Translations under genes and position numbers: made by a program
Shown: positions 1 to 64,000 of the stretch, one piece after another
Layout: each line of letters opens with the position of its first letter
Position numbering within the stretch: the stretch's first letter is position 1
Notes under the pieces: generated by a model
Databases searched by the model: none
Seen by the model: only the letters and a program-made list of their open reading frames with translations
Told to the model about the DNA's origin: nothing
Source of the DNA: a virus
Reading direction: 5' to 3' (one strand)
DNA length: 64,000 bases
IMG/VR virus record: IMGVR_UViG_3300028840_006907
Location: 405,618-469,617 of that record

Positions 1-114
1 TCGAAACCTTTATCATCGTCAAATATCGATTTATATGCTTCTGAGAATTTAGTTCCTAAGACAGCATATACTATTATTTATGACCCGTTAACAACAACAA
101 TTAATCAGCCAAGA

Positions 115-630
115 ATGATTTATTTGAAAAATAGATGGAGACAGACTGAGGATTATTTTGAGGTTGTTTATATCACTTTTAAAGGATTTTGTCCAAAATG
201 TGCTGGGTTAGAAGTAATTGATGATGTCCAATATGATATTAGAGGTCATTTAAAGCAAATCAGAAATGAAAATCTTTTACTTCAAAATTTGGAAAAATTT
301 ACTGTTACTGAAATTCAGAGTAATGCTTTCCACACATTTATAGGAACTTCTTTAACAAAACTTTTGGGGCAAAGAATAACGGATGTCTCTTTTATATCAT
401 CGAAAGTTACTCAGGAAATAAATAGTACTCTTGAGGTTTTAAAAAGTCTACAGGATCAGTATGTCTCTACAGGTCGTGTTACTACGGATGGAGAGCTTTT
501 TGATACTATTGAAAGTGTTCGGGTCCGGTTTGATGAGAGTGATCCTACTATTTTAAGAACGGATGTAACTGTTTTGGCCAAATCAGGTCAGAATGTGGAT
601 TTTACACAATATTTGCAATTACCAGTATAG
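115..630 (+). CDS. hypothetical protein (171 aa)
   Basis: Track ORF, co-directional with and 10 nt upstream of the next large gene; no recognisable motif. Confidence 0.5.
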   Translation: MIYLKNRWRQTEDYFEVVYITFKGFCPKCAGLEVIDDVQYDIRGHLKQIRNENLLLQNLEKFTVTEIQSNAFHTFIGTSLTKLLGQRITDVSFISSKVTQEINSTLEVLKSLQDQYVSTGRVTTDGELFDTIESVRVRFDESDPTILRTDVTVLAKSGQNVDFTQYLQLPV

Positions 631-640
631 GATTTGAAAA

Positions 641-3600
641 ATGGCAATACCAGCTCCAGAAATACTTCTTCCTACAGGTGGGATGGATTATGCAACAGAT
701 ATAGCCACACAGACTTTATCTGGTACAACTTCTGCTGATACTCAAGAGATCCAGATAAATGGGTCAGTTCATGGTGTATCATATACTGCAGGAGAAACTA
801 TTTGGTCCTGGACAGGTACTTTGACTTTAGGTAGTAATGTAATCAATATAATAGCAATTGAGAAAGTCACAAGTTTGCCTAGTCCTGCTACTACGATTAC
901 TATAACATTAATTCCACCTGAAGATGAGGTGATTACGGTTAGTTCTCCTACTGGAGTACAGACATTACGTTATCAAGATAAAATCGAAATAAAGAATGTT
1001 CAGAATCCTGAACCCAATACAATAGGGTATAATTACTATGTTAGTACACAAAGTGGTGGGATAGATGGAGTTTATGCGAAAATCAATACTGATTACATAA
1101 CTGAATATACTTCATACGAAGATAAAGCAACTCTCATAAATACAGTTACTGATACAACTGGTAATATACGTGTGACAGTTACAACTGAACAAATAACCAG
1201 AGAATATTATTATTCGGTCTTTTTTGATCAGGAACGTTATACTGAATTAGTAGAAGCTGAACTATTACCAGCAGTATCTTTTAATCAGAATACTCCATTC
1301 TTTTTTGTTGTTACAGCTATAATATATGATCCAGTTCTTGGACAGGTAACTGAAAGTGCCAATTCGATTGAACTTCAGAGTTCTCCTGTTACTATTACGA
1401 CAGGAATAAGAACACTCCCTGCTAGAACTCAGAATGATATTATCCTTACTTTTAGTCAAGATCTTTTATTATCAAATACTGGGACTGATACAAAGCCAGG
1501 TACAGTGGTAAGAGATATGATGGATCCCATCTCGGAGGAGATGGCTAGAGTTTATGTAATTCAGGATTTTCTCGCTCGATCTCTATCAGTTAGTTCATTA
1601 TTGGATTTTGATGATGCTGATGGAGATGGTGAGAGTGATGCAGTAGAGGATTCCATTCCGAAAAAAGCTTTACAACTTGCTCTTATGCTTACTGATCCTG
1701 ACGATGTCCAGGCAGTTATTGATGCTCAATTTGATAAACTGGCTTCTAATGCTGATACAACAAGAAGATCTGCAACATATGCAGTGGGAGAGGTTACATT
1801 TTTTGTCACCGAAGCTCCTATAAGGGATATGGTAGTAAATGAGGGTGCTATAGTTTCTACTTTAGGTGATTTGGATAGTGGTATCCAGGCACAATCTTAT
1901 AGAACATTAGCTACAAAGATATTAGATTATGAAACTCGTGAAAGATTTTATAATTCGACAACAGGACGCTATGAGATGAGTCTTGATGTTGAGGCATTAA
2001 ATGTAGGTGAAGAAGGGAATACAGATTCTTATACAGTTAAAGTAGTTTCTTCAGGGGCCGATTCAAATTTTCAGGTAGAAAATCCTAATCCTATAAGTTT
2101 TGGTGAAGATATAGAATCAAATTATAATTTAGCCACTAGGATAATGTTGGCATTTTTTGCTGATACCGGTACTGAGGGAGGTTATGCTAAAATAGCTGCC
2201 AGTGTCTCTGGTGTAAGAAGAACTCGTATCGAAAAAGCCGGTGATCCACTAATGATCAGAGACTATGATCCTATAAGAGAAAAACATGTTGGTGGAAAGG
2301 TGGATGTTTATATCCAAGGATCAAGATCGAGACAAGTAACTGATCAGATAGCTTTTTCATTTGAAAGTATAGTATCGAGCCAAGGGGCTCAATCGGAAGA
2401 ACAATTCCTTGTGATAAATGCAGTGGCCTTTCAGTTTAAGACCACGAATCCCCGGGTAACATCACATACCCCCATCTTTGAAGTAAGTCGAGTATATAAT
2501 GCAACGAGAGCACAGGAATATGATATTTCTGGATACCAAATCATAGGTGATGGTAATACTGTTGATCTTGATGAAACTAAAGCTCAGAATGCTGCTATAG
2601 GTTTAGCTGCTACAGATGTAATAAAAGTCGATTACAAATTTAGGAGTTCGGATACTTTTGTTCTACAGAATCAACCTGTAAATGATATTGTCTCTATTGT
2701 GGGTCAATTATCTGGTACATTAACTTCTGATAACTGGGATTTAGTTACACTTGAAGATCCTTTGGCAGAAGGCCGGTCTACAATAGCACAAGATAGTGTG
2801 AGAATAAAATTTGCAAATAATTTACCTCTTACAGGTTTTCAAACAATTACTGATGAGGTTCATGTAATGATTTTGGGTAAAAATGAACCTCTTGATTTTT
2901 TAGGGGCTGACCCTACTTCTATTGTAGTTAAAAATTTGGCTAAGACTGTTACTTATGTATTAAATGTGGATTACAGAATCGATCCTGGTACTGATACTGA
3001 GGCTACTGAAATTATTATGATAGAATCAGGTAGTATCAGTAATGGAGAGCAGGTTTTAATAAATTATGTAGCAATTGAAAATTTTATTATAACTTATACA
3101 ACGAATGAGTTATTAGAAACTGTTCAAGATGAATTGGATGAATATAAGCATGCCTGTGCTGATGCCATAGCAAAACAGGCCATAGAAAATGGTGTTGATT
3201 TTGCTTTTACTGTGGTACCGAAATCTAATGTGGTAGATTTTAACACATTGACTTCTCAGATTACAACCTCGATAGCAAATTTTATAAGTCAATTGGATAT
3301 AGGTGTCTCACTTACTCAAAGTGATGTGGATAATCAAATAAGAAAAGTTGATGATGTAGATTATGTTGTCCTTCCGTTTACTCGTATGGTAAAATCTGAT
3401 GGCTCTCAGATTGTACGAGATGATATAGGTCAAGTACAATTTGAAGTATATAATGATGGTGTTACAAGATCTTATATAACTTCAGCAACGGTCCTTTCTT
3501 ATAATACTATTGATAAGGGTGGTGATGAGAATAAATTTAGAGGAGTATTTGAGAACACAGTTGCACTTATTTTACAGGATGATCCTCTTGATGTTTCGGG

Positions 3601-3814
3601 AGGTGCAGGACGTGCCTATATCCAGAGTGATGGAAAAATAATCGTAAGTACTATTGATGGTCAGTTACCTGATACGAAAAATTATGAAGTAGCATATTAT
3701 GTGGAAGGGGAAACTGGTTCTGAAGATATTAATGTAGCAGCAGTTGAGTCTTTAAAAATTGGGACTCTAACAATTGCTTATGATACACCACGAGAACAAC
3801 TTCCTTCGTTATAA
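641..3814 (+). CDS. large Thr/Ser/Asn-rich protein, putative virion structural protein (1057 aa)
   Basis: Long uninterrupted ORF; composition typical of phage fibre/baseplate proteins; functional call is inference only. Confidence 0.55.
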   Translation: MAIPAPEILLPTGGMDYATDIATQTLSGTTSADTQEIQINGSVHGVSYTAGETIWSWTGTLTLGSNVINIIAIEKVTSLPSPATTITITLIPPEDEVITVSSPTGVQTLRYQDKIEIKNVQNPEPNTIGYNYYVSTQSGGIDGVYAKINTDYITEYTSYEDKATLINTVTDTTGNIRVTVTTEQITREYYYSVFFDQERYTELVEAELLPAVSFNQNTPFFFVVTAIIYDPVLGQVTESANSIELQSSPVTITTGIRTLPARTQNDIILTFSQDLLLSNTGTDTKPGTVVRDMMDPISEEMARVYVIQDFLARSLSVSSLLDFDDADGDGESDAVEDSIPKKALQLALMLTDPDDVQAVIDAQFDKLASNADTTRRSATYAVGEVTFFVTEAPIRDMVVNEGAIVSTLGDLDSGIQAQSYRTLATKILDYETRERFYNSTTGRYEMSLDVEALNVGEEGNTDSYTVKVVSSGADSNFQVENPNPISFGEDIESNYNLATRIMLAFFADTGTEGGYAKIAASVSGVRRTRIEKAGDPLMIRDYDPIREKHVGGKVDVYIQGSRSRQVTDQIAFSFESIVSSQGAQSEEQFLVINAVAFQFKTTNPRVTSHTPIFEVSRVYNATRAQEYDISGYQIIGDGNTVDLDETKAQNAAIGLAATDVIKVDYKFRSSDTFVLQNQPVNDIVSIVGQLSGTLTSDNWDLVTLEDPLAEGRSTIAQDSVRIKFANNLPLTGFQTITDEVHVMILGKNEPLDFLGADPTSIVVKNLAKTVTYVLNVDYRIDPGTDTEATEIIMIESGSISNGEQVLINYVAIENFIITYTTNELLETVQDELDEYKHACADAIAKQAIENGVDFAFTVVPKSNVVDFNTLTSQITTSIANFISQLDIGVSLTQSDVDNQIRKVDDVDYVVLPFTRMVKSDGSQIVRDDIGQVQFEVYNDGVTRSYITSATVLSYNTIDKGGDENKFRGVFENTVALILQDDPLDVSGGAGRAYIQSDGKIIVSTIDGQLPDTKNYEVAYYVEGETGSEDINVAAVESLKIGTLTIAYDTPREQLPSL

Positions 3815-3826
3815 GGAGCTTTATGT

Positions 3827-6800
3827 ATGGCTGAGAATTTAGGAACGGGTGTTTCTTTTGTTGATGAGAGTAATGGGTATAATTATGATAAAGTTGTTTT
3901 CCAAAAACAAAAGCCACCTTTAGATACTGAATTAAATCTTGCTCAAGAGATACAAAATTTACTGGCAAAAAGACATATAAAAGGAATGCCTTCTGGTTGG
4001 TTAAATATAGAGGACTTTTATACAAGTTCATTATTAGAAAACCAATTTTATACCCAAGATCCGGACACAGCTATTCCAGAATATGCTGTTGTGAATGGTA
4101 TGGTTCTTTATGTGACTAACACTGGTACTTCTGAAACAAATTCAAATTTGATCACTCTTACTGATCCTCCTACCTCAGGTAATCTTGTTAATGGTGTAAT
4201 CCTAGAAGTATGGAGAGCTTTATTAGATACAGAAACCGATAATAACAGACCTGATTCAACAGTGGTTATAGATTCGTTAATGGCTATTGATGCCGTTACT
4301 GAAAATAGTGCCTGGACAGTCGGGGAAAATGGGCTTATTCTAGCTACTGAAAATGGTGGTCAAACATGGTCGGTTCAATTAATTGATACAAAAAAGAAAT
4401 TAAATGATGTTCATTTTATAAATACAACAGTAGGTTGGGTAGCCGGTGATAATGGTGCCATAGGTAGAACTTCATCTGGTGGTGTAACTTGGCTCGTATT
4501 ACAGAGTGGCTATACTGAGAATTTCAATGGGATTCATGCAGCTACACATCTAATTGCTTGGGTTGCTGGTGATGGTGGTATTATTCTTAAAACCGTCAAT
4601 GGAGTTAACTGGTCGGCTCAAAATAGTAATGTTACAGCAAATCTTAATGATATTTATTTCTATGATAGTTTAGTAGGATGGGCAGTAGGAGATAATGGTA
4701 CTATAATAAAAACCACTGATGGTGGATCCAATTGGATAACATTAACAAGTGGTACCACAGAAAATTTAAACGCTGTCTTTTTCTATGATTTAAATTTTGG
4801 TTTTGCTGTTGGTGATAATGGTACAATTTTAAGATCATCTGATGGTGGGCTGTCCTGGGTTGATCAATCTGGTAACATATACACTGGTTCTGGTTATACA
4901 AGTCTTTCAGTGAATTACACTGATGTCACAATGGCCCCTTCTCTTGATATCCACGTGACCAATGAAGAGGTAACTTCCCAATTTACAGGTTCAAATAAAA
5001 ATTGTACTGTAGTGAATGTTCCTATGACTAAAGGTGATGGGTTAGGTACAACAACGAATAGCCCTGCTGATGTCGATGGTGAGGGTAATTTAAGTACTGT
5101 TGTAACTGTAAATGGTACTTCTGTTCTTATAGATAGCATTGATGGAACTACAGGTCAAATTATTCTTAATCAGGCTCCTCAAGCATGTGATACAGTCCTT
5201 GTCTCTTATTGGCATAAAGTCAGCCCTGATATTTTTACGGGTAGGGCATGGATTACAGGGGCATCTGGAACAGTGTTGATGAGTCCAGACATTGGTGCTA
5301 ATTGGAATCAACAAACTCCAAATACCAGCTATGATTTAAATGGTGTAAGTTTTGTTGATCAAAATAAGGGATGGGTAGCTGGAGCATTTTCAGTGATGCG
5401 ACATACTGAAGATGGTGGTACTACATGGACTACTCAAATCAGTGATACCGTTTCTCGAAGGGTGCAACGGGTTTATAATGAAGGTAATGTAGATACTGTT
5501 ATCTTTTTGGATGATGAAATGATCCATCCTGACACAAACATAGAAACGACAAAAAGAGTTCAAATTCAATATAAAATAAGAGTTATAGAAAATGTTGATC
5601 CCTTTTCATATCCGGATGCGGGGCTAGGCTCAGCGGGTATTGTGGCTCTAGGGCCAAATGCTACAGGATCATTTGCTTATCAGAACATGGGTTCTACGAC
5701 AGGTGATTATGGTTTATGGCAAGCGAAATGCTCTAATACAGTAGATGGGTACGCATGGGCTATCCCAATGTTTTTTGTCAATAGAAGAAATAGCACTACT
5801 TTTAATGCTGCCAATAATACAAATGGTTCTAATGCTAAAGGTACTTCAAATATCCGACCTGATCTTTTGACCGGTGTTGATGTTGTAGATCAGGATATTC
5901 TTGATGTCAGGAGACAAATATTTATCCCTTCAGTGACTGAATTACTAAATAGTAGTTTTGATGCCCTTATGAATAATCAGTTAAAAACTCGATTTTTCAG
6001 ACAAACCACTGGTGGTGATAGTTATTCTGTTGAGCCTTTACAATTGGATTATATCGCGCATGGTTCTGGTACTGAAATTGATGCTACATTGAGCGAGGCT
6101 GTTTCGGGACAAGTCACATCAATTACAACAACGAGTACAATATCTCAAAGTGTTCCTGCATCTACTTCTTTACCTTTTGATGTGACATTAAGTATTCCAG
6201 TAGGAACTCGGGGATTATTTCATCCTAATTCTATTTATTATACAGCTCGTTATGTAAGTAATAGTGCCACATATGATGGGAAACCTATTCCGGGAGAATT
6301 TACTGGTATAGGTACAAATTCAGTAACGTTTAATTTTAGTGCAAAAGTAAACACTACAAATGAAGACACTAATTTAGTCAGTTATGATATTGTGGCTCAT
6401 TATGTAATATTTAGTCCTAAGTCATTGAGTAAAATTCCTTCTACTCCTCAGCTAGTAGAAAATACAGGAACGGTAAGTGAACCTTCTTTTTTCTATAGAG
6501 GAGTATTTACCAGTGAAACTTCTGGTAGAAAGATTGAAGAATGGGATTCAGGTATTTCAGGATATCCGAGTTATACTCTAGCCTATCCTGTTATAGAGGC
6601 AGGAAGTACTGCACAGGAAGCCCGAGCTTCTTCGATTGAGGTACATTTATATATAAGACTAACTAGTACTGAAATACAAAGTATTAATCAGATTAAGATA
6701 AGTCAGGAAGTTTATCCTGATGTTGCAGATACGACTTCTTATTATAATCTTTACTGTGTCAGTGAAATAAATAATATCACTTCTGGTTTTAGTTTTAAGA

Positions 6801-7903
6801 TAGATGATATTGTAATCACAGATGCCATTTATATTGACAGTGCTTCTGGTTTCCCCTTTATCGAAGGTAATGTCATTGAAATTGTGGGTATGGCATTGGC
6901 AGCTACCGGTAATTCTTATACCAGAAATGGTGCAAGTGTTAATTTTACTCAGGGTGAGAAAAAAATAAGCCCATTTGCTTATTCATCTCGTTTAAAAATA
7001 ACTTCATTTCCTCCTGGGTCTATATCAAGTGTTCAGTTTACTAGCCTCGATGCTGATAGTGGTCAAATCTCCACAGCTTCTGGGGTATTTCTTGGTATAA
7101 GTACAACAGAAACTGTGAATAGTTTAACTGATCATTTTGCTTGGGTTGATGTTGGAGCGGGAGATGTTCTTACTCCAGTAACAGTGACAGGATTTAATAC
7201 CACGACTTTAACAGTAAATTTCGCTACTCCTATATCACCAACTAGTGTCAAGATACAGGCTTTAATAAAACAGGCTAATTTAATTTATGGCACTGATGCT
7301 GATGATGGATTACAGATAGCTTATAATTTTATTCCGAGTCAAACTCCTACAAATCTTCCTTCCAGTTTAATAGTAGGGATGGTTACTAATCCTACAAGTA
7401 TTTATATATCAAATTTAGGTACTGGAGGCAGTCTTGTAGATAAGGAACCTTATAGTTTCCCTATTGATAGTATCCCTGTAAATAATAGCTCTATTATTGA
7501 TGATAATGAATTTTATAATTTAGATCTATTTAGATTTTCTAATTTCTCAGTAGATAGTGGGTTTGTTCAGATGCCTACTATTGTTCCTGGTTCTTTTGGG
7601 GAAGAGTTAACTTTTTCAAGTTTAACTACTGATGAGTTGTTACGTACTTTTTATAGTACATGTGATACAGAATTTGCCTTCAGAACAGAAGGTATAAAAA
7701 TTGGAATACCGAGAAAGATATTTATCGCTACTATAGGAAGAGTAAAAGAGAACTCTACTCAATTATTACGAGGTGAATATGTTCTTATAATAATTTCCAG
7801 AGATAGCCTTACTGATTTAGAAAATTACACAGGTTGTGAAACAGGAAGTGGTAATGTTATCGGGATCTACCGATTACCGAATAAGCCATTGGTAAGAAAG
7901 TAA
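3827..7903 (+). CDS. giant putative structural protein with embedded BNR/Asp-box beta-propeller (1358 aa); paralogue of 13823..16876
   Basis: AAGGAG RBS upstream; seven S/T-x-D-G-G-x-x-W-like repeats (GGQTWS, GGVTWL, GVNWS, GGSNWI, GGLSWV, GANWN, GGTTWT); shared blocks with the 13823 ORF (VVFQKQKPPL, LEVWR, RVQIQYKIR, YAWAIPMF, DILDVRR). Confidence 0.7.
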   Translation: MAENLGTGVSFVDESNGYNYDKVVFQKQKPPLDTELNLAQEIQNLLAKRHIKGMPSGWLNIEDFYTSSLLENQFYTQDPDTAIPEYAVVNGMVLYVTNTGTSETNSNLITLTDPPTSGNLVNGVILEVWRALLDTETDNNRPDSTVVIDSLMAIDAVTENSAWTVGENGLILATENGGQTWSVQLIDTKKKLNDVHFINTTVGWVAGDNGAIGRTSSGGVTWLVLQSGYTENFNGIHAATHLIAWVAGDGGIILKTVNGVNWSAQNSNVTANLNDIYFYDSLVGWAVGDNGTIIKTTDGGSNWITLTSGTTENLNAVFFYDLNFGFAVGDNGTILRSSDGGLSWVDQSGNIYTGSGYTSLSVNYTDVTMAPSLDIHVTNEEVTSQFTGSNKNCTVVNVPMTKGDGLGTTTNSPADVDGEGNLSTVVTVNGTSVLIDSIDGTTGQIILNQAPQACDTVLVSYWHKVSPDIFTGRAWITGASGTVLMSPDIGANWNQQTPNTSYDLNGVSFVDQNKGWVAGAFSVMRHTEDGGTTWTTQISDTVSRRVQRVYNEGNVDTVIFLDDEMIHPDTNIETTKRVQIQYKIRVIENVDPFSYPDAGLGSAGIVALGPNATGSFAYQNMGSTTGDYGLWQAKCSNTVDGYAWAIPMFFVNRRNSTTFNAANNTNGSNAKGTSNIRPDLLTGVDVVDQDILDVRRQIFIPSVTELLNSSFDALMNNQLKTRFFRQTTGGDSYSVEPLQLDYIAHGSGTEIDATLSEAVSGQVTSITTTSTISQSVPASTSLPFDVTLSIPVGTRGLFHPNSIYYTARYVSNSATYDGKPIPGEFTGIGTNSVTFNFSAKVNTTNEDTNLVSYDIVAHYVIFSPKSLSKIPSTPQLVENTGTVSEPSFFYRGVFTSETSGRKIEEWDSGISGYPSYTLAYPVIEAGSTAQEARASSIEVHLYIRLTSTEIQSINQIKISQEVYPDVADTTSYYNLYCVSEINNITSGFSFKIDDIVITDAIYIDSASGFPFIEGNVIEIVGMALAATGNSYTRNGASVNFTQGEKKISPFAYSSRLKITSFPPGSISSVQFTSLDADSGQISTASGVFLGISTTETVNSLTDHFAWVDVGAGDVLTPVTVTGFNTTTLTVNFATPISPTSVKIQALIKQANLIYGTDADDGLQIAYNFIPSQTPTNLPSSLIVGMVTNPTSIYISNLGTGGSLVDKEPYSFPIDSIPVNNSSIIDDNEFYNLDLFRFSNFSVDSGFVQMPTIVPGSFGEELTFSSLTTDELLRTFYSTCDTEFAFRTEGIKIGIPRKIFIATIGRVKENSTQLLRGEYVLIIISRDSLTDLENYTGCETGSGNVIGIYRLPNKPLVRK
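4270..5460 (+). other. BNR (Asp-box) beta-propeller-like domain inserted in the 3827..7903 protein
   Basis: Seven Asp-box-like repeats spaced about 40-60 aa apart; region absent from the paralogue 13823..16876. Boundaries approximate. Confidence 0.55.
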
Positions 7904-7915
7904 AGGATTTTAAAT

Positions 7916-8290
7916 ATGTTAACAACTACAGGATTTAATAATTTTGGATTTGAAGTATCAGATACTACGTTAAGTGTTCTTCCTGGTACTGCCAGAGTTG
8001 GAAGCAAATTATTAAAGTTTGATGGATCACGGGTTTTATTTGACAATATTACCAATTTTGGAGTGGAAACTTTTTCTTATCAGAATACTTTATTATATTT
8101 GCAGAATGTTGGTGACGTAGCTGATATGACTCAATCGAGATCTGATGTTACCAGTTCAGCATTATCAATAGATATCCCTGCTCTTCCTACTAATGCCAGT
8201 GGCCATTATGCTGATGAATATCCTTTGGGACTCTTTACCTTTTACAAAGATGCATCGGATGTAAGTTTGTATAAATATAACCAGATTTAA
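7916..8290 (+). CDS. hypothetical protein (124 aa)
   Basis: Track ORF immediately downstream of the giant gene; no motif recognised. Confidence 0.45.
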   Translation: MLTTTGFNNFGFEVSDTTLSVLPGTARVGSKLLKFDGSRVLFDNITNFGVETFSYQNTLLYLQNVGDVADMTQSRSDVTSSALSIDIPALPTNASGHYADEYPLGLFTFYKDASDVSLYKYNQI

Positions 8291-8682
8291 TATTTACTTA
8301 AAAGATCTTTTTTAAAATCAGGAATTTTCTGGGTTATAGTAGGCAATAATTCTTTTATTATTGTACTGTTTAATTGCTGTAATTTCTCACAATATTCATT
8401 TTGAGCATCCAGAACAGTTTCAGTACATTCATCTTTTAGTGCCTTTTCTTTTTCATGATGTAATTGTTTTAATTCTTCTACAGCTTTATTGAAACTGTTT
8501 TCAAAACGTACTTTCATTTTAATTGCTAAACTTTCTAAGGATTTCTCTACAAAAGCATTAATAATTTCTTCGTAATCGTCATCCTCACCAAAACATTCCT
8601 TTATTTGATCACATACAAATTCTTTTTCATTTTTTATGACTTCATCAAGCCAACCATCATCAAAAGGTCTTGAGTATTCCAT
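8287..8682 (-). CDS. hypothetical acidic protein (131 aa), lone reverse-strand gene
   Basis: Track ORF; stop overlaps the stop of 7916..8290; AT-rich 188-bp divergent region upstream. Confidence 0.5.
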   Translation of the reverse strand: MEYSRPFDDGWLDEVIKNEKEFVCDQIKECFGEDDDYEEIINAFVEKSLESLAIKMKVRFENSFNKAVEELKQLHHEKEKALKDECTETVLDAQNEYCEKLQQLNSTIIKELLPTITQKIPDFKKDLLSKY

Positions 8683-8870
8683 TTATATTTTCCTTTTTGT
8701 TAATATTATTTATATATTTTTTATAATATATTATTAGATTTACCATTGAGCAAGAGAAAAAACATTTTAAACCAATCAAATACTTCAGTAAAAAGAATAA
8801 TACCTCGCGAAGGCCATCTTTAATAAAAATTTATCAATTATAATTTTCTTTTAATACTTGAGATATATTT

Positions 8871-11800
8871 ATGACTCAAATATATCTACCAGATTCAGAA
8901 GAACTCGGAAGACGCCGATTCCATGATGCTAAAAGTGATCGTCGTAATTTAAAAAATCTCGCTGAGCAACGTCTCCTTGAGATGCGAACGTTATTGCCTT
9001 CTAATTACCCTAAAGATCCCTATAGTAGTAATCTTGCTTTATTCCATCGTTTTAATGCTCGGGAGCTGTCTCGAATAAGAATCTCTAATGATGATATATC
9101 AAGAGATTCTCAATACACTACGACAAGACCAGAGTATCTTCATCAGATTCTTGGTGAGAGGCTTTTTTTAGGCAATAGAATAGCTCCTCTTGGTTACAAT
9201 GACCAGACATATAGAGAATTTTTAATAGCGATTAAAAACACTTATTTGCGGGGATCGCGGGTTGATGATATTGAAGCATTAGCCAGTCAGTTTACAGGTC
9301 AGGAAGTTATCATAAAAGAGTTGTATAGGGAATTAAGGAATCCTGATACATCTCTTGATGTCACTGACACAAATTACATGGTTGTTGAAGCATTGATACC
9401 TGGTCAATTACCTGCTGGTTATAATATAACTTCATTATTAAATGATTTAGATTTTTACATTAATTTAGTGCGGCCAGCGCATGTTTTATATGATACACGA
9501 TTGATATGGACTGAGACCATTGATGTAAATAAGACAACAGATATCTATTTTGGTGATACCGGTGGTGGTTGTGTCCCTCTTTATATTTTTGACCCTTTTG
9601 ATGAAACAACGCTTATGGCGTTGCAGGTATTTGTCCTTCCTACTAGTGAAGGAGCAACAGGTCGAATAGATTCCATTCATCATTGGGATTACCTTTTTTA
9701 TTTGGAAGATGGCACCAGAGTATTAACTGAACCAGGTACTCAGGGAACACAGATTTTTGATGTAAATGGTCGTCAGATTAGTTTTAGCTCTCTTGAAATA
9801 GGTGATCATGTAAAAATAAATTATCAAATTATACCTGGTAATTTTCAATTCTGGTGGTATCCTGTAGGTTTGTTTCCTACATGGAGTTCACAGTTCTATA
9901 GAGATTATTACAGACTTCCCATATTCCAGGAATATGTAAAAAAACATATGGATTCTAAGGGGAGATTTCCTCTTCAGATAAGAACAACTGAAACGACCGT
10001 TTGTGATCGTTGGGTAACAGATGCTCTTCAGCCTTATTATGAAGATTTAAGAACAAATTGTTCCAGTGGAAGTGTCCAGTCTAAAGATTATTCTTCTACT
10101 CTTAACATCAGAATGGGAAGTGGTCATTTTGCCAATCCTTATGGTACAAACCAGACAGCTCTGCCTGGAAATGAATTTGCTTTTTTCATGGAAAACACTC
10201 CCTTAACTGATGGATCGAGTAATCCAGCTACAGTTTCAGATGTTTCTGTGATGTTAGATGGAAGTTCTTTACCTCCTCAACCGGTAGTATATGTCGATGC
10301 TAGTTCCGGGAAAGTGCAATTAAGTGAGGACCATGAATATTGGGATAATACAGCATTAACTTTTCCTATTCCTGGGGAAGAGTTCCAATTTGATTATTCT
10401 TATCTTCAGGATAGTACTAATTATGATACATCATCTATATATGTCTATGGAGTGGGTAGCTGGCAGATGCCAAATGCTCCTCTTGTAGAAGGTGATAGTA
10501 CGGGTATTCTTGCGGATACAAGTGATGTAACATTATCTGTAGATGGTACAGTAATAAGTAATGCAATAACAGATGTAAATGCTTTATTAGGGCATGTAAC
10601 AGTTAATCAACTTTCGAGCTTTTGGAATAGTTCTGAATTAGGACGTTTACCTCAGGTAGGAGATGAGTTTTTATTTAGTTTCTTTTATGGTAAGAAATAT
10701 CAATATTCTTGTCTTTTTGATGAATTGGGTAGAACTTTTGATACTTATATAGGTCCGAATTCAACTTATGGTATTGTTTTCGACGGAGAATTAAACCAAA
10801 ATCCTGAAACAGCTCCTATAACACCAGATGCAACTGCAGTAATAGGTTATCGTTATCGGGGTTATTTATTACATCATAGTTCGGTATTAAATTCTCCTGA
10901 TACGTTACAATTAAATACTTTTCAGAAACCTGCTACTCGTGCTTCTATAATAAATCAGGCTAATACTATAAATCATTTTAATATTTTCTTTTCACCTGAA
11001 TTTCTTTATGATACTACGGCATATGATTATTTAGATGATTCTTATCTTGAAAATGGATTAGACCCGATTCTGAAATTAAATGTAGGTACTCCTCCTTTTC
11101 AAAAGACATGGTCATATCATCCAGGATTGGTTAACAGTAGAAAATTACAAGATATAAGAACAAATCATCGTTTACTACTTTATTCTGATTTACTACTGAA
11201 AGAGTTCCAAGAAGGTAATGAAGACATACCTTTAAGTTCTATATGTGATTCAGAACGGGTAGAATTTAGAATACGTATTGATGGTGATGATATACCGCCT
11301 TTAGAAGAATGTCCTCCGTGGATTTTATTTGATTCTGTTCAGGTCGATGATGTTGAAGTTACAGTCCCGGGATTTTATCAGGGTGTACCAAATGTCAGAG
11401 TACCTGGAATGAATTTACGCGAAAGTTTTATTCTTAGGGAATTGGAATCTACTGGTGTTGGCGAATATACTTATACCTTTAATACTGATAGTAGTGCTAC
11501 TCCTGAATATTACTTACCTGCAACATTTCCATATACGTATAATGGTGATACAATTAGCTTTCCTGCTTTACCTGTTATAGATATTAATGGTAATCCGGCA
11601 ACGATTAGTGATATAGAAGTTAGGGTAAATGGAGTTTTATGGACTGTATTAAGTCTTGATCCAGTGACAGGTTTTGTACAGGTAAGTCCGTATCCGGCTG
11701 GTCCGGCTATTCAAGTAGAGACAAAATATTACATAAACAATGTTGTGACAATGCCTATGGCAAATTGGGATTGGTCTAGGATTCTTGATGACGATGATGT

Positions 11801-12185
11801 CTTTCCAGGTTATTGTCAGGATGGTGTAGGTATTACGCTAGGACTCAATTTTGATGAATTCTTTACGTTTCTTGATGATGATAGTGATGGTATTAAGATA
11901 GTGTTTTTCAATAAGGATACTTTAAATGTTGAGGAGCATATCTTTTCAGGACCAGTTTTTGAGTATTACAATATAGCTGATGACGAATTAGGTTCACCTG
12001 ATAACTTTCCAAATGCTTTAGTAAGATTAGTAAATCCGATACACTTAACTAATCCTCTGAGTTATTCTGGTGATTATAGCTTTCTGAATGATAAAGTTGT
12101 GAGATTTAGGAAGAAAACATTTAAAGAGCTTCTTCCTAGTAAGACATTTCGAACTATAGAGTTGATGGAAATGATGCCTCTATAA
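8871..12185 (+). CDS. large hypothetical protein, putative virion structural protein (1104 aa)
   Basis: Long ORF with no internal stops; no catalytic motif recognised. Confidence 0.55.
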   Translation: MTQIYLPDSEELGRRRFHDAKSDRRNLKNLAEQRLLEMRTLLPSNYPKDPYSSNLALFHRFNARELSRIRISNDDISRDSQYTTTRPEYLHQILGERLFLGNRIAPLGYNDQTYREFLIAIKNTYLRGSRVDDIEALASQFTGQEVIIKELYRELRNPDTSLDVTDTNYMVVEALIPGQLPAGYNITSLLNDLDFYINLVRPAHVLYDTRLIWTETIDVNKTTDIYFGDTGGGCVPLYIFDPFDETTLMALQVFVLPTSEGATGRIDSIHHWDYLFYLEDGTRVLTEPGTQGTQIFDVNGRQISFSSLEIGDHVKINYQIIPGNFQFWWYPVGLFPTWSSQFYRDYYRLPIFQEYVKKHMDSKGRFPLQIRTTETTVCDRWVTDALQPYYEDLRTNCSSGSVQSKDYSSTLNIRMGSGHFANPYGTNQTALPGNEFAFFMENTPLTDGSSNPATVSDVSVMLDGSSLPPQPVVYVDASSGKVQLSEDHEYWDNTALTFPIPGEEFQFDYSYLQDSTNYDTSSIYVYGVGSWQMPNAPLVEGDSTGILADTSDVTLSVDGTVISNAITDVNALLGHVTVNQLSSFWNSSELGRLPQVGDEFLFSFFYGKKYQYSCLFDELGRTFDTYIGPNSTYGIVFDGELNQNPETAPITPDATAVIGYRYRGYLLHHSSVLNSPDTLQLNTFQKPATRASIINQANTINHFNIFFSPEFLYDTTAYDYLDDSYLENGLDPILKLNVGTPPFQKTWSYHPGLVNSRKLQDIRTNHRLLLYSDLLLKEFQEGNEDIPLSSICDSERVEFRIRIDGDDIPPLEECPPWILFDSVQVDDVEVTVPGFYQGVPNVRVPGMNLRESFILRELESTGVGEYTYTFNTDSSATPEYYLPATFPYTYNGDTISFPALPVIDINGNPATISDIEVRVNGVLWTVLSLDPVTGFVQVSPYPAGPAIQVETKYYINNVVTMPMANWDWSRILDDDDVFPGYCQDGVGITLGLNFDEFFTFLDDDSDGIKIVFFNKDTLNVEEHIFSGPVFEYYNIADDELGSPDNFPNALVRLVNPIHLTNPLSYSGDYSFLNDKVVRFRKKTFKELLPSKTFRTIELMEMMPL

Positions 12186-12245
12186 TATCTGTAATAAACT
12201 ATTAATAATTTAAGTAAGAGAGAATAGTACTATAAGGAGCTACAA

Positions 12246-12830
12246 ATGTTTTATAAAGAAAATCTGCATAAAACCGGTGATACATTTTCAGGGGGTTTTA
12301 AGTTAAGATATCTGGAACAATCACCTTCATTAAAAGGCGAGTTCTGGATGATACTTAAAGATCGTTCTGGACAAATAGTTGGTAAAAGACACGGAAATAA
12401 TATTATTGTAAATTCCGCTTCAGTTTTAATAGCACGTTTATTAAAGGACAATAGTGAGCCTAGTGGTGGAATTACTTATTTGGCAGTAGGTACAGGTGGG
12501 GTTGGGTGGAATTTACAGAATCCTCCTCAGCCTACAACTACACAGACAACTCTTGAGAATGAAATAGCCAGAAAAGCTTTTACAACTGAGGATGTAACTT
12601 TTGTAGATCCAGAAACCGGGGATCCAACTATTGTTCCAACGAACGTTCTTGATTTCACCGCAACATTTGCAGAAACAGAAGGTGTAGGTCCTTTAGTGGA
12701 AATGGGTTTATTTGGTGGAGATGCAACAGATTTATTGGATAGTGGTACTGAAGTCAATTACAGAACTTTTCCTGTTCTAAATAAAACAAATTCAATGACT
12801 TTGACCATAATATTTAGGATAACAGCTTAA
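12246..12830 (+). CDS. hypothetical protein (194 aa)
   Basis: AAGGAG RBS 6 nt upstream of ATG. Confidence 0.55.
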   Translation: MFYKENLHKTGDTFSGGFKLRYLEQSPSLKGEFWMILKDRSGQIVGKRHGNNIIVNSASVLIARLLKDNSEPSGGITYLAVGTGGVGWNLQNPPQPTTTQTTLENEIARKAFTTEDVTFVDPETGDPTIVPTNVLDFTATFAETEGVGPLVEMGLFGGDATDLLDSGTEVNYRTFPVLNKTNSMTLTIIFRITA

Positions 12831-12888
12831 GTGTTCTTTGTAATATATGTTATAGCAAAGATTTAAGCAAGTAAAGGGATTTAATTCA

Positions 12889-13830
12889 ATGTTTGAGAAT
12901 CTTGGAGTATGTAAAGGACCTGGGACAATACTGGGTCAATTACAGATGGGTACAGAATCAATAAATATCTCTAAGATAGGCAGACATTTTTATGCGTTGT
13001 TGAATAACCGGGTTATAATGACAGCAAAATCAAAGCAGGTTTTACAAAATAGAGTTGTGCCAGTTCTTTCTCATATTGTAGAAAACATCTGTAAAACATC
13101 TCAATTGGATTCAGCTCGATGGAGGCCGGTAGATAAGAGATACACTCAATTAGTAATAGATACGATTGAAAATATAAAGAAAAATTTAAAACCGGTAGAG
13201 ATCTATGTATTGAAAGCAAAACCAGATGAGACCCAAGATAATAGATCGATTCTATCAGAAAATAAACAAGGTATAATAGAAAAATTAAATGATTATCGGT
13301 TAAATCTTAAAAAGTTTGAAGAGACGAAAAATAATTTACAAGAAGCTTCTGAGGTGCTTTTAAAGGTTAATCTTGACAGGAAATTATGGGGTAGAAAAAA
13401 TGTCATGGATATCATAAATGAGGCAAAGACTGGAATGGCTGAATTGTCTCAAGATTATGAAACTGTTGACAGTTGTTTGGAGCGATCTGATGAACAGGTT
13501 AATAAAGTACAAATTATAATAAGTAAAAAGATTGCTTCTAGAATTTTAAAAAGTACTCTTGGGAGTATCATTGAAAATTTTTCTATTTTAAAATCATTTT
13601 TATCAGAACTAGCACAAGTGTTATATAGGTTTTATGGTATTGATAACGTTTTTAAAAATCAAGTTGGTTATCCAGCTACATGGTTTTTAGATAGTGCGGT
13701 TTTTACAGACTTTCTTTTTGAATATGATAATTTAATCGATCAACTTATTAAATTCACTGAATTAGAATCAAATACGATAGAACCATTACTATTGTGGAAA
13801 ATAAAGATGACGGGAGTATCAAATGTCTGA
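12889..13830 (+). CDS. hypothetical protein, coiled-coil-rich (313 aa)
   Basis: Track ORF; stop overlaps the start of the next gene. Confidence 0.5.
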   Translation: MFENLGVCKGPGTILGQLQMGTESINISKIGRHFYALLNNRVIMTAKSKQVLQNRVVPVLSHIVENICKTSQLDSARWRPVDKRYTQLVIDTIENIKKNLKPVEIYVLKAKPDETQDNRSILSENKQGIIEKLNDYRLNLKKFEETKNNLQEASEVLLKVNLDRKLWGRKNVMDIINEAKTGMAELSQDYETVDSCLERSDEQVNKVQIIISKKIASRILKSTLGSIIENFSILKSFLSELAQVLYRFYGIDNVFKNQVGYPATWFLDSAVFTDFLFEYDNLIDQLIKFTELESNTIEPLLLWKIKMTGVSNV

Positions 13831-16800
13831 TTATTTAGGCCCAAACCAGACCAGAGTATTGGATTACGACAATAGAAGTTTTGAAAAAGTAGTTTACCAA
13901 AGGAAAAAACCTCCTCTATCAAGTGAAGTTAATCTTACAGGTGATATTTCATCTGAACATGCCAAAGATTTAGCTCAGTTTTTACTTCCTAGTGGATGGG
14001 GAATTGTTGGTGAATTAAGAGATGATGTCACTGAAAGTAGCGCTGATGCTGGAGATGTGATTTGTTCTTCTACTTATACAGCAAATTCATTCAAATTACT
14101 ATCTCTGGATAAAGGTGTAGAAGCACAGACATTAATAGCATATGTTAATGGCTGGAAGTTACTCGTTCAAGGATCAAATTCATTAGATGAGAATAATATA
14201 ATTACTCTTTCTGCTCCTCCTTCAACAGGTTATAGAGTAGATTTTGTATTTCTTGAAGTTTGGAGAAAACTTATTACTATATCTGATGTAGTGTATAAAT
14301 ATGGCAATATCCTTTATGGTGGTACGAATCCTTCTAATGATCTTGTTGATCCTGCAATTAATATTGAAACTTCTCTTAGAGTTCAAATACAGTATCGTAT
14401 TAGAATAGTTGATGATATTGATATCGAATCTTATCCCGATGGTTTTGACCCTAATAAAGTCTTTGTACAAGGACCTCTTTCTTCTCCATTAAGTACATGT
14501 AGCCAAGCTTATTTTTCCCAGGTTTCCGGTGATCCTGGCCTCTGGAGAGCAGGAGTAGGTGATGCAGGAGCACAAACAGATCTACAAACTGTTGATGGTC
14601 ATACATATGCTATTCCTATGTTTGCTATTCACCGTCGAAATACCGGTACTTATAATGTGGAAACCCGTTCTAATGGTGCTGGAAAAAGTTTAGCTGATTA
14701 TTTACTGGGTCAACCTTCGGATCGTCCCGATAACAGATATAACAATTGGGTAGTAACAGATGACATTTTGGATATGCGTCACAGAATTACTCCGGTCCAG
14801 AACATGAAAGAGATATGTGAGTCAGCTTTTGAAAAACTTACTCGTGGAAAAATCCGTCAAAAAATGGCAAAACTGACTTTAGGAGAAGATCATTTTGGAA
14901 AGATCCTTACTCAGGTTGATGCAGTAAGTAATGTGGATCTTGCAGGTTCGACTTTGATTGCCCAAGGTGATGGTTTAAGAAGAATGTTTTCTAATGCTCA
15001 GATATCTCAGTCAGATACGCTTGCTGTAAAGACAGTAAATGATAAAACGAGCGGTACTCCAGGTTCACCGTGGGCCACTTCAGATCAGGTACAAATCACA
15101 ATTCCTACATATCCAACTGGTTCTTCTATAACAAGTATCGATGAAATTTATACTTCAAGTGGTGCTCTTACTTTATCTGTGGATTATACTGTTTCTGGGA
15201 CTGGTACAAATACAGTAACGATAACTATACTTGTCACATCTTCATTGATAGGGACAAGTGTACCTATCACTATCGATTATACGGTTATGCTTGCAGAAGG
15301 CCCAAATGGAATGACAGCTCTCCCAGAGAATTTCCTGGAAGTAAGAAATGAAGGTGTAGGAACTCAAATAATTGCTCCTATTGATAATGATATCAGAGTA
15401 AGAAATGCTAATCCAGTAGTAGCAACTGATGGTACACATTTTCACATGTTGTCAAATCAGGGTGCCAATTCCACAGAACCTTATGATTTCGGGCATCAAA
15501 TGATTTATCATGCTTTAGGTAATGGTACTCAGTATATAACAGTTGATAGAACTGCATTTGGTTATGATATATTAGGTGTAGCAAGTGTCTATGTGAATAG
15601 TAATTATCGAACACCTCTTATTACCAGGACTTCCACTCAATATATTATCAATATGCAAAGTCCTGCAGTATCGTTAAATACTGATATTGAAGTGAAACTT
15701 TATATAGGATCCAAGTTTTTTAATACAAATAAACAATCCAGAGCTGTAATCGATACTTATGAAATGAGTGAGCTTTCTCCATTACAGTCACCGAATGGTA
15801 TTTTAACGACATTTAATATAGACAGTACAAATAAGGCTATTCAAGCAGTAGCTAGTGGTGCTGTTCTGGATGGGGCTGGTATCGCTTATGTTGATGGAAC
15901 TCAAGTAACTCTTACTAGTACTAACAGTAGATATCCTACCGATTCAACAAAATCTCGAATTGAAATAGAATTTAGCTCTGCTCCTGCAGGTAGTACTACA
16001 ATAGAAGTACCCTTATTGATGAAAAGTGCTATCACATCATCTGAAGGTTATGATTTCTTTTATCATGCTGTTCCATATCAAGGGTTGCTAGATACAACTG
16101 CTTTTGGTGTTATAGAAGAAACAGGACCGGCCATGGTGACTACTGCTGGTTCAGGTGGTATTACTGATACTACGTTTACGGATGGTGTAGCGATTTTTAC
16201 TGCAGATAGTACTTCTGTAACAGGTGTAAATACAAATTGGCTAGCCGGAGTGAATCCTGGTTACGTTATCAGTGCTGATTCTACTCCATCGAAACAGTTT
16301 GAAGTTTCACAGGTTTATAGTAACACGAGTCTAACTATCACAGGGAAACCAGATTTCACTTCTATCGGTGGTGAGTCCTACACTATTACAGGAAAAGATA
16401 TTCCTTCTTTTTCTCAATCTAATATTATCGATAGATTGCCAACATATGATAATACTCATGATAGTATGGGAAGAAGTGAAAATATTTCTAATGCGGTTTC
16501 AGATGGATACCCTGTTCTTGAGTCAAGGATAATGACCAAAGTACAGAATATTGTAGATGCTCCTCCAAATTCAGTGATATATGGTGTAAATACTGCTGAT
16601 CGTGGGAGATCTACTATTAGTATTCCGAATGCTTCTTTGGGTTACGGTAATCTCGGTTTAAGATTTGAGAAATTGGATGCTACAGGTCAATACCAGAAGA
16701 CTTATCAATCCTATATTTTAAATAAAGATAATGATGGTAGGCTTTATTTAATGGTTGTAGCTAGTGAAACAGACCAATCAAGTCATTCAAGGTTTTTTAA

Positions 16801-16876
16801 TGAACGTTCTAATTTGGATACAGTTGATATTTTTGAAATGCCTGGACGTCCTATAACTAAACGGGGTACTAATTAA
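13823..16876 (+). CDS. large putative structural protein (1017 aa), paralogue of 3827..7903 lacking the propeller
   Basis: Conserved blocks with the 3827 ORF: VVYQRKKPPL, FLEVWRKL, RVQIQYRIRIVD, YAIPMFAIHRRN, DILDMRHRI. Confidence 0.7.
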   Translation: MSDYLGPNQTRVLDYDNRSFEKVVYQRKKPPLSSEVNLTGDISSEHAKDLAQFLLPSGWGIVGELRDDVTESSADAGDVICSSTYTANSFKLLSLDKGVEAQTLIAYVNGWKLLVQGSNSLDENNIITLSAPPSTGYRVDFVFLEVWRKLITISDVVYKYGNILYGGTNPSNDLVDPAINIETSLRVQIQYRIRIVDDIDIESYPDGFDPNKVFVQGPLSSPLSTCSQAYFSQVSGDPGLWRAGVGDAGAQTDLQTVDGHTYAIPMFAIHRRNTGTYNVETRSNGAGKSLADYLLGQPSDRPDNRYNNWVVTDDILDMRHRITPVQNMKEICESAFEKLTRGKIRQKMAKLTLGEDHFGKILTQVDAVSNVDLAGSTLIAQGDGLRRMFSNAQISQSDTLAVKTVNDKTSGTPGSPWATSDQVQITIPTYPTGSSITSIDEIYTSSGALTLSVDYTVSGTGTNTVTITILVTSSLIGTSVPITIDYTVMLAEGPNGMTALPENFLEVRNEGVGTQIIAPIDNDIRVRNANPVVATDGTHFHMLSNQGANSTEPYDFGHQMIYHALGNGTQYITVDRTAFGYDILGVASVYVNSNYRTPLITRTSTQYIINMQSPAVSLNTDIEVKLYIGSKFFNTNKQSRAVIDTYEMSELSPLQSPNGILTTFNIDSTNKAIQAVASGAVLDGAGIAYVDGTQVTLTSTNSRYPTDSTKSRIEIEFSSAPAGSTTIEVPLLMKSAITSSEGYDFFYHAVPYQGLLDTTAFGVIEETGPAMVTTAGSGGITDTTFTDGVAIFTADSTSVTGVNTNWLAGVNPGYVISADSTPSKQFEVSQVYSNTSLTITGKPDFTSIGGESYTITGKDIPSFSQSNIIDRLPTYDNTHDSMGRSENISNAVSDGYPVLESRIMTKVQNIVDAPPNSVIYGVNTADRGRSTISIPNASLGYGNLGLRFEKLDATGQYQKTYQSYILNKDNDGRLYLMVVASETDQSSHSRFFNERSNLDTVDIFEMPGRPITKRGTN

Positions 16877-17847
16877 TGTTAACAAGTTTATCTGATTATA
16901 TGAGAATGATTATTTCCGCTACAGGTGATATTGATATCATTCGTGTTGTTTTCTTTTTTAAAGCTGATAGTATTGAAACTCTTCAAACTAAAAGAAAAGA
17001 ACCTCTTTCAGATGATAGTGGAAATTTCCAGTGGCAAGCTTGTTGGATCCATTTCTCTCGGGAAGATAAAAATGGGAATTTAAAATATTATATATACAGG
17101 CTAGGGCTTCTTCCTAATGGAAAGAAATCAGAAAGTCATAATATTTATGATTCTGATCAGAACATGAATGTGAGTGAAATTATTCAAGCTGAGAAAAAAG
17201 ATATAGAGCCAGCAAAAGATATTTTACCAGCAGACCTTGAAAAAAGCCCAGCTTATAAAGCCCTCTTTGGTAAACCTACAAGTGAAGGAATATTTAATTT
17301 TAGATTTAAAAAACCTGAAGCTGATTTTATAAATTCACAGGAGAATAAAAGTTATACTCGTAAAAAATTCGAAGAAGATTATGAAAATAATGTTGATGAA
17401 GGTTCTGGGAAATATTTTTATACTTTGTTCTCTGAAAGGGGTAATAAAAAATTAAGTCCTTTTGGAGAAACTCGTCAATTTAAAAAAGAGGAAAAACCTG
17501 TGGAAGAATCACCAGAAAAAACTGCTGTCAGATTGGCTATGAAGATTGCAAAAGAGATCAAGCCTGAAACCGGTGGTATGGATATAATGAAACGATTGGT
17601 TGAGAAGTTGCGTACTACAAAGAAAAAGAAGGATAAAAAAGATTATTATACCAATGGTTGGGGTATAATTAGAAAGTGGCAAAAAGAGCAACAACATCAA
17701 TCGACAAAAAATAAACCAAATAGTGATGGATTTGATATCATGCAAGAGGTTGTGAAGCATCCTGAACCTATCAGAAAAAAATCATTAATGGAACCTCTGG
17801 AAAAAGATCCCCCCAAAAAACCCGGTACAAAACGGAAATTTTCTTAA
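16876..17847 (+). CDS. lysine-rich basic hypothetical protein (323 aa)
   Basis: Start overlaps the previous stop (TAATG); K-rich low-complexity C-terminus (KKKKDKKDYY, PPKKPGTKRKFS). Confidence 0.5.
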   Translation: MLTSLSDYMRMIISATGDIDIIRVVFFFKADSIETLQTKRKEPLSDDSGNFQWQACWIHFSREDKNGNLKYYIYRLGLLPNGKKSESHNIYDSDQNMNVSEIIQAEKKDIEPAKDILPADLEKSPAYKALFGKPTSEGIFNFRFKKPEADFINSQENKSYTRKKFEEDYENNVDEGSGKYFYTLFSERGNKKLSPFGETRQFKKEEKPVEESPEKTAVRLAMKIAKEIKPETGGMDIMKRLVEKLRTTKKKKDKKDYYTNGWGIIRKWQKEQQHQSTKNKPNSDGFDIMQEVVKHPEPIRKKSLMEPLEKDPPKKPGTKRKFS

Positions 17848-17955
17848 AATTTTAAGTCTAATATTTCGAGTTACATAGTAAAAAAGTTTGGTTTTTCCAA
17901 ATTTTTTACTTTCCATTTCCCCTTTCAAGTCTCGTATAATAGATGAGGAGTTTAT

Positions 17956-19638
17956 ATGGCAAAAAAATTTATTGGAGTGCCATCGGTTTATCCAAAATTA
18001 CTAGAATTGAGAAAATCGAAGACGGCAAAGTTTAAGGAAAATAAATATTTAAAACGAGAAACTATTTTACGCTATTACCAGGTAATAGGATCTCTCCATC
18101 TTATGCTCTTAGAGCGTATGGTATTGGGAGATGCGACCGGACTTGGAAAAACTTTAATTTCAATTGCTGCCTATTCTTTCCTGTTACAAATGGACCCGAC
18201 ATTAAAATTATTAGTGGTATGTCCCAAATCGGCTACATTTCAGTGGCAAGAAGAGTTTGAGAAGTTTACCACCGGAATAACTACTAGGGTTATAGTTAAT
18301 AAGGTCAAAGGAATTAAGGAAGGTTACGAATCTCGGAAGCACCAGTATGAAAGATTTAAAGAGAATGTATTTATTATTAATTATGCTCCAGTATTAAATG
18401 AATATGATACCATTAAGGAAACTCTAACTCCAAATTATATGGTAACTTTTGATGAGTGTGTTGCCTTTAAAAACCGAAAATCCAAGACTTATTTCGCATG
18501 TAAAGAGATTGCAGAGGGTTCTAGTAGAGCATATGGGTTATCGGCCACTATCATAAAAAATGACCTAGAGGAAGTATGGGGCATTTATAGTGTTATAGTT
18601 CCCGGCCTCTTTGGTAACATCACAAATTTCAGAAAAAATTTCTGCAGAACTGAATTAATGAAGATAAAGATCAAAGGGAAAATGAGATACATCCCCAAAT
18701 TGATTGGATATAAAAACCTAGATAAATTCAAACAAACCCTTGATCCCTATTTTCTTATTAGACGTAAAGAGGAAGTGGCTACAGAGCTTCCAAAGCTGAT
18801 ATCTAAAAAAGTGGTCCTGGAGATGTTACCCGAGCAGAAAGAGCTTTATAAACAGGCTCTAGCGGGTATTCTATATGAAGAGAGAATCAAACAAGAATAC
18901 TTTGATATCTGTGATCAAATACGTAATGGTGCTACTGGTCCTAAGATTGAAAAACGATATAATGAACTAGAGGAAAAGTATAACCAATTTTTATCTTCTG
19001 AGGGTAAGAAACGTGGGAAGCTGGCTGCTCTGACTTATTGTCAGATGGTCAGTAATGGTCCGGGTCTTATAAATGAACCTGGGGAATCCAGCAAAGAAAT
19101 TGAATTTCTCCGTTTAATGAAAGAGGAATTGCTAGGTGAAAAAGTGATTCTATTTACTCGTTTTAAAAGTGGAATTCCAATTTTAGAATCTATCTGTGAA
19201 AAGAATGGTATAAAATATACAAAAATACATGGTGACATTACTAGTGACAGAGAAAGACAGAAAGCCCGTTTAACATTCCAGAACGATCCCGACTGTAATC
19301 TGATTTTTATAACAACTGCTGGCTCTGCAGCTTTAAATTTACAGGCTGCCAGTGTCATTATTTTCTATGACACTCCATGGTCATATGGTGATCTTGCTCA
19401 GACTATTGGAAGGGCACAGCGTATCGGTAGTATCCAGGATCATATTCTTCTTATTCATCTTGTAAATAAAAAATCTATTGATGTTAGAGTGATATCCAAG
19501 GTCTCAAGTAAAAAGAGTTTGAGTGATCAGATTATTGGTGATACTGCTGAAGGTGCTCTGGATTTTGCGGCTCATGAAAGTACTGTTATCAATGAATTAT
19601 ATGAGGATCTGTTAAAAGATGCGGAAGGAATAAAGTGA
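17956..19638 (+). CDS. SNF2/Rad54-family helicase (560 aa)
   Basis: Motif I GDATGLGKT, motif II FDEC, C-terminal helicase motifs TTAGSAALNLQAASVIIFYD and TIGRAQRIGS. Confidence 0.85.
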   Translation: MAKKFIGVPSVYPKLLELRKSKTAKFKENKYLKRETILRYYQVIGSLHLMLLERMVLGDATGLGKTLISIAAYSFLLQMDPTLKLLVVCPKSATFQWQEEFEKFTTGITTRVIVNKVKGIKEGYESRKHQYERFKENVFIINYAPVLNEYDTIKETLTPNYMVTFDECVAFKNRKSKTYFACKEIAEGSSRAYGLSATIIKNDLEEVWGIYSVIVPGLFGNITNFRKNFCRTELMKIKIKGKMRYIPKLIGYKNLDKFKQTLDPYFLIRRKEEVATELPKLISKKVVLEMLPEQKELYKQALAGILYEERIKQEYFDICDQIRNGATGPKIEKRYNELEEKYNQFLSSEGKKRGKLAALTYCQMVSNGPGLINEPGESSKEIEFLRLMKEELLGEKVILFTRFKSGIPILESICEKNGIKYTKIHGDITSDRERQKARLTFQNDPDCNLIFITTAGSAALNLQAASVIIFYDTPWSYGDLAQTIGRAQRIGSIQDHILLIHLVNKKSIDVRVISKVSSKKSLSDQIIGDTAEGALDFAAHESTVINELYEDLLKDAEGIK

Positions 19639-19639
19639 A

Positions 19640-20383
19640 ATGACTGATGTATGTCCGATATGTAATGGAGAAGGAAAAAGAATAAAAGTTTTAAGAAGTT
19701 TTCATACGGGATTAATGAAACCAGTGACCGAGTGGTGTTTATGTTCGAAATCTAAGTTTGTTTCAAATACATATGAATTATTAAGACCGTTAGGTGATAT
19801 CTATCTACCTCTTGAAAAGATAGATAAACGCATGTTCCTTGATTTGAAGGATTTATCAAAAAGTCCTAATTTATATATAACTAGTACTTCTATGGAAACT
19901 TTTTTACTCCATGTAAAGAGTGTTATTATTAAGTATCGATTTTTAAATAATCCTCCTTCTATTTATTTATGCCAATCAATTGAAATCCTTCAGAAATTTT
20001 TTGTCCAACAAGAGGATAAATCACAGACTCGGTTAACAGATATGAATAAATATGAGCTGGTTGTTTTTACTCTGGATACTAAACAGAAAAATGATCATTT
20101 GGGGACATGTATTTCACAGGTTGTTTATAACCGGTATCACAGTGACAAACCTACATGGGTTTATTTACCTGAATCCACAGTGCTCGAAAATATTCGGGAA
20201 TATACAGATGATTTAAAAAAGTTTTTAAGTCCTGTTATTACTGGTGATTCAGAATCTGAGATATCAGAAAAGATAAAAAGTAAGAGATATAAAAAAATCA
20301 GTATAGCGGATGTAGGAATGAAAATTAAAGAGATTAGATCAGAGGCACAAAATGCAGCATCAAAATTTAGTCCATTTAGTTAA
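19640..20383 (+). CDS. hypothetical protein with N-terminal CxxC (247 aa)
   Basis: Track ORF 2 nt after the helicase stop; CPICNGEG motif. Confidence 0.5.
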   Translation: MTDVCPICNGEGKRIKVLRSFHTGLMKPVTEWCLCSKSKFVSNTYELLRPLGDIYLPLEKIDKRMFLDLKDLSKSPNLYITSTSMETFLLHVKSVIIKYRFLNNPPSIYLCQSIEILQKFFVQQEDKSQTRLTDMNKYELVVFTLDTKQKNDHLGTCISQVVYNRYHSDKPTWVYLPESTVLENIREYTDDLKKFLSPVITGDSESEISEKIKSKRYKKISIADVGMKIKEIRSEAQNAASKFSPFS

Positions 20384-20416
20384 GATAAAAATTCATACAA
20401 ATCAGAGGATAAAAAA

Positions 20417-21928
20417 GTGAAAAAGGTATTTCGTTCAATAATAAATATAAGAAAAAACAAGATTCCAACAATTCCACTGGATGAACTATCTAAAAATTAT
20501 CGAGTATTTCTCACTAGTAAAATTCAACCGGAAGATCCCTCCTATATAAAACTGTATGAATGGATTGAGTCTCATTATCGGGAATTTAAGGAATTGCCTT
20601 CAATAGAACTTCTTTTTGAAAAGGCTAATAATGAGGGGGATGAAGTAATAGTATCTCATTTGAGTGATATTGTTTCTGAGATCCCATTTTGGGGTTCTGA
20701 TTATAGAGCTATTCTAAAAACGAAATTTACGGAACAATGTGAGGATGAATTTAAAACAATTGTTGAAAAGACGTGGCAGGTAGCAAAGAACGGTTTGAAA
20801 TTGAAGGGGAAAAAGAAAAAGGAAATAAAAGGTTTAAATGAAGCGGTTACTTATTTCAATAGTCAATCCAAAAAATTTTTGTTTAATGCCTTAGATATAA
20901 AAAATGAAGGTCAAATAAAAAGTAGAGAGGATAGTGCTGAAGTGATAGAGGATTATAATAGAGGAAAAAAAGACCCTCTTACAAATATAGGGCTATTTGT
21001 TGATTTGGAGAAAATTGATAATGTTTTTAGAGGCATAAAACTTGGTGACCTATTTATAATCGCAGCATTTGTAGGTCAGGGTAAATCCACTTTTGCTGTA
21101 AATCTGGCCTACAGTGGGATCATGCAAGGATTAAATGGAATGTTTGTTACATTGGAAATGCAGTATGATGAAATGAGAAATATGTTCTATGTATTACATT
21201 CCAGTTATCCTGGTTGGTATGCTTATCCGGAATATAAAAAATTTGTTGGAAAAATTACTTATGATAAAGTTCGTTATTCCGAATTGTCCCCAACTGAGGA
21301 AGAGTTCTTCAATGTTGTCTGTGAAGATTTTGGTTCAAATAGAGAGGATTTCGGAGAATTGTTTTTAGTTAAGCCTCCAGCAAATTGTACTCCTTCTTAT
21401 TTAGAAACAACTTTAGAAGAATATAATAATGAGTTAAAGGATCGTGGGAAAGTTCTGGATTTTCTTGTTGTGGATTATGTAGGGTTAATGGTTCAGGATA
21501 AAGACCAGAAATACGGGGATTGGAGAGTTGATCTTAATAATATGATAAGAAAGTTAAAAAACCTGACTATCAATTTTGATAATGGAAGAGGGTTAAGAGT
21601 TATTACTCCATATCAATTTAACCGTCAAGGTCATAGGGATGCTGTAAAAAATGACGGTATTTATAACCTCACAGCTTTATCTGATGCAAATGAAAGTGAA
21701 CGGTCCTCTGATGGGGTTATAGCTCTTTTCAATACCGAGGAAATGCGTAATAGTGGTATTGTAAAAATAAGTTGTCTAAAAAATCGGGACGGAGCGCATT
21801 TCGCTCCTTTTGAAGCCAATCTAGATTTTGCTACTAAGAAATTACGGGATTTCGATCAGACCGTTGAAAATTCGCAAGATGAAATGGGTATAGAAGATAT
21901 ATCTTCGGAGATTTCGTTAAATATATGA
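20417..21928 (+). CDS. DnaB-like replicative helicase (503 aa)
   Basis: RecA-like C-terminal domain: Walker A AAFVGQGKSTFAVNLA, Walker B LDFLVVDYVGLM. Confidence 0.8.
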   Translation: MKKVFRSIINIRKNKIPTIPLDELSKNYRVFLTSKIQPEDPSYIKLYEWIESHYREFKELPSIELLFEKANNEGDEVIVSHLSDIVSEIPFWGSDYRAILKTKFTEQCEDEFKTIVEKTWQVAKNGLKLKGKKKKEIKGLNEAVTYFNSQSKKFLFNALDIKNEGQIKSREDSAEVIEDYNRGKKDPLTNIGLFVDLEKIDNVFRGIKLGDLFIIAAFVGQGKSTFAVNLAYSGIMQGLNGMFVTLEMQYDEMRNMFYVLHSSYPGWYAYPEYKKFVGKITYDKVRYSELSPTEEEFFNVVCEDFGSNREDFGELFLVKPPANCTPSYLETTLEEYNNELKDRGKVLDFLVVDYVGLMVQDKDQKYGDWRVDLNNMIRKLKNLTINFDNGRGLRVITPYQFNRQGHRDAVKNDGIYNLTALSDANESERSSDGVIALFNTEEMRNSGIVKISCLKNRDGAHFAPFEANLDFATKKLRDFDQTVENSQDEMGIEDISSEISLNI

Positions 21929-22467
21929 AAAGTCCAGAGAAATTGAAAGAGCTGATTTTAAGTGAAGTGGATCTCAGCAAGGTTATGATAGACTATGGGG
22001 TGGAGTTTGTCTATAACCCGGAGCTAGTGGATGAGGCACAGCTTCGTTGTCCATTTCATGGTAAAGATAGGAAACCTTCAGCCAGGTATTATCGGGAAAC
22101 TCAGACAATGTTTTGTTGGGTTTGTCACAAATCCTGGGATGTGATAAGGTTTGTTATGGAAAAAGAACAGATGTATTATAAAACGGCTCTTTTACATATA
22201 GTAAATAAGTATCAATTAGATATTTCAGTAATTCCCGATGAACCTGAATTTATTATAGAGAAAATAGTGCCAATTTCAGATACATCTGTATGGACTTTAG
22301 ATGCTGAGAAGAAAATAAAAGAATTTAGAAATAAACTCATTTATAAACGTTACAGTGCTTTAGTAACTGCTTATCATATAATAATGTTCAATTCATCAAA
22401 AGATATAGATATTTCAGAAGACATCCAAAAATTAAATAATAAATTAGATACACTCAAAATAGGATAA
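21925..22467 (+). CDS. DnaG-type primase zinc-finger domain protein (180 aa), no TOPRIM domain evident
   Basis: CPFHGKDRKPSARYY...FCWVCHKSWDVIRFV resembles the CHC2 zinc finger of bacterial primases. Confidence 0.55.
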   Translation: MKSPEKLKELILSEVDLSKVMIDYGVEFVYNPELVDEAQLRCPFHGKDRKPSARYYRETQTMFCWVCHKSWDVIRFVMEKEQMYYKTALLHIVNKYQLDISVIPDEPEFIIEKIVPISDTSVWTLDAEKKIKEFRNKLIYKRYSALVTAYHIIMFNSSKDIDISEDIQKLNNKLDTLKIG

Positions 22468-22472
22468 TATTA

Positions 22473-25400
22473 ATGGCACCAAAAAAACAATTTGTAAACA
22501 CAGGATTTATGGAATTTGTGGAGGATACTGTTCAAACCAGAATAGCCGAAATGCCATGGATGGCTGATCGTACGTTTAAATTAGCCAAGAGCATGGAAGA
22601 AGTGGAAAATTACATTGATAGGGCGATAGAAGCGAAAAGATGTGCCCTTGATTTGGAAACGACAGGACTTAATACAAGGGTAAAAAAAGTAGATGGTAAA
22701 ATTGTTCCTATTGGTAAAATAGTAGGTTTTGCTTTATGTTATGATCCGAAAGTGGCCATTTATATCCCTATTAATCATAGAGAAGGGATAGAATTTAATC
22801 TTCCAGAAGAGGCTGTTTTAAAGGAGATAAAACGTCTTTGTTATAATTGTATTACAATATACCATAATGCTAAATTCGATTTAACTTATTTAAAGAATTA
22901 CGGTATTGTTCTTGATAATCATAATCAATTCGAAGATACACTTTTGCTGGCGTATTTGCATGATTCAGGAAGAAAAGCCAATAAATTAAAGGATCTCTCT
23001 CCAGAATTACTTGATCAACCAATGTTAAAATTTAATGAGGTTGCCAAAGAAGGTCATTTTGATCTTGTCTCCCCTGATGTGGGGTATACATATGGAGCCT
23101 CTGATGCTATGTGTACTATGGATTTATATATCTTTTTTACGGAACAGGAAATTATAAAGAGTCAACAGATGATATATAACTTAGAGAAACGGGTTGTATT
23201 TGTTATGATGGATATGGAAGCAAATCTAATAAAAATTGATGTTCCATATCTCAAGGACTTAAAAACAAAAGTTGAAAACCGTATAGAAGATATTAAAAAA
23301 GAGATACATCAATTGGTCGGTTATGAATTTAATTTGGGAAGTTCACAGAAATTAGGTAAAATACTATTCGATGATTTGAAATATAAATATCCAGAGAAAA
23401 CAAAAACCAAATCTGGGCAATACAGCACTGATAGTAAAACCTTAAATAAAATAGCTGACCTTTACCCCATTGTTAAGAAGATCATAAATTTCCGTGGATT
23501 GGAAAAAGTTTTATCGACATATATTAATAATCTTTTGAACAACCACGATGAAGAAGGTTTTGTAAAACTTCAATTTAAACAGACTGGAACTGATACCGGA
23601 AGATTTTCGAGTCCTGGTGGTCAGGGTATTCATATAGATGGGTCTTCAGGAGTTAATGTCCAGAGTATTCCAAAGATGCCTAGTGAGGATAATCCTGACA
23701 TTGATATGAGAAGGGCGTTTATTGCTCGTCCTGGTAAAACGATGGTAGCGATTGACTATGCAAATGAAGAGATGCGGGTAGCTACAAATATTTCGAATGA
23801 GACTGCCTGGATTGAATCGATTCATAAAGGAATTGATTTCCATACTGCTACAGGTGCTATTATCTCGGGAAAAGATCCTAAGGATGTATTAAAAAGTGAG
23901 AGGAAAATAGGAAAGACAGTTAATTTTTTGGCCCTTTATTTAGGAGGCCCATTTACTCTTGCAGGTAATGCTAAAATAACTGTACCGGAGGCCAAAAAGA
24001 TTCTAGCCACATTTTTTGCAGGAGTTCCTAAACTGAAGAAATGGATTGACCGGGTGATCGTGGTAGCTAGAAAAGAGAAATTTGTTAAAACTATTTTTGG
24101 GCGTACTAGACCGTTAAATAAGTACTATGATAGTGGGGATAAGGGATTGGCTGCTCATGCAGATCGATGTGCAGTTAATACAAAAATTCAAGGTTGCCTT
24201 TGTCAAGAAGAGCGCTGTTTAACAACAGAAGGTTATTTATCTATTATAAAAATCAAAAAGTTAAAGGAATCAGGCCAAAATTTAAAAATATGGACTGGGG
24301 TTTCATGGGAGGATTTTGAAGTATTGGATCGTGGAGAGGCTCAATTAGCGATAATTGAATTAAAAAATGGAATGATTCTTCATTGTGATACACGGCATGA
24401 AGTATTAACAGTAAATAATGAAAGATATGAATTTAAAAAATTTAATGAATTAACAGAAGATACTAATATATGTATATCTCGCCCTCAATTATTAAAATTT
24501 GGGAGTTATCCTGAGGAAATTATTTTTGAGGGAAATGTATGGAATGCACAGAAATTGAAAGTGAGTACGGCAGAGGAGTGGGATTTTATAGCCTATTTAT
24601 TAGGATGTGTTATTGGAGATGGCTCAATATACATTGATAAAAAGGCATCTAAATATGTTATAACATTAAATTTTGGTGAAGAAAAGATAAGAAGAATATT
24701 TCCTGATCTTAAGAGAAAATTAAATGATCTCGGATTAAATATTTCGGAACCTGTTTTAAATAAAGGTAGTAAAGGTATTTGTTATAAAACGAGTATCTGT
24801 TCCGTTACTTTAACAAAACTTTTTGGAGAAATGGGTTATCATTTTCATGATGCTCGTGATAAGAGAATCCCTCAACGAATTATGGAATCCCCTATAAAAA
24901 TGAGACAATCATTTTTACGAGGTTATTTTGATACAGATGGATGTAAGAAAGAGGCCAATAAATATGGTTTCCATACTCCTAATAAAGATCTATTGAGAGA
25001 TATTCAATTATTAGCTTGGACCCTAGGATGTCCCTCTACTATTTATGATTGTGGTGATGGCTCATCCATATTTAATTGGATGAATTATCGAATTTTTGCG
25101 GAATTAATGGACTTAACTTATAAAAAAGAAGAGAGAAAATGTAACACACAAAATATGCCTTTACCTGATTTTTTAAGAGAGCCTATATTAAATTCTTTAG
25201 GGAATTGTTATGTAAAAAATGGGAATGATCGCTCATATGTATGTAAAGTTAGGAAGGGTAAAAATGTTAGTTTACCTGGAATAGTGTCATTATTAGAAAG
25301 TTATAATTGTGAACTACCGGAAATTTATTATCATTCCAAATTAGAAAAGAAAAGAGTTTTAAGTAAAAAAGAAGTTACATACACTTTATCAGTAAAATCT

Positions 25401-26261
25401 CCTTTACATCGGTTTGATTCTGCTGGAATTATAAGTAAAAATACTTCGGCGGATATTATGAAGGCTGTCATGGCCCGGATGAACTCCTGGCTCACGAGAA
25501 ATAATCTGCATGATGATATAAAAATATTGATTACCATGCATGATGAATTGGTTTTTGAGATTACAACTGAAAAATTGCAGATACTGGTACCAGAGATTTG
25601 TAAGATCATGCAGTTGAATGATATTATTCAGGGTCAATTGAAATGGCCCATTCCTTTGGAAGTTGATATACAGTATGGTGATACTTGGAGAGTTAAAGGT
25701 GATTTTCTTAAGGATTTTCCTGATTTGAGGAATAAATTAAGTGAGCCTTTAATGGAATTTGAATCTTTACAGAAGATAAAAGATGATGTGCCAAAAGATA
25801 AAAATGATGAACCTCCGGTGGAAAGTAATAAAATTGAAGAAGAAAATTCAGAGAAAGATTCAAATGAGGTACCAGATAACCAGATTATAGAGGAAAAAAC
25901 TCCTTCTGAAATACAAGATATAGAAAAGTCTGAACAACATGATGTACCTAAAGATAAGGAGGTTTTGGAGAAAGTTGATAGTGGTACTGTAGATAGTAGT
26001 AAAATATCAGAAAAAAAAACTCTAAACGGCGGTGATATATCGGGTCAATATTTGATTTATACTCTGCGAGAATTGAGTACGATAAGTTCACGATGGTTGA
26101 ATGATATTTTGGTTTTTTTGAATGATGAGGGCAATCGATATGAAGAGAAAGATAAAAAAATTTTAAAAATCCGTGACAGATCAGGGAACTCTTTATTAGT
26201 TTCAGAGTATAAAGTACACCCTGAAAGTTTTTCCCTTTTGGCAAGATTTTTTGGGATATGA
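22473..26261 (+). CDS. family A DNA polymerase with 3'-5' exonuclease domain, interrupted by an intein, plus C-terminal extension (1262 aa precursor)
   Basis: Exo motif ALDLETTGL; Pol I motifs DYANEEMRVA (A), RKIGKTVNFLALYLGG (B), NTKIQG/TSADIMKAV split by the insert, ITMHDELVFE (C). Confidence 0.9.
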   Translation: MAPKKQFVNTGFMEFVEDTVQTRIAEMPWMADRTFKLAKSMEEVENYIDRAIEAKRCALDLETTGLNTRVKKVDGKIVPIGKIVGFALCYDPKVAIYIPINHREGIEFNLPEEAVLKEIKRLCYNCITIYHNAKFDLTYLKNYGIVLDNHNQFEDTLLLAYLHDSGRKANKLKDLSPELLDQPMLKFNEVAKEGHFDLVSPDVGYTYGASDAMCTMDLYIFFTEQEIIKSQQMIYNLEKRVVFVMMDMEANLIKIDVPYLKDLKTKVENRIEDIKKEIHQLVGYEFNLGSSQKLGKILFDDLKYKYPEKTKTKSGQYSTDSKTLNKIADLYPIVKKIINFRGLEKVLSTYINNLLNNHDEEGFVKLQFKQTGTDTGRFSSPGGQGIHIDGSSGVNVQSIPKMPSEDNPDIDMRRAFIARPGKTMVAIDYANEEMRVATNISNETAWIESIHKGIDFHTATGAIISGKDPKDVLKSERKIGKTVNFLALYLGGPFTLAGNAKITVPEAKKILATFFAGVPKLKKWIDRVIVVARKEKFVKTIFGRTRPLNKYYDSGDKGLAAHADRCAVNTKIQGCLCQEERCLTTEGYLSIIKIKKLKESGQNLKIWTGVSWEDFEVLDRGEAQLAIIELKNGMILHCDTRHEVLTVNNERYEFKKFNELTEDTNICISRPQLLKFGSYPEEIIFEGNVWNAQKLKVSTAEEWDFIAYLLGCVIGDGSIYIDKKASKYVITLNFGEEKIRRIFPDLKRKLNDLGLNISEPVLNKGSKGICYKTSICSVTLTKLFGEMGYHFHDARDKRIPQRIMESPIKMRQSFLRGYFDTDGCKKEANKYGFHTPNKDLLRDIQLLAWTLGCPSTIYDCGDGSSIFNWMNYRIFAELMDLTYKKEERKCNTQNMPLPDFLREPILNSLGNCYVKNGNDRSYVCKVRKGKNVSLPGIVSLLESYNCELPEIYYHSKLEKKRVLSKKEVTYTLSVKSPLHRFDSAGIISKNTSADIMKAVMARMNSWLTRNNLHDDIKILITMHDELVFEITTEKLQILVPEICKIMQLNDIIQGQLKWPIPLEVDIQYGDTWRVKGDFLKDFPDLRNKLSEPLMEFESLQKIKDDVPKDKNDEPPVESNKIEEENSEKDSNEVPDNQIIEEKTPSEIQDIEKSEQHDVPKDKEVLEKVDSGTVDSSKISEKKTLNGGDISGQYLIYTLRELSTISSRWLNDILVFLNDEGNRYEEKDKKILKIRDRSGNSLLVSEYKVHPESFSLLARFFGI
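24195..25442 (+). mobile_element. intein with LAGLIDADG homing-endonuclease domain, inserted in the polymerase (about 416 aa)
   Basis: Insert begins with Cys after KIQG and ends with Asn before TSADIM; LAGLIDADG-like motifs LLGCVIGDGSIYID and FLRGYFDTDG; N-terminal boundary ambiguous by about 21 nt. Confidence 0.7.
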
Positions 26262-26311
26262 GGGGATAAATTTTCTCTTTTGTATTAAATAAAAAAAGTT
26301 AAAAATATTGT

Positions 26312-26340
26312 TTGCGAAAAATAAATTTTTCTTTTATATT
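26312..26340 (+). promoter_or_regulatory. candidate sigma-70-type promoter (TTGCGA, 17-bp spacer, TATATT) upstream of the sigma-like gene
   Basis: Read directly in the 250-bp intergenic region; hexamers occur by chance in AT-rich DNA. Confidence 0.2.
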
Positions 26341-26511
26341 AGTTTTTGATTAAAAATTAAGCTGAAATTGGCTTATTCTAAGTATCTACAATTTATAGAC
26401 TTACAAATATAAAAAGCTGAGTTAAATTCGAGCCATAAATTTTACGTAGAGACTAGGGTAAGCTCAAAAAACATAAATACTAAAATAACACAAATAAAGG
26501 AGCGTCCCTCA

Positions 26512-27273
26512 ATGCTACCTACTAATGATATTGCTGTCTTTGCCCAAAAAAATGATGCAGAATTTCGTGCTCTAGTCCGAAAACAGTGCGAGTATCTTGA
26601 TTATCCTGGTTCACCTGATGATGTTGTCCAAGAGCTTTATGTGAAGTTCTTAACAAAAAAGAAAATCATTGAAGCTTATGATCCCAGTTATAATGTACAA
26701 ATATCTTCTTACCTTTTTAAAATTATCCGTAATTTTATAATCACCAGAGTGAAAAGTCACGATGGTCGATTTCGTCGGTGCCGTGTTTTAACCCCTTCTC
26801 CTACTGATGATACTAACGAGTTCGATCTTATTCCCGCTTATTATGATGTTTCAGATGATTTCTACGACAATCAATATTTTAACAATAATTCTTTTATGGA
26901 AGAATTCAGCGATTTTGAGCGTCAGTTTTCAAAATCACCTCAGAACATAAAATTTAAGTTACGAAAGAGACAACATAAAAATACTTCTCTCAATTTTTTA
27001 AAAATATTGGAACGTCTTCAAAAGCGTGGTAAAATCGGTGAAGAATTTAATGAAATCAAGGATTTAATCACAGAGATAGAAGAAAACGGGTGTACTCTAT
27101 TGGACCTTTTCCGACTTCTGTATAAGGGATACAACAATAAAATGATCGCTCGGATTTATGGAGTATCAACAACTACAATAAGTGCTATGAAAAGCAAATT
27201 AGCAAAAGCCATGATTAAATACGGTATAAAGTATGATCGAGCTACGGTGTCCAAAGTGTCAATCCAAAGTTGA
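26512..27273 (+). CDS. putative sigma-70/ECF-like sigma factor (253 aa)
   Basis: Region-2-like VVQELYVKFLTKKKIIEAYDPSYNVQISSYLFKIIRNFII and region-4-like HTH KMIARIYGVSTTTISAMKSKLAKA. Confidence 0.5.
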   Translation: MLPTNDIAVFAQKNDAEFRALVRKQCEYLDYPGSPDDVVQELYVKFLTKKKIIEAYDPSYNVQISSYLFKIIRNFIITRVKSHDGRFRRCRVLTPSPTDDTNEFDLIPAYYDVSDDFYDNQYFNNNSFMEEFSDFERQFSKSPQNIKFKLRKRQHKNTSLNFLKILERLQKRGKIGEEFNEIKDLITEIEENGCTLLDLFRLLYKGYNNKMIARIYGVSTTTISAMKSKLAKAMIKYGIKYDRATVSKVSIQS

Positions 27274-27482
27274 GATTGAAGACAAAACAGTTGAAGGGGA
27301 TAAAAGGACTGCAGTTTTCTGTAAGAAAGAAGGATGTTTCTTCTATAAGAATGCATTAATCGGTTTAGAGAGGCTGGAGTCAAAAGTCTACATATCTGAA
27401 TCCCTTGTTTAAAAAAATTTAATTTTCTTCTTATTGTGATCATCTCTTAATGTCGTATTATCTATAGGAGGTTTTTTGGAAA

Positions 27483-27746
27483 TTGAATATAAACCAAGTT
27501 TTTATACTTTTGCTAGGTGCTTTGGCAATTTGGTTTTTAAGTCGAAAGGAACGGTGGAGTCGGTGGGGTTTTATTATCGGTATGATCAGTCAACCTTTCT
27601 GGCTTATTGAATCTTTTCAAAACAAACAATGGGGATTTTTTTGTTTAAGTATCTGGTACACGTATAGTTGGGCACAAGGGATTTGGAACTATTGGATAAA
27701 GGGTAACAATGAAAACAAAAAAGAAAAAGAAAAACAACAAGAATAA
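27483..27746 (+). CDS. small Trp-rich membrane protein (87 aa), TTG start
   Basis: AGGAGG RBS 12 nt upstream of TTG; two hydrophobic segments; 38-nt overlap with the next gene. Confidence 0.4.
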   Translation: MNINQVFILLLGALAIWFLSRKERWSRWGFIIGMISQPFWLIESFQNKQWGFFCLSIWYTYSWAQGIWNYWIKGNNENKKEKEKQQE

Positions 27747-28512
27747 GCAAAAACCTAATTCTATTTCTGTGAAGTCAGAAACAGATAAAGTTTTGATATC
27801 AGAATCAGTTCCTGAAATTACTACTGATATAATAATTCTCCTTTATGGAGATCGAAAATATCTAGATGTATGTGTTGCATCCGTTGAAGAGCACTGTAAT
27901 AATTATGTCTTGCATATAATTGATAACAATGAAGTCAATAGAGGTTTTACCAAGGGTGTAAATGAAGGTATTCTTGCCGGTAGTGCTCCCTATGTTTGGT
28001 TACTTAATCAGGATGCTGTGGTTCTTAAGGGAGCACAACAGGCTCTTATAGATCGATTTTCTTATGGGGAAAAAGTCGGGATTGTTGGATCTATGCAGAT
28101 AGATCACGATGATCCTGATATTATTCGTCATGGAGGAACTATTCAGGCGTTCCCCAATGGAATCCATAAGGGGGGAAGAATCTCTATGGGGCATTGTAGA
28201 GTTCCTGAGAAATCCACCTGGATTAATTTTGCCTCAGCAATGCTGAGAAGGGAAATGATTCAACATATAGGACTATTGGATGAAAATATGTTTTTGATAT
28301 GCTCAGACAGTGACTATTGCTACTGGGCGCGGTATCGGGGTTGGGAAGTCTGGTATGAACCTAGATCACAAGTCAAGCATCGTTTGGAGGCTTCATCAAA
28401 AGGTGTCTCTGAATGGCATCGGAAGGATACTCTCGCTTTTATGAATAAGTGGGGAATAAATAATTTAGGTCAGAAATCAGAATTATTTCAGAAATTAGAT
28501 ATATATCCTTAA
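27709..28512 (+). CDS. glycosyltransferase family 2 (267 aa)
   Basis: GT2-A-type blocks IIILLYGDRKYL, NQDAVV, CSDSDYCYWARYRGWEVWYEP. Confidence 0.7.
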   Translation: MKTKKKKKNNKNKQKPNSISVKSETDKVLISESVPEITTDIIILLYGDRKYLDVCVASVEEHCNNYVLHIIDNNEVNRGFTKGVNEGILAGSAPYVWLLNQDAVVLKGAQQALIDRFSYGEKVGIVGSMQIDHDDPDIIRHGGTIQAFPNGIHKGGRISMGHCRVPEKSTWINFASAMLRREMIQHIGLLDENMFLICSDSDYCYWARYRGWEVWYEPRSQVKHRLEASSKGVSEWHRKDTLAFMNKWGINNLGQKSELFQKLDIYP

Positions 28513-28526
28513 TATGGGAGATTTTT

Positions 28527-28760
28527 ATGAGTGGTGTAAACATAAAATTAAAACAACAGTTGAGGGAACCTACATATTGTACTCCTCGTTGTAGAGCTTC
28601 TGATGACAATTGCATCATTCAGAAGCAAGATTATTATATCTCTATCTCAGGTTATGGAGCGAATGGCCTTGCTAATTTATGTATTTGTATGAAACATTCA
28701 GAAGATTTCTTGAATCAAGTGAAGCAATTGTTAAAAGATATAAAGAAACTGGAAAAGTGA
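28527..28760 (+). CDS. hypothetical Cys-containing protein (77 aa)
   Basis: Track ORF in the co-directional block. Confidence 0.4.
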   Translation: MSGVNIKLKQQLREPTYCTPRCRASDDNCIIQKQDYYISISGYGANGLANLCICMKHSEDFLNQVKQLLKDIKKLEK

Positions 28761-28762
28761 TT

Positions 28763-29140
28763 ATGGGTAATACATATCGAAAACAAGGATATGAAGTAGT
28801 AGAAAATGGAATAGCTACCGGTAAAGTGGTGTTCAGTTATGACCCTGAAGAGTACGATGTCCATACCCTGGCTAATCCAAGAGATGGGATGCCAAACAAA
28901 ACTATAACTTCAAAATGGTTTCGTTGTGATGTTTGTGGTGGTAAATTTCCCCTACAAGAATATAAAGATTCCTGGGATTGGGGAGGCCCACATTGCCCGA
29001 ACCCTGAGTGTGGTAATGGGGGCATCGGGCTGTTTGCGAAGCGAGAAGGGCCAGTAAGAAATTATCGGGGTGTAATAATACATAAGATGAAAGAAACGAT
29101 TAAATCTATGGAAAAAGCTATAAAAAAATATAGCTCTTAA
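28763..29140 (+). CDS. hypothetical zinc-ribbon protein (about 125 aa; track ORF trimmed to an internal Met)
   Basis: Track ORF 28679..29140 overlaps the upstream gene; Met at 28763 follows its stop. CDVCGGKF...HCPNPECGNGG motif. Confidence 0.45.
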   Translation: MGNTYRKQGYEVVENGIATGKVVFSYDPEEYDVHTLANPRDGMPNKTITSKWFRCDVCGGKFPLQEYKDSWDWGGPHCPNPECGNGGIGLFAKREGPVRNYRGVIIHKMKETIKSMEKAIKKYSS

Positions 29141-29168
29141 AAAAATAAAAAGGTAAAGAGGATGAAAA

Positions 29169-29405
29169 ATGAAAAAGGATGAGATTAATTATAAATATTT
29201 GACCGATCCTGAATTTTCGATAAAGGCAGATCTTAAAGCAATTGAAATTTCTAAAAAGATAGATGTAGAAAATATAGGAATAGAACTAGCTCTATTTGGT
29301 CAATGTTTACTTAATTATATAGATGAGGAAGTGGTATTGATTGATCCATTAAAATATGAAATAGTCATAAATAAAAAAGGTAAGGAGGATATAAATGTTA
29401 CCTAA
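29169..29405 (+). CDS. hypothetical protein (78 aa)
   Basis: AAAGAGGA RBS upstream. Confidence 0.4.
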   Translation: MKKDEINYKYLTDPEFSIKADLKAIEISKKIDVENIGIELALFGQCLLNYIDEEVVLIDPLKYEIVINKKGKEDINVT

Positions 29406-29577
29406 TTCGAAAATTGTAGTTTTTAAAAATGGGAATTCAAAAATTATTGGGAAAGAAAAAACCAATGATTGTTACGAATTGTCAAATTTGGGACGGGATG
29501 CTGGTAGAGTTACTAAAGATGAAGATCGTGATCATGTACCTGTACATCAAGATGTACATAACTCAGAAAGGGGATAA
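29395..29577 (+). CDS. hypothetical protein (60 aa)
   Basis: Track ORF overlapping the previous stop; AAGGAGG upstream. Confidence 0.3.
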   Translation: MLPNSKIVVFKNGNSKIIGKEKTNDCYELSNLGRDAGRVTKDEDRDHVPVHQDVHNSERG

Positions 29578-29579
29578 TC

Positions 29580-29891
29580 ATGTCAAAAGAAGTACATGTT
29601 GATTGTGAGATAAGATCGATGACCATTATGGAAAATACATTGAATCAAATGAGAATCAGTTATAATGTAAAGAATGCTGATACTTTTACCATAACGAGAC
29701 CTTATCATAATATTGTTATAAATGGTAAAAAAGGTAAGGTTTCATATGATGATATGGATAAAAAGTATGTGGAAAAAATTCTTCAGAATTACACGGTTAA
29801 TTGGTACAAAGATCGTGCTATTCGTGAAGGTAATGAGATCCGAGAAGAAGTTCAGGCGAATGGGGAGATTCATATCCATGTCATTCGATAA
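29580..29891 (+). CDS. hypothetical protein (103 aa)
   Basis: AAAGGGGA RBS then ATG. Confidence 0.45.
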   Translation: MSKEVHVDCEIRSMTIMENTLNQMRISYNVKNADTFTITRPYHNIVINGKKGKVSYDDMDKKYVEKILQNYTVNWYKDRAIREGNEIREEVQANGEIHIHVIR

Positions 29892-30063
29892 GAAACCGGA
29901 AGTAGAGGAGAATAAACTTACTCTACGTATAATGCCCGATGGCTCTACTCGTATTGATTTCTTTCCCGTGTCTTTCAGTGAATTTATTATTGATAATGTT
30001 TACAATAAGGAAGATCGGGAAAGAATGAAAAAGACGAATTGCCGTAAAATTTATTGCGGGTAA
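29878..30063 (+). CDS. hypothetical protein (about 61 aa; internal Met of track ORF 29722..30063)
   Basis: Start chosen to give a 14-nt overlap with the upstream gene instead of a 170-nt overlap. Confidence 0.3.
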   Translation: MSFDKKPEVEENKLTLRIMPDGSTRIDFFPVSFSEFIIDNVYNKEDRERMKKTNCRKIYCG

Positions 30064-30092
30064 AATAGATATAACAGATAGGAATAATATAA

Positions 30093-39350: not shown

Positions 39351-39657
39351 CATGTTCGATTCTGTGAAAGGGTTACAGGAATTTCTGGATAATCCCACAG
39401 AGAATGGGTTTGAATTAAAAGAGGGGGATATGTATCATCGTGATAGTGATACTGTTTATCTCCCATTATTTAAAATAGGGCATATTCTAGATAATAAAGA
39501 ATGCCTAGAATTACATGCTTGTAAGACCTGTAGTGTAAGAGGAGTGCATGTAACATCATTGAAAGATTTTTTCTATTGTAGTTCGTGTAAGAAATTGATT
39601 CATGTTTCAATGTTGAAACCTGTAAAATACAGTAATGGGACTTATATTGATGCTTGA
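39328..39657 (+). CDS. hypothetical Cys-rich protein (109 aa)
   Basis: Track ORF; CKTCSV...CSSCKK. Confidence 0.45.
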   Translation: MTVSTETNMFDSVKGLQEFLDNPTENGFELKEGDMYHRDSDTVYLPLFKIGHILDNKECLELHACKTCSVRGVHVTSLKDFFYCSSCKKLIHVSMLKPVKYSNGTYIDA

Positions 39658-40012
39658 AGAGGAATGGTCGAAAAGTTTATACAAGGTAATTGGTTATCGG
39701 ATAACTAAAAAGAGACTTGAAAATAAATTAACGCAACAACAATTATCTGATAAAGCAGGATTATCCAGAACATCAATTACTCTGATAGAGCTAGGTAAGC
39801 AGAAACTCCCTATTGACAGGGTATATAGAATTGCAGAAGTACTAAAAACTGAACCACGTTTCTTTTTTCCTGATGTGGAAGATGTTTTCGGTATAAAAAA
39901 AGAAGCAGAGAGCTTTTTTACAAAAGAGGAAGAAACACAAATAGCAGGAATTTTAAGATCATATAAATTATATAAAACAGCTCTAAAAGACTTGTTGGAA
40001 CAGTGTGAATAG
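39635..40012 (+). CDS. XRE-family helix-turn-helix regulator (125 aa; start may be the Met at 39650)
   Basis: HTH block LTQQQLSDKAGLSRTSITLIELGKQ. Confidence 0.6.
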   Translation: MGLILMLEEEWSKSLYKVIGYRITKKRLENKLTQQQLSDKAGLSRTSITLIELGKQKLPIDRVYRIAEVLKTEPRFFFPDVEDVFGIKKEAESFFTKEEETQIAGILRSYKLYKTALKDLLEQCE

Positions 40013-40505
40013 ATATGATATTATACTTGGTAAAGATCCACCTCCTGCGCCTCCTCCATGTTGTAGAAGGATGATTGTAGGTTCAAGGAATAGTGGGAAG
40101 ACAACAGCTTTATTAAGAATATTAAATATCTATTTAAAGTTAGGTTATCCTTGTTTACTATGTATAATTAAATCACAAGAATCTTTCATTTTGAATATGT
40201 TAGGAGCGATGATTGAAAACAACCCAAAAAGGATGAAGAATTTAAAGACTTGTTCAATGTCTAATGAACGGTATATGTATGGTCATCCCTATCTGTTCTA
40301 TGATAATGTTGATTTTTATATGGATAGATTTCAGATGTTACCACCGGATAAAATTGTCTATGCTACATGTGATGAGAGTCAGTTGTTAAAATACAGGGAA
40401 TCTTTTGGAAGTAGAGTGATGAATATTTTAGGGTTGAAATGGGATGTTTTTTTGGCTGAAGAATTGGTTAATAAAAAGGTTAAGATTGAATTGATTTTTG
40501 AATAG
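40005..40505 (+). CDS. MxRYDI-family protein 1 (166 aa), GTG start
   Basis: N-terminus (M)NRYDIILGKDPPP; overlaps the upstream stop by 8 nt. Confidence 0.55.
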   Translation: MNRYDIILGKDPPPAPPPCCRRMIVGSRNSGKTTALLRILNIYLKLGYPCLLCIIKSQESFILNMLGAMIENNPKRMKNLKTCSMSNERYMYGHPYLFYDNVDFYMDRFQMLPPDKIVYATCDESQLLKYRESFGSRVMNILGLKWDVFLAEELVNKKVKIELIFE

Positions 40506-40513
40506 GGGTATAA

Positions 40514-40813
40514 ATGAATCGTTATGATATCTTGTTAAATAAAAAACCTTCTTTGTTTGATAAAATGGATCCATTGACATTGGAAACTTTTAAAGAAAGT
40601 ATGAAGGATTTTCAATTAAAAAGTAGACCATCATCTTTATTATCAAATTTTTCTATAGGTCCACCCAGATATAAGAGAGATGAACCGATCCCATTTAGGG
40701 GTAGTGACCAAACAGGTAATGATCAGACTTCTCAATATCCAATGTATGAACTATTTGATATAAGTTTTGTGAGAGAAGGTGGTGTCCCTATCATTGGAAA
40801 TAGCATAGTATGA
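40514..40813 (+). CDS. MxRYDI-family protein 2 (99 aa)
   Basis: N-terminus MNRYDILLNKKPSLF. Confidence 0.55.
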   Translation: MNRYDILLNKKPSLFDKMDPLTLETFKESMKDFQLKSRPSSLLSNFSIGPPRYKRDEPIPFRGSDQTGNDQTSQYPMYELFDISFVREGGVPIIGNSIV

Positions 40814-41220
40814 GTAGATATGATATTATAAAAGGGAAAAAAGTGCCTATAAAACGTGATCAACCTAATTTAATAATGGGGGTTGATATAGGGAGTGCTG
40901 ATTCAGAAACAGTTGTAGCTTTAATAGCGAAGCTTCAGAAAGAACAAAATGAAAATATTGAAATAGTGGGCATCTCAAGAGGGCATACGAAAAGAGGTTT
41001 TCTTCATGAGCATCCAGGACTTCAACAACGATTAAATATTGGCAATGATCATGTAATTGTGGATCGAGGGGATTGGGAAAGAGCTAGGCAAACTTTAACG
41101 GGGATTGATGGGACTTATACTAATCTTCCTCCACCTTCTTCACCTCCTTTACATAGAGGAAGGACTGTTCCTGATTTAAGTAGGTATAATCTTTCAAGTT
41201 TAAATATCAGCAATTCTTAA
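40810..41220 (+). CDS. MxRYDI-family protein 3 (136 aa)
   Basis: N-terminus MSRYDIIKGKKVP; C-terminal block HVIVDRGDWERARQTL shared with 41229 ORF. Confidence 0.55.
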   Translation: MSRYDIIKGKKVPIKRDQPNLIMGVDIGSADSETVVALIAKLQKEQNENIEIVGISRGHTKRGFLHEHPGLQQRLNIGNDHVIVDRGDWERARQTLTGIDGTYTNLPPPSSPPLHRGRTVPDLSRYNLSSLNISNS

Positions 41221-41228
41221 GGTAATGT

Positions 41229-41855
41229 ATGGGGCGTTTCGACATAATACTTAATAAGAGATCTCTGAAAAAAGTTTCTGGAAAAGAACCTGATGATTTG
41301 AAAGAATCAGAGGTAAAAAGAATCGAGATAGCTTTATTTCAAGACGCTATTAATGTAAGATCTTCTCCTGAAGATGCAATGACTATAAATAGAAATATGA
41401 ATGTAGCAGGAGCACCAGCAGTTAGTATTATTCAAGTAGAGATTGAAAATGAATATAATGTATCTGTTGGAGATGCGGTTGGTGTTAATTCAATTGGAGA
41501 AATTGTTCCAATTATTAATGAGAGTATAATACCTATTGGTATTATATCAAATATATTAGATATATCTTGTTGTCGTGGTGTACTTCATATTCATCCAGAT
41601 ACACAATCTCGATTAAATCTTGATGAAAATCATGTTATTGTAAATAGGGGTGATTGGGAAATAGCTAGAGAACTTCTTGTTCAAAATGGTTATAACAAAG
41701 ATCTAGAAAGTAATTCGTCTCTTCCAACTATAAATCTTGAGTCAAATAGAGAATTTAATGATTCTGCTGATGCAAGTGAATTTGATATGAATTCGGACGA
41801 TTCTAATGAGTCATTTAATCCTGATAATAACTGGGAAGATGATTTACCCTTTTAA
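41229..41855 (+). CDS. MxRYDI-family protein 4 (208 aa)
   Basis: N-terminus MGRFDIILNKRS; C-terminal block HVIVNRGDWEIARELL. Confidence 0.55.
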   Translation: MGRFDIILNKRSLKKVSGKEPDDLKESEVKRIEIALFQDAINVRSSPEDAMTINRNMNVAGAPAVSIIQVEIENEYNVSVGDAVGVNSIGEIVPIINESIIPIGIISNILDISCCRGVLHIHPDTQSRLNLDENHVIVNRGDWEIARELLVQNGYNKDLESNSSLPTINLESNREFNDSADASEFDMNSDDSNESFNPDNNWEDDLPF

Positions 41856-41867
41856 TCGAGAAAATAA

Positions 41868-42011
41868 ATGAATCGATATGGTATAGTTTTAAATAAAGAG
41901 CCGAAAAAGAAAGAGTTAAATCAGAAAATTAATAATAGAGTTGATGGTCAAAAAACTGTGAATTATAGAGGAATTAGGAACATCACAGGTATAACAGGAG
42001 CTATGTGGTAA
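41868..42011 (+). CDS. MxRYDI-family mini-protein 5 (47 aa, below track cut-off)
   Basis: Translated by eye: MNRYGIVLNKEPKKKE...; stop overlaps the next ATG (TAATG). Confidence 0.4.
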   Translation: MNRYGIVLNKEPKKKELNQKINNRVDGQKTVNYRGIRNITGITGAMW

Positions 42012-42709
42012 TGAATAGATTTGATATAGCACTGAATAAAAAGAAACCAGTAGAAAAAACTATAAATAAAGTTAAAGGATCTTTATTAAGTAATATAGTA
42101 AATCGTTTTCAGAATAAGTCAGATGGTTCTAGTAATACTCAAATACCTCCAATTGGTCTAGAAAGACAAATAGAGAGAAATCCTGGTAATTGGGATTCTC
42201 CAGATAATTCTAATCAAACAAGAATGCTTCAAGGTCAGACAGGTACTCAGATAATTCCAGGGGTTACTCATATGTTCGGTGTAACTGGTACTCAAGGGGT
42301 TCGAGGACAGCCAGGTCTTACTATTTCTTCTCAAGGTCAACTTGGTATTGATATCTCTTCTCCAGAACAGGAAGAATCAGCTCTTGGAGAACAAATACAT
42401 CGAGAAATGGCAGTACAAGCTGAGGAAGTTGCAAGGACTATGTTAAATATGGGTACTTCAGCTATAACTCATTCTGGGGATACTATGAGTTCTCGTGGAC
42501 CTACTTCTAGGCATCTATTGATAGCAGGTCCTGACGGGCACCGAATAATTATTCCATTAAGATCTTTGGCTTATTCTATTAGTGAAAATGAAAATGGCCG
42601 TTCCACTCTTCATTTAACACTTCCTACCCGAGAAGCCCAGGCGCTTAATCGAGATATTCGAGCTGGTTTTCAAAGACAAGGGGAAGTTGATGGAGGTCGC
42701 TATGGATAG
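42011..42709 (+). CDS. MxRYDI-family protein 6, Gly/Thr/Gln-rich (about 232 aa; ATG inside track ORF 42005..42709)
   Basis: N-terminus MNRFDIALNKKKPVEK. Confidence 0.55.
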   Translation: MNRFDIALNKKKPVEKTINKVKGSLLSNIVNRFQNKSDGSSNTQIPPIGLERQIERNPGNWDSPDNSNQTRMLQGQTGTQIIPGVTHMFGVTGTQGVRGQPGLTISSQGQLGIDISSPEQEESALGEQIHREMAVQAEEVARTMLNMGTSAITHSGDTMSSRGPTSRHLLIAGPDGHRIIIPLRSLAYSISENENGRSTLHLTLPTREAQALNRDIRAGFQRQGEVDGGRYG

Positions 42710-43097
42710 GTTTGAAATTGCAGTTCATTTTCAAAACCAAAGAAAAAAAATTAAAGCTTTTCGTTTTCCTTCTACCAGGTATGCAGGACAGGCCCTGAAA
42801 TATATTGAGTATGCTATTACCAATGATGGTATCTATATTGCTGATAACGTACCTCAGGATGCTTTAGACAGCGCTGTAATCCAGGCTAGTAAAATTTATG
42901 ATGCTCCTATAGTGATAGAATTGGAATCACAAGCTCGATTATTTTCCATATCGCATTCACATAAGGTTTATTCATTGGAAAATTTACCCAAACAAAAATA
43001 TGTAATCTGTTATAATTGTTCTGAAAACAGCCTCCCTTATGATGTGCAGGTAATAGGTACCATTTTTGGGCATACCAGAAATATAAAATTTATTTGA
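42702..43097 (+). CDS. MxRYDI-family protein 7 (about 131 aa; internal Met of track ORF 42687..43097)
   Basis: N-terminus MDRFEIAVHFQNQRKK; 8-nt overlap with the upstream gene. Confidence 0.5.
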   Translation: MDRFEIAVHFQNQRKKIKAFRFPSTRYAGQALKYIEYAITNDGIYIADNVPQDALDSAVIQASKIYDAPIVIELESQARLFSISHSHKVYSLENLPKQKYVICYNCSENSLPYDVQVIGTIFGHTRNIKFI

Positions 43098-43196
43098 TTT
43101 TTGTAATAATCTCTTTATTCACTTTCATAGGTAAAGCTTCTTTTGAGGCAGGTGGTATTAAATTTAATTCTCTCCCAGTTTTAAGGAGGATAACTT

Positions 43197-44042
43197 ATGA
43201 ATTTCCTCGTTATTTTAATCCTTGTTATTACTCTCCTTTTTTTTGGTTGTACTTATAATTTTGAGTATGGTTCTAGTCTCGCAAATTTTCAAGAAAAAAA
43301 GTATAATGATTATTTAGATAATAAGTCTCTTACTAAAGAGGAAAAGAAAAGGCTCACGAAAAATATGTGGGTTAAAATGGCCGAAGGTGCAGCTCCGAAC
43401 AATTTGGTTATTCGTCAATACTGTCTTATTGATCTCTATAAAGGACGGGCTTCTCATAGAAGACGTATAGGGGCTCAATTAAAATTATTGGGTGAGGATA
43501 TATGGCGTGAGGGTTATAGTTATTGGCTCTATACAAAACCATTACTATTTGAATATTATCGAAAATTTGGTGCTTACGGTACATTTATCAGACAAATGGA
43601 TAAGAAGTTCCAGGAAACTTCTTATTTATGGCAGGATGGAAAGCTTTATCCAGCTCCGTTTGGAGATATCCGTCACATACCATTAGAAGACAGTTTACAG
43701 GGATCGGCACCGATAAGTAAAAACCGTGAGATTTATCCTCTTATTATTACTATTGTAGATAGAGATACAATAGAATATTTTGTCCAAAAGAGTCCTTTGG
43801 GTTTTAATACCCATATTCCTCTTGAGACACGGACTGTTGTGGTGACACCTCGAACTATTTTTGTTCGAAATATTGATGGTAAAGAGGTTCCTTTCCAGTG
43901 GTATAAGGGATATGATAAAAAGTATGAAAGTAAAGGAGCTGAATTTAAAGATACTTTTAATTGGAAACGGTTAAAATCGCTGAGTCCAAAGGATATGTGG
44001 AAAATTTATATAGGTATATTCTATGAAAGTAAAGTTGAGTAA
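43197..44042 (+). CDS. putative lipoprotein/secreted protein (281 aa)
   Basis: AAGGAGG RBS; N-terminus MNFLVILILVITLLFFGC with lipobox-like FFGC. Confidence 0.55.
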   Translation: MNFLVILILVITLLFFGCTYNFEYGSSLANFQEKKYNDYLDNKSLTKEEKKRLTKNMWVKMAEGAAPNNLVIRQYCLIDLYKGRASHRRRIGAQLKLLGEDIWREGYSYWLYTKPLLFEYYRKFGAYGTFIRQMDKKFQETSYLWQDGKLYPAPFGDIRHIPLEDSLQGSAPISKNREIYPLIITIVDRDTIEYFVQKSPLGFNTHIPLETRTVVVTPRTIFVRNIDGKEVPFQWYKGYDKKYESKGAEFKDTFNWKRLKSLSPKDMWKIYIGIFYESKVE

Positions 44043-44245
44043 GACTTTTAGTATAAAATAATTACATTTAACTTTAATACTTCCAACACTATACATTTTT
44101 ACTGGAAAAAATTATTTTCTTTGTATGGGGAACATTTTTTTATTGCCAAGTTATAATCCAAAATTATATTATTATTAAAACACCTCTAACTTAATTCATT
44201 TAACTAAGTTATACATCAACAAACAGATTACTATGAGGTCATCTA

Positions 44246-45076
44246 ATGATCAGTATCTTTGACTATACTAGCTATAAAGATTTTATTTCCGATTACTATA
44301 AAGAGCAAAAACAATTAAATCCGAAATTTTCATATCAGTATTTTGCTGATAAGGCTGGTTTCCGGACTAAAACTTTCATACCCAAAGTTATTAGTGGAGA
44401 AAAAAAACTAGCTCAACGTAGCACCCATATGATTACTAAAGCTATGGAACTGAATAAAAGAGAGGAAAAATATTTCATAGCTCTGGTTAATTTTAATAAT
44501 TCTAAGAATATCGATGAAAAAGAATATCAATTCTACCAATTACAATCACTTGGTAAGAAGTCAAAAAAATTTCAAACTTTAAAAAATGAGTTTGATTACT
44601 TCTCTAAATGGTATCATGTTGTTATTTATGAATTATTGGCATTTTATGATTGGAAAAATGATTATAAGATTTTAGCAAAAGCAGTAGATCCTCCTATAAC
44701 CGAAGTCCAGGCACGGAAAGCGGTAACTTTATTAAAAGAATTGGGACTTATAAAAAAGGGATCATCGGGTAAATATGTGCATTGTAAATCTATTGTTATT
44801 AGTGATGAATTAAGAGAATTAGCTTTTAAGAAATTTCACAAACAAGTATTAGAATTGGGTCAAAATGCCCTTTTTAAAGGGATTGAAAATCAAGAACTTA
44901 CTACAATTACAAATAGAGTTTCTATAAAAGCATTATCCTTAATAAAAGCTGAAATGAAAAATCTTCAGATAAAAATAGCTGAAATTATAGATGAGGATCA
45001 AGTACCTACCAATGGGGTATTCCATTTGAATTTGCAATTATTTCCAGTATCAAAAACAGAAAAGGAAAAGAAATGA
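44246..45076 (+). CDS. hypothetical protein resembling the TIGR02147 (Fibrobacter-type paralogous) family, possible DNA-binding (276 aa)
   Basis: Blocks IFDYTSYKDFISDYYKEQKQLNPKFSYQYFADKAGF, YFSKWYHVVIYELL, HLNLQLFPVSK match the family as I recall it; unverified. Confidence 0.5.
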   Translation: MISIFDYTSYKDFISDYYKEQKQLNPKFSYQYFADKAGFRTKTFIPKVISGEKKLAQRSTHMITKAMELNKREEKYFIALVNFNNSKNIDEKEYQFYQLQSLGKKSKKFQTLKNEFDYFSKWYHVVIYELLAFYDWKNDYKILAKAVDPPITEVQARKAVTLLKELGLIKKGSSGKYVHCKSIVISDELRELAFKKFHKQVLELGQNALFKGIENQELTTITNRVSIKALSLIKAEMKNLQIKIAEIIDEDQVPTNGVFHLNLQLFPVSKTEKEKK

Positions 45077-45249
45077 CAGATAATAAAAAAGAATGTGATG
45101 CTTTAAATGGTGATTTTGATGGAATGAGTGCTACTGATGGTAATGTTACATATACAGTAAATGGTACTTTTATGGATTCCAATGGATGTTTGAAAACCTA
45201 TGGGGATGGGTATGATGAATCTTTCATAGTAGACACGGATTATTATTAA
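45073..45249 (+). CDS. small hypothetical protein (58 aa, below track cut-off)
   Basis: ATGA overlap with the stop of 44246..45076; the track instead lists an antisense ORF 45103..45303. Confidence 0.3.
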   Translation: MTDNKKECDALNGDFDGMSATDGNVTYTVNGTFMDSNGCLKTYGDGYDESFIVDTDYY

Positions 45250-45339
45250 AAAAATAAATTTAAATAAATTTTCGAATAATGCATAATTTAAATAATAAGA
45301 CATCAGTGATTTTAACTATTAAACAACTCTCTAAATGTT

Positions 45340-45528
45340 ATGCTCTACATCATTTTATATATTGGTTTTGTTATTATTTTTATGCTTGGTCTTTATTTTA
45401 TTCGAGGAATTTATACTTCCATAGGTTGTCTGGCCCAAATGTTATATACTCTTGAAAGTAGAGTAATAATGTTAGAAAGACAGATGGAAAGGTTAAATGA
45501 ATCTAAGAAATCAGAAATAAAAGAATAA
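45340..45528 (+). CDS. small membrane protein (62 aa)
   Basis: Single hydrophobic helix then charged tail; last rightward ORF before the strand switch. Confidence 0.35.
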   Translation: MLYIILYIGFVIIFMLGLYFIRGIYTSIGCLAQMLYTLESRVIMLERQMERLNESKKSEIKE

Positions 45529-45620
45529 TTTCTATGGGAAAAAAGTATTCTGGAATCTTTTGATACTATTATAAAAGAATGTGATGATATTGAAGAGACA
45601 ATGAGTATAAACCCCGATGA

Positions 45621-45640
45621 CCCTGAAATATCTTTCAGGG
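45621..45640. terminator. perfect 8-bp stem / 4-nt loop hairpin in the convergent intergenic zone
   Basis: ccctgaaa tatc tttcaggg read directly; lies between convergent gene ends (45528/45694); no strong U-tract on either side. Confidence 0.3.
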
Positions 45641-45693
45641 TTCAACGAAATTTCTCGAAACTAATATCAATACTAAATTTGTAGCATATTAAT

Positions 45694-48600
45694 TTATGGT
45701 GAATTCCTATAAATGGCATATATTGAGTAGACATAATTTGATACAGTACTACTTCCGAAGTGATTTGGCATTCCATCAGACCACGATGATCCATTAACCA
45801 AAGCTCTTCCTGAATCATGTTCTTCATACCGTACTTCTGTAGCATTTTCAAATACCCATGCTAACCAGATCTTAGTTCCTGCTAAAATATTTACCGGTGT
45901 TGTTAAACTGATTGTTTGCCATCCTTCATTTGAATTTACATTTGTTTGAGGAGTGATGCCTAATAAGTTCTCAGGAACGTTATCTCCATCATATACAGCC
46001 AAAATAAGGTTGCCGGTACCACCACCATGGTAAATGGCTATACTGTCTATATAGTCATTATATGGCATTGTGAAAGGCATCGCACGTCTTGGGGTAGTTG
46101 TTACTTTCTTCGGAAAAATGGTTGTGTACCCTATTGTTGGAGCAACATGAGCCACGGCAGATCCCGGCACAGACCAATGAGTAATATTATAAGCTCTTCT
46201 AGGACTGTTATCTATTGCTCTTACCCTATAAGTACAGAGATTAGGATTATAAATTCCAGTATCAACGTAAATAGGGCTTTCTTGCCATTTGCTATTATGG
46301 CATGGTCCTCCAATACATTCAAAATGATATTCAACTCCATTCTCATCTGTGGCTTCAACAGCTTCCATCATTATAGAATTATGTCCCATAATTACCGGAG
46401 CAACTTCCCAGGATAAAGGGTTTGGTTGTGGTGGGGAATAATCGGGTTGTGGATTTGATCTTAATTCAAAAGGAGCCATACGAGTTTTATTCCCAGTTCT
46501 AAGATATATTCCAGTAACGGCTACAGGATATAATGTATCTATTCCTGAGGTAGTTGATACATCAATTAAATCTTTTTTAAGATCAAAGTTGTAGTCATGG
46601 ATAAGAGTATCTGGGACAGCACCGATGCCAACCCGAGCTTCTTTTCCATTACTATACATTTTTTTAAATCCTTTATCATACCGAGTATCATAAGCAATAC
46701 GGCATATTGTGTTTTTATTAGTTATTACTTCTACAAAGAGTCTAAAAGGATCGAATGATGTAATATTTGTGAATCCATAAAATTGGTGAGTATTGGGTAA
46801 TGGAAATTTGAATTTATACAAAGTAGCCATACCACTATCACTGATAAATTCAGTGAAGACTCCAACTGTATTTAAGGAAGTTCCTTGTTTAGTTCCCAGT
46901 ATTTTCCATACCTTGTAATGGTCAGGATGGTTAACAGATGTGTAAGGAGTTCGATCTGTCCATAATACATCTTTTTTTGTGTCGCCTAAATGCAAACCAT
47001 AAAGGAGTATTTCTCGTTCTATTCTGAAAGATATTCCTAATACACCAATAATTTCCATTTTGGGTATACCTTCGGCTGAACAAACACTATCGAGATCTTC
47101 TTGTAAAAAGCCATAATAACTATGCCAATATACTCCAAATCGGCCATCACCTATCCCGATACGGGCATCTCGGCCTGAAACATAATGGGCTATTCTTTTT
47201 TCGGTCCAGTTTCTGGTATCATAAGCAATATCGTAGTCAATAACAGTATCATTTACAGTATCTACAACTAATACTTCGTAATACATTCTAAAATCACTGG
47301 TATAATTTTTAATACCAATATAAGAAAAGAATTGAGACACATTAGGTTCATCAAATTTGAGTTTGAAACTTGTGGCCATTCCATTAGTGGTGAGTAGTCT
47401 TGTACAATAGGTACTATCTTCATATTCATAGAATTTTGTTACGATGGCATTTGAATCATTGCCTCTTATGTCCCAATTAGCTAATACTATGCTGGTATCT
47501 CGAATATAAAATTTATCACTCATAGCATTAGTAGAGTCATGAAAAAATGTTGGTATTTCCATTTCAACGGTATCACATTTAAATCTAATTTCAATAAGTC
47601 GGGTGATTCTTTTGGGAACTTTTCTTAATGCTACAGCAATTTCATTTAAAGAGTGTTGTAAATGATGATTTACTCTTTTCCATGATCCATCATTATGTGG
47701 GCCTATACCATAGCGCAATTCACCATTTTTACTGATATATTTATCCCGATGCCGAGTATCAAAAACTAGAAGGATTGTGTCATTGTCTTTTGTTTCCAAA
47801 TAATGAGTGATTCTGTAATGTCCCCATGATTTTAATCTATAATGGGCATCTAAATAAGGGGCATGCATATCGAGGTTAAAAGAGTCATTCATGAATAGTT
47901 TCCATCCTACATTGAGATTCCCTTCTAATCTGATTAACATATCCATAAAAGTATTTCCAATATTTACTTTATCGGTATCACTTTGAAGGATAGTATATTT
48001 GGTTCCCCGAGCTGAAGTGTAATTTCTCCAATCGCCATATTGTCTTATATCTTTGTAAAAATCCATTGTAATTATATCAGAGATCCCAGACATAGACCCG
48101 TTGTCTAATCCAATTACACTATAAGTTGAAATTAGCGATTGATTTATATTTCGATCTACATAGAATGTATCAGATATAGTATCAATAGGACTTGTGTCTT
48201 TATATACTATATATTGGCTTGTAGGGATACTATTCCAACGAAGCATAGCTGAATCTCTATCAGCTTGAATAACTATTAAATTTTTAGGGTATATTTGGGA
48301 AATATCTGTCTGGGTACAAGTAGCATCATAACATACTTGAAAATTATCAATATTAAATTGAAGAAGACTATCTCGGCAAAAGTGGGTTATACCATATATT
48401 TCTAAAGCTGAAATTAAATTGAGATTTTCAGCGAAACTTATAACTCTGAGAGGAGATTCCTGTTCCCAGCCATTGGCAATTGCTTCACTATCTGACCAAG
48501 TAGGATCTAATTTGACACTTAAGTGGGACCAGGAGTTAATTTTAAAATCTTCTCTTGTAAATATTTTTTTCCATGCTTTATTAATATTGCATCTTAATCT

Positions 48601-49824
48601 GACTTCGAAAAAATTCATATCAGGTGTTTTGATGTCGAAATTGATTCCGGTGATATTATTACAAGCTAAATTACCTGTATATCTTTTATCGACAGATACT
48701 CCGATTTCATCATGTCTGATATTGTTTGATTTCACTTTTAATGAGGCTCCAGGGTTTCCTTTATCTATGTCATATGAAATAGAGGATCGAAGGCTTTTCC
48801 AATTACTTAAATTATCGCTATTATTCCATTCTTCTTTAAAGGCTTGTCTATCACAATCAGTTGTATCTATTTCATAAAAATTAACTGTATCTCTTTTTGC
48901 TGGCATCAAGATTTTAATCCATCTGACTTGATACTTCTCTAATACGTCAAGAGAGACTTGTTTTACTTCCATTCCTAAACAGTCTACTTTATATACGTTA
49001 TATTCATCTATGGAAATATCTCCTTCTCTAAAACTGTAGTCAGCATTAGCATTAAGAATAGGTAAATAGTTCCATACATCATTTTTATCTTTAACAAGAG
49101 CCATTACATCGGCGAGTTGACCGTCATGGAGATAAAGGGTATCGGTTGAGGGTAATTTTTTCATATAGAAATAAATAACAGATGAATTTGCCTGTGTTAA
49201 TTCAGGGCTTATTAAACTGGTGCTAGTAGTATCCCATTGTTCACTGGAATAATTGCAGGAAGGCCCGAAATCATATTTATACAGAGTGGAATAGAATACT
49301 GAAGTATTTAACCAGGATCGGGGTGATTTGAAACCAGGATTAGGGAGTATTATTAAAGTATCTTGAAGTTGAATAATTACGGGAAAATCTAATCCTATGG
49401 TACTGAATCTGATTTTAGATCCATCTGCAGTAGCAATGGGGTGGCCTTTCTCAATCCATTGGCCCTCAGTGACAAATATGTCCTTTAATAGATTGTAAAG
49501 ACCATAGTAATATGATTCAGTATCATTTTTATCATAGAAGTGTTTAACAATCACTACAAGATATTCATATCCTAACTTTTTTCTTAGACTATCTGTTAAA
49601 GCCATATCGACTTGCCCATAGCCAACAGAGTATACAGTATCACCATTTTCAGTACTGAAATAAAATTCTTCGTCTAAACCGAATCCATCTTTCCAGTCTG
49701 TACTTCTGTACCAACCATCTCCATCGATAGCAACATTTTTTAAAAGATATGATATTTCATCCGCTTGAATAGCCAACCCTGTGAGGAACAGGTTAATAAT
49801 TATGATTAATAGATATTTCAACAC
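45694..49824 (-). CDS. giant secreted protein (1376 aa), function unknown
   Basis: N-terminal signal-like MLKYLLIIIINLFLTGLAIQA; single long ORF. Confidence 0.7.
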   Translation of the reverse strand: MLKYLLIIIINLFLTGLAIQADEISYLLKNVAIDGDGWYRSTDWKDGFGLDEEFYFSTENGDTVYSVGYGQVDMALTDSLRKKLGYEYLVVIVKHFYDKNDTESYYYGLYNLLKDIFVTEGQWIEKGHPIATADGSKIRFSTIGLDFPVIIQLQDTLIILPNPGFKSPRSWLNTSVFYSTLYKYDFGPSCNYSSEQWDTTSTSLISPELTQANSSVIYFYMKKLPSTDTLYLHDGQLADVMALVKDKNDVWNYLPILNANADYSFREGDISIDEYNVYKVDCLGMEVKQVSLDVLEKYQVRWIKILMPAKRDTVNFYEIDTTDCDRQAFKEEWNNSDNLSNWKSLRSSISYDIDKGNPGASLKVKSNNIRHDEIGVSVDKRYTGNLACNNITGINFDIKTPDMNFFEVRLRCNINKAWKKIFTREDFKINSWSHLSVKLDPTWSDSEAIANGWEQESPLRVISFAENLNLISALEIYGITHFCRDSLLQFNIDNFQVCYDATCTQTDISQIYPKNLIVIQADRDSAMLRWNSIPTSQYIVYKDTSPIDTISDTFYVDRNINQSLISTYSVIGLDNGSMSGISDIITMDFYKDIRQYGDWRNYTSARGTKYTILQSDTDKVNIGNTFMDMLIRLEGNLNVGWKLFMNDSFNLDMHAPYLDAHYRLKSWGHYRITHYLETKDNDTILLVFDTRHRDKYISKNGELRYGIGPHNDGSWKRVNHHLQHSLNEIAVALRKVPKRITRLIEIRFKCDTVEMEIPTFFHDSTNAMSDKFYIRDTSIVLANWDIRGNDSNAIVTKFYEYEDSTYCTRLLTTNGMATSFKLKFDEPNVSQFFSYIGIKNYTSDFRMYYEVLVVDTVNDTVIDYDIAYDTRNWTEKRIAHYVSGRDARIGIGDGRFGVYWHSYYGFLQEDLDSVCSAEGIPKMEIIGVLGISFRIEREILLYGLHLGDTKKDVLWTDRTPYTSVNHPDHYKVWKILGTKQGTSLNTVGVFTEFISDSGMATLYKFKFPLPNTHQFYGFTNITSFDPFRLFVEVITNKNTICRIAYDTRYDKGFKKMYSNGKEARVGIGAVPDTLIHDYNFDLKKDLIDVSTTSGIDTLYPVAVTGIYLRTGNKTRMAPFELRSNPQPDYSPPQPNPLSWEVAPVIMGHNSIMMEAVEATDENGVEYHFECIGGPCHNSKWQESPIYVDTGIYNPNLCTYRVRAIDNSPRRAYNITHWSVPGSAVAHVAPTIGYTTIFPKKVTTTPRRAMPFTMPYNDYIDSIAIYHGGGTGNLILAVYDGDNVPENLLGITPQTNVNSNEGWQTISLTTPVNILAGTKIWLAWVFENATEVRYEEHDSGRALVNGSSWSDGMPNHFGSSTVSNYVYSIYAIYRNSP

Positions 49825-49837
49825 TTAATACTCCTTT

Positions 49838-50860
49838 TTATAGATGATTTATATTCATTAAAATCTCGGCTAAAGAAGAGATATAGTTCTTTTCATTTAA
49901 GAAAATAGCTAGATCAATATTTAATAGCTCTTTATAATTTAGTACTTTTATATTTGTTATGGTATTAAGATTTTCAATTCTATTTTTTAGTATAGTTACA
50001 TTTTTTTCTAACTCTATTAATCGTTTTTTTAATATTACCTGTATTTTTTTATATTTATCTTTCAGTTGTTCAATTCGAACAAGATATGATTGAAAATTTT
50101 CTTTTCTCCAGTCATCTCGATAAATAATAGCTTCTCTATTATATTTATTCTGAAAGAAACGTCCAAATTTAAAATGAATCATTAATTGACCTAGAGGATT
50201 AATGATTATTTCTTTGTTCTCATATTGTACATTTACTCCTCCTGAAGTAGTAATTGCCCAGGCATAGGATTTTCTTAGGTTTGCAGAATGAATCTCTACT
50301 TCTCTATCATAGATAATGAAATGTGTCACTAATCTTTCTATTTTTATATTACGCGGTTTTGGTAATTGCCTGAGTCTTTCTATTTCTAAATTGGTCTCAA
50401 GTTCGATAAGGTTCAGTTTTTCGAGTTTATTCTCAAAGCTATATAAAACATCTAGTGTAACTAATTCTTTCTTTAATAGGAATTCAAGGGAAATTAATTT
50501 TTTGGTGACTGTATCTTTTAATTGAATAATATTTTTGAGTTTTGTTTCAAGAAGAGCAAGTTTCCCTATATCTGTACCAATAGTGAGTACTTTATCGAGT
50601 TCTTGACAGACTTCATATAAATGGCATTCGGCTTCAGTTCTCTTTCCAATTATAATGCCTTTATATAGATTGATAAAATTATACGTTAATTCTATATTTC
50701 CTTCTTGGCTATCTGTATTTACACCATGAATCAATAGTTCTGGGGTTAATAACAAGATTCTTTCTGAATTCTTTGTGGCAGTAAGCCATCTAGAATAAGG
50801 TAATTCACTGTAGACCGAGATTAAAAAAGTTATTAGAAGTATCTGTACTTTTATTAACAT
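49838..50860 (-). CDS. secreted hypothetical protein (340 aa)
   Basis: N-terminal hydrophobic signal-like segment; co-directional and tightly spaced. Confidence 0.55.
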   Translation of the reverse strand: MLIKVQILLITFLISVYSELPYSRWLTATKNSERILLLTPELLIHGVNTDSQEGNIELTYNFINLYKGIIIGKRTEAECHLYEVCQELDKVLTIGTDIGKLALLETKLKNIIQLKDTVTKKLISLEFLLKKELVTLDVLYSFENKLEKLNLIELETNLEIERLRQLPKPRNIKIERLVTHFIIYDREVEIHSANLRKSYAWAITTSGGVNVQYENKEIIINPLGQLMIHFKFGRFFQNKYNREAIIYRDDWRKENFQSYLVRIEQLKDKYKKIQVILKKRLIELEKNVTILKNRIENLNTITNIKVLNYKELLNIDLAIFLNEKNYISSLAEILMNINHL

Positions 50861-50869
50861 CTTATATCC

Positions 50870-51970
50870 TTACAGAATGAAAAAAGGCTTCGTTCCAACA
50901 TGTAATGATTTTGCTTTAGCCCAATCCATGTCCTTATCTTTCATATCAATAATAACCATCATACCTCTTAATTCTTTGTTGAATACAGGATGTTTTGCAA
51001 TAATTTCTCCTTCAAGGACTTCTTTAACAACAGCGATTTTTTTACATAGAAATAAACCCAGGTAACACCCATAGATAGGATCGTTGACTTTTATATTTCG
51101 AATATTTGAATATGGAGCAAATGCTACAATTACACTCTTATTTATAGCTTTAAAATATGGGGATTGCTCTAATTTTTCACAGATTTCATTGTAACCTTCA
51201 AGAGAGCTATCAATTATCTCTGATTCTAAATTTAACATATCTATTTCATTTTCCAACCCATTGACATCTTGATTTAATATAAGATATTCCTGTTCTATAA
51301 TGAGGACATCATAAATGGGTTCTGCTTTATATTTTGTATCTGTTTTTTTTATTTTATTATTGAATGATTCTAATGAAGAGATGCTTTTTATTAATCTATT
51401 TTTTTCTAATTTTAATTGTTCTTCTTTTTGTTTAAATGTCGCTAAATTCCTGATATTCTGATCTATACTGAATTTATTGCGATTATATGTCTGTCTATCT
51501 ATGATACCAGCAGAAATTAAAGAACTGATATTAGCTAACTCTGATCTTGAATAAGCTCCATTCGCGGTGAATTCGATATCATCATGTTCTTTAAGGGCTT
51601 CAGAAATCAGATCTAATTTCTGTCTCATCATTTTAAGATCGCTTTTAAAAGCCAGTTCAAACCTTTTTTGCAGATCTTTTTTTACTTTGACTTCTTCTTT
51701 GAGCAGTCTTATTTTAGACTGCAGTCTGAGTTTTTCTACCATTGTTTTATTATAGAGAAACTTCTGTTGTATATGTTGGGAGTTTAATTTAACTACCTGT
51801 TCAGAGTGCGGGGATAAAATAATAGGAATCACCCATCTTTTATCAATAATATAAAAAAGAGATCCTGTAAGGTATCCAAGTATTCCTACACAGATAGCTG
51901 CCAAAGTTATGAATCCGATTATTTTATATATAGAAAGAAATAACCAGTTTAAGCTTGTTTTAATATTCAT
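50870..51970 (-). CDS. membrane-anchored coiled-coil protein, HlyD/membrane-fusion-like (366 aa)
   Basis: N-terminal TM helix, long heptad-like charged region, C-terminal beta-rich segment; architecture only. Confidence 0.45.
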   Translation of the reverse strand: MNIKTSLNWLFLSIYKIIGFITLAAICVGILGYLTGSLFYIIDKRWVIPIILSPHSEQVVKLNSQHIQQKFLYNKTMVEKLRLQSKIRLLKEEVKVKKDLQKRFELAFKSDLKMMRQKLDLISEALKEHDDIEFTANGAYSRSELANISSLISAGIIDRQTYNRNKFSIDQNIRNLATFKQKEEQLKLEKNRLIKSISSLESFNNKIKKTDTKYKAEPIYDVLIIEQEYLILNQDVNGLENEIDMLNLESEIIDSSLEGYNEICEKLEQSPYFKAINKSVIVAFAPYSNIRNIKVNDPIYGCYLGLFLCKKIAVVKEVLEGEIIAKHPVFNKELRGMMVIIDMKDKDMDWAKAKSLHVGTKPFFIL

Positions 51971-52000
51971 AAGGTCAAGTTATTAAATTTTCTATCCTTT

Positions 52001-53182
52001 CTATCGAGTCTCCCAGCTCCCGGAATCAAGAGTAAAAAGAGCTAGTGGTGTTAAAATCAAATATGTGACTGGCATTATTATAGCAATTGTGAGAAAAGCT
52101 AAAGGAAATTTAGCTTTTTTATTTATGGGAAGATTACGTGTGTCTATTGTATAAATAATTACGAATATGAATAGTAATAAAATATGAAACATTGCAAATT
52201 CAAAGAAATATCCGGACATGGATGTCTGTATAAGAATCATGGGATAGGATAAAAGCATAGCAAAAAGTCCAAGATAATGGATACTTACAATTGGATTGAT
52301 TTTCCATATATGAGATAACCCGCAGAAAAAATCGATTAAATTAGATCTTCTCCATCGTAATTGTTGCAGTATATATTGATCTAAGTTCTCAGGGACTTTT
52401 GTATATGAATGAGCATCAAGAGTAAGAAAGGTTTTATAGCCAGCTTTAATTATTTGTCTTGTTAAGAATCGATCTTCACCGTATTTAATTGGAAGCCCGA
52501 AGAAATTCCTTTTTAGTAAAATATCTTCAAGTTCAATTAATACTTTAGTTCGATAAGCTGTTAAACATCCTGATAAGCACATAACACTGAAAAAAGATCT
52601 CTCTAAATTTTTTAAATGTTTATAACTGTAATAATATTTTACTGTCTGCATTTGGGTGAGCCAATTAACATTGTTGTTAACCACATCGACTCTCCCACCA
52701 ACTGCAACTATGTCTTCTTTAGTGAAACGTCTAATAAGGCGAGAAATTGCATGTTTATCTAAAATTACATCAGAATCAATTGAAATAACAAATTCTGTTT
52801 TACAACGACGTACAGCATTGATAATACTTTTTCTTTTTCCTACATTATTTTTATTTCGAAATATTTGTGCATTAGGGTATTTAACAATTTCTTTTTTGGC
52901 TATTTCATAACTATTATCGGTAGAACAATCATCAATAACCATGACATGTAAATTCTCTTTTGGATAAACTTGTTCAGAGAAGCTACGGATAGTTTTGGCT
53001 ATACTACCACCTTCATTGTACAAGGGAACAATAATAGTTATGGGAGGATGAAAATTTTCTTTGATCTCAGATAAAGCTTTTTTATTTAAATTAAGATAAA
53101 ATCTTCCGAAGATATATCTATTAACAAAAACAACGAAAATGAGTAGATGTGCAATTATTAAGAGAATGCCAAATAAATCCAC
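52001..53182 (-). CDS. processive family-2 glycosyltransferase, polysaccharide-synthase-like (393 aa)
   Basis: GT2 blocks ITIIVPLYNEGGSI, VMVIDDCSTDNS, ISIDSDVIL, GEDRFLT and QxxRW motif QQLRWRRS; N- and C-terminal TM helices. Confidence 0.8.
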   Translation of the reverse strand: MDLFGILLIIAHLLIFVVFVNRYIFGRFYLNLNKKALSEIKENFHPPITIIVPLYNEGGSIAKTIRSFSEQVYPKENLHVMVIDDCSTDNSYEIAKKEIVKYPNAQIFRNKNNVGKRKSIINAVRRCKTEFVISIDSDVILDKHAISRLIRRFTKEDIVAVGGRVDVVNNNVNWLTQMQTVKYYYSYKHLKNLERSFFSVMCLSGCLTAYRTKVLIELEDILLKRNFFGLPIKYGEDRFLTRQIIKAGYKTFLTLDAHSYTKVPENLDQYILQQLRWRRSNLIDFFCGLSHIWKINPIVSIHYLGLFAMLLSYPMILIQTSMSGYFFEFAMFHILLLFIFVIIYTIDTRNLPINKKAKFPLAFLTIAIIMPVTYLILTPLALFTLDSGSWETR

Positions 53183-53199
53183 GTGTTTCCTTTGCTACA

Positions 53200-53637
53200 T
53201 CATTCAAATACTGTTTTATATTTTAGTCCTGCTTTTCTTACATATTCATATAATTTAAAATCATCTGATTCTATAAGAACATGGTCTTCACTGCGTGGTC
53301 CTGGCTTATATATTATTTTTGAAAATTGATCTTTATCCATCATAATGATAATATCAATAGCACTATCAATATTTTTATACCTTTCAGGTGGTACTGGGAA
53401 ATCTTTATATTTTTCAGGTTTTAAAGGATATCCATCCGTAACTCTCTTACCAGGCCAGATTCCTAAAAGGTAAACTATTTTACGAGTAGTTATTATTTTC
53501 TTCAATTCATAACGATTATAGGCCATTATTGATTCACTCATAAGAGGGTCATCGTTATCTTCTCTTAATACAGTACAAATAATAGGTGTATGGATAGAGA
53601 TAGGAAATCCGCCATCTTCAAAATCAGTTATTAACAT
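53200..53637 (-). CDS. hypothetical protein (145 aa)
   Basis: Track ORF; start overlaps the stop of the MaoC gene. Confidence 0.5.
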   Translation of the reverse strand: MLITDFEDGGFPISIHTPIICTVLREDNDDPLMSESIMAYNRYELKKIITTRKIVYLLGIWPGKRVTDGYPLKPEKYKDFPVPPERYKNIDSAIDIIIMMDKDQFSKIIYKPGPRSEDHVLIESDDFKLYEYVRKAGLKYKTVFE

Positions 53638-54056
53638 TATTCCTCCTTTGGTGCTTTAACAATAGCTTCACCTTTAATAAGTATGGTCCCTGTATTACTT
53701 TTATTATCATTAATACAATATGTATTTAATGTAATAATTGGTTTATCTTTTCGTATATGTATAATTTTGACTACAAATAATACTTGTTCACCTATAAATA
53801 CGGGTTTTAAAAAATTTAAATTTTGGCCTAAATAAATAGAACCTTTGCCTGGTAATTTGCTCCCGATTAATCCGGAAAAGAAGCTGGCAGCAAACATTCC
53901 AGGGACAACAGGTCTCCCGAAAATAGACTTTTCTGCATATTTTTTGTCAGTGTGAATCGGATTATCATCATGTATGAGTCCACTATAATAAAGAACTTCA
54001 TGTTCGGTGAAAGTATGGCGTATAGTGGCAATGTCATTAATATTAAACTTCATCAA
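53637..54056 (-). CDS. MaoC-like hotdog-fold dehydratase (139 aa)
   Basis: LIHDDNPIHTDKKYAEKSIFGRPVVPGMF and LPGKGSIYLGQNLNFLKPVFIGEQV match the MaoC/R-hydratase signature. Confidence 0.7.
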   Translation of the reverse strand: MMKFNINDIATIRHTFTEHEVLYYSGLIHDDNPIHTDKKYAEKSIFGRPVVPGMFAASFFSGLIGSKLPGKGSIYLGQNLNFLKPVFIGEQVLFVVKIIHIRKDKPIITLNTYCINDNKSNTGTILIKGEAIVKAPKEE

Positions 54057-54594
54057 AATTGACCCTTAATATTTTCATCATGGTAGCACTTACTTCATAC
54101 ATGATATTGTTGATATGATCTTTTGAACTTTTTTCATCAATAGTGCTTAACAAGTTGACTACATTATTAATTTCATTAATATATTTATCGATTTTTTCTA
54201 TGGTTTTGGGTTCCTCTTTTACTTGTTTTTTAAGTTCTTCTAATTTACCAAGAGTAATTTGATAGTTCTCCAAAATAACTTCTTTAAACACATTAAAGTT
54301 TTCATAGGGATTCTTAGGGCATTTTTTAGGGTCTGTTTCATAAATTTTAGCAAAGATCATTTTGTGTAAAGGGTCACATAATCCGTTATGTAGGATTCTT
54401 GTAAGAGTATAAAGATGCCCTATTCGATCAGATATAGATTCCATTTTTTTATATATCTCAATCATCTGTTTATAGGCTTTCGTGATATTTTTAGTAGCTC
54501 TTAATATAAACCAGAAACTAATTGCAAATGCTAAAGGGAGGCCAAATTTTGCTATCCATTCACCCATCATATTTCCTTTAATAGTTCGAACCAA
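54043..54594 (-). CDS. hypothetical protein with N-terminal TM helix (183 aa)
   Basis: Track ORF; overlapping neighbours. Confidence 0.5.
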   Translation of the reverse strand: MVRTIKGNMMGEWIAKFGLPLAFAISFWFILRATKNITKAYKQMIEIYKKMESISDRIGHLYTLTRILHNGLCDPLHKMIFAKIYETDPKKCPKNPYENFNVFKEVILENYQITLGKLEELKKQVKEEPKTIEKIDKYINEINNVVNLLSTIDEKSSKDHINNIMYEVSATMMKILRVNFDEV

Positions 54595-55211
54595 CCCTTT
54601 TTAGATGCTGTAAAAAGTATCCTTTTGGCAAGTTCCATATCTTCTACTATTTCATTATTTATCTCTATTAATTCTTTTACCATTTTAAAAGTTTTAGAAA
54701 TATTAGCTTCTGTAAACTTTTTAAAGAATATTTTTATTTCGGGCCAGTCCCGGTCGTAGACCTGGTATGTATTATATATTTTATTTAATTGTTCACGAAA
54801 TTCCTCTATTGAAAATATTTGATTTAATCGAAAGTCGAACTGAAGATAGGGCCATTTATAGTATTTTCCCGTTTTTTCATATTCTTCAGAAGAGACAGGG
54901 TCAGCTTCTATATTGAAGAAATCAAATTCAAAATCGAATCTTTTACTTGTTTGACAGAGTATATTTAAAAGTTCGATGTTGGTATTATTAAAATATTTTT
55001 GAAATTCGTGTAATATATCCCAGGGAATATCTTTTTCATCTTTTATATCATCCATATGAAATTTAACATAAAAGCCTTTTTCTTCAATTATTATTAGTTT
55101 TAAATTGGAGAAATCAAAGACTTCGATTAAACCGTCATCCCTTCTATTTATTTTACGGTATGAATATTTCTCAAAATCCACCATAACTTTTATTGCATTT
55201 AGGTTAATCAT
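54567..55211 (-). CDS. hypothetical protein (214 aa)
   Basis: Track ORF in co-directional chain. Confidence 0.5.
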   Translation of the reverse strand: MINLNAIKVMVDFEKYSYRKINRRDDGLIEVFDFSNLKLIIIEEKGFYVKFHMDDIKDEKDIPWDILHEFQKYFNNTNIELLNILCQTSKRFDFEFDFFNIEADPVSSEEYEKTGKYYKWPYLQFDFRLNQIFSIEEFREQLNKIYNTYQVYDRDWPEIKIFFKKFTEANISKTFKMVKELIEINNEIVEDMELAKRILFTASKKGWFELLKEI

Positions 55212-55752
55212 TTTTCTTTTCCATCTCTATAGATAATAGAATTTCATAGTCATAAGTAGGACGTTCATCACTCTTACCTTTCATAACATAGGTAATAGGG
55301 TATTCAATATCTTCTGAATAAGGTTCGGTGATTACTTTTGTCATTAAAGGAGTATCTCTGAACATGACTTTAATTATTGAAACAGCATTAGATAATAAAT
55401 ATTCCCCGACTTGTTTCCAGATATCATTCGAATCTGAATTGGCCATTTTAAGTTTACTCTTAGCTATTTTTAAACCTTTATCAGCAAGATTGGTTAACAA
55501 ATCTGCTGTTAAAGTATTATCTTTAAGTCCTCTTTGTTCCATACAAGTAATAATAATTGGTGTATCTTTTTCAACATAGCTATCAAAAATGACTTCATCT
55601 AAATCAAGACATGCCCCACGTTTTATACCTCGAATAGTTTGACTTACGATGCATTTTTGATTAACAGCAGTAATGAAATAAAGTTCATCTTTTCGGGGAT
55701 CCTGGGGATCATTACATTTGATATTTGTGACCTTGATTTTTAAAGCTACCAT
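55204..55752 (-). CDS. hypothetical protein (182 aa)
   Basis: Track ORF; 167-bp intergenic region upstream. Confidence 0.5.
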   Translation of the reverse strand: MVALKIKVTNIKCNDPQDPRKDELYFITAVNQKCIVSQTIRGIKRGACLDLDEVIFDSYVEKDTPIIITCMEQRGLKDNTLTADLLTNLADKGLKIAKSKLKMANSDSNDIWKQVGEYLLSNAVSIIKVMFRDTPLMTKVITEPYSEDIEYPITYVMKGKSDERPTYDYEILLSIEMEKKND

Positions 55753-55918
55753 AATTATTCTCCTTTTTTATCTTTATTTATTATTTTTATATTGATTAAT
55801 GGGATATTGTATGGTTTGGGGCTCTTCTCCTCCTTTGAAGGGTCCCAATTTTAATTTGATTCATTAAAGATGTTTGTACCATTTATAATATTGATAATTG
55901 TTTCCCAAATCTCTCTCA

Positions 55919-56254
55919 TTATTCTATTTCCCTGACTGCTTTTACTAGAGCTACAAATTTCTCACTTTTATAAGACATAAATACTTTTTTACCAACAACT
56001 CGTTTAGCTTCTATCTCATTATGTTCGGCGATAATCTCATTTTGCGCCTTTTCTAGTTGTGCTTCAAGAGCTAGTTGTTTATATTCTTCTTTAGTCATAA
56101 TATTCCCTACTCGTAAATGTTTATGGTCTTCTTTCCAATCATTAAAACATTTTTTGCAAAGTGTGAGTTCAGCGTATTTTCGATATACAGCATCTTTGGC
56201 TTTGTGGATTGGTATAGCCCACCCTTCACATATCCCTTTATATTTAAATTTCAT
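55919..56254 (-). CDS. hypothetical protein (111 aa)
   Basis: Track ORF. Confidence 0.45.
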   Translation of the reverse strand: MKFKYKGICEGWAIPIHKAKDAVYRKYAELTLCKKCFNDWKEDHKHLRVGNIMTKEEYKQLALEAQLEKAQNEIIAEHNEIEAKRVVGKKVFMSYKSEKFVALVKAVREIE

Positions 56255-56257
56255 TGT

Positions 56258-56449
56258 TTAAATATTTTCAGGATGTCTTATTGCCAAAATCACTGTTATA
56301 AATGCAATGATACTAAAGATCGTGTGTCCTATGATTGATGTAATATGGCTATTTGTAATTAATCCAATTGTATTAACAATGTGAGTAATTACGCCTAGCC
56401 ACAACCCATTTGGAAGAAGAAAATCTCCTCGAAACCACCATTTTTTCAT
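56258..56449 (-). CDS. small membrane protein (63 aa)
   Basis: Two hydrophobic segments; 4-nt overlaps in a chain. Confidence 0.4.
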   Translation of the reverse strand: MKKWWFRGDFLLPNGLWLGVITHIVNTIGLITNSHITSIIGHTIFSIIAFITVILAIRHPENI

Positions 56450-56679
56450 TTCATAAATTTCCTGTAAAAACGTCCTCCGATTATTATTGATAAAAATACT
56501 AAAACCATATATAAAATTACATTCATTGTTTTTATTTCATGATAAGTATGAAAATAAGATACCAATATTGATATAAAAAGTACCTCATCCATTTCATCTC
56601 TTTTAAACAAGACCATTGATATAAAATTGAATATAGCAAAATTAACCATTAAATTACCTATATACATGAGATATATCAT
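56446..56679 (-). CDS. small membrane protein (77 aa)
   Basis: Hydrophobic helices. Confidence 0.4.
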   Translation of the reverse strand: MIYLMYIGNLMVNFAIFNFISMVLFKRDEMDEVLFISILVSYFHTYHEIKTMNVILYMVLVFLSIIIGGRFYRKFMK

Positions 56680-56920
56680 TAATCTTTTCCTTTATTCCTC
56701 TACATATTATTTGACCGATGATATAAATGAACATTGGTATAGCAAAGAAAAATATTTGAGCAACTACTCCTAAAATTTTCCAACCAGTAAAGTTTTCATC
56801 ATATCCAAAGTTATCAATACTTTCAAAATAATCGGAAAACCAAACTATTAATACTATGAAATTTATCAGGAAATATGTGGATATACCTATAGTTATTAAT
56901 GCATATTTAAATTCCATCAA
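56654..56920 (-). CDS. small membrane protein (88 aa)
   Basis: Hydrophobic helices. Confidence 0.4.
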   Translation of the reverse strand: MMEFKYALITIGISTYFLINFIVLIVWFSDYFESIDNFGYDENFTGWKILGVVAQIFFFAIPMFIYIIGQIICRGIKEKINDISHVYR

Positions 56921-57540
56921 TAATGCCCTTCACTTTTTCTGAGATCTTCGATGTCAGTGTATATAACTCTTTGACCACATAATACACAATAATCATGCTC
57001 TTGAAGTATATGAGTTTTTGGATCTCTACCAACAAATAATAAACCTATATTACATGCTGGACAAATACTTCTATAAACACTTAAATTACTAGATCTTTTT
57101 AATTTCTTGTGAGGTATTCGAAGTATAGGAGCATTTATATTAGCATGTTCCCATTCCCTTGGGTCGTCTTGTTTAGGTATTTTAAAACCTTTCCAATCAA
57201 ATGGACTTTTTCCATCCATATGTAATTCTATAATCTCAGTAGACACATACCCTGTATCGATAAATAAATTACTTCCTACAAAGGTAGAAAAAGAGATATT
57301 ATCGACATCAACTCTATATATCAGATCATCAGGGTCAAATAATTGTATCCATTTGTTATCGGTGTTTTTAATTAATACATCGAAATAAATAAATAGTTCT
57401 TGTTTATTTAATAAGATATTACTGATAATACCTCGATAAATATATTTATTGGATTTATCAACAATCTCTGCATCGCCCCCAATATAATAGCTCAATATTT
57501 TATCATATTTATGTATATCTAACATCAACTTACTTTCCAT
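56917..57540 (-). CDS. hypothetical Cys-containing protein (about 207 aa; internal Met of track ORF 56917..57663)
   Basis: Start trimmed to give a 16-nt overlap with the upstream gene; CPACNIG...CVLCGQ. Confidence 0.45.
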   Translation of the reverse strand: MESKLMLDIHKYDKILSYYIGGDAEIVDKSNKYIYRGIISNILLNKQELFIYFDVLIKNTDNKWIQLFDPDDLIYRVDVDNISFSTFVGSNLFIDTGYVSTEIIELHMDGKSPFDWKGFKIPKQDDPREWEHANINAPILRIPHKKLKRSSNLSVYRSICPACNIGLLFVGRDPKTHILQEHDYCVLCGQRVIYTDIEDLRKSEGHY

Positions 57541-57998
57541 AGAAGTATTATTATGAGTACTATAAATACAGCATCTATTGCAACATTGTTTAATGCTCTC
57601 ATTGCTGTCCCCTGCCAGGAGAATGTCCTTCGAAATGGGAAGAATCCTCCATGAACAAACCAAAATCGGTCTTTAAATATCTTTTCCCATAGAAAATCCC
57701 ATATATCCATAAGATTAGCTGCAACTGCACCGGCAAAGAGAATCCAATCTCCTTTAATAATTAAATAAGCTATGATGAGACCCGCTAAAAAACATTGTAC
57801 TGCTATTAGTGTATATTCTTTCCAAGTATAATTCTTGAAATCCCATTTGCTTTTAAGACCAGAGGTACTAGAGGTCCATTCAGGGTAAAGATCAACAATA
57901 ATATGGCTAAAGAAAGCAACAGGGATTGAAACCCATGGATTTGGAATTACTTTTGTGAGTGTTATACCTATAGTCGCGTGTAAAGGAGTGAAAGCCAT
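57525..57998 (-). CDS. integral membrane protein (157 aa)
   Basis: Multiple hydrophobic helices. Confidence 0.45.
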   Translation of the reverse strand: MAFTPLHATIGITLTKVIPNPWVSIPVAFFSHIIVDLYPEWTSSTSGLKSKWDFKNYTWKEYTLIAVQCFLAGLIIAYLIIKGDWILFAGAVAANLMDIWDFLWEKIFKDRFWFVHGGFFPFRRTFSWQGTAMRALNNVAIDAVFIVLIIILLWKVS

Positions 57999-58022
57999 AA
58001 ATTTTCCTTTGTTAAGAGTGTA

Positions 58023-64000: not shown

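Follow-up and report, generated by a model that had tools for sequence, protein, structure and literature searches.

A Ycf48-type propeller predicted within one of two paralogous proteins encoded among the baseplate genes of a huge phage

Hardly any huge phages have been cultivated, and next to nothing is known of how they recognize their hosts. The locus described here raises the question of what two very large, related proteins do in the tail block of such a phage, and what is the role of the beta-propeller that only one of them carries. The window analyzed is a stretch of 64,000 nucleotides of the viral record IMGVR_UViG_3300028840_006907. Both open reading frames, referred to here as A and B, are present at exactly the coordinates given in an earlier reading made from the letters of the sequence (Table 1). 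The source phage is uncultivated and of about 470 kb; a protein identical to B, P0121, occurs on contigs of up to 469,617 bp.

Table 1. Features of the baseplate block and of proteins A and B, in positions of the window.
Feature	Position	Strand	Evidence or remark
Baseplate_J wedge protein, T4 gp6 / P2 gpJ-like	641..3814	+	PF04865, 1.5e-18
ORF A	3827..7903	+	1358 aa; gp211-like scaffold bearing propeller insert
A residues 1-133, N-block common to B	3827..4225	+	hhalign E=5e-33
A residues 134-146, outgoing linker from scaffold hairpin to propeller	4226..4264	+	pLDDT ~80
A residues 147-345, propeller blades 1-5 (predicted)	4265..4861	+	each blade ends in an Asp-box-like motif
A residues 346-471, blade-6 strand 1 (~359-368) and nested beta-rich domain (predicted)	4862..5239	+	model, repeat alignment
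A residues 472-540, rest of blade 6 and blade 7 (predicted)	5240..5446	+	motif positions, model, repeat alignment
A residues 541-562, return linker	5447..5512	+	pLDDT 58-89
A residues 563-745, conserved core common to B	5513..6061	+	BLASTP, hhalign, conservation
A residues 746-1358, beta-rich C-terminal part	6062..7900	+	hhalign, pairwise identity
1104-aa protein, N-terminus like phage G gp189	8871..12185	+	E=1e-7
BW3TFN-type protein (baseplate wedge 3 / tail fibre network component)	12246..12830	+	PF25691 4e-7; phrog_5417 4e-25
ORF B	13823..16876	+	1017 aa; scaffold as in ORF A, without propeller
B residues 152-171, short hairpin loop equivalent to the A insertion site	14276..14335	+	alignment, model
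B residues 793-860, small domain like the N-terminus of tail/side fibres	16199..16402	+	phrog_1980/1591, ~1e-6

The sequence-only reading proposed that A and B share a duplicated scaffold. The motifs on which this was based were all found and aligned between the two proteins, including VVFQKQKPPL/VVYQRKKPPL, LEVWR, RVQIQY(K/R)IR, YAWAIPMF/YAIPMF and DILDVRR/DILDMRH, and the pairwise similarity is far above chance. By BLASTP, A563-835 matches B172-467 (E=2e-28) and A1-133 matches B1-151 (E=4e-15). Comparison of family profiles by hhalign matches A563-1200 with B172-788 (probability 100%, E=4e-61) and the two N-termini with each other (E=5e-33), while the C-terminal tails match weakly (E=8e-5). 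No relatives of A and B were found among the other ORF pairs of the block. Judged by their sequences, A and B are paralogous over most of their extent, arising from an old duplication. The duplication is regarded as ancient because the longest contigs of A-type and B-type matches agree in size down to ~31% identity. Full-length homologues of A share 30-78% identity with it, and PF14870 is present in all of them.

The N-block of A contains a long helix (residues 33-51) and a final strand holding LEVWR, and the core contains the motifs ETTKRVQIQYKIR, YAWAIPMFFVNRRN, IRPD and DILDVRR. These are the most conserved regions of A; pairwise identity within the A family is 60% for the N-block and core, 47-54% for the propeller, and 36-37% for the C-terminal ~600 aa. 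Residues 746-1358 are the most variable region, yet homologous to B, and a distal part of this kind is also seen in receptor-binding proteins and tail fibres. Within the N-block and core, some 40 positions with polar or charged residues reach a conservation of at least 95%; a possibility, though a doubtful one, is that the conserved polar core of the scaffold forms a new enzymatic or metal-binding site.

The extra ~400 aa of A were confirmed by alignment, with ~410-430 residues in A (A134 to ~545/562) set against ~20 in B. The insert occupies a β-hairpin loop, which is at most 40 aa long in B and nearly all other relatives, and the return-linker segment RVYNEGNV of A is the counterpart of YKYGNILYG in B. 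The loop is longer than 300 aa in all A-type proteins (117/117), and 40 aa or shorter in all B-type proteins (120/120) and in 110 of 112 more distant representatives. Likewise, PF14870 is present in 120/120 of the best A-type matches and in 0/120 of the best B-type matches. Because the loop is short in B-type proteins and distant relatives, and long only in A-type proteins, the direction of insertion is clear, namely that the propeller was gained in the A lineage. The AlphaFold2 models have a pTM of 0.64 for A versus 0.88 for B, with lower confidence in both A linkers, which suggests that the propeller is flexibly tethered.

By sequence and model, the insert itself is an Asp-box propeller with seven blades and belongs to the Ycf48/BNR type. 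The seven Asp-box-like motifs noted earlier are indeed there, ending in W181, W222, W262, W303, W344, W493 and W534, and the seven repeats show 29-41% mutual identity. Pfam PF14870 (PSII_BNR) matches A in four stretches at 94.9 bits (E=7e-27), above its gathering threshold of 27 bits. The proposed fold was reproduced in the AlphaFold2 model (pLDDT 87), which has seven four-stranded blades with a pLDDT of ~90-96 within blades. Foldseek returned Ycf48 at the top (E~1e-12, TM 0.70-0.73), the designed 7-bladed protein 7bie (TM 0.84), and further matches to GH74 xyloglucanases and to 3b7f, a 'putative glycosyl hydrolase with BNR repeats'. The photosystem II assembly factor Ycf48/HCF136 (PDB 2xbg, 5ojr, 8am5_S; PF14870), also a seven-bladed Asp-box propeller, is the best match of the A propeller in fold as well as in sequence (1e-14), and has in common with A the repeat signature …GW.VG..G.I..T.DGG..W…. 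As an orthologue of Ycf48/HCF136, A was rejected, with 95.5 bits versus the cutoff of 326 (NCBIfam NF010237 equivalog). Ycf48 is a free protein of ~330 aa from oxygenic phototrophs, whereas the propeller of A sits inside a phage protein of 1358 aa, has an extra domain nested in blade 6, and lacks a photosynthetic context. In Ycf48, a conserved arginine patch binds the D1 C-terminus; across 71 homologues of A, no Arg of the blades reaches 80% conservation, and R544 lies in the return linker.

The repeats of A are not contiguous. About 110-125 residues (~A360-471) form a separate domain inside blade 6, placed in the loop between strand 1 and strand 2, which has weak similarity to DUF2460 and no match in the PDB. 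In a distant clade, the corresponding blade-6 site holds a domain with no relation to it (hhalign probability 1%), and in P0027 the nested domain is duplicated. The I-domain of the integrin alpha subunit and a beta-barrel in the phage K1F endosialidase are both nested in beta-propellers. Such placing of a ligand-binding domain in a propeller loop resembles A, but the proteins are unrelated to it, and in K1F the propeller has six blades and is an active sialidase.

The scaffold, here called 'phage G gp211-like', represents a large, mostly beta, multi-domain family of putative virion proteins in huge myovirus-type phages, and an exhaustive search gave 3,368 clusters. Many of these have in common the profile positions 1-~290 only, with differing C-termini (1,300-2,150 aa); because they share this region and then diverge, the family suggests a pattern of an anchor plus a variable part. 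The B family matches phage G gp211 with an hhalign probability of 99.9 (E=3e-34 over B27-795). By Foldseek against BFVD, the B model matches gp211 (E=1e-25), gp420 (1e-16) and gp431 (4e-11), with low TM (0.2-0.3), as expected for multi-domain chains. The A/B scaffold is found in gp211 of Bacillus megaphage G (with its paralogues gp420, gp431 and gp423) and in gp247 of the Tunturiibacter phage Tunturi_5, with tblastn giving ~1e-21. The gp211-type proteins form multi-paralogue families in huge phages, like A and B. However, these uncharacterised proteins have no propeller at the hairpin, and their C-terminal parts differ. Tunturi_5 gp247 lies among tail genes and is a 'tail fiber protein' by annotation only. 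No scaffold homologue was found in the PDB when B and the B-family profile were compared with all chains, the only match being the ~70-aa domain that resembles a fibre N-terminus. The only domains that the scaffold matches in fold come from phage tails, tailspikes, capsid-decoration proteins and pilins, and Pfam, PHROG and NCBIfam offered nothing usable for the N-block, the core, the C-terminus or the nested domain when each was searched by itself. Literature searches for such domains (BNR, Ycf48, propeller) in the baseplates of phages, or in jumbo phages, turned up no account of the A/B family. As a host hint, bacterial and archaeal genomes offered only metagenome bins of very mixed taxa, which are most likely mis-binned phage contigs.

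The structural setting proposed for A and B is supported, as their genes sit among baseplate genes. Baseplate_J lies directly upstream of A with a gap of 12 bp, and this order is also found in a distant relative clade (~32% identity); between A and B are a gpI-like ORF and the BW3TFN gene. The profile phrog_1160 gives 0.007 for the gpI-like ORF and 6e-14 for phage G gp189, a protein named as P2 gpI-like in the baseplate of phage G and detected, together with gp188, in virions (PMC12484599). Phage G gp188 and gp189 are the counterparts of the wedge proteins that flank A and B. Identity of A or B with gp189 was considered and rejected, the B-family profile matching gp189 with a probability of 0.2%; ORF 8871..12185, rather than A or B, is best taken as the counterpart of gp189. 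The small domain at B793-860 has PDB matches to the F2-pyocin side fiber (25ve_A, E=3e-4) and Dit (23gd_B).

We give about an even chance to the explanation that A and B are peripheral baseplate proteins, with the propeller as a non-catalytic binding platform on an anchored scaffold. Most likely, the N-terminal module (N-block and core) would anchor A and B to the baseplate wedge, and their variable C-terminal half would project outward. A complete seven-bladed Asp-box propeller was inserted into a hairpin loop of this module in the A lineage, with a further small domain nested in its blade 6. Held on two linkers, the propeller would most likely be a non-enzymatic binding platform. Our best guess at its ligand would be a conserved host-envelope component, used for adhesion; the ligand might just as well be a second protein of the virion as a glycan of the host. 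The placement in the virion, at the baseplate, is suggested by Baseplate_J upstream and the gpI-like and BW3TFN genes between A and B, as well as by the presence of gp188 and gp189 in virions, the tail-gene context in Tunturi_5, and the fibre-like domain in B. The proposal that A is a candidate receptor-binding protein is plausible. The propeller is not the hypervariable specificity tip, because it is better conserved than the C-terminal half.

Baseplate proteins that present a beta-propeller for host recognition are known, namely Gp45 of Staphylococcus phage phi11 (PMC4901313) and the 80alpha RBP (PMC7048315). Their propeller is five-bladed and not of the Asp-box type, without sequence or scaffold kinship to A, and the RBP is a trimeric stem-platform-tower protein of a siphovirus, unlike A. 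The role of Gp45 in adsorption was shown by experiment (PMC4901313), whereas a binding role of A is a prediction.

The propeller may instead be an internal structural or assembly platform that docks other parts of the virion, for instance fibres or the BW3TFN-type protein, and not the host; this is possible, though on balance unlikely. Propellers are classic platforms of protein-protein interaction, and Ycf48, in structure entries titled 'YCF48 bound to D1 peptide', binds a protein or peptide and not a glycan. The propeller of A is also fairly conserved, has no hypervariable face, is kept in every A-type protein of a deep clade, and is inserted into the most conserved module, which is presumably baseplate-proximal. 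However, the swapping of the blade-6 nested domain between clades and its doubling in P0027 suggest an adaptive, outward-facing surface, and no partner candidates for the propeller were identified. It is improbable that A is the equivalent of T4 gp7 / P2 gpI, the 'initiator' of the inner wedge and partner of the gp6-like protein, with B as a second copy. The gp7 gene follows gp6 in T4, and A comes right after Baseplate_J in a conserved order and is of similar size, a likeness of position and size that includes P2 gpI and TssG. The N-terminal helix of A and B, with its low-confidence flanks in the models, could enter a helical bundle. The giant 'baseplate wedge initiator' proteins (gp7-annotated) of T4-like cyanophages such as S-8S55 and S-CAM9 bear BNR/Ycf48-type repeats, as in A, with 33-34% identity to A186-353, but the likeness is limited to these repeats and the remainder (~3,890 aa protein, S-8S55) is unrelated to A and B. 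No sequence, profile or fold similarity of A and B to T4 gp7, P2 gpI or TssG was detected, nor any wedge-family match in Pfam, PHROG or NCBIfam, and a separate gpI-like gene is present here.

The hydrolysing role that the sequence-only reading allowed for the propeller is not supported. A glycoside hydrolase or depolymerase (sialidase- or GH74-like), acting on host surface polysaccharide, is very improbable, even though Asp-box propellers are frequent in glycosidases, phage tail proteins are often depolymerases, and GH74 xyloglucanases and 3b7f are among the Foldseek matches. Across 71 homologues, the invariant propeller positions are Gly or Trp throughout, with no invariant Asp, Glu, Arg, Tyr or His, and since the propeller is without an invariant charged residue, hydrolase activity is unlikely. 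Identity as a sialidase (GH33) or GH74 enzyme was rejected, as neither the Arg triad, Tyr/Glu and Asp of sialidases nor the catalytic Asp pair of GH74 is conserved, and the FRIP motif is not visible in A. Sialidases (GH33) have six blades, and a GH74 enzyme requires a pair of seven-bladed propellers in tandem, which together form a cleft; A has a single seven-bladed propeller, whose best matches are the non-enzymatic Ycf48 proteins. A reading of A and B as non-virion proteins, for example secreted or intracellular ones that lie in the tail block by chance, is extremely improbable. We infer rather than observe their virion location, and the ~40 conserved polar or charged positions, which would be unusual if the proteins were structural only, might point to an enzyme. 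Against this stand the tight co-directional packing among baseplate genes, the conserved synteny, the fibre-like domain in B, and the fold matches, which are solely to domains of phage structures and pilin.

Returning to the reading of A and B as peripheral baseplate proteins, the pair is a genuine and neat instance of domain insertion, a principle that is not new. As the direction of insertion is clear and the nested site exchangeable, the family illustrates cleanly how a putative virion protein gained domains step by step. The locus defines a large, unnamed tail-block protein family of thousands of clusters, which public pipelines label "photosystem II stability/assembly factor-like" or "hypothetical". 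The "photosystem II" label misleads, as what it marks is a generic propeller of the Ycf48 type, which is no photosynthesis gene. Being cultivated and having scaffold paralogues, though none with a propeller, phage G allows a direct test of whether the scaffold lies in the virion, and the propeller with and without its nested domain provides concrete constructs for binding assays. A broader proposal, which we consider doubtful, is that the scaffold is a widespread, unrecognised platform of the baseplate periphery with a PDB-absent fold, allowing a nested display from module to propeller to exchangeable blade-6 domain. If this were true, megaphages could retarget adhesion modularly, leaving the baseplate interface untouched.

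The propeller-bearing ORF A and ORF B, which has the same scaffold without the propeller, were both confirmed as open reading frames. The BLASTP matches between them are colinear and fall into two segments, pairing A1-133 with B1-151 at 32% identity (E=4e-15) and A563-835 with B172-467 at 30% identity (E=2e-28); every shared motif from which the sequence-only reading had proposed a duplicated scaffold sits inside these segments. Comparison of family alignments by hhalign (alignments A1 and A2, 70 homologues each for A and B respectively) reached far beyond them, pairing A563-1200 with B172-788 (probability 100%, E=4e-61), as well as the N-terminal blocks (E=5e-33) and, weakly, the C-terminal tails (E=8e-5; …VYRLPNKP… and …IFEMPGRP…). 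All-against-all BLASTP of the 54 window ORFs found no other paralogue. These significant matches bear out the duplication: with similarity far above chance, A and B can be regarded as paralogues over most, and probably all, of their length.

Between the strand closing with LEVWR and the segment (R)VY.EGN in A or (Y)KYGN in B lie about 410-430 residues in A versus about 20 in B. The A insert contains seven Asp-box-like motifs (last residues W181, W222, W262, W303, W344, W493 and W534), whose repeats share 29-41% identity in mutual alignment. Its Pfam PSII_BNR score of 94.9 bits clears the gathering threshold of 27 (E=7e-27), and it matches the sequences of solved Ycf48 structures at ~1e-14. The AlphaFold2 model of A residues 1-1200, made from alignment A1 (mean pLDDT 87.3; blades mostly 90-96), presents seven blades of four strands each, and Foldseek against the PDB placed Ycf48 structures best (E ~1e-12, TM ~0.72 normalised to target), followed by GH74 enzymes and a designed seven-bladed propeller at TM 0.84. 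The seven-bladed prediction was thus correct, and the joint claim of paralogy, insertion and propeller fold is practically certain. The repeats are not contiguous, being broken by ~110-125 residues (~A360-471), a break overlooked in the sequence-only reading. These residues form a separate β-rich nested domain, and since strand 1 of blade 6 precedes it by sequence register ("LSVNYTDVTM", cf. "LNDVHFI"), it lies in the strand-1/strand-2 loop of that blade.

As a test for the insertion, the spacing of the two conserved blocks on either side of the site was measured. It exceeds 300 aa in 117 of 117 relatives of A (A-type proteins), and is at most 40 aa in all 120 relatives of B (B-type) and in 110 of 112 remoter family representatives, the remaining two measuring 86 and 99 aa. 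PF14870 is present in 120/120 best database relatives of A and 0/120 best relatives of B, and the insert is missing from phage G gp211 and from the LR745208.1 homologue. Together, these data show that the short hairpin is ancestral and that the propeller was inserted later, in the A lineage. The match lists of the two types have longest contigs of equal size (e.g. 28,970, 36,806, 474,422, 589,645 and 469,535 bp), continuing down to ~31% identity, which indicates that both types sit together on the same contigs and that duplication and insertion are older than the radiation of this phage group. The nested domain is ~50% conserved inside each A-type clade; between the near and far clades it is swapped for an unrelated 160-aa domain in the same loop (hhalign probability 1%; far clade P0086-P0119, e.g. 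locus L007 10001..14386), and the related protein P0027 (1469 aa) carries it in tandem duplicate. The blade-6 loop is a hotspot for domain exchange.

The scaffold was modelled through B as a very confident compact monomer (pLDDT 91.3, pTM 0.88). The B-family profile matched no PDB sequence beyond one ~70-aa domain (B793-860), which looks like the N-terminal part of an F2-pyocin side fibre (25ve_A) and of a distal tail protein (E ~3e-4) and is also matched by the PHROG "tail fiber" families phrog_1980/1591. A similar domain lies near the N-terminus of a 1780-aa protein upstream of the window (L003 235..5577, residues 136-200). The best predicted viral structures for B are Bacillus phage G gp211 (E=1e-25), gp420, gp431 and gp423, with gp211 aligning to the B family across B27-795 (probability 99.9, E=3e-34). 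A further homologue, gp247 of the Tunturiibacter jumbo phage Tunturi_5, is annotated "tail fiber protein"; after it come two giant proteins (1969 and 1106 aa; L006 15739..25015) labelled 'regulator of chromosome condensation', the name of the RCC1 repeats, which form another type of seven-bladed propeller. Propeller modules may be recurrent in jumbo-phage tail blocks.

An exhaustive profile search placed 3,368 clusters at 50% identity in the scaffold family, 611 of them at E ≤ 1e-30. Many are alike only over the first 280-290 profile positions, followed by long, differing C-terminal parts. Within the A family, the N-block (A1-133) and core (A563-745) are best conserved (~60% pairwise identity) and the C-terminal 600 aa least (36-37%). 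Tail fibres and tailspikes with a common anchoring domain likewise pair a well-conserved N-terminal module with distal parts that vary, and by this analogy we infer that N-block and core would fix the protein to the baseplate. In these two regions, some 40 positions with polar or charged residues are at least 95% conserved among 71 A-type proteins (in A, for example, R577, Q579, Q581, Y582, R585, D627, C635, D640, R653, R654, N655, R677, D679, D693 and R695), many also in B. Such strict conservation is unusual for a structural domain and could reflect tightly packed contacts between subunits, or else an active or metal-binding site that has gone unrecognised. Scaffold genes also occur in metagenome bins (L008-L028) assigned to widely differing taxa, among them Altiarchaeales, a Promethearchaeati (Asgard-group) archaeon, KSB1, Terriglobia, Verrucomicrobiota and Parcubacteria, most likely as phage contigs mis-binned into cellular MAGs.

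The source is a huge phage: the exact sequence of B is found on contigs as long as 469,617 bp, a 388,651-bp JGI contig yielded the locus, and genes for a SNF2 helicase, DnaB-like helicase, primase, DNA polymerase A, sigma factor and more of phage type lie elsewhere in the window. A multi-omics study of phage G describes gp188 (P2 gpJ-like) and gp189 (gpI-like) as baseplate proteins and reports the two from purified particles (PMC12484599). The 1104-aa protein between A and B, whose N-terminus resembles gp189, matches phrog_1160 "baseplate protein" at 0.007 (gp189 itself at 6e-14), and in a relative at ~32% identity an A-type gene again immediately follows a gpJ-like gene. Neighbours and kept gene order place A and B within a baseplate module, and this context makes it likely that they are baseplate-associated virion proteins.

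Features of the window, with the local gene order around A and B
Feature	Coordinates	Strand	Size	Match or remark
Baseplate_J, T4 gp6 / P2 gpJ-like	641..3814			1.5e-18; first in local order
ORF A	3827..7903	+	1358 aa	after Baseplate_J
Core of A	5513..6061
Two small ORFs				after A
1104-aa protein			1104 aa	after two small ORFs; N-terminus like phage G gp189, E=1e-7
BW3TFN-type protein				after 1104-aa protein; PF25691, 4e-7
313-aa ORF			313 aa	after BW3TFN-type protein
ORF B	13823..16876	+	1017 aa	end of local order
Core of B	14336..14932
Fibre-N-terminus-like domain of B	16199..16402
DNA polymerase, family A	22473..26261	+	1262 aa	DNA_pol_A, LAGLIDADG_3 (Pfam)
Sigma-70/LuxR-type factor, auxiliary	26512..27273	+
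Second GT2, auxiliary	27709..28512	+		5e-9
Tandem paralogue pair	32779..33438 / 33469..34038	+		74% identity over 189 aa
NADAR domain protein, auxiliary	34276..35112	+		1.5e-51
Vault-like protein	35187..37628	+	813 aa	MVP_shoulder 1.4e-23, Vault_3 3e-11, Band_7/SPFH 7e-5
Tandem paralogue pair	40810..41220 / 41229..41855	+		43-49% over 55-75 aa
DUF4423 protein, auxiliary	44246..45076	+		1.3e-24
1375-aa protein	45694..49824	-	1375 aa	N-terminal Peptidase_M23, 2e-5 (weak, under Pfam cutoff)
GT2 / chitin-synthase-like glycosyltransferase, auxiliary	52001..53182	-		1.6e-31

Elsewhere in the window, the LAGLIDADG_3 homing-endonuclease domain interrupting the DNA_pol_A domain of the polymerase is probably an intein or other in-frame mobile insertion, and the protein with Major Vault Protein domains is an unusual vault-like or SPFH-shoulder protein for a phage genome. 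The 1375-aa protein, located around 45 kb at the switch in coding strand and GC skew, is by its domain match possibly a tail-associated lysin. No tRNA genes were found across the 64-kb window.

The function of the propeller can be approached from its conservation. Across 71 sequences its invariant positions are all Gly or Trp, and just a dozen polar positions reach at least 80% identity, without obvious cluster. Sialidases have six blades and GH74 enzymes two propellers, whereas A has a single, seven-bladed one. The suggested hydrolysing role is thus very unlikely, and the propeller is in all likelihood non-catalytic. Its moderate conservation in the A family (47-54% identity), with no hypervariable loop class among its loops, argues against a fast-evolving specificity determinant. 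The lower pTM of A (0.64 versus 0.88 for B) and reduced confidence in its two linkers suggest a flexible tether to the scaffold.

We favour a non-catalytic binding platform that would present the exchangeable nested domain and most likely help the phage adhere to some component of the host envelope. In the chief alternative, the propeller docks other virion parts. We lean towards adhesion while regarding internal docking as a serious contender, and the preferred explanation has roughly even chances of holding in full. There is precedent for a propeller in a host-recognition protein of the baseplate, namely the phi11 receptor-binding protein Gp45, whose platform is five-bladed rather than seven-bladed (PMC4901313). 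Giant proteins of T4-like cyanophages that are annotated as gp7 also contain BNR repeats. Integrins and the K1F endosialidase offer familiar examples of a domain nested in a propeller loop.

Many A homologues are automatically annotated "photosystem II stability/assembly factor-like", a label not to be taken as a photosynthesis-related phage gene. Ycf48 orthology was considered and rejected: the NCBIfam equivalog model, with a cutoff of 326 bits, scores the propeller at 95.5 bits, and the propeller sits inside a phage protein. Searches of the literature turned up no account of the scaffold family. What is new is a large family without name, literature or solved structure, a clear direction for the insertion of a whole propeller into a hairpin of its most conserved module, and a second level of nesting, at which the nested domain is replaced clade by clade.

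Follow-up and report, generated by a model that had tools for sequence, protein, structure and literature searches.

Why does the family A DNA polymerase (PolA) of this viral genome carry 416 additional residues in its palm, and what becomes of them? The gene lies in the window, by which we mean the whole 64,000-nucleotide stretch of DNA that was analysed, where it occupies positions 22473..26261 on the + strand (stop codon included) as a single unbroken reading frame. The encoded 1262-aa PolA precursor consists of a 3'-5' exonuclease domain and a family A polymerase domain with the insert inside it, and public contigs of up to 469,617 bp encode an identical protein (P0004). Pfam recognises DNA_pol_A in two stretches that are split at residue 574 (E 7e-87), and LAGLIDADG_3 within the insert (E 5.5e-11). 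The N-extein (aa 1-574; 22473..24194, +) comprises the exonuclease domain together with motifs A and B of the polymerase and ends in ..AVNTKIQG, of which NTKIQG corresponds to aa 569-574 (nt 24177..24194). The insert itself runs from Cys575 to Asn990 (24195..25442, +); its 1248 nt are wholly coding and exactly in frame, its first residues are CLCQEERCLTTEGY and its last FDSAGIISKN. The C-extein (aa 991-1262; 25443..26258, +) starts with TSADIMK.. and includes motif C (MHDELV) together with an acidic linker and a C-terminal domain that is conserved. The initial annotation had placed an insert of ~416 aa with a Cys start and an Asn end at exactly these positions, and the motifs that it quoted (NTKIQG, TSADIMK from nt 25443, and FLRGYFDTDG) are all present. 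Only the uninterrupted motif had been given incorrectly, as IQGSAADI: this clade reads IQGTSADI, and Taq VQGTAADL.

The boundary of excision follows from two alignments to insert-free polymerases. The closest insert-free relative (P0005, locus L012) is 72% identical and syntenic and has a precise empty site, ..KIQG|TSADIM.., around which ~40 nt are more conserved than the gene overall (73% identical). Likewise, the spliced sequence aligned without gaps across the junction to KlenTaq (..VQG|TAADLMK.., Taq G755|T756), with the N-extein alignment reaching Taq Q754-G755. Both alignments set the boundary at G574|C575...N990|T991, which places the insertion point in the palm, two residues past the conserved Gln of N-x-x-x-Q-G-T-A-A-D (Taq Q754). 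In DNA, the intein-less polA site reads ..GTTAATACAAAAATTCAAGGT|ACTTCGGCGGATATTATGAAGGC... Among the best 120 relatives, ~85 are without an insert at either of the two intein sites known in this clade, and the remainder carry one of 416, 358, 300 or 212 aa at the site used in the window; an intein-less variant of the window genome itself was not found. With so many relatives devoid of it, the insert is not an ordinary conserved domain, and the Pfam split and the precise empty sites bear out, far beyond chance, the insert that had been proposed from the letters alone.

An N-terminal junction left ambiguous between two Cys residues had been part of that proposal. The second Cys is real (Cys582, intein position 8, seven residues past Cys575), but the junction is now settled as Cys575. 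Of 103 representatives, 66 have V at position 8, 35 have I and 2 have C; it is a hydrophobic beta-strand position and no junction. Position 1 is Cys in 101 of 101 aligned representatives. We therefore rejected Cys582, which aligns with Val/Ile and as a junction would strand CLCQEER inside the conserved QG|T motif. As a Cys at position 8 occurs in just 2 of 103 representatives, a redox switch between Cys575 and Cys582 cannot be a mechanism of the family, and the candidate switch of Cys575 with Cys582 or Cys577 was dropped.

Curated intein profiles recognise the insert weakly. PF14890 reached 16.3 bits (cut-off 35.8) and TIGR01445 17.1 (cut-off 24.5), TIGR01443 was below threshold as well, and PF14890 gave a weak match in 12 of 12 family members. 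Because these scores are sub-threshold and a sequence search of the PDB matched the endonuclease part alone, the Hint fold is shown through profile-profile comparison and predicted structure. hhalign against canonical mini-inteins of the same polymerase clade aligned end-to-end (probability 89.8%, E 1.8e-6). The AlphaFold model of the intein (pLDDT 91.6, pTM 0.91) matched the TliVMA intein in Foldseek with E 2e-15, and all top matches were intein-endonucleases. Thus, the splicing blocks expected of an intein are present according to hhalign and Foldseek, although PF14890 and TIGR01445 stay below threshold. Together, the N-terminal and C-terminal segments of the insert make up a complete Hint domain around the endonuclease; the Hint lobes are the best-conserved part of the alignment, and conservation at the protein level peaks at the two ends of the insert.

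Residue conservation was counted over ~100 representatives with a pairwise identity of at most 50%. Block A (CLCQEERCLTTEGYLSI; 24195..24245, +) begins with the predicted nucleophile Cys1 (Cys575), and in alignment A1 C1, L2, L9, T10, G13, Y14 and I17 are invariant, with C, V or I at position 8. In a canonical intein one would expect block B to read Thr-x-x-His, F:4 to be Asp and the last two residues to be His-Asn. In contrast, block B of the window intein (GMILHCDTRHEVL; 24369..24407, +) reads Asp65-x-Arg67-His68, conserved in 101, 91 and 103 of 103 representatives, respectively. Asp65 stands at the position of the Thr (B:7), the adjacent Thr66 varies between T, V, D and I, and hhalign pairs H68 with the block B His found in canonical inteins at the second site of this clade (site a). 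The B:7 Thr is a frequent, non-obligatory feature of inteins, and the canonical site-a inteins also do without it (G-L-N-H). Blocks F and G (TYTLSVKSPLHRFDSAGIISKN; 25377..25442, +) were assigned by hhalign column correspondence and contain Thr397 (F:4), His405 (the block F His), Lys415 and Asn416, conserved in 86/88, 86/87, 82/88 and 88/88 representatives. Thr397 aligns with the Asp of canonical inteins. The Lys noted earlier in place of the penultimate His (G:6) is indeed there (Lys989) and is the family norm, with His in 3 of 88 members. Asn990 (G:7) is followed by Thr991 (25443..25445, +), the predicted nucleophile of the C-extein, and at this +1 position relatives have T (65), S (50) or C (17) and no other residue. 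Hence C1, H68, H405, N416 and C/S/T at +1 are essentially invariant, and the predicted catalytic set of Asp-x-Arg-His, Thr at F:4, block F His and penultimate Lys is non-canonical and fixed across the family. Class 2 and class 3 mechanisms were rejected, since the intein has Cys1 and lacks the Trp-Cys-Thr triplet: of the class 3 residues (B:12 Trp, F:4 Cys, G:5 Thr), F:4 is Thr and G:5 is Ser.

Together, these data let us propose with high confidence a class 1 intein, located in the PolA palm of a huge tailed phage, in which a LAGLIDADG homing endonuclease is nested. It is very probably splicing-competent, for which conservation, dN/dS and the blocks retained in mini forms give indirect support. 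Translation would give the 1262-aa precursor, in which Cys575 would undergo an N-to-S acyl shift and the hydroxyl of Thr991 would take over the N-extein by transesterification. Cyclisation of Asn990 would then free the 416-aa intein, and an O-to-N shift would leave an 846-aa polymerase joined as ..KIQG-TSADIMK... During co-infection, the excised endonuclease presumably cuts intein-less polA at ..AAAATTCAAGGT|ACTTCGGCGGAT.., and repair of the cut allele would copy the intein in (homing). The catalytic roles of the Lys, Asp and Arg, like the activity and the target of the endonuclease, are those that we infer.

The LAGLIDADG core (intein aa ~124-297; 24564..25085, +) is of the monomeric, two-motif type, with two acidic-ended LAGLIDADG helices in an alpha-beta-beta-alpha-beta-beta-alpha core. 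Asp142 of motif 1 (LLGCVIGDGS; 24597..24626, +) and Asp248 of motif 2 (FLRGYFDTDG; 24912..24941, +) align with the first and the second catalytic acid of I-DmoI, respectively. Among representatives, 94 of 102 have D at the motif 2 position; at that of motif 1, 73 of 100 have D and 20 have Asn, and this position is lost in the degenerate 300-aa form. Past the core lies an extra helical region (intein aa ~298-372; 25086..25310, +; model helices 298-304, 325-335, 343-353 and 360-369), which is missing along with the endonuclease in short forms (gaps of the 300- and 212-aa forms in A1) and presumably acts as an accessory module for DNA binding.

Such losses raise the possibility that the window intein still splices while its endonuclease is already inactive, which would make it vertically inherited and immobile in this genome. 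We consider this unlikely, though it deserves serious weight. The relatives of 358, 300 and 212 aa have lost the endonuclease and kept splicing blocks and junctions, in 20 of 100 relatives Asn stands where the first catalytic Asp would be, so that endonuclease activity is not family-wide, and homing in the window genome is without direct support. On the other hand, the window endonuclease retains Asp142 and Asp248 in a full-length core that is modelled with high confidence. In relatives, dN/dS is 0.09-0.27 for the endonuclease part and 0.13-0.27 for the Hint part; the intein, endonuclease part included, is under purifying selection. Furthermore, two loci (L003 and L011) that differ by ~1% both genome-wide and within the intein differ by 4-15% in ~600 nt of extein on either side of it, a pattern of recombination tracts flanking the intein. 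One relative (P0124) is 52% identical to the window protein in the intein and just 40% in the extein. This evidence for mobility is indirect, as it is drawn from relatives rather than from the window genome.

A second alternative is a decayed intein that has lost splicing, leaving this polA copy either non-functional or working with the insert in place. The non-canonical residues at B:7, F:4 and G:6 and the sub-threshold profile scores would fit such decay. However, the same residues are fixed over ~100 diverged members, a pattern that points to function and not to decay, and both the dN/dS of 0.13-0.27 and the blocks retained by mini forms speak against it. In the polymerase, the exonuclease motif and motifs A, B and C have all been retained, and no other polA is seen beside the replicative helicase and primase. 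Retention of 416 aa two residues past the palm Gln would almost certainly ruin the active site. We thus regard decay as very unlikely and retain the reading of a functional class 1 intein.

Practically no probability attaches to a non-mobile, lineage-specific insertion domain, for example a LAGLIDADG-derived DNA-binding accessory domain as in WhiA. A complete Hint domain wraps the endonuclease, every relative has a Cys start and an Asn end followed by Thr, Ser or Cys, most close homologues lack the insert at a precise empty site, and a relative of it resides in an unrelated terminase-like protein; this explanation is effectively refuted. Equally remote is a group I or II intron with an in-frame endonuclease ORF that is removed at the RNA level: phage polymerase genes often contain introns with homing-endonuclease ORFs (PMC7886860, PMC12880540), but Rfam covariance models gave no intron match at the gathering threshold over the whole window or at E<=1 in 23900..25800, all 1248 nt are coding and in frame with protein conservation strongest at both ends, and the fold is Hint.

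The intein of the window thus belongs to a known kind of element and is ordinary apart from its family and its catalytic residues. Archaeal and yeast inteins with solved structures (TliVMA, PhoVMA, PI-PkoII, PI-PfuI and PI-SceI) are just 15-16% identical to it and reside in V-ATPase, archaeal PolB or RNR rather than PolA; canonical inteins have His-Asn, Thr-x-x-His and Asp where it has Lys-Asn, Asp-x-Arg-His and Thr. Mycobacteriophage inteins are likewise phage-borne, class 1 and found in replication or DNA-metabolism proteins, although the host proteins and phage groups are different. They have Gly, Lys or Ser in place of the penultimate His, a change for which the block F His has been proposed to compensate (Kelley et al. 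2016, PMC5050341); functional inteins, including phage ones with Lys, manage without the penultimate His (PMC5050341). The site-a intein of the same PolA clade shares host family and life cycle (full-size ~365-392 aa, mini ~130-150 aa). It sits in motif B, ~91 residues upstream of the window site (..R..[GA]K|CVAKGT...THN|T.NF..LYG), has the canonical F:4 Asp and His-Asn end, and is annotated by Pfam as Intein_splicing and Hint_2. Both inteins occur together in three relatives, and the window allele is empty at site a. The parts of two surveys that treat family A polymerase inteins as a recognised category (Novikova et al. 2016, PMC4760082; PMC5874633) deal with cellular genomes and with DNA polymerase I inteins generically, and do not describe the insertion point or the residue signature seen here.

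How widespread, then, is the family? A word-indexed search with 3 matches suggested that the element is very rare, which turned out to be an artefact of sensitivity: an exhaustive profile search with the intein returned 140 clusters (50% identity) at E<1e-30 and 1217 at E<1e-10. T7-like polymerases are among the proteins with the intein at the insertion point used in the window. Deposited phages in INPHARED contain no close relative, the best match being the helicase intein of Twort-like staphylococcal phages at 26% identity, and none is closer than ~30% identity in PolA. Two peptide patterns specific to the family retrieved no relative from GTDB representative genomes, in which an exact 38-mer from the window was likewise absent. 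A literature search found neither the phrase 'PolA intein' nor a splicing test for any member of this family. The family is large and little-described, with unusual catalytic residues. That it represents undescribed viral PolA inteins, confined to metagenomes and with three classical catalytic positions replaced as a set, is a tentative proposal which we consider doubtful.

For this ~470-kb phage, the annotation of the polymerase should list an enzyme of 846 aa and, separately, an intein of 416 aa, and the insert is to be removed in phylogenies of viral PolA, a clade of which has two distinct intein sites. The current understanding of inteins is unchanged by the window intein. In the family, Thr-x-x-His, Asp and His-Asn appear to be wholly replaceable by Asp-x-Arg-His, Thr and Lys-Asn, a set conserved over deep divergence, which offers a natural test case for catalysis of Asn cyclisation without a penultimate His. 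Both the natural 212-aa mini form and an endonuclease with a predicted target of ~20-30 bp in a conserved polA segment are candidate parts for protein engineering. If the proposed roles are true, Lys415, Arg67 and Asp65 would constitute an alternative arrangement for the acyl shift and Asn cyclisation, and thereby a mechanistic sub-class of class 1, from which splicing domains that differ in rate, pH or redox behaviour might be obtained.

The ORF at 22473..26261 (+) is unbroken and encodes a 1262-aa family A DNA polymerase (PolA), in which Pfam recognized a 3'-5' exonuclease and a polymerase domain split in two, the first stretch ending at residue 574 (E 7e-87), with LAGLIDADG_3 between both stretches (E 5.5e-11). 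Direct translation showed an insert of exactly 416 aa (aa 575-990, nt 24195..25442, +) between NTKIQG (aa 569-574, nt 24177..24194, +) and TSADIMK (from nt 25443, +). The insert begins with CLCQEERCLTTEGY and ends with FDSAGIISKN, has a second Cys seven residues past the first and Lys as its penultimate residue, and carries LAGLIDADG-like motifs at 24597..24626 and 24912..24941 (both +); every element named in the initial annotation is in place. In the PolA clade, two elements follow the polymerase domain (window 25800..26258, aa ~1110-1262), first a low-complexity linker that is acidic, rich in Glu, Lys and Ser and uneven in length among members, then a conserved ~70-aa C-terminal domain of unassigned function and without a Pfam hit (..YTLRELS..RWLNDIL.FL......KKILKIRD..GNSLLVSEYKV....F..LARFFGI).

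We searched for homologues with the conceptually spliced 846-aa polymerase. Besides an identical 1262-aa PolA on public contigs, the longest of 469,617 bp, this retrieved many relatives of 800-850 aa without any insert. The closest of these, P0005 (72% identical), reads ..AVNSKIQG/TSADIMKIMM.. (slash, junction) and lies in a locus syntenic with the window (polA, sigma-like gene, small ORFs, glycosyltransferase). Its empty site is AAAATTCAGGGA/ACTTCGGCTGATATAATG and the joined window flanks read AAAATTCAAGGT/ACTTCGGCGGATATTATG, the DNA around the insertion site being more conserved between the two than the whole gene (73% identical). Taq polymerase also aligned with the spliced PolA free of gaps across the junction (..adrcavntkiqgtsadimkavm.. 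matching ..AERKAFNMPVQGTAADLMKLAM..), so that comparison with intein-free homologues gave both a precise empty site and a continuous match. The insert falls between Taq G755 and T756 (counted from the KlenTaq chain start), and the insertion point is two residues past the conserved Gln754, which corresponds to Klenow Gln849, a residue that contacts the minor groove at the primer terminus. The N-terminal junction had been considered ambiguous between two Cys residues. Inserts of relatives start right after QG with CL(K/Q)xxE(R/K)(V/I/C)LTxxGY, and of 103 representatives, 66 have Val, 35 have Ile and only 2 have Cys at intein position 8 (Cys582 in the window). Cys575 is therefore the first residue of the intein, and Cys582, aligned with Val/Ile in relatives, is excluded as the junction. 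Three Cys are found among the first eight intein positions of the window (1, 3 and 8; CLCQEERC, 24195..24218); Cys at position 8, rare across the family, is common among the closest relatives, and a splicing-gating disulfide that involves Cys1 is conceivable.

Neither group I nor group II introns gave a signal inside or around the insert. Curated intein profiles scored below threshold on it (PF14890, 16.3 bits versus 35.8; TIGR01445, 17.1 versus 24.5), yet the TIGR01445 alignment begins at Cys575, and matches in PDB sequence searches were confined to the endonuclease part. Twelve aligned family members served to build an AlphaFold model (pLDDT 91.6, pTM 0.91), whose best Foldseek PDB matches were all intein-endonucleases, namely TliVMA (E 2e-15), PhoVMA, PI-PkoII, PI-PfuI and PI-SceI, followed by I-DmoI. 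In a profile-profile comparison, the family's Hint-only parts (the splicing fold) aligned end to end with canonical mini-inteins at another site of the same PolA clade (probability 89.8%, E 1.8e-6). In this alignment, the family's Cys1, His68, Thr397, His405, Lys415 and Asn416 fell on Cys1, the block B His, the block F Asp, the block F His, the penultimate His and the terminal Asn of the mini-inteins, respectively. Invariant columns of the 12-sequence alignment were concentrated at the two ends, over the initial ~100 and the final ~25 residues, the endonuclease part being far more variable. Together, predicted structure, profile-profile comparison and conservation are three independent lines that establish the insert as an intein, as the initial annotation had read it, and the empty site agrees. 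Scanned in all six frames with the family profiles, the window showed no second intein.

A word-indexed search with the intein returned only 3 hits, which had suggested a rare element. This was overturned by a profile search that went exhaustively through 1.84 billion cluster representatives. It retrieved 7461 proteins at E<=1e-3, of which 1217 reached E<=1e-10 and 140 reached E<=1e-30. Virtually all of the best ~140 members are inserted directly after N-x-x-(I/V)-Q-G of family A polymerases, including T7-like polymerases with a C-extein beginning SAFHCLLW. All of them begin with Cys, 118/132 end in Lys-Asn, and position +1 is Thr (65), Ser (50) or Cys (17) without exception. When representatives were aligned to the family profile, Asp65 (101/103), Arg67 (91/103), His68 (103/103), Thr397 (86/88), His405 (86/87), Lys415 (82/88) and Asn416 (88/88) proved conserved. 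The atypical residues are therefore a fixed family signature, family-wide conservation excluding decay as their source, and the penultimate Lys, at first noted as a departure from the usual His, is the family norm. In phage class 1 inteins, the penultimate His is often replaced by Gly, Lys or Ser, and the block F His is able to assume its role (Kelley et al., PMC5050341). Family members were present on ten IMG/VR viral contigs (5.6-258 kb); none was found in GTDB representative genomes, scanned with two family-specific peptide patterns, or in deposited phage records, where the best match was a staphylococcal phage helicase intein (26% identity). In the IMG/VR locus L010, a 937-aa ORF (1759..4572, +) that looks like a large terminase subunit, with a Walker A-like GAIGSGKS, contains a relative with 31-33% identity to the window's intein and likewise ending in ISKN (IHIDQ/C...ISKN/SLAVDSTG). 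The intein lineage is thus not confined to PolA.

Among the 120 closest polymerases, ~14 carry the window-type intein, some at full length (415-424 aa) and others reduced to 358, 300 or 212 aa. The reduced forms have degraded or deleted LAGLIDADG motifs, but their blocks A, B and F/G and their two junctions are intact, indicating selection for splicing that does not depend on the endonuclease. Full and reduced forms together represent the classical invasion-degeneration cycle. The endonuclease core of the window's intein is complete in the AlphaFold model, its LAGLIDADG acidic residues Asp142 and Asp248 aligning with the catalytic acids of I-DmoI, and where relatives were close enough to be compared by codon, dN/dS was 0.13-0.27 in Hint and endonuclease parts alike. 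The IMG/VR phages L003 and L011 are ~1% divergent over 7 kb and within the intein (locus coordinates 3001..4248), but by 4-15% over ~600 nt of extein on each side (2400..3000 and 4200..4950); an additional hyper-divergent patch lies at 5850..6750. In our interpretation, this mosaic looks like the outcome of gene conversion started by the endonuclease, with co-conversion of the flanks; recombination of another kind could leave the same pattern. The identities of intein and extein correlated only moderately (Spearman 0.47), and the relative P0124 is 52% identical to the window in its intein and only 40% in its polymerase, which suggests transfer between polymerase lineages.

Motif B is another site at which inteins are inserted in the same PolA clade (..R..[GA]K/CVAKGT...THN/T.NF..LYG). 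There, ~22 of the 120 closest polymerases (among them P0021, P0025, P0034, P0041, P0044, P0069-P0071, P0080, P0082, P0086, P0087, P0090, P0094, P0098, P0100-P0103 and P0108) have a canonical intein that ends in His-Asn and is of either mini (~130-150 aa) or full size (~365-392 aa). Three of the 120 have both inteins, and the window allele is empty at motif B (~23905..23915, ..SERKIGK/TVNFLALYLGG..).

The window also encodes a DnaB-like helicase, a sigma-like factor and glycosyltransferases, has a G+C content of ~32%, and contains no tRNAs or Rfam matches. A 1057-aa ORF with a Baseplate_J domain (Pfam; 641..3814, +), a 1358-aa ORF with BNR/YCF48-like repeats (3827..7903, +) and a 1104-aa ORF without Pfam match (8871..12185, +) probably form a baseplate or tail-fibre module. 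This run of very large ORFs identifies the source as a tailed phage, and the gene content and composition of the window, taken with the 470-kb length of the contig, point to a huge one without close cultured relative. The 'primase' adjoining polA (21925..22467, +) is just 180 aa and matches the DnaG zinc-ribbon alone, no TOPRIM or catalytic primase domain being seen in this ORF. An 813-aa protein (35187..37628, +) has a major-vault-protein shoulder (E 1.4e-23), a Vault_3 repeat and SPFH/Band_7 matches, an unusual find in a phage genome.

The insert has the boundaries, fold, Cys1, block B His, terminal Asn and +1 nucleophile of the intein superfamily and lacks B:7 Thr, F:4 Asp and G:6 His, which are frequent yet non-obligatory. 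The class 3 triplet is absent from it, and a class 1 intein is the reading with the best support. By the established class 1 mechanism, a thioester at Cys575 would be followed by transesterification by Thr991, cyclisation of Asn990 and an O-to-N shift, yielding an 846-aa polymerase with ..KIQG-TSADIMK.. restored. DNA polymerase I and phage replication proteins are recognized hosts of inteins (PMC4760082, PMC5874633, PMC7886860), and the window's intein therefore falls within a known kind; our literature search found no description of the PolA insertion site after QG or of the family's residue signature. The PolA intein family as a whole may be worth describing briefly, and the Lys/Arg/Asp constellation may be worth testing biochemically.

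Follow-up and report, generated by a model that had tools for sequence, protein, structure and literature searches.

At least one sigma factor is carried by ~13% of reference phage genomes (PMC9429907). Large phages that lack an RNA polymerase of their own regularly carry sigma factors (PMC7824862, PMC7162821), and the presence of one in a large phage is expected, this being a well-known way of taking over the host polymerase. The SPO1 factors gp28 and gp34 and the T4 factor gp55 fill comparable sigma-switch roles and are essential (PMC9429907). Unlike the protein that we describe here, which has a region 4-like domain, T4 gp55 is devoid of region 4 and depends on gp33 and the sliding clamp. 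In the E. coli podophage phiEco32 (PDB 9m7y), the early genes use sigma70, and the phage sigma gp36, with gp79 assisting, drives the middle and late genes; gp79 is reported to lack homology to known transcription factors (PMC12276001). The present sigma factor has no detectable sequence relationship to gp36, and PDB profile searches returned no gp36 at E <= 1. A further point of comparison is provided by the jumbo phages without an RNA polymerase of their own (group 2 of Iyer et al.), which carry a family B polymerase, T4-like capsid genes, and gp55/gp33-like or RpoD-like factors (PMC7824862).

The locus analyzed here lies in a 64-kb stretch of DNA, hereafter the window, taken from a contig reported as 469,617 bp. 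The window has a G+C content of 33%, carries baseplate, tail-fiber, and virion genes, and has no close relative in GenBank, where its family A DNA polymerase (PolA) is at most 31% identical to that of any phage; we therefore assign it to a tailed phage that is uncultivated. Contigs of up to 469,617 bp are on record with the identical sigma protein. No RNA polymerase genes were found in the part of the genome examined (the 64-kb window); the rest of the contig may encode such a polymerase or additional sigma factors. Like the group 2 jumbo phages, then, this is a large, tailed, sigma-carrying phage, but its DNA polymerase is of family A and contains an intein, and its sigma factor belongs to a family particular to this lineage. 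The explanation that we regard as likely, and that accounts best for the data overall, is that the locus encodes a functional but divergent sigma-70-family factor, driven by a host promoter, that retargets the host core polymerase to phage promoters.

A divergent sigma-70-family protein

The gene for the sigma-70-family factor occupies 26512..27273 (+) and encodes 253 aa. Its ATG start follows the Shine-Dalgarno sequence AGGAG (26498..26502, +), whose GGAG shows no variation in alignments A2 and A4. The open reading frame is real and conserved, with 12 close homologues at E = 1e-96 to 1e-41, and because N-termini are conserved among the homologues, the start codon is fixed. The product is a divergent sigma-70-family protein. 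Its region 2, spanning approximately residues 20 to 85 (26569..26766, +), had been reported in a first-pass annotation as a region-2-like segment, and the Pfam model Sigma70_r2 (PF04542) bears this out, scoring 27.5 bits over residues 27 to 84 (gathering score, 24). The same model matches 42 of 60 sampled family members, with a best E value of 4e-11. In profile comparison, the segment aligns with region 2 of SigW and sigma-E at both of its hallmarks, namely the region 2.2-like DDVVQELY, which has the D-x-x-Q-(D/E) motif, and the region 2.3/2.4-like SSYLFKIIRN, which has the (W/Y)L-x-x-I-x-x-N motif; one of these comparisons used an RpoE sequence entered by hand. Within the family, D37, Q40, S65, and N74 are invariant or nearly so. 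The NCBIfam model TIGR02937 (sigma70-ECF) places residues 20 to 234 on model positions 12 to 161 of 165, with both domains in order, at a score of 41.0 bits, just below the cut-off of 42.9. Two PHROG families annotated as "RNA polymerase sigma factor," PHROG 1740 and PHROG 351, also match the protein.

The second domain, a region 4-like helix-turn-helix (HTH) at approximately residues 175 to 238 (27034..27225, +), requires more care. The string ARIYGVSTTTISAMKSKLAKA, on which a C-terminal HTH had been proposed, is indeed present at residues 212 to 232. The models Sigma70_r4 and r4_2 (PF04545, PF08281) fail to match the 253-aa protein and weakly match only 3 and 1 of 60 relatives, respectively, so that the HMMER check that had been suggested for both regions, which on the whole favors the sigma reading, was positive for Sigma70_r2 and silent for the Pfam models of region 4. 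The domain matches the region 4 part of the FliA/WhiG model, and it also scores 23.0 bits with GerE/LuxR. This last match raises the prospect of an ordinary HTH regulator of the LuxR/GerE type, which would act as an operator-binding repressor or activator and not as a polymerase subunit. We consider such a regulator very improbable: the GerE score itself falls short of its cut-off of 23.5, the N-terminal domain is sigma region 2 (over the Sigma70_r2 cut-off, with the region 2.2 and 2.4 hallmarks kept) and not a receiver or ligand-binding domain, and TIGR02937 spans both domains in the order found in sigma factors. LuxR-type HTH domains and sigma4 are structural homologues, and cross-matches between them are therefore expected.

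The AF2 model has a mean pLDDT of 64.5, and one third of the chain scores below 50; confidence is highest for region 2 (75 to 92), intermediate for region 4 (65 to 76), and below 50 for residues 83 to 128. Nearly all of the best fold matches to this model are sigma factors, isolated sigma2 and sigma4 domains among them. In the PDB, this holds for all of the best 50 Foldseek matches, at E values of only ~1e-2, and among viral proteins (BFVD) the best matches are phage sigma factors. Both the sigma2 and the sigma4 fold are thus predicted by the model to be present. Between them lies an inter-domain linker of ~90 aa (roughly residues 85 to 175; 26767..27033, +), delimited from pLDDT, conserved columns, and the family profile. 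It comprises the variable, low-confidence part at residues 83 to 128 and a family-conserved segment at ~124 to 160 that has conserved columns at N124, F135, L150, and R153 and ends in a basic LRKRxHK. Compared with the wider family profile, the insertion in the linker is particular to this subfamily, and a spacer of ~90 residues between sigma2 and sigma4 is unusual.

Among characterized sigma factors, the ECF (group 4) factors SigW, sigma-E, and SigH provide the best sequence and fold matches to region 2. The likeness extends to a layout of sigma2 followed by sigma4, without region 1.1, and to the small, tightly coupled gene directly 3' of the sigma gene. ECF sigma genes are usually followed by an anti-sigma gene, an arrangement that is common but not universal. 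The differences are equally plain. The present protein has 253 aa and a ~90-aa linker, in contrast to the short linker and total length of ~170 to 220 aa of ECF factors; it narrowly misses the cut-off of TIGR02937 and lies far below all of the ECF equivalogs; and its neighbor is a four-cysteine zinc ribbon and not a ZAS-type HxxxCxxC helical anti-sigma domain. We also found no sign of an autoregulated promoter of the AAC/CGT type, as in ECF style. Because of the long linker, we describe the protein as a two-domain sigma factor of ECF type in its working, outside the minimal ECF architecture.

Family distribution and genomic setting

A profile search recovered 172 representative clusters (50% identity representatives from metagenomes) at E <= 1e-3, 90 of them at E <= 1e-10. 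In IMG/VR, one contig was found for the sigma protein and none for the zinc ribbon. A tblastn search with three family members against 50,697 GenBank phage records gave no match, and neither a pattern scan nor tblastn revealed a relative in bacteria, surveyed as one genome for each of 185,579 species (GTDB). With no member among GenBank phages and no bacterial relative, the proteins constitute a new, apparently phage-only branch of the sigma-70 family, one that has apparently not been studied before. Orthologous loci gathered from metagenomes and IMG/VR, 13 of them non-redundant, range from 31 to 50% in G+C content and down to ~27% in sigma identity; the mean column identity of the sigma proteins is 43%. 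Each locus holds a single sigma copy, and no further sigma paralogues were found in the window or in any locus. The orthologues vary in length, with 280 aa in locus L013, 303 aa in L017, and 361 aa in L004 (10001..11086), where an extra C-terminal extension of ~110 aa is present.

The gene upstream of the sigma factor, at 22473..26261, encodes the family A DNA polymerase PolA (1262 aa) and ends a replication block composed of an SNF2 helicase, a DnaB-like helicase, a primase zinc finger, and PolA. The gene order is constant in all loci that reach far enough: SNF2 helicase, DnaB, primase zinc finger, PolA, gap, sigma, zinc ribbon, glycosyltransferase, and AAA ATPase. PolA in the window contains a LAGLIDADG intein of ~410 aa between ...KIQG and TSADIM..., and its orthologues in the relatives are intein-free proteins of 829 to 850 aa; in L004, L007, and L015, an intein resides in the SNF2 helicase instead. 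Elsewhere in the window, two adjoining genes are unusual for a phage, one encoding an 813-aa protein (35187..37628) that matches the shoulder domain of the major vault protein (PF11978) and the other a NADAR-domain protein (34276..35112). Two large proteins are probably tail associated: a 1376-aa protein (45694..49824, -) with an N-terminal M23 peptidase-like domain just below the Pfam cut-off, and a 1358-aa protein (3827..7903, +) with BNR/sialidase-type repeats, which adjoins the baseplate J gene.

Distribution and setting bear on the question of whose genes the factor would serve. Phage sigma factors that reprogram host genes, like the sporulation-like sigmas of Bacillus phages, exist and are dispensable for lytic growth (PMC9429907), and the window yielded no phage target promoter (see below), as would suit an auxiliary sigma that stands apart from the temporal program of the phage. 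We nevertheless judge an auxiliary role to be unlikely, given the empty survey of bacterial species and the scores of the best bacterial families, which lie far under the equivalog cut-offs. The gene is, moreover, fixed in the replication module across relatives at ~27% identity, which is typical of a core function and not of a recently acquired moron.

Promoter and leader of the sigma gene

The sigma gene is separated from PolA by a non-coding region of 250 bp (26262..26511, +) that is conserved in the orthologous loci. The AT-rich gap of 250 bp given in the first-pass annotation is exact, as PolA stops at 26261 and the sigma ORF starts at 26512; its A+T content is 75.6%, against 66.9% for the window. 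It had also been called the longest intergenic region. No clearly non-coding gap in our gene map is longer, but two larger apparent gaps exist (45077..45693 and 57664..58022), and plausible short ORFs fill both. The 250-bp gap has no ORF of at least 20 aa, no tRNA, and no Rfam match. Its length falls between 227 and 255 bp in 12 of the 13 loci; L011 is the exception, at 467 bp.

Within the gap, a -35-like hexamer TTGCGA (26312..26317, +) and, after a 17-nt spacer, a -10-like hexamer TATATT (26335..26340, +) stand where a promoter had been proposed (26312..26340). The site is a 9/12 match, which by the window alone is at chance level; in 2 kb, 11 such sites were observed against 8.0 +/- 3.0 in shuffles. 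We therefore call the promoter on account of its conservation across loci and not of its score within the window. An equivalent of the form TTGMnn-17/18-TATnTT is found at -176 to -214 from the start codon in all 13 non-redundant loci, with TTG(A/C)nn at -35, TAT(A/T/C)TT at -10, and a spacer of 17 nt (18 nt in two loci). In shuffled gaps, by comparison, a qualifying site fell inside the same 40-nt span of positions in 1 to 7% of trials per locus. The site is nearer to consensus in the G+C-richer relatives: the three loci richest in G+C have the full consensus TTGACA at -35, and L011 has the complete TTGACA-17-TATATT. As judged from sequence, the conserved site is the phylogenetic footprint of a predicted housekeeping-type (host-type) promoter. 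The strict form of the sigma-promoter pattern occurs five times in the window, three times in intergenic DNA, and the only other correctly oriented intergenic match is at 8753..8725 (-).

Upstream of the -35 hexamer, a TGTATTA sequence is followed by an A-tract (26279..26299, +); its T, G, and T columns are invariant in alignment A4, and the relatives have TGT(A/C)AA and an A-run at this position. The element may be UP-like, or it may be an operator. In L005, L007, and L019, the TGTCAA element forms an inverted repeat with the -35 hexamer, reading CTGTCAA/TTGACAG in L019 (~555..700) and GTCAAG/CTTGAC in L005 (~9780..9810) and L007 (~9490..9520), and in L019 the 14-mer CTGTCAAAAAGTCC occurs again in the leader, ~50 nt before the ATG. 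The inverted repeats and the recurring 14-mer may represent an operator pair.

The predicted 5' leader, with its start placed from the -10 hexamer, extends over ~165 nt (26347..26511, +), and its length is conserved. It contains a conserved box, GCCATAAAT (26432..26440, +), whose general form, (G/T)CCAWAAWT / (G/T)CCAWAAAY, recurs at -72 to -100 from the ATG in 12 of 13 loci, mostly near -75 to -80; the variant in L019 is GCCATAAAC. An A-rich element ~45 nt before the start codon is conserved as well. A nucleotide profile of the leader gave one match per locus and no other in the window. We also considered GCCAWAAATT as a repeated promoter element and rejected it, with 17 matches in the window against 19 expected.

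Such conservation could point to a gap that mainly encodes a small regulatory RNA, a cis-acting riboswitch, or a thermosensor, with the promoter serving that RNA. The gap lacks protein-coding potential, its length and several internal boxes are kept over large divergence, and in the closer relatives nucleotide conservation of the leader roughly equals that of the coding sequence. An RNA function of this kind is improbable in our view, however, since RNAalifold, applied to 7 and to 13 sequences, returned no consensus structure and no covarying pairs, the Rfam search was empty, and the stretch from promoter to ATG is free of a terminator. What is conserved consists of short boxes, as expected of protein-binding sites. 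The conserved elements of the leader and upstream region look like binding sites for proteins, and the leader boxes probably set the timing or the level of expression of the sigma gene.

Zinc-ribbon neighbor, candidate target promoters, and the proposed switch

Directly downstream, a gene for a four-cysteine zinc ribbon of 59 aa (27233..27412, +) overlaps the sigma gene through its stop codon by 41 nt. In the protein, four cysteines are invariant (CPKC ... C-x4-C), the YISES tail is conserved, and the mean column identity, at 73%, exceeds the 43% of the sigma factor. Of the 11 loci long enough to cover this position, 10 have the gene; the exception is L019. Profile searches matched it to no characterized family, known anti-sigma families included; the only similarity, to Zn_ribbon_4, is weak, and its AF2 model is poor (pLDDT 58.5). 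In L017, an intrinsic terminator lies 3' of the zinc-ribbon gene, so that sigma and zinc ribbon there constitute a bicistronic unit. On the strength of the tight coupling, we put the zinc ribbon forward as a candidate sigma partner, which could be either an anti-sigma factor or a co-factor.

The search for promoters that the sigma factor might recognize gave little. A motif search for a promoter shared by the structural genes had been suggested; an exhaustive search of the oriented upstream regions of the whole window for pairs of hexamers about a spacer found nothing above shuffled controls. The top 7-mer in the oriented upstream regions is TGTAATA, which occurs in 6 regions against 0.7 expected (uncorrected p ~9e-5), an enrichment that is not significant after correction for multiple testing. 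Its sites at 12190, 12839, and 43102 (+) and at 62096 (-) are oriented and intergenic, where ~0.6 are estimated by chance. Each lies 50 to 95 nt ahead of a start codon, in one case that of a virion-protein gene and in the remaining three those of other genes. One TGTAATA site falls in a probable small coding region. The 114-bp apparent gap at 39214..39327 probably codes for a small CxxC...CxxC protein with an ATG at 39220 and is therefore not intergenic. The 9-mer TTTGTAATA, with one mismatch allowed, showed no overall enrichment, and no shared upstream or second element was found at the TGTAATA sites. With neither an enrichment that withstands correction nor a shared element, we keep TGTAATA only as a lead. 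The gp36 motif AATGTA resembles it, and the likeness is one of resemblance only.

A second promoter type, CTTTAAT-N16/17-GTAYTAT, recurs in the clade of L004, L005, L007, L009, and L015, where it precedes the SNF2 operon, the gene that follows the zinc ribbon, and a few small genes. Its positions include 311, 687, 10816, and 19004 in L015, 2389 and 10995 in L005, 5669 in L009, 11428 in L004, and 10904 in L011. A matrix derived from this promoter type marked no intergenic sites in the window, which has CGTATAAT at 17933 and CGTATTAT at 27454 (CGTATWAT) at the orthologous places.

For the functional sigma factor that we favor, the following course of events is proposed. Soon after infection, the host housekeeping holoenzyme would read the sigma gene and the overlapping zinc-ribbon gene from the TTGnnn-17-TATATT promoter and its upstream A-tract. 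By analogy with phiEco32 gp36, SPO1 gp28/gp34, and T4 gp55, the phage sigma would then replace the host sigma on the host core polymerase, through contacts of region 2 with the beta' clamp helices and of region 4 with the beta flap. The new holoenzyme would start at phage promoters ignored by the host sigma and so turn on the next temporal class of genes. SPO1 gene 28 is an early gene read by the host holoenzyme, and the present sigma gene, which has a conserved host-type promoter of its own, is probably early too. No terminator was found between PolA and sigma, so that read-through from the replication operon is possible and exclusively early expression is not established. The analysis shows the domain identity of the protein and the conservation of the gene together with its position, promoter, leader, and zinc-ribbon neighbor; the early timing, the host core polymerase as binding partner, the genes targeted, and the redirection to middle or late promoters put forward in the first-pass annotation are inferred.

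A bolder version, possible but doubtful, is that the sigma factor, the zinc ribbon, and the promoter-leader together form a self-contained developmental switch in which the zinc ribbon would be a sigma partner of a new kind: either an anti-sigma factor, holding the switch back, or a co-factor, ousting the host sigma and stabilizing the phage holoenzyme in the manner of gp79, although nothing connects the 59-aa protein with gp79 itself. The GCCAWAAAT box of the leader, and the A-rich TGTmAA elements on both sides of the promoter, would then be the operators that set the timing.

Phage sigma factors are a classical device of temporal control and provide useful orthogonal parts in synthetic biology. 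The ~170 metagenomic clusters without a single member among GenBank phages are an untapped branch of the sigma-70 family. A linker that is long and in part conserved, a putative partner in the zinc ribbon, and a leader with elaborate conservation are hypotheses that might lift the finding beyond the ordinary, and a lineage of large uncultivated phages in which gene expression is unexplored gains a concrete, testable regulatory module.

What the first reader, a model, noticed from the sequence alone, without database searches (positions are those of the whole stretch)
27483..28512. GT2 glycosyltransferase overlapped by a Trp-rich membrane mini-protein
A soluble GT2-A-type glycosyltransferase on the plus strand is preceded by, and overlaps by 38 nt, an 87-aa Trp-rich two-helix membrane protein with a TTG start. 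This may form a small glycosylation unit distinct from the minus-strand synthase module. It is unclear which start the GT2 really uses.
Basis: seen in the sequence. Interest (0 to 1): 0.28.

Follow-up and report, generated by a model that had tools for sequence, protein, structure and literature searches.

The report
Phage glycosyltransferase beside unrelated half-PnuC-like gene

Summary
The coordinates, the TTG start, the 38-nt overlap and the Trp richness (9 of 87 residues) all hold. The mini-protein has three helices, not two.

The mini-ORF is a real gene under strong purifying selection (pN 0.13, pS 0.76). It has a perfect AGGAGG upstream. No identical protein is on record, so public gene callers appear to have missed it. 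It belongs to a large uncharacterised family: 1,493 clusters and 365 IMG/VR loci. Several weak but concordant tests link the family to the N-terminal three-helix bundle of PnuC.

The GT2 is a soluble GT-A enzyme. It is a conserved gene of a huge-phage clade, on contigs of 300-590 kb. It sits in the block sigma-like, Zn-ribbon, variable slot, GT2, p60, p103, AAA.

Only 3 of 49 non-redundant GT2 loci carry the mini-gene upstream. The closest GT2 relative lacks it, and 92 other mini-gene loci have no GT2 of this family. The "glycosylation unit" reading is therefore not supported.

The GT2 starts at ATG 27709. Its disordered polybasic N-tail recurs in nine close relatives, including one with no upstream overlapping gene. 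The overlap is a by-product of that A-rich tail.

The functions of both proteins remain inferred.

The parts
27466..27471 (+). Shine-Dalgarno AGGAGG of the mini-gene, 11 nt upstream of the TTG start
   Evidence: Read from the sequence. SD-like motifs precede most + strand genes of the window, and this is one of four perfect AGGAGG matches.
27483..27746 (+). Mini-gene: 87-aa, three-helix, Trp-rich inner-membrane protein of the PHROG 22312/2421 family, a probable remote homologue of the PnuC N-terminal three-helix bundle. Residues 74-87 form a non-conserved charged tail.
   Evidence: PHROG E-values 4.9e-9 and 1.3e-7. Homologues and alignments. pN/pS. AF2 model. PnuC links.
27489..27542 (+). TM helix 1 (residues 3-20), carrying the nearly invariant Q5, I8 and I16
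   Evidence: AF2 secondary structure. Conservation in A1/A3.
27549..27620 (+). TM helix 2 (residues 23-46), carrying the family signature G33-x3-Q37-P38-F39-W40
27630..27707 (+). TM helix 3 (residues 50-75), with the motif WYTYSWxQGIWNYW. G66 and W71 align with the invariant G84 and W88 of E. coli PnuC.
27709..27746 (+). 38-nt overlap. The A-rich 5' end of the GT2 (its Lys run), read in the mini-gene's frame, gives the tail NENKKEKEKQQE*.
   Evidence: The same AATGA(A/G)AACAAAAAAGAA junction ends a different upstream gene in L010.
27709..27822 (+). Polybasic, disordered N-terminal extension of the GT2 (residues 1-38)
   Evidence: pLDDT is below 50 for residues 1-26. Lys/Arg-rich extensions of variable length occur in nine close relatives (P0016-P0029) and are absent from distant ones.
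27823..28512 (+). GT-A catalytic domain of the GT2 (residues 39-267). Invariant motifs include DNN..N.GF, WLxNxDA (D102) and SDS(D/S)YC (D200).
26512..27412 (+). Upstream anchors of the conserved block: sigma-like gene (26512-27273) and 59-aa Zn-ribbon gene (27233-27412)
   Evidence: Pfam. Synteny across relatives.
29395..29891 (+). Downstream genes conserved with the GT2: p60 (29395-29577) and p103 (29580-29891)
   Evidence: Present downstream of the GT2 in 29 and 30 of 38 non-redundant loci respectively. No family hit.

Best explanation
These are two independent genes that happen to abut in a huge-phage genome.

(1) The GT2.
- Shown: 27709-28512 encodes a soluble, cytoplasmic GT-A family-2 glycosyltransferase. 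It is a conserved gene of this phage clade and sits in the replication/transcription module, in the order DnaB, primase, PolA, sigma-like, Zn-ribbon, variable slot, GT2, p60, p103, AAA. It starts at ATG 27709 and carries a clade-specific, disordered polybasic N-tail.
- Inferred: it uses an NDP-sugar and a divalent metal held by the invariant Asp motifs, and it acts on a conserved intracellular or phage-encoded acceptor rather than on variable host surface glycans. The polybasic tail would tether it to a polyanion such as nucleic acid or an anionic membrane.

(2) The mini-gene.
- Shown: 27483-27746 is a real but unannotated accessory gene. It lies in a variable slot that holds other cargo, or nothing, in most relatives. 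Its product is a three-helix membrane protein of a very large phage-borne family with no conserved genomic partner. The family shows weak but reproducible, register-consistent similarity to TM1-3 of PnuC.
- Inferred: like SemiSWEET, it works as a parallel homo-oligomer of three-helix bundles in the host inner membrane. The mid-membrane Q37, W40, N69 and W71 and the aromatic belt would line a binding or translocation site for a small polar-aromatic metabolite, such as a nucleoside or vitamin.

(3) The overlap. The 38-nt overlap and the mini-protein's charged tail are by-products. The GT2's A-rich Lys run has no stop codon in the mini-gene's frame. In relative L010 a different upstream gene ends on the same junction sequence.
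For: Real gene: pN 0.129 against pS 0.761; AGGAGG upstream; 14 close homologues; 1,493 clusters at 50% identity; 365 IMG/VR loci.

Independence of the two genes:
- 3 of 49 GT2 loci carry the mini-gene, against 30 of 38 that carry p60 or p103.
- The slot between the upstream anchor and the GT2 core measures 63-2618 nt and holds varied ORFs.
- The closest GT2 relative lacks the mini-gene.
- Mini-genes occur in T7-like, P2-like, Kagunavirus, Bacillus and Vibrio phages and in a bacterial chromosome, none with a GT2 of this family.
- No recurrent neighbour was found.

PnuC link:
- PF04973 E=0.0031 over profile positions 5-71 of 175.
- PHROG 1880 (PnuC-like) E=0.0032.
- 23 of 83 family members hit PF04973, best 9.2e-8; no other family is hit by more than 2 members.
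- hhalign against a 9-sequence PnuC alignment gives E=8.5e-4 over 68 columns, matching PnuC residues 26-93.
- My own PnuC HMM scores 17 of 144 family members at 10 bits or more, the dozen best all on the N-terminal part of the profile. Reversed controls give 0 of 144 and shuffled controls 1 of 144.

Junction.
Against: Every PnuC test is individually weak.
- The window protein scores 17.9 bits against a Pfam cut-off of 27.3.
- hhalign probability is only 24%, and about 1% against E. coli PnuC alone.
- A profile search of PDB sequences found no PnuC.
- Foldseek found nothing significant.

Against a transport role in NAD+ salvage: no NadR or NMNAT gene lies within 4 kb of any of 96 mini-gene loci or anywhere in the window. 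The full-length phage PnuC genes I inspected sit next to one (PMC13464706).

Oligomerisation and transport are untested. The GT2's donor and acceptor are unknown. Adjacency in three related lineages could still reflect a lineage-specific functional link. Overlapping genes can be translationally coupled.
Confidence: 0.68

Rival explanations
1. The mini-protein and the GT2 form a functional glycosylation unit. In this reading a membrane anchor or flippase-like partner is translationally coupled to a soluble transferase.
For: The genes are adjacent on the same strand with a 38-nt overlap. The GT2's own SD is weak (AAGG), so upstream translation could help expression. The pairing recurs in three related lineages: the window, L010/L011 and L104. 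A polybasic tail could bring the GT2 to the membrane.
Against: 3 of 49 GT2 loci carry the mini-gene, and the closest GT2 relative lacks it. L010 has another gene between the two, and L104 has a 192-nt gap. 92 of 95 mini-gene loci have no GT2 of this family. No fusion proteins were seen among the listed hits. There is no hit to GtrA or other flippase families.
Confidence: 0.07
2. The mini-protein is not a transporter. It is a membrane-acting moron, for example a superinfection-exclusion or host-takeover factor that binds or perturbs a host inner-membrane protein. The PnuC resemblance would then be either convergent or a case of mimicry of a host transporter subunit.
For: It is small and stand-alone, and it sits in variable or early regions of many unrelated phages. 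PHROG 22312 is filed under moron / auxiliary metabolic gene / host takeover. No metabolic partner genes lie nearby. In a bacterial chromosome it follows an HTH_3 regulator, near a ParE-like toxin gene.
Against: The same near-invariant intramembrane motifs (G-x3-QPFW, G66, N69) are kept in phages of Gram-positive and Gram-negative hosts and in huge phages. That fits a universal ligand better than a host-specific protein target; this is inference. There are no PADLOC hits.
Confidence: 0.2
3. The mini-protein is a holin or antiholin-type lysis protein with three transmembrane helices.
For: It has about 80 residues, three predicted TM helices and, in the window copy, a highly charged C-terminal tail. 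In Dickeya phage Katbat the homologue lies in the late region, between the spanin genes and the large terminase gene.
Against: The charged tail is not conserved: most members end just after WIK, and here it comes from the overlap. Katbat has a separately annotated holin. No endolysin or spanin gene was identified next to it in the window or in the other annotated phage loci inspected; AgentSmith is the exception, with a putative endolysin about 1.8 kb upstream. It also occurs in a bacterial chromosome. It has no hit to a holin family in Pfam or PHROGs.
Confidence: 0.04
4. The mini-ORF is a chance open frame and is not expressed, as the missing gene call in the public record would suggest.
For: The source record's gene calls skip it. 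No identical protein is on record, although the identical GT2 is listed from four sources. It has a TTG start and is short. The promoter-like match upstream is no better than chance.
Against: pN is far below pS, and third-position changes dominate. There are hundreds of homologous clusters with conserved motifs. A perfect SD lies upstream. The homologues in L010 and L104 were called as genes.
Confidence: 0.01

Closest known systems
PnuC / Pnu-type vitamin transporters (Pfam PF04973; structure 4QTN), including the phage PnuC-like NR importers of the NARP3 pathway (PMC13464706)
   Same: There is profile-level similarity to TM1-3, the N-terminal three-helix bundle, in a consistent register: G66/W71 align with PnuC G84/W88. 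PnuC is the best membrane-protein structural match. Both are Trp-rich helices and both are carried by phages.
   Different: The mini-protein has about 80 residues and three helices, against about 230 residues in a 3+1+3 (7-8 TM) arrangement. It scores below the family cut-off. It lacks the C-terminal bundle that carries the PnuC-invariant W185, W188 and N192. It is never next to NadR or NMNAT. Transport is untested.
SemiSWEET (bacterial three-helix half-transporters that dimerise into a SWEET-like unit)
   Same: The concept is the same: a free-standing three-helix bundle of about 80-90 residues related to one repeat of a 3+1+3 transporter, with conserved mid-membrane Trp and Asn. SemiSWEET chains appear among the non-significant Foldseek hits.
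   Different: There is no sequence or profile hit to PQ-loop or MtN3 families. The signature is QPFW in helix 2, not PQ in helix 1. Dimerisation has not been shown.
PHROG 22312 ('membrane protein') and PHROG 2421 (unknown function)
   Same: Direct family membership: E=4.9e-9 and 1.3e-7 over nearly the full length.
   Different: These are uncharacterised bins and carry no mechanism.
Soluble GT2 / GT-A glycosyltransferases such as SpsA, rhamnosyltransferases (TIGR01556), GlfT2 and the K4CP domains
   Same: The Pfam GT2 domains, the GT-A fold and the invariant Asp motifs.
   Different: It scores far below every NCBIfam equivalog cut-off (45 bits against 200.55 for TIGR01556). It has no PDB sequence relative. 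It carries a family-specific insert, GSMQxDxxDxDxIRHGGT..FP.G.H.GG..SMGH. It has a polybasic N-tail. It sits in a phage replication module.
Gtr-type phage serotype-conversion modules (GtrA flippase, GtrB GT2, GtrC)
   Same: A phage-borne GT2 next to a small membrane protein.
   Different: The GT2 here has no C-terminal TM helices. The mini-protein is not GtrA-like (three helices, no PF04138 hit). The pairing is not conserved.

Membership tests
Glycosyltransferase family 2 (GT-A fold) | Pfam GT2 domain above the gathering score | tested here: met
   PF13641 36.9 bits (cut-off 27); PF00535 31.2 bits (cut-off 23.3).
Glycosyltransferase family 2 (GT-A fold) | GT-A Rossmann-like fold | tested here: met
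Glycosyltransferase family 2 (GT-A fold) | Acidic DxD-type metal/nucleotide-binding motifs | tested here: met
   D72, D102 (WLLNQDA) and D200 (SDSDYC) are invariant in 30 homologues. Assigning them to metal or nucleotide binding is inference.
Glycosyltransferase family 2 (GT-A fold) | Glycosyl transfer from an NDP-sugar; identity of donor and acceptor | not testable with these tools
   Needs enzymology.
PnuC / NMN_transporter (PF04973) | Score above the family's curated cut-off | tested here: not met
   Window protein: 17.9 bits against 27.3. TIGR01528 gives no hit for the window protein, and 13.2 bits against 42.45 for P0007.
PnuC / NMN_transporter (PF04973) | 3+1+3 architecture with 7-8 TM helices | tested here: not met
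   Three helices in 87 residues. Most listed family members have 75-125 residues.
PnuC / NMN_transporter (PF04973) | Homology of the three-helix bundle to a PnuC repeat | tested here: inconclusive
PnuC / NMN_transporter (PF04973) | Genomic linkage to NadR/NMNAT, as seen for phage PnuC | tested here: not met
   No tblastn hit (E at most 0.01) in 96 mini-gene loci plus the window, 768 kb in all.
PnuC / NMN_transporter (PF04973) | Uptake of nicotinamide riboside or another vitamin | not testable with these tools
   Needs transport assays.
SemiSWEET / PQ-loop | MtN3/PQ-loop profile match and PQ motif in helix 1 | tested here: not met
   No such Pfam hit for the window protein or for 83 family members. 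Foldseek hits to 4X5N are non-significant (E=3.4).
SemiSWEET / PQ-loop | Three-helix protomer that forms a parallel homodimer | not testable with these tools
   The three-helix protomer is predicted. No multimer prediction was available.
Holin | Placement in a lysis cassette with endolysin or spanin, and a match to a holin family | tested here: not met
   No holin hit. No lysis gene was identified next to it in the window. Katbat has its own annotated holin.
Gtr-type serotype-conversion module | GtrA-like four-helix flippase plus membrane-anchored GtrB, conserved together | tested here: not met
   No GtrA hit. The GT2 lacks TM helices. Co-occurrence is 3 of 49.
PHROG 22312 / 2421 | Significant full-length HMM match | tested here: met
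   E=4.9e-9 (residues 6-75 on profile positions 7-76 of 80) and E=1.3e-7.

The most novel reading that the evidence does not exclude
The mini-protein may represent a 'SemiPnuC' family. These would be free-standing, phage-spread three-helix-bundle homologues of PnuC that assemble into a minimal facilitator for a nucleoside- or vitamin-like metabolite. They would stand to PnuC as SemiSWEET stands to SWEET. I found no such half-size PnuC described in the literature I could search. The family is large (1,493 clusters at 50% identity) and appears to have been missed by the gene callers behind the public records here.
Probability: 0.22. Interest if true: 0.65.

Novelty: new variant of a known kind. 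Interest (0 to 1): 0.33.

Why it matters
For the finding as submitted, the result is a correction. The overlap does not mark a functional pair, and the GT2 start is the annotated ATG.

Three things remain useful.

1. A conserved small gene is absent from the source record's gene calls, and no identical protein is on record. It has a TTG start and overlaps the next gene. This shows how such genes drop out of huge-phage catalogues.

2. Its family is very large and uncharacterised. If it truly is a single-repeat PnuC relative, it supplies the half-size counterpart that is known for SWEET but that I did not find described for PnuC. It would also be a tractable 80-residue model for how three-helix-bundle transporters assemble.

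3. The GT2 is a strongly conserved gene of an uncultured huge-phage clade (61 invariant columns in 30 sequences). It has no relative of known structure and only one weak match (27% identity) among 50,697 GenBank phage records. It sits in the replication module with two conserved small ORFs. That makes it a defined target for finding out what these phages glycosylate.

Tried and rejected
DNA-level search.
- blastn of 26400-29200 against GenBank phages found nothing.

Sequence and structure tests of the PnuC link that gave little.
- A profile search of the mini family against PDB sequences gave only a chance hit.
- hhalign of the family against E. coli PnuC alone gave about 1% probability. It only became informative with a 9-sequence PnuC alignment.
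- My third and last homologous-protein search, with E. coli PnuC, listed only relatives of at least 86% identity and was useless for building a profile. I replaced it with phage PnuC genes fetched one at a time.
- Foldseek against PDB gave no significant hit.
- The afdb50 library was unavailable.

Context tests of the mini-gene.
- Neighbour clustering around 95 mini-gene loci found no recurrent partner.
- Domain fusions as functional hints gave one dUTPase_2 fusion (P0230). A HAD-like DLDGTL tail in P0164 was not confirmed by Pfam. This is too thin to use.
- PADLOC gave no defence-system hit.
- The sigma-70-like promoter match at 27434-27461 is no better than chance: 13 sites found against 11.8 expected.

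Frameshift idea, considered and rejected.
- I considered a +1 frameshift or transcriptional slippage in the A-rich overlap that would fuse the mini-protein to the GT2.
- The A runs are only 5-6 nt long.
- No fused homologue was seen among the listed hits.
- The two genes are separated in L010 and L104.
Full report
**1. Observation**

The window is a low-GC (about 33%) phage-like genome. Tail and baseplate genes come first, then a replication module.

At the stated coordinates there are two + strand ORFs:
- 27483-27746: TTG start, 87 aa.
- 27709-28512: ATG start, 267 aa.

They overlap by 38 nt. The small protein has 9 Trp in 87 residues. AlphaFold2 with 15 homologues gives three helices, at residues 3-20, 23-46 and 50-86, with mean pLDDT 77.5. 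Loop 1 (SRKERWSRW) is strongly positive, which suggests an N-out/C-in topology; this is inference. The larger protein passes the Pfam gathering scores for GT2 families PF13641 and PF00535.

**2. The mini-ORF is a real gene**

*Family and homologues.* It matches PHROG 22312 ("membrane protein", E=4.9e-9) and PHROG 2421 (E=1.3e-7) over nearly its full length. Fourteen metagenomic homologues share 43-71% identity. A profile search of 1.84 billion cluster representatives finds 1,493 clusters at E of 0.001 or better, and 697 at 1e-10 or better; most listed hits have 75-125 residues. IMG/VR holds 365 loci.

*Selection.* Against the homologue in L010, pN is 0.129 and pS is 0.761 (saturated). The differences fall 14/6/32 on codon positions 1/2/3.

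*Start codon.* A perfect AGGAGG lies 11 nt upstream of the TTG, in a genome where SD-like motifs precede most genes. Homologue P0004 begins MNINQVFILL, the same N-terminus as the TTG start gives. Later in-frame starts would delete the nearly invariant Q5 and I8.

*Annotation gap.* The source record's gene calls skip this ORF. The protein database holds the identical GT2 from four sources, but no identical mini-protein.

**3. What the mini-protein resembles**

The conserved columns are G33-x3-Q37-P38-F39-W40 in helix 2, and Y59, Y61, W63, G66, N69 and W71 in helix 3.

Several independent but weak tests point to the N-terminal three-helix bundle of PnuC:
- Pfam PF04973: E=0.0031 over profile positions 5-71 of 175.
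- PHROG 1880 (PnuC-like): E=0.0032.
- Of 83 family members scanned one by one, 23 hit PF04973 (best 9.2e-8). No other family is hit by more than 2 members.
- hhalign against a 9-sequence alignment of E. coli and phage PnuC: E=8.5e-4, 68 columns, mini residues 5-76 on PnuC residues 26-93. Mini G66 and W71 fall on the PnuC-invariant G84 and W88.
- A PnuC HMM that I built scores 17 of 144 family members at 10 bits or more (maximum 24.9), and the dozen best matches all lie on the N-terminal part of the profile. Reversed controls give 0 of 144 and shuffled controls give 1 of 144.

Against this:
- The window protein is below every curated cut-off.
- hhalign probability is 24%, and about 1% against E. 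coli PnuC alone.
- The PDB sequence search finds nothing.

I rate single-repeat PnuC homology as probable, at about 0.65, not proven. I do not file the protein as a PnuC family member.

**4. No conserved partner for the mini-gene**

Homologues sit in unrelated phages and in varied contexts:
- Vibrio phage K453, between small hypothetical genes and an exonuclease gene.
- T7-like Dickeya phages, between the spanin genes and the large terminase gene, with a separate annotated holin.
- Escherichia phage ZCEC5, between a 423-aa hypothetical gene and a structural-protein gene, just downstream of the small terminase gene.
- Bacillus phage AgentSmith.
- P2-like Ralstonia phages, in the early region.
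- Another metagenomic phage with DNA methylases.
- A bacterial chromosome, after an HTH_3 regulator gene.

Clustering all ORFs within 2.5 kb of 95 loci gives no neighbour family present in more than 7 loci. No NadR or NMNAT gene lies near any of 96 loci or in the window. By contrast, the full-length phage PnuC genes I inspected are adjacent to one. The published NARP3 pathway couples exactly those two genes (PMC13464706). This weighs against a role in NAD+ salvage specifically. There is no PADLOC hit.

**5. The GT2 and its true context**

*Distribution.* The GT2 has 145 homologues with E at most 1e-5; the 120 listed share 55-100% identity with it. One is identical and lies on a contig of up to 469,617 bp. 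Others lie on contigs of 300-590 kb.

*Synteny.* The conserved order is DnaB, primase, PolA, sigma-like, Zn-ribbon, slot, GT2, p60, p103, AAA.

*Co-occurrence.* In non-redundant loci, p60 or p103 follows the GT2 in 30 of 38. The mini-gene precedes it in 3 of 49. The distance from the upstream anchor to the GT2 core ranges from 63 to 2618 nt, with varied ORFs in between. The three positive lineages are:
- the window itself;
- L010/L011, where two unrelated 80-aa genes flank the mini-gene, so that one lies between it and the GT2;
- L104, with a 192-nt gap.

The closest GT2 relative (P0016, 82% identity) has no mini-gene. The two genes are therefore independent neighbours. The mini-gene is one of several alternative cargoes of a variable slot.

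**6. The GT2 start and the overlap**

Nine close relatives (P0016-P0029) begin with ATG followed by a Lys/Arg run. A variable, often Pro-rich, linker of 35-66 residues in total then leads to the conserved TTDI core. Distant relatives start one to three residues before TTDI.

In the window no ATG, GTG or TTG lies next to TTDI. The only internal candidates are GTG 27769 and TTG 27793.

In L106/L107 the Lys-rich start is present with nothing overlapping it. It therefore belongs to the GT2 and is not the tail of an upstream gene.

The mini-protein's tail, NENKKEKEKQQE*, is this Lys run read in another frame. In L010 a different upstream gene ends on the same AATGA(A/G)AACAAAAAAGAA junction, with the tail ...EKNENKKEE*, while the L010 mini-protein ends at IKPDDKK. 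The overlap is thus a by-product of gene gain or loss in the slot.

**7. Mechanism: commitment and limits**

Shown:
- Both genes are real, and their start codons are as listed.
- They are independent of each other.
- The GT2 has a GT-A fold.
- The mini-protein is a three-helix membrane protein.
- The mini-protein family shows reproducible similarity to PnuC TM1-3.

Inferred:
- The mini-protein works as a parallel homo-oligomer that forms a SemiSWEET- or PnuC-like binding and translocation site for a small polar-aromatic metabolite (about 0.3).
- The main rival is a membrane-acting moron that targets a host membrane protein (about 0.2).
- A holin role is unlikely.
- The GT2 probably glycosylates a conserved intracellular or phage-encoded acceptor. 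Its polybasic tail suggests tethering to a polyanion. The co-conserved p60 and p103 are the first candidates to test.

**8. Verdict**

The submitted interpretation is mostly ordinary: adjacent, unrelated genes. The lasting value is an unannotated member of a large, uncharacterised, possibly half-PnuC family, and a well-defined conserved huge-phage GT2 of unknown substrate.

Noticed in passing
window 35187-37628 (+): An 813-aa protein with major-vault-protein domains: MVP_shoulder E=1.4e-23 and Vault_3 E=3e-11, plus a weak Band_7/SPFH hit. This is an unusual thing to find in a phage genome.
   Followed up: no
window 34276-35112 (+): A 278-aa protein with a strong NADAR domain (E=1.5e-51). It may act as an ADP-ribosylation-reversing counter-defence.
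   Followed up: no
window 52001-53182 (-), with 53637-54056 (-): A 393-aa GT2 with processive-synthase-type hits: Glycos_transf_2 E=1.6e-31, Chitin_synth_2 E=2.8e-17 and Glyco_trans_2_3. A MaoC-like dehydratase lies two genes away.
   Followed up: partly
window 22473-26261 (+): A family-A DNA polymerase of 1,262 aa interrupted by a LAGLIDADG intein. Relatives L010, L016 and L106 have uninterrupted genes of 835-850 aa.
   Followed up: partly
window 29395-30063 (+), then 30093-31682: Small ORFs p60 and p103, a third ORF of about 61-70 aa ending CRKIYCG, and an AAA ATPase follow the GT2. p60 or p103 is present in 30 of 38 non-redundant loci. None has a family hit. They are candidate partners or substrates of the GT2.
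   Followed up: partly
window 27413-27708, and the same position in L010, L104, L106, L116, L152 and others: The interval between the Zn-ribbon (or sigma-like) gene and the GT2 core is a variable slot of 63-2618 nt across relatives. It holds 0 to about 5 unrelated small ORFs.
   Followed up: yes
window 27233-27273: The 59-aa Zn-ribbon ORF overlaps the 3' end of the sigma-like gene by 41 nt. It is conserved at 50-81% identity in many relatives.
   Followed up: partly
window 45694-49824 (-): A 1,376-aa protein with an N-terminal Peptidase_M23 domain (E=2e-5, just below the Pfam cut-off). It may be a virion-associated lysin or tape-measure-like protein.
   Followed up: no
window 3827-7903 (+): A 1,358-aa protein with four BNR/YCF48-type repeat stretches (PSII_BNR E=7.1e-27). 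It follows a 1,057-aa Baseplate_J-like protein. It is probably a tail fibre or receptor-binding protein.
   Followed up: no
P0230 (226 aa) and P0164 (289 aa): Rare family members carry cytoplasmic C-terminal additions. One has a dUTPase_2 (all-alpha NTP pyrophosphatase) domain, E=7.5e-16. Another has a HAD-like DLDGTL segment that Pfam does not recognise. They could be nucleotide-related hints or gene-calling fusions.
   Followed up: partly
L012-L014, 5618-6243 in L012: In a bacterial chromosome next to methanol-methyltransferase genes (MtaB, B12-binding), the mini-gene homologue P0006 overlaps the end of an HTH_3 regulator gene by 4 nt. A ParE-like toxin gene lies 5 kb away.
   Followed up: no

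Follow-up and report, generated by a model that had tools for sequence, protein, structure and literature searches.

Organization of the locus

The window, a 64,000-nucleotide stretch of DNA, is part of an uncultivated phage of ∼470 kb. Eight plus-strand genes within it, one standing alone (31685) and seven in a row (40005-43097), open with a common peptide, the tag, whose core is M-[NDSG]-R-[YF]-x-I-[ILAV]-[LVK]-[NG]-K. These genes sit among replication and regulatory genes, outside any head module, and are listed in Table 1 with three untagged neighbors. The eight shared N termini claimed in a preliminary description of this DNA are all present as described; relative to that description and to mechanically called open reading frames, the start coordinates of genes 2, 7, and 8 have been refined. 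The gene for the major-vault-protein (MVP) homologue ends 2.4 kb upstream of the tagged array.

Table 1. Tagged genes of the window and untagged neighbors, in order of position
Feature	Coordinates	Strand	Description
AAA+ ATPase	30093..31682	+	529 aa; Pfam AAA; degenerate D1-like domain and active p97/Cdc48 D2-like domain (predicted)
Tagged gene 1	31685..32389	+	234 aa, MDRYQIAVGKKPDP...; directly 3' of the AAA+ ATPase gene; conserved Cys-rich family
MVP homologue	35187..37628	+	Pfam MVP_shoulder 1.4e-23, Vault_3 3e-11, Band_7
HTH_3 regulator	39635..40012	+	Cro/CI-type; stop overlaps start of tagged array
Tagged gene 2	40005..40505	+	166 aa, GTG start at 40005, (M)NRYDIILGKDPPPAPPP...
Tagged gene 3	40514..40813	+	99 aa, MNRYDILLNKKPSLF...
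Tagged gene 4	40810..41220	+	136 aa, MSRYDIIKGKKVP...; paralogue of gene 5
Tagged gene 5	41229..41855	+	208 aa, MGRFDIILNKRS...; paralogue of gene 4
Tagged gene 6	41868..42011	+	47 aa, MNRYGIVLNKEPKK...
Tagged gene 7	42011..42709	+	232 aa from ATG at 42011, MNRFDIALNKKKPVE...; mechanical ORF opens at GTG 42005
Tagged gene 8	42702..43097	+	131 aa from ATG at 42702, MDRFEIAVHFQNQ...; ORF opens at TTG 42687

The tag is conserved as a peptide

The tag core is absent from the rest of the window's six-frame translation, and a search of every start codon in the window under relaxed criteria added no further copy except an unconserved in-frame Met within gene 2. The regular expression R[YF][DGEQ]I[ILAV] gave 8 matches in the six-frame translation, where 200 shuffles set an expectation of 2.5 and a maximum of 7; every one of the 8 corresponds to residues 3-7 of a plus-strand open reading frame of at least 47 aa. 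In the window, Arg-3 is encoded by CGT and AGA (three times each), CGA, and AGG. Across 29 distinct copies from the window and its relatives this residue is invariant and yet is specified by five codons, with similar synonymous spread at Leu-8 (6 codons), Gly-9 (4), and Pro-12 (4). Because Arg-3 is drawn from both codon families (AGA/AGG and CGN), the constraint acts on the tag peptide, and the earlier statement that conservation lies at the peptide rather than the nucleotide level is borne out by these varying synonymous codons.

The tag is 10-13 residues long, with the consensus MNRYDIALGKKPP, and is followed by a Pro/Lys/Glu-rich linker. Conservation is highest at positions 3, 4, 6, 8, and 10, residue 10 being Lys in 33 of 36 copies, whereas no Glu occurs at a fixed distance from the tag and this residue is merely enriched at residues 17-20. 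Most window copies are missing the Pro-Pro pair. By inspection, the tag is polar to amphipathic, with a single Arg, and gives way to Lys, Pro, and Glu. A Sec, Tat, or lipoprotein signal peptide was considered and rejected, also by inspection, for want of a hydrophobic stretch or a twin-arginine motif.

The tagged proteins of the window

When the first 14 residues are stripped, the only two tagged window genes still related to each other are 4 and 5 (38% over 98 aa, E 6e-13), in the region where the shared HVIVxRGDWExAR had been noticed; the accompanying view that the bodies are otherwise mostly unrelated stands. The gene 1 product has no match in Pfam, PHROGs, or PDB, and its AF2 model (pLDDT 35) was unusable. 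Tagged orthologues of it were found (P0002, at 56% identity, L029_12625, L031_11593, and L036_14436, the last with an L036-type tag), and a relative in L014 (30% identity) is without the tag. Judging solely by N-terminal sequence, the genes beside that untagged relative look like recombination genes. The body of gene 2 resembles a small P-loop NTPase, with GxxxSGKT and hhhhDD/DN motifs and weak matches to AAA_14 and TK, and its orthologues L029_15970 and L028_12664 have kept both the tag and the GTG start. Neither gene 3, a singleton cluster, nor gene 6 has a body matching any other tagged protein; the gene 6 product is recorded as a called gene on 3 contigs.

Gene 4 has an orthologue, L029_16569 (253 aa), that keeps the tag, and its paralogue gene 5 encodes a protein of pI 4.3 and net charge -21 with a long acidic tail ending in NNWEDDLPF. 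This tail is SSB-like. The gene 7 product combines a disordered region and a short collagen-like GXY run with a conserved C-terminal domain. Both of its orthologues are tagged and repetitive, L029_17378 with GDTGMQ repeats (Pfam Collagen, E 1.8e-4) and L031_13964 with GVQVQ repeats; the collagen-like repeats vary in length within the family. The weakest tag of the window is that of gene 8 (15.4 bits), in which the first half, M-x-R-[YF]-x-I-A, alone is kept; its orthologues begin MSRYTIAIQLQN (L029_18175), MSRYKIAIQLQN (L031_14563), MDRYKIAIGKK (L003_8506), and MSRYDIAKRK (L030_15061). In four families of tagged window genes the tag is retained by every orthologue, the exception being the gene 1 family with its L014 relative. 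The cargo set had been called diversifying, but it is not purely so, since five of the eight (genes 1, 2, 4/5, 7, and 8) have orthologues in related phages. None of the tail/baseplate-type genes in the window and the 9.4 kb upstream carries the tag.

The tag in related phages

About 15 lineages of related metagenomic phages also carry the tag. Together, the window and its relatives provide 60 tagged proteins whose bodies fall into 30 clusters, 22 of them singletons, and the layout of tag, linker, and body is modular. Among 100,044 bacterial and archaeal genomes the motif was absent, with only chance MNSYDI matches in Romboutsia UppS. Within each lineage the tag copies vary in step: NRYEIL.GK is shared in L029/L031 and DRYSI.LGK in L022-L025, and the variant [DN]RF[QRK]ILKG, found in six L036 proteins, is also that of the L036 orthologue of gene 1. 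A few copies lie away from the N terminus, namely SSRYSIALGKAPD (27 bits), inside a disordered linker of the DNA polymerase A of L028, and second copies 32 residues into L009_5334 and L012_3736.

In four lineages (L009/L012, L022=L040, L050/L051, and L025) the tag begins proteins of about 325-365 aa that, by sequence comparison, are HK97-fold major capsid proteins. Their profile (A11) matches the Bacillus phage G Gp27 major capsid protein (PDB 6WKK, chain 6wkk_A) with an E value of 3.8e-74, and the alignment of profile positions 40-308 with residues 7-279 of 280 takes in the whole fold; there is also a weak match to the Pyrococcus furiosus virus-like particle 2e0z (E 0.006). Annotated major capsid or head proteins were also retrieved by tblastn, from phage G, Tunturiibacter phage Tunturi_5, and cluster C mycobacteriophages. 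Where two capsid paralogues share one locus (L009/L012, L025), both are tagged. The tag sits on an N-terminal add-on of 40-70 residues, comprising tag and linker, ahead of the conserved N-arm; in phage G, Tunturi_5, LR745208.1, and ten IMG/VR relatives the capsid proteins are untagged and have the N-arm as their very beginning. Small tagged genes adjoin the tagged capsid genes. Since L030_12180 resembles L009_222 and L003 has three genes in common with L028, L029, and L031, the tagged-capsid lineages are related to the clade of the window. The window's own phage presumably has a tagged capsid protein as well.

A proposed docking peptide for the assembling head

We consider it somewhat better than even (roughly 55%) that the tag is a docking peptide by which the capsid protein and a varying complement of small proteins reach the prohead. 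Such a peptide would run approximately M-N-R-Y-D-I-A-L-G-K-K-P-P, its alternating hydrophobic residues Tyr-4, Ile-6, and Leu-8 fitting a β-strand-like recognition element, and the flexible Pro/Lys/Glu-rich linker would join it to the body. One common phage-encoded partner probably recognizes the tag, most likely a component of the assembling head. This could be the capsid protein itself, through its inner face or N-arms, or else the portal, the maturation protease, or a protein of the scaffold or core. The major capsid protein or proteins and the small proteins would thereby be recruited to the prohead, and those packaged could enter the host along with the DNA, in the manner of the T4 internal proteins. 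The identity of this receptor, packaging, and any cleavage are matters that we infer.

Docking at the head is supported by the presence of the tag on the capsid proteins of relatives, as an add-on that untagged capsid relatives do not have, and by the single peptide heading unrelated bodies. In-step variation within lineages is the expected outcome of co-evolution with a single phage-encoded receptor. The family of gene 7 is a further point in favor, since collagen-like repeats are known mainly from phage fiber and virion proteins, as is the absence of the tag from tail/baseplate-type genes. The placement of the window's tagged genes among replication and regulatory genes weakens this reading, as do bodies that look non-structural (P-loop NTPase-like; SSB-like acidic tail), the lack of a T4-type processing site or evident T4-like targeting sequence, and the L014 relative of gene 1, which functions without a tag. 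The preliminary description had proposed a shared targeting or recognition tag and had drawn analogies to capsid targeting and to the cargo-loading peptides of protein compartments, with vault-like particles as one structure to examine. Its general proposal gains from the occurrence of the tag on at least 30 unrelated families in ∼15 lineages, and the capsid analogy from the tagged capsid proteins of four lineages related to the window's phage, but the vault-particle idea gains no support, as discussed below.

In phage T4, the 10 residues at the start of IPIII are enough for packaging into the prohead core, the internal proteins are a diverse set with only this capsid targeting sequence (CTS) in common, and CTS positions 4 and 7 matter most (PMC9026906; PMC3012670). 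The tag is like the CTS in that about 10 N-terminal residues are common to otherwise unrelated proteins, here 8 copies in the window and 60 proteins in 30 clusters overall. The T4 proteins IPI, IPII, and IPIII are fast-changing small proteins of a large myovirus, and the carriers of the tag are likewise a variable set, beside conserved ones. The tag differs from the CTS in its consensus, which bears no evident similarity to the T4 sequence when compared by eye; a Tyr at position 4 is the most that it shares with the IPIII propeptide. It differs further in having Lys at residue 10 instead of a conserved Glu cleavage site (cleavage elsewhere may occur), in a few copies that are not N-terminal, in the Pro-rich linker behind it, and in its presence on the major capsid protein of relatives; the T4 major capsid protein is not known to be CTS-tagged.

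Encapsulins provide another comparison. In these, a flexible linker connects the loading peptide to its cargo, and by eye the tag has no match to the loading-peptide consensus. A short terminal peptide at either end of the cargo loads unrelated proteins, several types per shell, into an HK97-fold encapsulin shell (PMC7355545). The tag-linker layout and the small tagged genes adjoining tagged capsid genes may be comparable to this system, and the capsid-protein family has the weak match to 2e0z, an encapsulin-like particle. In contrast to it, the shell-type protein is itself tagged here, and the tagged capsid proteins are homologues of true phage capsids (phage G gp27) rather than of a separate compartment.

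Alternative explanations

There is a small but real chance that the tag is instead a recognition signal for the p97/Pvc15-like AAA+ ATPase, which would unfold, chaperone, or thread the tagged proteins. The outcome could be entry into a particle, like that which Pvc15 provides for payloads in extracellular contractile injection systems, or removal at a set time, and such recognition could work alongside head targeting and not in its place. The ATPase gene belongs to the core set of a large clade of huge phages. It matches the D2 domain of Cdc48/p97 in PDB sequence comparison (E 1e-41), its AF2 model (pLDDT 83.7) aligns with type II AAA proteins over about 550-600 columns, and the pairing of a degenerate D1-like with an active D2-like domain agrees with substrate-threading AAA proteins. 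In PVCs, D2 is the sole active ATPase domain of Pvc15, Pvc15 is required for payload loading, and the N-terminal signals of the payloads are needed for this loading (PMC11495950). The diverse PVC payload genes stand in tandem, as the tagged genes do, and the window ATPase, with its tandem domains and predicted active D2, is a fold-level analogue of Pvc15. The gene 1 family directly follows the ATPase in the window, L029, and L031, and in L028-L031 tagged genes are grouped no more than a few kb downstream of it; the ATPase is a candidate, although unproven, handler of tagged proteins. However, ATPase and tag do not always co-occur in the local loci compared. The homologues in L033 (56% identity) and L035 (61%) have the same gene order but no tags in loci of about 21 kb, nor do the loci of more distant homologues in L032 and Rhizobium phage RHph_I4, and no such ATPase lies near the tagged capsid genes of L009, L022, L025, and L051. 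The position directly after the ATPase, which had been remarked on earlier, is a conserved order for the gene 1 family only. The PVC signals are also 50-70 residues long, disordered, and poorly conserved (PMC11495950), compared with a sharp tag of 10-13 residues plus linker, and the element here is a replicating phage and not a tailocin-like particle.

We regard as unlikely a scheme in which the tag recruits proteins to some other phage-built structure or hub, either a shell of the vault homologue or a replication or assembly factory, with the capsid protein as one client. The MVP homologue near the array has a counterpart in one other tag-bearing locus only, L028, and it is missing from the equivalent stretches of the tag-rich L029 and L031; no link between the tag and vault particles, as had been proposed, was found. 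Known vault cargo, moreover, binds by means of a folded domain some 160 residues long and not through a short peptide, and no compartment protein is known for this huge-phage clade. The copy in the DNA polymerase A linker of L028 does look more like a general motif for hub binding than like a signal for packaging, and bodies suggestive of DNA metabolism (the P-loop NTPase-like protein, the SSB-like acidic tail, and the untagged L014 relative of gene 1 beside putative recombination genes) point the same way, but head assembly more simply explains a tag on both capsid paralogues. The same capsid tags argue against host binding by a short linear motif that would be common to host-takeover proteins, with a protease adaptor, chaperone, or polymerase as examples of a target. 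Many tagged proteins are indeed small, fast-evolving, without known relatives, and encoded beside a regulator, like early or accessory genes, and lineage-specific variants could follow different hosts; with several tagged families being conserved core-like genes, and the motif absent from the cellular genomes searched, we give host binding only a slim chance. Very improbable is an action in cis in translation, at initiation, in early elongation, or by stalling at the polyproline that follows, in place of docking. The motif is almost always at the extreme N terminus, PP or PPP, which needs EF-P for efficient translation, often follows it, and a capsid protein is presumably highly expressed. Against this, synonymous positions are free to change, with both AGA and CGN in use for Arg-3, conservation extends through residue 13, most window copies have no Pro-Pro pair, the copies in the L028 polymerase linker, L009_5334, and L012_3736 lie away from the N terminus, and the in-step change within lineages has no obvious translational cause.

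We also give a small chance to a general, programmable protein-sorting code in this huge-phage clade, in which one peptide of 10-13 residues would let a dedicated machine sort its clients into a particle or compartment. One candidate machine is the p97/Pvc15-like ATPase, working either at the portal or at a vault-like shell, and the clients would include the capsid protein, the P-loop NTPase, the DNA polymerase (in one phage), and dozens of uncharacterized small proteins. If true, this code would amount to an ATP-driven route for loading proteins into a phage head, for which there is no described precedent. A conceptual analogy, and no more, can also be drawn with the RxLR, PEXEL, and CRN LxLFLAK trafficking motifs of effectors from eukaryotic pathogens and with the MIX-type markers of T6SS effectors, where a short N-terminal motif is borne by large, rapidly diversifying sets of unrelated proteins, although those motifs serve export from the cell and the tag would serve assembly into a particle.

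Tagged Genes of the Window and Constraint on the Peptide

All eight genes singled out by the preliminary description carry the shared N-terminal peptide (the tag), seven of them consecutively on the plus strand as the tandem array that had been described, with gene 31685 as the eighth (genes are named by their start). In 8/8 the tag follows the pattern M-[NDSG]-R-[YF]-[DGEQ]-I-[ILAV]-[LVK]-[NGH]-K. In the first array gene the tag begins on a GTG at 40005, and the starts of the sixth and seventh were refined to ATG 42011, as against the GTG at 42005 that opens the mechanical ORF, and to ATG 42702, as against TTG 42687. The six-frame translation of the window contains the five-residue core 8 times, where ~2.5 occurrences are expected, and every occurrence falls at residues 3-7 of a plus-strand ORF. 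A looser scan covering every start codon found no further genuine copy in the window; an internal MDRFQML in gene 40005, which its orthologues do not keep, was dismissed as coincidence.

Arg-3 is encoded by CGT, AGA, CGA, and AGG in the window and is invariant across 29 distinct copies from the window and its relatives, drawing there on five codons from both codon families; in the same set Leu-8 uses six codons, Gly-9 four, and Pro-12 four. The constraint acts on the peptide, as had been proposed, and codon usage rules out a leader that was duplicated and conserved as nucleotide sequence, the alternative that the preliminary description had raised against itself. A secretion signal was ruled out by inspecting the tag sequence. 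Once the tag is taken away, the only two proteins that still resemble each other are those of 40810 and 41229; the bodies (the parts behind the linker) are indeed mostly unrelated.

Coordinates of features in the window and in loci of relatives (L handles)
Feature	Position	Remark
DNA polymerase	22473-26261	Interrupted by LAGLIDADG-endonuclease inteins
Sigma-like gene	26512-27273	
Small genes before the AAA+ ATPase	29395-29577, 29580-29891	Conserved order
AAA+ ATPase	30093-31682	
Tagged gene 31685	31685-32389	Family directly behind the AAA+ ATPase in window, L029, L031
Tandem paralogues	32779-33438, 33469-34038	No Pfam match
NADAR (ADP-ribose-processing) gene	34276-35112	Adjoins MVP homologue
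MVP (major-vault-protein) homologue	35187-37628	MVP shoulder, vault repeat, SPFH/Band 7 matches; 47% identical homologue in L028
Tagged array	40005-43097	Seven genes, plus strand
Tagged gene 40005	from 40005	P-loop NTPase-like protein; GTG start kept in L029 orthologue and one L028 orthologue
Tagged gene 41229	41229-41855	Acidic tail at about 41700-41852
Tagged gene 42011	from 42011	Variable-length repeat region (collagen-like GXY or pentapeptide units) and conserved C-terminal domain
Tagged gene 42702	from 42702	Relatives also in L003, L030
DUF4423 protein gene	44246-45076	Closes long plus-strand block
Strand switch	near 45.1-45.7 kb	Minus-strand genes from 45694 on
Orthologues of array genes	L029 15970-18570	
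DNA polymerase A gene	L028 3623-6412	Tag copy at 5672-5710
Tagged capsid gene	L050 5720-6664	Intact, 314 aa
Same capsid gene, frameshifted	L051 10245-10940 and next ORF	231-aa and 82-aa ORFs
Sigma-70 region 4 gene	L051 9354-9992	Similar ORFs, same place: L025 3292-3930, L024 3-650
Tag remnants and duplications	L009 5334-6344, L012 3736-4725, L022 1393-1434, L029 17327-17374, L028 13232-13309	
Inteins of relatives	L009 955-4428, L035 1-2420, L033 18117-20759	

Distribution and Variation of the Tag

Related contigs were found with degenerate DNA tag patterns in JGI/ENA metagenomes and IMG/VR, and further loci, on contigs up to 590 kb, were reached via homologues of the AAA+ ATPase. From 36 distinct N-termini we derived the consensus M-[ND]-R-Y-[DS]-I-[AL]-L-G-K-K-P-P-(P), with R3 and Y/F4 present in 36/36, I6 in 34/36, K10 in 33/36, and L8 in 30/36, followed by a stretch rich in Pro, Lys, and Glu. 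Residues Y4, I6, and L8 form a hydrophobic alternation that fits an amphipathic strand displayed on a flexible linker. By their bodies, the 60 tagged proteins form 30 clusters (22 singletons), and the tag marks a clade-wide system. Pfam and PHROGs gave the tagged proteins nothing beyond weak P-loop (40005) and weak collagen (a 42011 orthologue) matches.

A scan of 100,044 bacterial and archaeal genomes yielded only MNSYDI in Romboutsia UppS, a chance match, and did not find the motif itself; three AT-rich metagenome matches were also put down to chance. A tag-only profile run against word-indexed protein databases matched solely the window's own 47-aa protein, an exhaustive tag-only search returned low-complexity proteins only, with a 30-position profile dominated by its first sequence, and a first IMG/VR pattern scan, whose pattern did not include the Gly at position 9, gave no matches. 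The motif strings were not found in the searchable literature. The motif system is real, statistically secure, and previously undescribed.

The description of the array as a diversifying cargo set holds in part: genes 40514 and 41868 have no detectable relatives, but 40005, 40810, 42011, and 42702 have tagged orthologues in relatives. These lie together in L029 and in the matching part of L031, with order and tags kept. The 31685 family keeps its tag in relatives P0002 and L036, and an L014 relative, 30% identical, is without it. The profile of this family had no significant match in the PDB, and an AF2 model built for the 31685 protein on a two-sequence alignment was unusable (pLDDT 35).

Within a lineage the tags change in step. 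Window copies read NR[YF]DI.LNK or end in LGK, those of L029/L031 read NRYEIL.GK, those of L022-L025 read DRYSI.LGK, and six L036 proteins, including the orthologue of gene 31685, share [DN]RF[QRK]ILKG. The codons differ, which rules out gene conversion as the cause of this variation. In-step variants would be the expected product of co-evolution with one lineage-specific, presumably phage-encoded receptor, and they provide natural data for a receptor search by co-evolution. Between close strains, bodies are deleted or replaced just downstream of the tag, and we also observed 15- and 25-codon mini-ORFs that are little more than tag remnants, as well as one tag present in duplicate and one joined to the C terminus of the preceding gene. 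One capsid paralogue bears two tags 32 residues apart, the second beginning with a CTG codon, and another capsid protein has the tag-like C terminus RNRYAIALGKKFA. The remnants and duplications suggest that sequence is often deleted or recombined at the edges of the tag.

Tagged Major Capsid Proteins in Relatives

The largest body family comprises ~325-365-aa proteins from L009/L012, L022 (the same as L040), L050/L051, and L025. Its profile matches gp27, the major capsid protein of Bacillus phage G (6wkk_A), over essentially the whole chain with an E value of 3.8e-74 and, weakly, an encapsulin-like particle, and tblastn retrieved annotated major capsid or head proteins of phage G, Tunturiibacter phage Tunturi_5, an uncultured 485-kb phage, and cluster C mycobacteriophages. 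In the tagged proteins the tag and a 40-70-residue linker precede a conserved N-arm, which is where the untagged capsid proteins of phage G, Tunturi_5, LR745208.1, and ten IMG/VR relatives begin. Two capsid paralogues, both tagged, are present in each of L009/L012 and L025, as T4 likewise has two, for hexamers and vertices. Shared tagged families and neighboring genes connect the tagged-capsid lineages to the clade of the window. No tags were found on tail- or baseplate-type genes in the window and 9.4 kb upstream.

The capsid gene that is intact in L050 is split by a frameshift in the near-identical contig L051, and in both it is preceded by an 85-aa tagged gene resembling the capsid N-arm. 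In L051 the gene immediately upstream of the tagged capsid gene encodes a sigma-70 region 4 protein, and nearby are clamp-loader-like and NusG/KOW-like genes (Pfam) and an ORF read as a FEN-type nuclease, a neighborhood that recalls the late-transcription arrangement of T4.

Proposed Function and Alternatives

From these sequence comparisons we infer the function of the tag: with a probability of about 85%, it acts at the peptide level as a docking element that a common partner recognizes. We favor, at slightly better than even odds, a component of the assembling head as that partner, the capsid evidence coming from relatives of the window's phage. On this view, the tag would bring small proteins of a variable set into the prohead along with the capsid protein. 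Against this reading, some tagged bodies look non-structural. One of the two analogies in the preliminary description, T4-type capsid targeting, stands as the closest precedent, the capsid proteins of relatives being tagged, whereas the link to MVP particles found no support. The first ten residues of T4 IPIII are enough for packaging, with residues 4 and 7 critical, and the capsid targeting sequence is all that the diverse T4 internal proteins have in common (PMC9026906; PMC3012670). The tag, in contrast, has no evident sequence similarity to that peptide, carries Lys at residue 10 and no Glu cleavage site, is followed by a Pro-rich linker, is not N-terminal in a few copies, and in relatives is borne by the capsid protein itself. 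Encapsulin cargo-loading peptides, short terminal peptides read by an HK97-fold shell, are a useful second comparison (PMC7355545). The logic is known from T4; the sequence, the breadth (at least 30 families), the presence on capsid proteins, and the phylogenetic setting are new.

Reading of the tag by the neighboring AAA+ ATPase is unlikely, although the enzyme, with a degenerate D1-like and an active D2-like domain, resembles Pvc15, which loads payloads bearing N-terminal signals in contractile injection systems (PMC11495950). Syntenic homologues occur in loci where tags were not found (L033, L035, L032, and a Rhizobium phage), which weakens the case for an obligate partner, and we therefore rate the ATPase a possible accessory rather than the receptor. 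Its homologues, at 55-75% identity, fill over 100 protein clusters on contigs up to 590 kb, in the conserved order SNF2, DnaB, primase, PolA, glycosyltransferase, 60-aa gene, 103-aa gene, ATPase.

Ranked below the ATPase is recruitment to a vault-like or replication compartment, which we hold to be improbable; no support was found for the MVP homologue as tag partner. A host-binding motif is rated a little lower again, and a cis-acting translational effect is very improbable. In L028 the DNA polymerase A gene contains a strong tag copy, SSRYSIALGKAPD (27 bits), with a Pro/Ala-rich stretch behind it; the copy sits in a disordered linker that joins the polymerase domain to a conserved C-terminal domain. 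The L029 and L031 polymerase orthologues are without it, and L028 has no 31685-family gene behind its AAA+ ATPase. This polymerase-linker copy counts against the head reading and points to a hub-binding motif of more general use.

Hundreds of the proteins encoded by huge phages have no assigned function; the tag singles out some that probably travel as a group and makes them accessible to experiment. A head-targeting role would make it a second, independently evolved case of the T4 principle and the first such signal common to cargo and the capsid protein itself, and would mark candidate injected proteins (anti-defense or takeover factors) in uncultivated megaphages. As a short label, the tag could also be used to carry foreign proteins into very large capsids.

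The Phage and Other Gene Content

The window is part of an uncultivated huge phage whose proteins recur on JGI metagenome contigs of 388,651 and 469,541 bp; GenBank phages include no close relative and no near-identical DNA. The window codes for a tail-fibre-network component and a baseplate J-like protein, for SNF2 and DnaB-like helicases, a primase, and an intein-containing family A DNA polymerase, alongside a sigma-like factor, glycosyltransferases, the AAA+ ATPase, the NADAR protein, and the MVP homologue. Inteins in relatives interrupt a glycosyltransferase, an SNF2 helicase, a UvrD helicase, and several AAA+ ATPase homologues, and their presence differs between close strains. In Rhizobium phage RHph_I4, DUF1257 and DUF2997 genes come after a distant ATPase homologue.

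The C-terminal ~50 residues of the 41229 protein form a strongly acidic tail rich in Asp, Asn, Ser, and Glu (pI 4.3, net charge -21), ending in NNWEDDLPF. Bacterial SSB has a similar C-terminal tip (DDDIPF in E. coli), and the 41229 tail could imitate that of SSB, which recruits host DNA-metabolism enzymes. The tandem paralogues have signal-like hydrophobic N-terminal segments and very similar bodies (QEREDR...VPFYEWSIELDAA...GHCASIGYPIPYDVQLTNPLK). Genes beyond the strand switch encode a 1376-aa M23 peptidase-domain protein, a chitin-synthase-like glycosyltransferase, and a MaoC-like dehydratase.

Follow-up and report, generated by a model that had tools for sequence, protein, structure and literature searches.

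The gene block described here raises the question of whether a bacteriophage can encode both a polysaccharide synthase and the export route for its product. The block lies in a 64,000-nucleotide stretch of viral DNA (positions 405,618 to 469,617 of the IMG/VR record IMGVR_UViG_3300028840_006907), the whole of which was analyzed and is referred to below as the window. The original prediction had likened the block to exopolysaccharide systems of the cellulose, PNAG or hyaluronan type in a viral setting. This overall interpretation is supported, and tests of the catalytic residues and of a possible prophage junction both failed to refute it. We consider it reasonably probable that the block encodes a phage-borne, self-contained tripartite system for the synthesis and export of a GlcNAc-containing polymer, whose identity and role in infection we infer.

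Gene organization of the block

The minus-strand block at positions 45694-53182 consists of four tightly packed ORFs of 393, 366, 340 and 1376 aa, and the four co-directional leftward genes first reported are all present exactly as described. The first encodes a GT2 glycosyltransferase and the others, in gene order after GT2, are named P2 (366 aa), P3 (340 aa) and P4 (1376 aa) in this study; the intergenic spacings are 30, 9 and 13 nt, and Shine-Dalgarno-like sequences were found for three of the four genes. A scan for promoters and terminators gave counts no higher than chance. None of the four proteins matched TPR, BcsB, PgaB or porin families in Pfam and NCBIfam, none of the operon's products showed a c-di-GMP-binding domain, and the scanned ORFs of the window included no sugar-nucleotide gene.

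A fifth conserved gene can be added to these four. It is a 145-aa ORF (53200..53637, minus strand) located 17 nt upstream of GT2, for which Pfam, NCBIfam and PHROG returned no match. The gene is kept with the cassette in a related contig (L085/L086), where its homologue lies directly upstream of GT2 with 45.5% identity, and its dN/dS is about 0.28.

Viral context and conservation of the cassette

The window carries Baseplate_J, a BNR fibre, tail-fibre and virion PHROGs, SNF2, DnaB and PolA. The structural and replication phage genes are located to the left of the block, and the genes to its right are ORFans without recorded Pfam matches that are syntenic with the related contig. Fifteen IMG/VR relatives of the baseplate protein were found (56-87% identity), the replication module shows synteny with a 75.8-kb UViG, and the vault-like protein of the window is also encoded on UViGs of 146-429 kb. 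The gene order 145aa-GT2-P2-P3-P4 is kept in L085/L086 with 42-69% identity, and window, L085 and L087 form one clade in the GT2 tree. Comparison of the cassette genes of the window with those of L085/L086 gave dN/dS values of 0.11-0.28, and judged by these ratios the cassette is under purifying selection in the phage lineage. No capsid or terminase gene was seen within the 64-kb window.

The alternative that the block is cellular DNA, whether as host chromosome beside a prophage, as the product of metagenomic mis-joining or as a bacterial island that chances to lie near phage genes, has to be weighed at this point. It would be consistent with the overwhelmingly bacterial distribution of the GT2-P2-P3 trio (434 GTDB species), with the failure to find other copies of the cassette in IMG/VR or GenBank phages, with a right flank (53-64 kb) that lacks phage hallmarks up to the contig end 11 kb past the block (64000 of the window), and with a gene of the TIGR02147 family, typical of bacteria, that abuts the block. 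We nevertheless regard it as very unlikely, given that codon usage, GC3 (0.23) and tetranucleotide composition of the block match those of its flanks, including the structural and replication genes, that ORFans, and no housekeeping genes, make up the right flank, that the flank genes and the cassette order recur in L085/L086, that identical sequence occurs on several contigs of 0.2-1 Mb from different samples, and that no boundary marked by a tRNA or integrase was detected. The viral context proposed for the block is thus borne out by baseplate, tail-fibre and replication genes with IMG/VR relatives and by uniform composition; the block does not sit at a visible junction between host chromosome and prophage, with phage genes on the left and syntenic ORFans on the right.

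The GT2 synthase

The GT2 (393 aa; 52001..53182, minus strand) matches Glycos_transf_2 (PF00535, 1.6e-31), Glyco_tranf_2_3 (PF13641, 3.9e-28) and Chitin_synth_2 (PF03142, 2.8e-17) in Pfam, all above their cut-offs. When the GT2 family profile was compared with the PDB, structures of hyaluronan synthases (HAS) scored best (8smm, 6e-34; 7sp7, 1.8e-25), a chitin synthase structure scored 6e-10, and the profile alignment with solved HAS spans both the catalytic and the C-terminal membrane region. On these Pfam, NCBIfam and HAS-structure profile matches, the protein belongs to the HAS/CHS/NodC clade. Among the matches listed in a metagenome scan, all GT2s had at most 34% identity.

Invariance of the GT2 motifs (all on the minus strand) was judged over 26 homologues. 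The first UDP-binding aspartates are found in DDCS (residues 84-87; 52922..52933), in which D84, D85, C86 and S87 are invariant. The DSD of the DxD motif (residues 136-138; 52769..52777) is invariant and aligns with the DSD of hyaluronan synthases, as do the invariant GEDR of the catalytic base region (residues 235-238; 52469..52480) with the GDDR of HAS and the invariant QQLRW of the QxxRW motif (residues 273-277; 52352..52366) with the QQTRW of HAS. At the C-terminus, W390, E391, T392 and R393 (W-E-T-R; 52004..52015) are likewise invariant and align with W-G-T-S-G-R of Xenopus HAS1 (8smm) and W-G-T-R of the Chlorella virus HAS (7sp7). By this alignment, W-E-T-R corresponds in variant form to the WGT(R/S) motif known from HAS and chitin synthases, with G replaced by E family-wide. 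The catalytic D, DxD, ED and QxxRW residues, on which the original prediction depended, are therefore all invariant in the 26 homologues and align with those of solved HAS. Hydropathy analysis revealed four hydrophobic helices (2-20, 298-316, 325-343 and 359-377), which, with the Pfam GT2 matches and QQLRW, agrees with the membrane GT2 with QxxRW and flanking TM helices that had been proposed. Neither PilZ nor any other additional domain was found on the protein, which terminates at W-E-T-R. In the present study GT2 is taken to combine the roles of processive synthase and inner-membrane translocase, and the making and translocation of a polymer are predicted from its sequence.

Of the three kinds of polysaccharide system to which the block had been likened, the hyaluronan type holds at the level of the clade, and the cellulose and PNAG types do not. 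Cellulose and PNAG synthases were rejected on their NCBIfam scores (BcsA, 45.9 bits vs 992; PgaC, 93.8 bits vs 422).

The best NCBIfam model for GT2 is NodC (TIGR04242), which aligns end to end (residues 36-393 vs 38-394 of 395) with 173.5 bits; since this score is below the cut-off of 550 bits, GT2 was not filed as NodC. GT2 also has a short, four-helix, NodC-like architecture and could for this reason make short oligosaccharides and not a polymer. GT2 might accordingly be a NodC-like synthase of short chito-oligosaccharides, serving as signals or small decorations and perhaps deacetylated or otherwise modified, with P2 and P3 as their exporters. NodC has one N-terminal and three C-terminal helices, the same arrangement as that found here within 393 aa; in addition, deacetylases lie beside bacterial homologues of GT2, as NodB lies beside NodC, and a MaoC-type dehydratase gene is located two genes upstream. 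This reading is unlikely in our judgement, as apart from the low NodC score, polymer-forming HAS are the closest PDB matches to the GT2 profile, the W-x-T-R region included, homologues of NodA, NodB and NodIJ are absent from the block, the MaoC gene is missing in L085, and polymer export is the more usual setting for a dedicated trans-envelope conduit. We retain a polymer-forming synthase as the preferred reading of GT2.

The adaptor-like protein P2

P2 (366 aa; 50870..51970, minus strand) has one TM helix, at its N-terminus (17-35/41), and long helices after it. Its AlphaFold2 model (pLDDT 82.1) comprises a helix at residues 2-42, a short strand at 47-52, helices at 57-269 and a beta domain at 282-358. 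When the model was searched against the PDB with Foldseek, the sole match at E<=1e-3 was EmrA, over 353 aligned columns, and the next matches were HlyD, EmrA in its pump and MacA. In the predicted structure, P2 has the layout of a periplasmic adaptor, consisting of an N-terminal inner-membrane anchor, a long alpha-helical hairpin and a C-terminal beta domain.

Sequence searches did not place P2 in a family. HlyD/MFP-type or Biotin_lipoyl_2 sequence models gave no match to P2 at E<=0.1, and such models matched none of 36 P2 relatives at E<=1. The P2 family profile retrieved coiled-coil noise only from PDB sequences; hhalign of the P2 family was not significant against E. coli EmrA alone, and against an EmrA/MdtN/CusB profile it scored no better than crossed controls. 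A word-index search for P2 relatives gave 3 and then 12, and no adaptor-like viral protein was found in BFVD. The HlyD-like character first ascribed to P2 is thus supported at the level of the predicted fold, through the EmrA match, and not at the level of a sequence family. A Wzz-type co-polymerase was rejected as an identity for P2, which has one TM helix instead of two.

The TolC-like candidate P3

P3 (340 aa; 49838..50860, minus strand) had been described as a secreted protein, in keeping with its signal-peptide-like N-terminus. Weak matches to Pfam OEP (PF02321) were obtained for 12 of the 33 members of the P3 family, one of them above the Pfam cut-off. This best match, in L062 (24.8 bits vs a cut-off of 22), aligns residues 208-354 with OEP positions 14-169, and the P3 homologue of L042 aligns residues 103-165 with OEP positions 118-180; the two cover different halves of the OEP model, which suggests the presence of two repeats. 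The P2 family, which is equally rich in coiled coils, shows no recurrent OEP match like that of the P3 family. The P3 of the window itself has no OEP match in Pfam, and its single-sequence AlphaFold model has a pLDDT of 39.9. Searching the PDB with the P3 family profile returned coiled-coil noise only, and hhalign of the family was not significant against E. coli TolC alone and no better than crossed controls against a TolC/CusC/MdtP profile. From the family matches, P3 is probably a distant, compact relative of the TolC/OEP outer-membrane factors and a putative outer-membrane channel.

P2 and P3 could alternatively be periplasmic coiled-coil regulators, localisers or scaffolds of the synthase, similar to BcsB or Alg44-type partners and forming no conduit, in which case the polymer would cross the outer membrane through a host component or stay periplasmic or capsular. 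We consider such a role quite unlikely: EmrA is the only strong Foldseek match of P2 and extends over its full length, beta domain included, the OEP matches are confined to the P3 family in this pair, P3 has a signal-peptide-like N-terminus, and the three-gene linkage is strict across phyla. An adaptor and a TolC-like channel remain our preferred identities for the two proteins.

The giant secreted protein P4

P4 (1376 aa; 45694..49824, minus strand) is a multidomain, FN3-rich protein, and its signal-peptide-like N-terminus agrees with the secretion suggested for it. A P4 homologue follows P3 in L085/L086, with 42% identity over the N-terminus; only phage-borne copies of the cassette include P4, which is absent from the 80 bacterial loci. 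An M23/LytM-like domain at residues 56-136 (49417..49659, minus strand) scores 27.3 bits with Peptidase_M23 (cut-off 28.7), and on reading its sequence no HxxxD or HxH histidines were found; the domain is probably non-catalytic. A library search with P4 gave 1583 matches, nearly all of them best over residues ~1110-1200 (46225..46497, minus strand), an FN3-like domain, and the matching proteins carry Pfam fn3 and Ig-like domains. The wider relatives of P4 mainly have one FN3-like domain in common with it. A DUF4082-like stretch (residues 1256-1318; 45871..46059, minus strand) scores 18.7 bits, below the cut-off of 28.4, and self-BLAST of P4 revealed no significant internal repeats. A glycoside hydrolase or lyase role was rejected for P4, in which no such domain was found.

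Comparison with known systems

The closest parallels are provided by two bacterial systems. BgsA-BgsB-TolC of Sinorhizobium meliloti, a proposed tripartite trans-envelope complex for mixed-linkage beta-glucan, has an inner-membrane processive GT2 gene beside a membrane-fusion/adaptor gene, and production needs a TolC-type outer-membrane protein (PMC13438883). The same gene linkage is found in the window, where the GT2 and adaptor-like genes are adjacent (30-nt gap). The differences are that BgsA synthesises a glucan and binds c-di-GMP through its C-terminus, whereas the phage GT2 is of the HAS/CHS/NodC clade and no regulatory domain was found on it; that a HlyD domain can be recognised in BgsB, whereas P2 could be placed in no sequence family; that BgsAB relies on a housekeeping TolC encoded elsewhere, whereas the phage operon contains a small dedicated OEP-like gene; and that BgsAB-TolC is bacterial and the present cassette phage-borne. 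XcsA-XcsB-TolC, the model of Maeda et al. (2018, in PMC12430437) for extracellular cellulose in cyanobacteria, is likewise a proposed tripartite route, in which the synthase is a GT2, the adaptor HlyD-like and the channel TolC-like; it differs in its cellulose product, the PilZ domain on its synthase and the scattering of its genes in T. vulcanus, and the model is still unvalidated.

Among viruses, chloroviruses also encode GT2s of the class-I HAS/CHS type, namely a hyaluronan synthase (A98R) and a chitin synthase; early in infection, these enzymes cover the infected cell in fibres of polymer (PMC5408694). These are eukaryotic viruses of an algal host and bring no export partners, and PMC5408694 leaves open how the fibres get through the wall, whereas the phage brings putative parts for crossing the periplasm and outer membrane. 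The strategy predicted here resembles that of the algal viruses, and no other phage example was found.

Rhizobial NodC shares with GT2 its size, the QQLRW motif, the 1+3 helix topology and the best curated model (TIGR04242); unlike nodC, the phage gene is linked to adaptor- and OEP-like genes, and nodA, nodB and nodIJ are absent. Phage GtrABC (PHROG 841 and relatives) is comparable as a phage-borne GT2 system that changes the host surface, a function that is predicted in the present case. GtrB makes a lipid-linked monosaccharide and is without QxxRW and C-terminal channel helices. GtrB-type serotype conversion was rejected for the cassette: GtrB PHROG matches are limited to the N-terminal GT-A half of GT2 (residues 48-167), and no GtrA- or GtrC-like neighbour was found with NCBIfam and PHROG.

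Proposed mechanism

In the proposed model, the cassette would form an accessory operon in the genome of a huge phage, represented by contigs of 0.39-0.47 Mb, with a low-GC diderm bacterium as host. The inner-membrane GT2 would polymerise a beta-linked GlcNAc-containing chain from UDP-sugars, either chitin-like or, where uronic acid alternates, hyaluronan- or heparosan-like, and thread it through its own transmembrane region. P2, anchored beside GT2, would cross the periplasm by its long helices and dock onto the TolC-like P3 in the outer membrane, so that the chain could exit the cell via one continuous conduit, as proposed for BgsA-BgsB-TolC and XcsA-XcsB-TolC. At the cell surface, P4 would probably bind the polymer or the cell wall, or organise either of them. 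The export half would thus be of the tripartite-efflux type (adaptor plus TolC-like channel), unlike the BcsB/BcsC or PgaA type, with the assembly of the conduit predicted. The phage would probably benefit because infected cells, once coated, have their receptors masked, clump together or are protected; receptor masking, clumping and protection are hypotheses for the hyaluronan and chitin of chloroviruses (PMC5408694).

If correct, this would be the first phage with both a synthase and an export route for a surface polymer; it would extend a giant-algal-virus strategy to bacteria and provide a candidate for the way in which huge phages remodel the surface of infected cells. One small operon with all three envelope-spanning parts would also offer a compact test of the synthase-adaptor-TolC model, which is so far proposed, and unvalidated, for mixed-linkage glucan and cyanobacterial cellulose. 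On the same premise, the operon could possibly serve Gram-negative production strains as a compact means of secreting chitin- or hyaluronan-like polymers. A fuller reading, which we advance tentatively and at somewhat below even probability, is that the cassette is a complete, portable trans-envelope machine built from a GT2 of the HAS/chitin-synthase type, an adaptor of a family not recognised before, a TolC-like channel of miniature size and the giant FN3 protein P4. During infection it would lay a glycosaminoglycan- or chitin-like coat on the host, as a bacterial counterpart to the hyaluronan and chitin fibres of chloroviruses, and the trio would represent a widespread, uncharacterised class of synthase-dependent exopolysaccharide system in Myxococcota and Acidobacteriota, with all three envelope-spanning parts encoded in a single operon.

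Bacterial relatives of the cassette

Among GTDB species representatives, 434 carry a GT2 homologue, and most of these belong to Myxococcota or Acidobacteriota. A P2 homologue adjoins GT2 in 80 of 84 loci and a P3 homologue in 71 of 84, and the GT2-P2-P3 linkage holds across phyla. The GT2-adaptor-OEP trio is apparently a conserved, uncharacterised cassette in these two groups, present in hundreds of their species although two of its three proteins are without family annotation. Among the 80 bacterial loci, 39 contain a PIG-L GlcNAc deacetylase and 10 contain GlmS, and in L003/L004 the trio is adjoined by Polysacc_deac_1, heparinase II/III and sulfatase genes. The deacetylases, GlmS and heparinase-like neighbours in bacterial loci provide context clues to the substrate.

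Operon organization and genomic context

The window is the final 64 kb of the 469,617-bp contig JAEORW010000001.1 (NCBI assembly GCA_016840655.1), and its coordinates are those of the record minus 405,617. The original prediction of a polysaccharide-synthase-like module of four leftward genes holds up as a whole and the finding is real. All four ORFs were called on the minus strand: the GT2 synthase (52001-53182, 393 aa), P2 (50870-51970, 366 aa), P3 (49838-50860, 340 aa) and P4 (45694-49824, 1376 aa), separated by gaps of 30, 9 and 13 nt, respectively, with Shine-Dalgarno-like sequences upstream of GT2, P3 and P4. The same co-directional run includes a 145-aa ORF (53200-53637, minus strand), whose end lies 17 nt short of the GT2 start. 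Two genes upstream of GT2, this run also contains a gene for a MaoC-type (R)-specific enoyl-CoA hydratase/dehydratase (53637-54056, minus strand); it is absent from L085, a contig carrying a related cassette, and is therefore probably not a part of the cassette.

The region to the left of the block encodes a Baseplate_J protein, a BNR-repeat fibre, proteins with tail-fibre and virion-structural PHROG matches, SNF2 and DnaB-like helicases, a family-A DNA polymerase carrying a LAGLIDADG insertion, a sigma-like factor and an AAA ATPase. In IMG/VR, 15 relatives of the baseplate protein were found (56-87% identity). The same baseplate protein is present on seven contigs, of which six fall in the 0.2-1 Mb class; a 388,651-bp JGI contig is among the seven. 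A 75.8-kb viral contig from IMG/VR is syntenic with the window in the replication genes. To the right only small ORFs with no family matches were found, several of which L085 has in the same order. Block and both flanks alike have a GC3 of 0.23, and block and flanks correlate at 0.88-0.92 in codon usage and at 0.97 in tetranucleotide composition. Phage genes, uniform composition and synteny with L085 thus place the block within phage-like DNA with no visible host junction, contrary to an origin from host chromosome at a prophage end. We regard its phage location as very likely, the residual doubt coming from the fact that no capsid or terminase gene was seen within the 64-kb window; no tRNA was found in the window.

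Classification of the GT2 synthase

Pfam analysis of GT2 returned Glycos_transf_2 (1.6e-31), Glyco_tranf_2_3 (3.9e-28) and Chitin_synth_2 (2.8e-17). An alignment of 26 homologues (51-69% identity) revealed as invariant D84-D85-C-S, D136-S-D138, G235-E-D-R238, Q273-Q-L-R-W277 followed by R279-S-N, and the C-terminal W390-E-T-R393, so that the catalytic D, D, D and QxxRW residues are all present. Hydropathy analysis indicated one N-terminal and three C-terminal helices, in agreement with the membrane GT2 with QxxRW and flanking TM helices proposed earlier. When the GT2 profile was compared with solved structures, the best matches were Xenopus hyaluronan synthase 1 (8smm, 6e-34) and Chlorella virus hyaluronan synthase (7sp7, 1.8e-25), ahead of a chitin synthase structure (6e-10), and the profile alignment paired GEDR with GDDR, QQLRW with QQTRW, and W-E-T-R with W-G-T-S-G-R or W-G-T-R. 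Family matches, motifs, profile similarity and helices therefore allow GT2 to be assigned with high confidence, from its sequence, to the membrane GT2s of the hyaluronan synthase/chitin synthase/NodC clade. Of the likeness to cellulose, PNAG or hyaluronan-type systems suggested originally, only the hyaluronan-type part is retained: the PNAG and cellulose synthase NCBIfam models scored far lower than the NodC model, and the match to cellulose synthase was confined to the N-terminal half of the catalytic domain. A less likely rival reading is a NodC-like synthase making short oligomers instead of polymer; NodC is the top curated NCBIfam model and matches GT2 from end to end, and its score of 173.5 bits lies under the cut-off of 550, by which NodC itself was rejected.

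Two other glycosyltransferases were recorded. A second, small soluble GT2 of 267 aa (27709-28512, plus strand; Glyco_tranf_2_3, 5e-9) is unlinked to the cassette. E. coli K-12 nfrB (590941-593178), whose annotation is that of a c-di-GMP-activated glycosyltransferase, likewise belongs to the synthase-type surface-polymer genes and is linked to phages as the N4 receptor.

Distribution of the cassette in bacteria

A search with GT2 yielded 2376 proteins at E<=1e-10, with the identical GT2 and abundant relatives at 51-56% identity, and 434 relatives came from a scan in which each GTDB species was represented by one genome. The best 80 of these 434 were nearly all from Myxococcota (Sorangium cellulosum, Kofleriaceae, Polyangiaceae, Labilithrix, Archangium, Vitiosangium, Pyxidicoccus and Citreicoccus) and some from Acidobacteriota. 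ORFs were then called in 84 loci and searched with the window proteins and subsequently with profiles. A P2 homologue adjoins GT2 in 80 of the 84 loci and a P3 homologue in 71; P4 was found in the window only. On a 2.4-Mb Myxococcota contig, identity to the window proteins was 37% for P2 (3e-91) and 30% for P3 (1e-41). This linkage shows GT2-P2-P3 to be a widespread bacterial three-gene cassette. P2 and P3 have no Pfam, NCBIfam or PHROG annotation, and no paper describing the cassette was found in a literature search. The finding also brings to light a bacterial cassette that is apparently uncharacterised. Transcription of P2 and P3 diverges from that of GT2 in Kofleriaceae, where the two genes do not lie downstream of it.

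A PIG-L family GlcNAc de-N-acetylase (Pfam 2e-14; e.g. L019:14594-15643) occurs alongside the trio in 39 of the 80 bacterial loci (within L006-L084) and GlmS in 10 of the 80. Some bacterial loci encode a fusion of a Polysacc_deac_1 protein with heparinase II/III domains, together with a sulfatase, and another encodes a TIG-Polysacc_deac_1 protein; none of these accessory enzymes is encoded in the window block. The accessory enzymes of the bacterial loci and the GT2 clade point to a polymer that, on balance, we infer to contain GlcNAc. It may be chitin- or chitosan-like, or glycosaminoglycan-like where lyase-like genes occur.

Structure of P2 and P3

P2 had been described as HlyD-like. Neither P2 nor any of the 36 relatives scanned matched an HlyD-type sequence model at a threshold as lax as E<=1, and comparison of the P2 profile with PDB sequences gave coiled-coil noise only, so membership in the HlyD sequence family is not demonstrable; the architectural part of the description fared better. 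A confident AlphaFold2 model built on 12 diverse relatives (mean pLDDT 82.1) runs from a TM helix (2-42) through a short strand (47-52) and four long helices (57-269) to a C-terminal beta domain (282-358). Foldseek against the PDB gave a single match at E<=1e-3, the periplasmic adaptor EmrA (4tko, 1.2e-6, 353 aligned columns), after which came the EmrA of the EmrAB-TolC pump, HlyD and a weak match to MacA; the low TM-scores (0.22) are in line with what long, flexible hairpins would give. The model makes it likely that P2 has adaptor (membrane-fusion-protein) architecture, and it probably works like an adaptor. In bacterial P2 homologues, a cytoplasmic N-terminal extension of 60-100 residues bears the conserved motif S-D-I-R-E-L-x-P (alignment A4, P0124-P0132). 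The phage versions lack this extension, which may be a regulatory handle lost by the phage copies.

P3 has a signal-peptide-like N-terminus without a lipobox cysteine, consistent with the secreted protein originally proposed. Window P3 itself matched no family. When 33 P3 family members were scanned singly, 12 matched Pfam OEP, the TolC-type outer-membrane efflux protein domain (best E 5.6e-6), and other families were each matched by three at most; the likewise coiled-coil-rich P2 family, scanned in the same way as a control, gave no recurrent family. In an Archangium member, residues 208-354 align with OEP positions 14-169 (24.8 bits, Pfam cut-off 22), and in an Acidobacteriaceae member residues 103-165 align with positions 118-180, which together suggest that the P3 family is a compact protein with two OEP-like repeats. 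Single-sequence structure prediction reached a pLDDT of 39.9, and small-profile comparisons with E. coli TolC, CusC and MdtP scored no better than controls. For P3 we therefore lean towards a distant, shortened outer-membrane factor, and this assignment is the weakest link of the model. P3 homologues (alignment A3) have a nearly invariant Cys at the position of window residue 23, which probably pairs with the invariant C79; window P3 has Ser there and would therefore be without that disulfide.

P4 and the cassette in the phage lineage

As originally described, the 1376-aa protein, P4, is secreted. Its N-terminal M23/LytM-like domain scored 27.3 bits, slightly under the cut-off of 28.7, and the catalytic histidines of this domain are absent on reading the sequence. 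Nearly all of 1583 library matches go through an FN3-like domain near residues 1110-1200, the C-terminal region contains a sub-threshold DUF4082-like stretch, and no hydrolase or lyase domain was found in P4. Its relatives, large and secreted, are rich in FN3/Ig domains and vary in the further domains they carry. P4 comes after P3 in the related contigs L085 and L086 but was found in no bacterial locus, and so is an addition particular to the phage versions.

Among known phages the cassette is rare: IMG/VR yielded no relatives of this GT2 subfamily, and GenBank phages had GT2s below 31% identity only and no DNA match. L085 and L086, short contigs with a GC of 0.29-0.30, share the gene order of the window, with identities of 45% (145-aa ORF), 69% (GT2), 59% (P2), 48% (P3) and 42% (P4 start), and also have homologues to window ORFs located at 56.4-58.0 kb. 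On L087, another low-GC contig, many small ORFs lacking annotation come after the trio. Neighbour-joining placed the GT2s of the window, L085 and L087 in one clade beside a group of Myxococcota MAG sequences. dN/dS between the window and L085 was 0.11-0.28 for all five genes, values that are rough as dS is near saturation. Given the conserved order, the single clade and the low dN/dS, the cassette looks like an old, maintained accessory module of bacterial origin in one branch of the phage lineage.

Proposed mechanism and comparison with known systems

By analogy with known systems, the phage operon would make a GlcNAc-containing polymer at the inner membrane, P2 and P3 would form the conduit by which the polymer is extruded onto the infected cell's surface, and P4 would act at that surface; we consider this model as a whole moderately likely. 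Tripartite synthase-dependent routes are its nearest known parallels. For the Sinorhizobium mixed-linkage glucan, one complex of the GT2 BgsA with the HlyD-type adaptor BgsB and TolC has been proposed, with TolC genetically required (PMC13438883); a similar XcsA-XcsB-TolC model, as yet unvalidated, has been put forward for cyanobacterial cellulose (PMC12430437). The cassette would share this synthase-adaptor-TolC-type logic, but its synthase is from a different clade, it has no c-di-GMP receptor domain, its adaptor is divergent and a small dedicated OEP-like gene lies inside the operon. The nearest viral precedent is the hyaluronan or chitin synthase of chloroviruses, which covers infected algae with fibres; the review of these viruses leaves open what the fibres do and how they pass through the wall (PMC5408694). 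The system is of a known kind in a variant form, and its carrier, a phage, is unprecedented.

Other genes of the window

Convergent to the cassette lies a full-length TIGR02147 family protein (44246-45076, plus strand; 1.1e-68; DUF4423), with no relatives found in IMG/VR. The family name points to Fibrobacter, and the family also occurs in Myxococcota- and Bdellovibrio-like bacteria; the protein may be a clue to the host. The phage region encodes a sigma-70-like factor with Sigma70_r2 and a GerE-type helix-turn-helix (26512-27273, plus strand) and a NADAR-domain protein (34276-35112, plus strand; 1.5e-51). The family-A DNA polymerase (22473-26261, plus strand; 1262 aa) is split by an insertion with a LAGLIDADG_3 domain (residues ~812-877), which looks like an intein or homing-endonuclease insertion. 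An 813-aa protein (35187-37628, plus strand) has major-vault-protein shoulder and repeat domains and an SPFH/Band-7 domain (MVP_shoulder 1.4e-23) and no PHROG match; its relatives (37-47% identity) come from IMG/VR contigs that are 146-429 kb long and range in GC between 0.24 and 0.60, and the gene appears conserved among very different huge phages. Directly after the baseplate gene, a 1358-aa protein (3827-7903, plus strand) with BNR/sialidase-type repeats (PSII_BNR 7e-27) and IMG/VR relatives at 40-57% could be a receptor-binding fibre or depolymerase.
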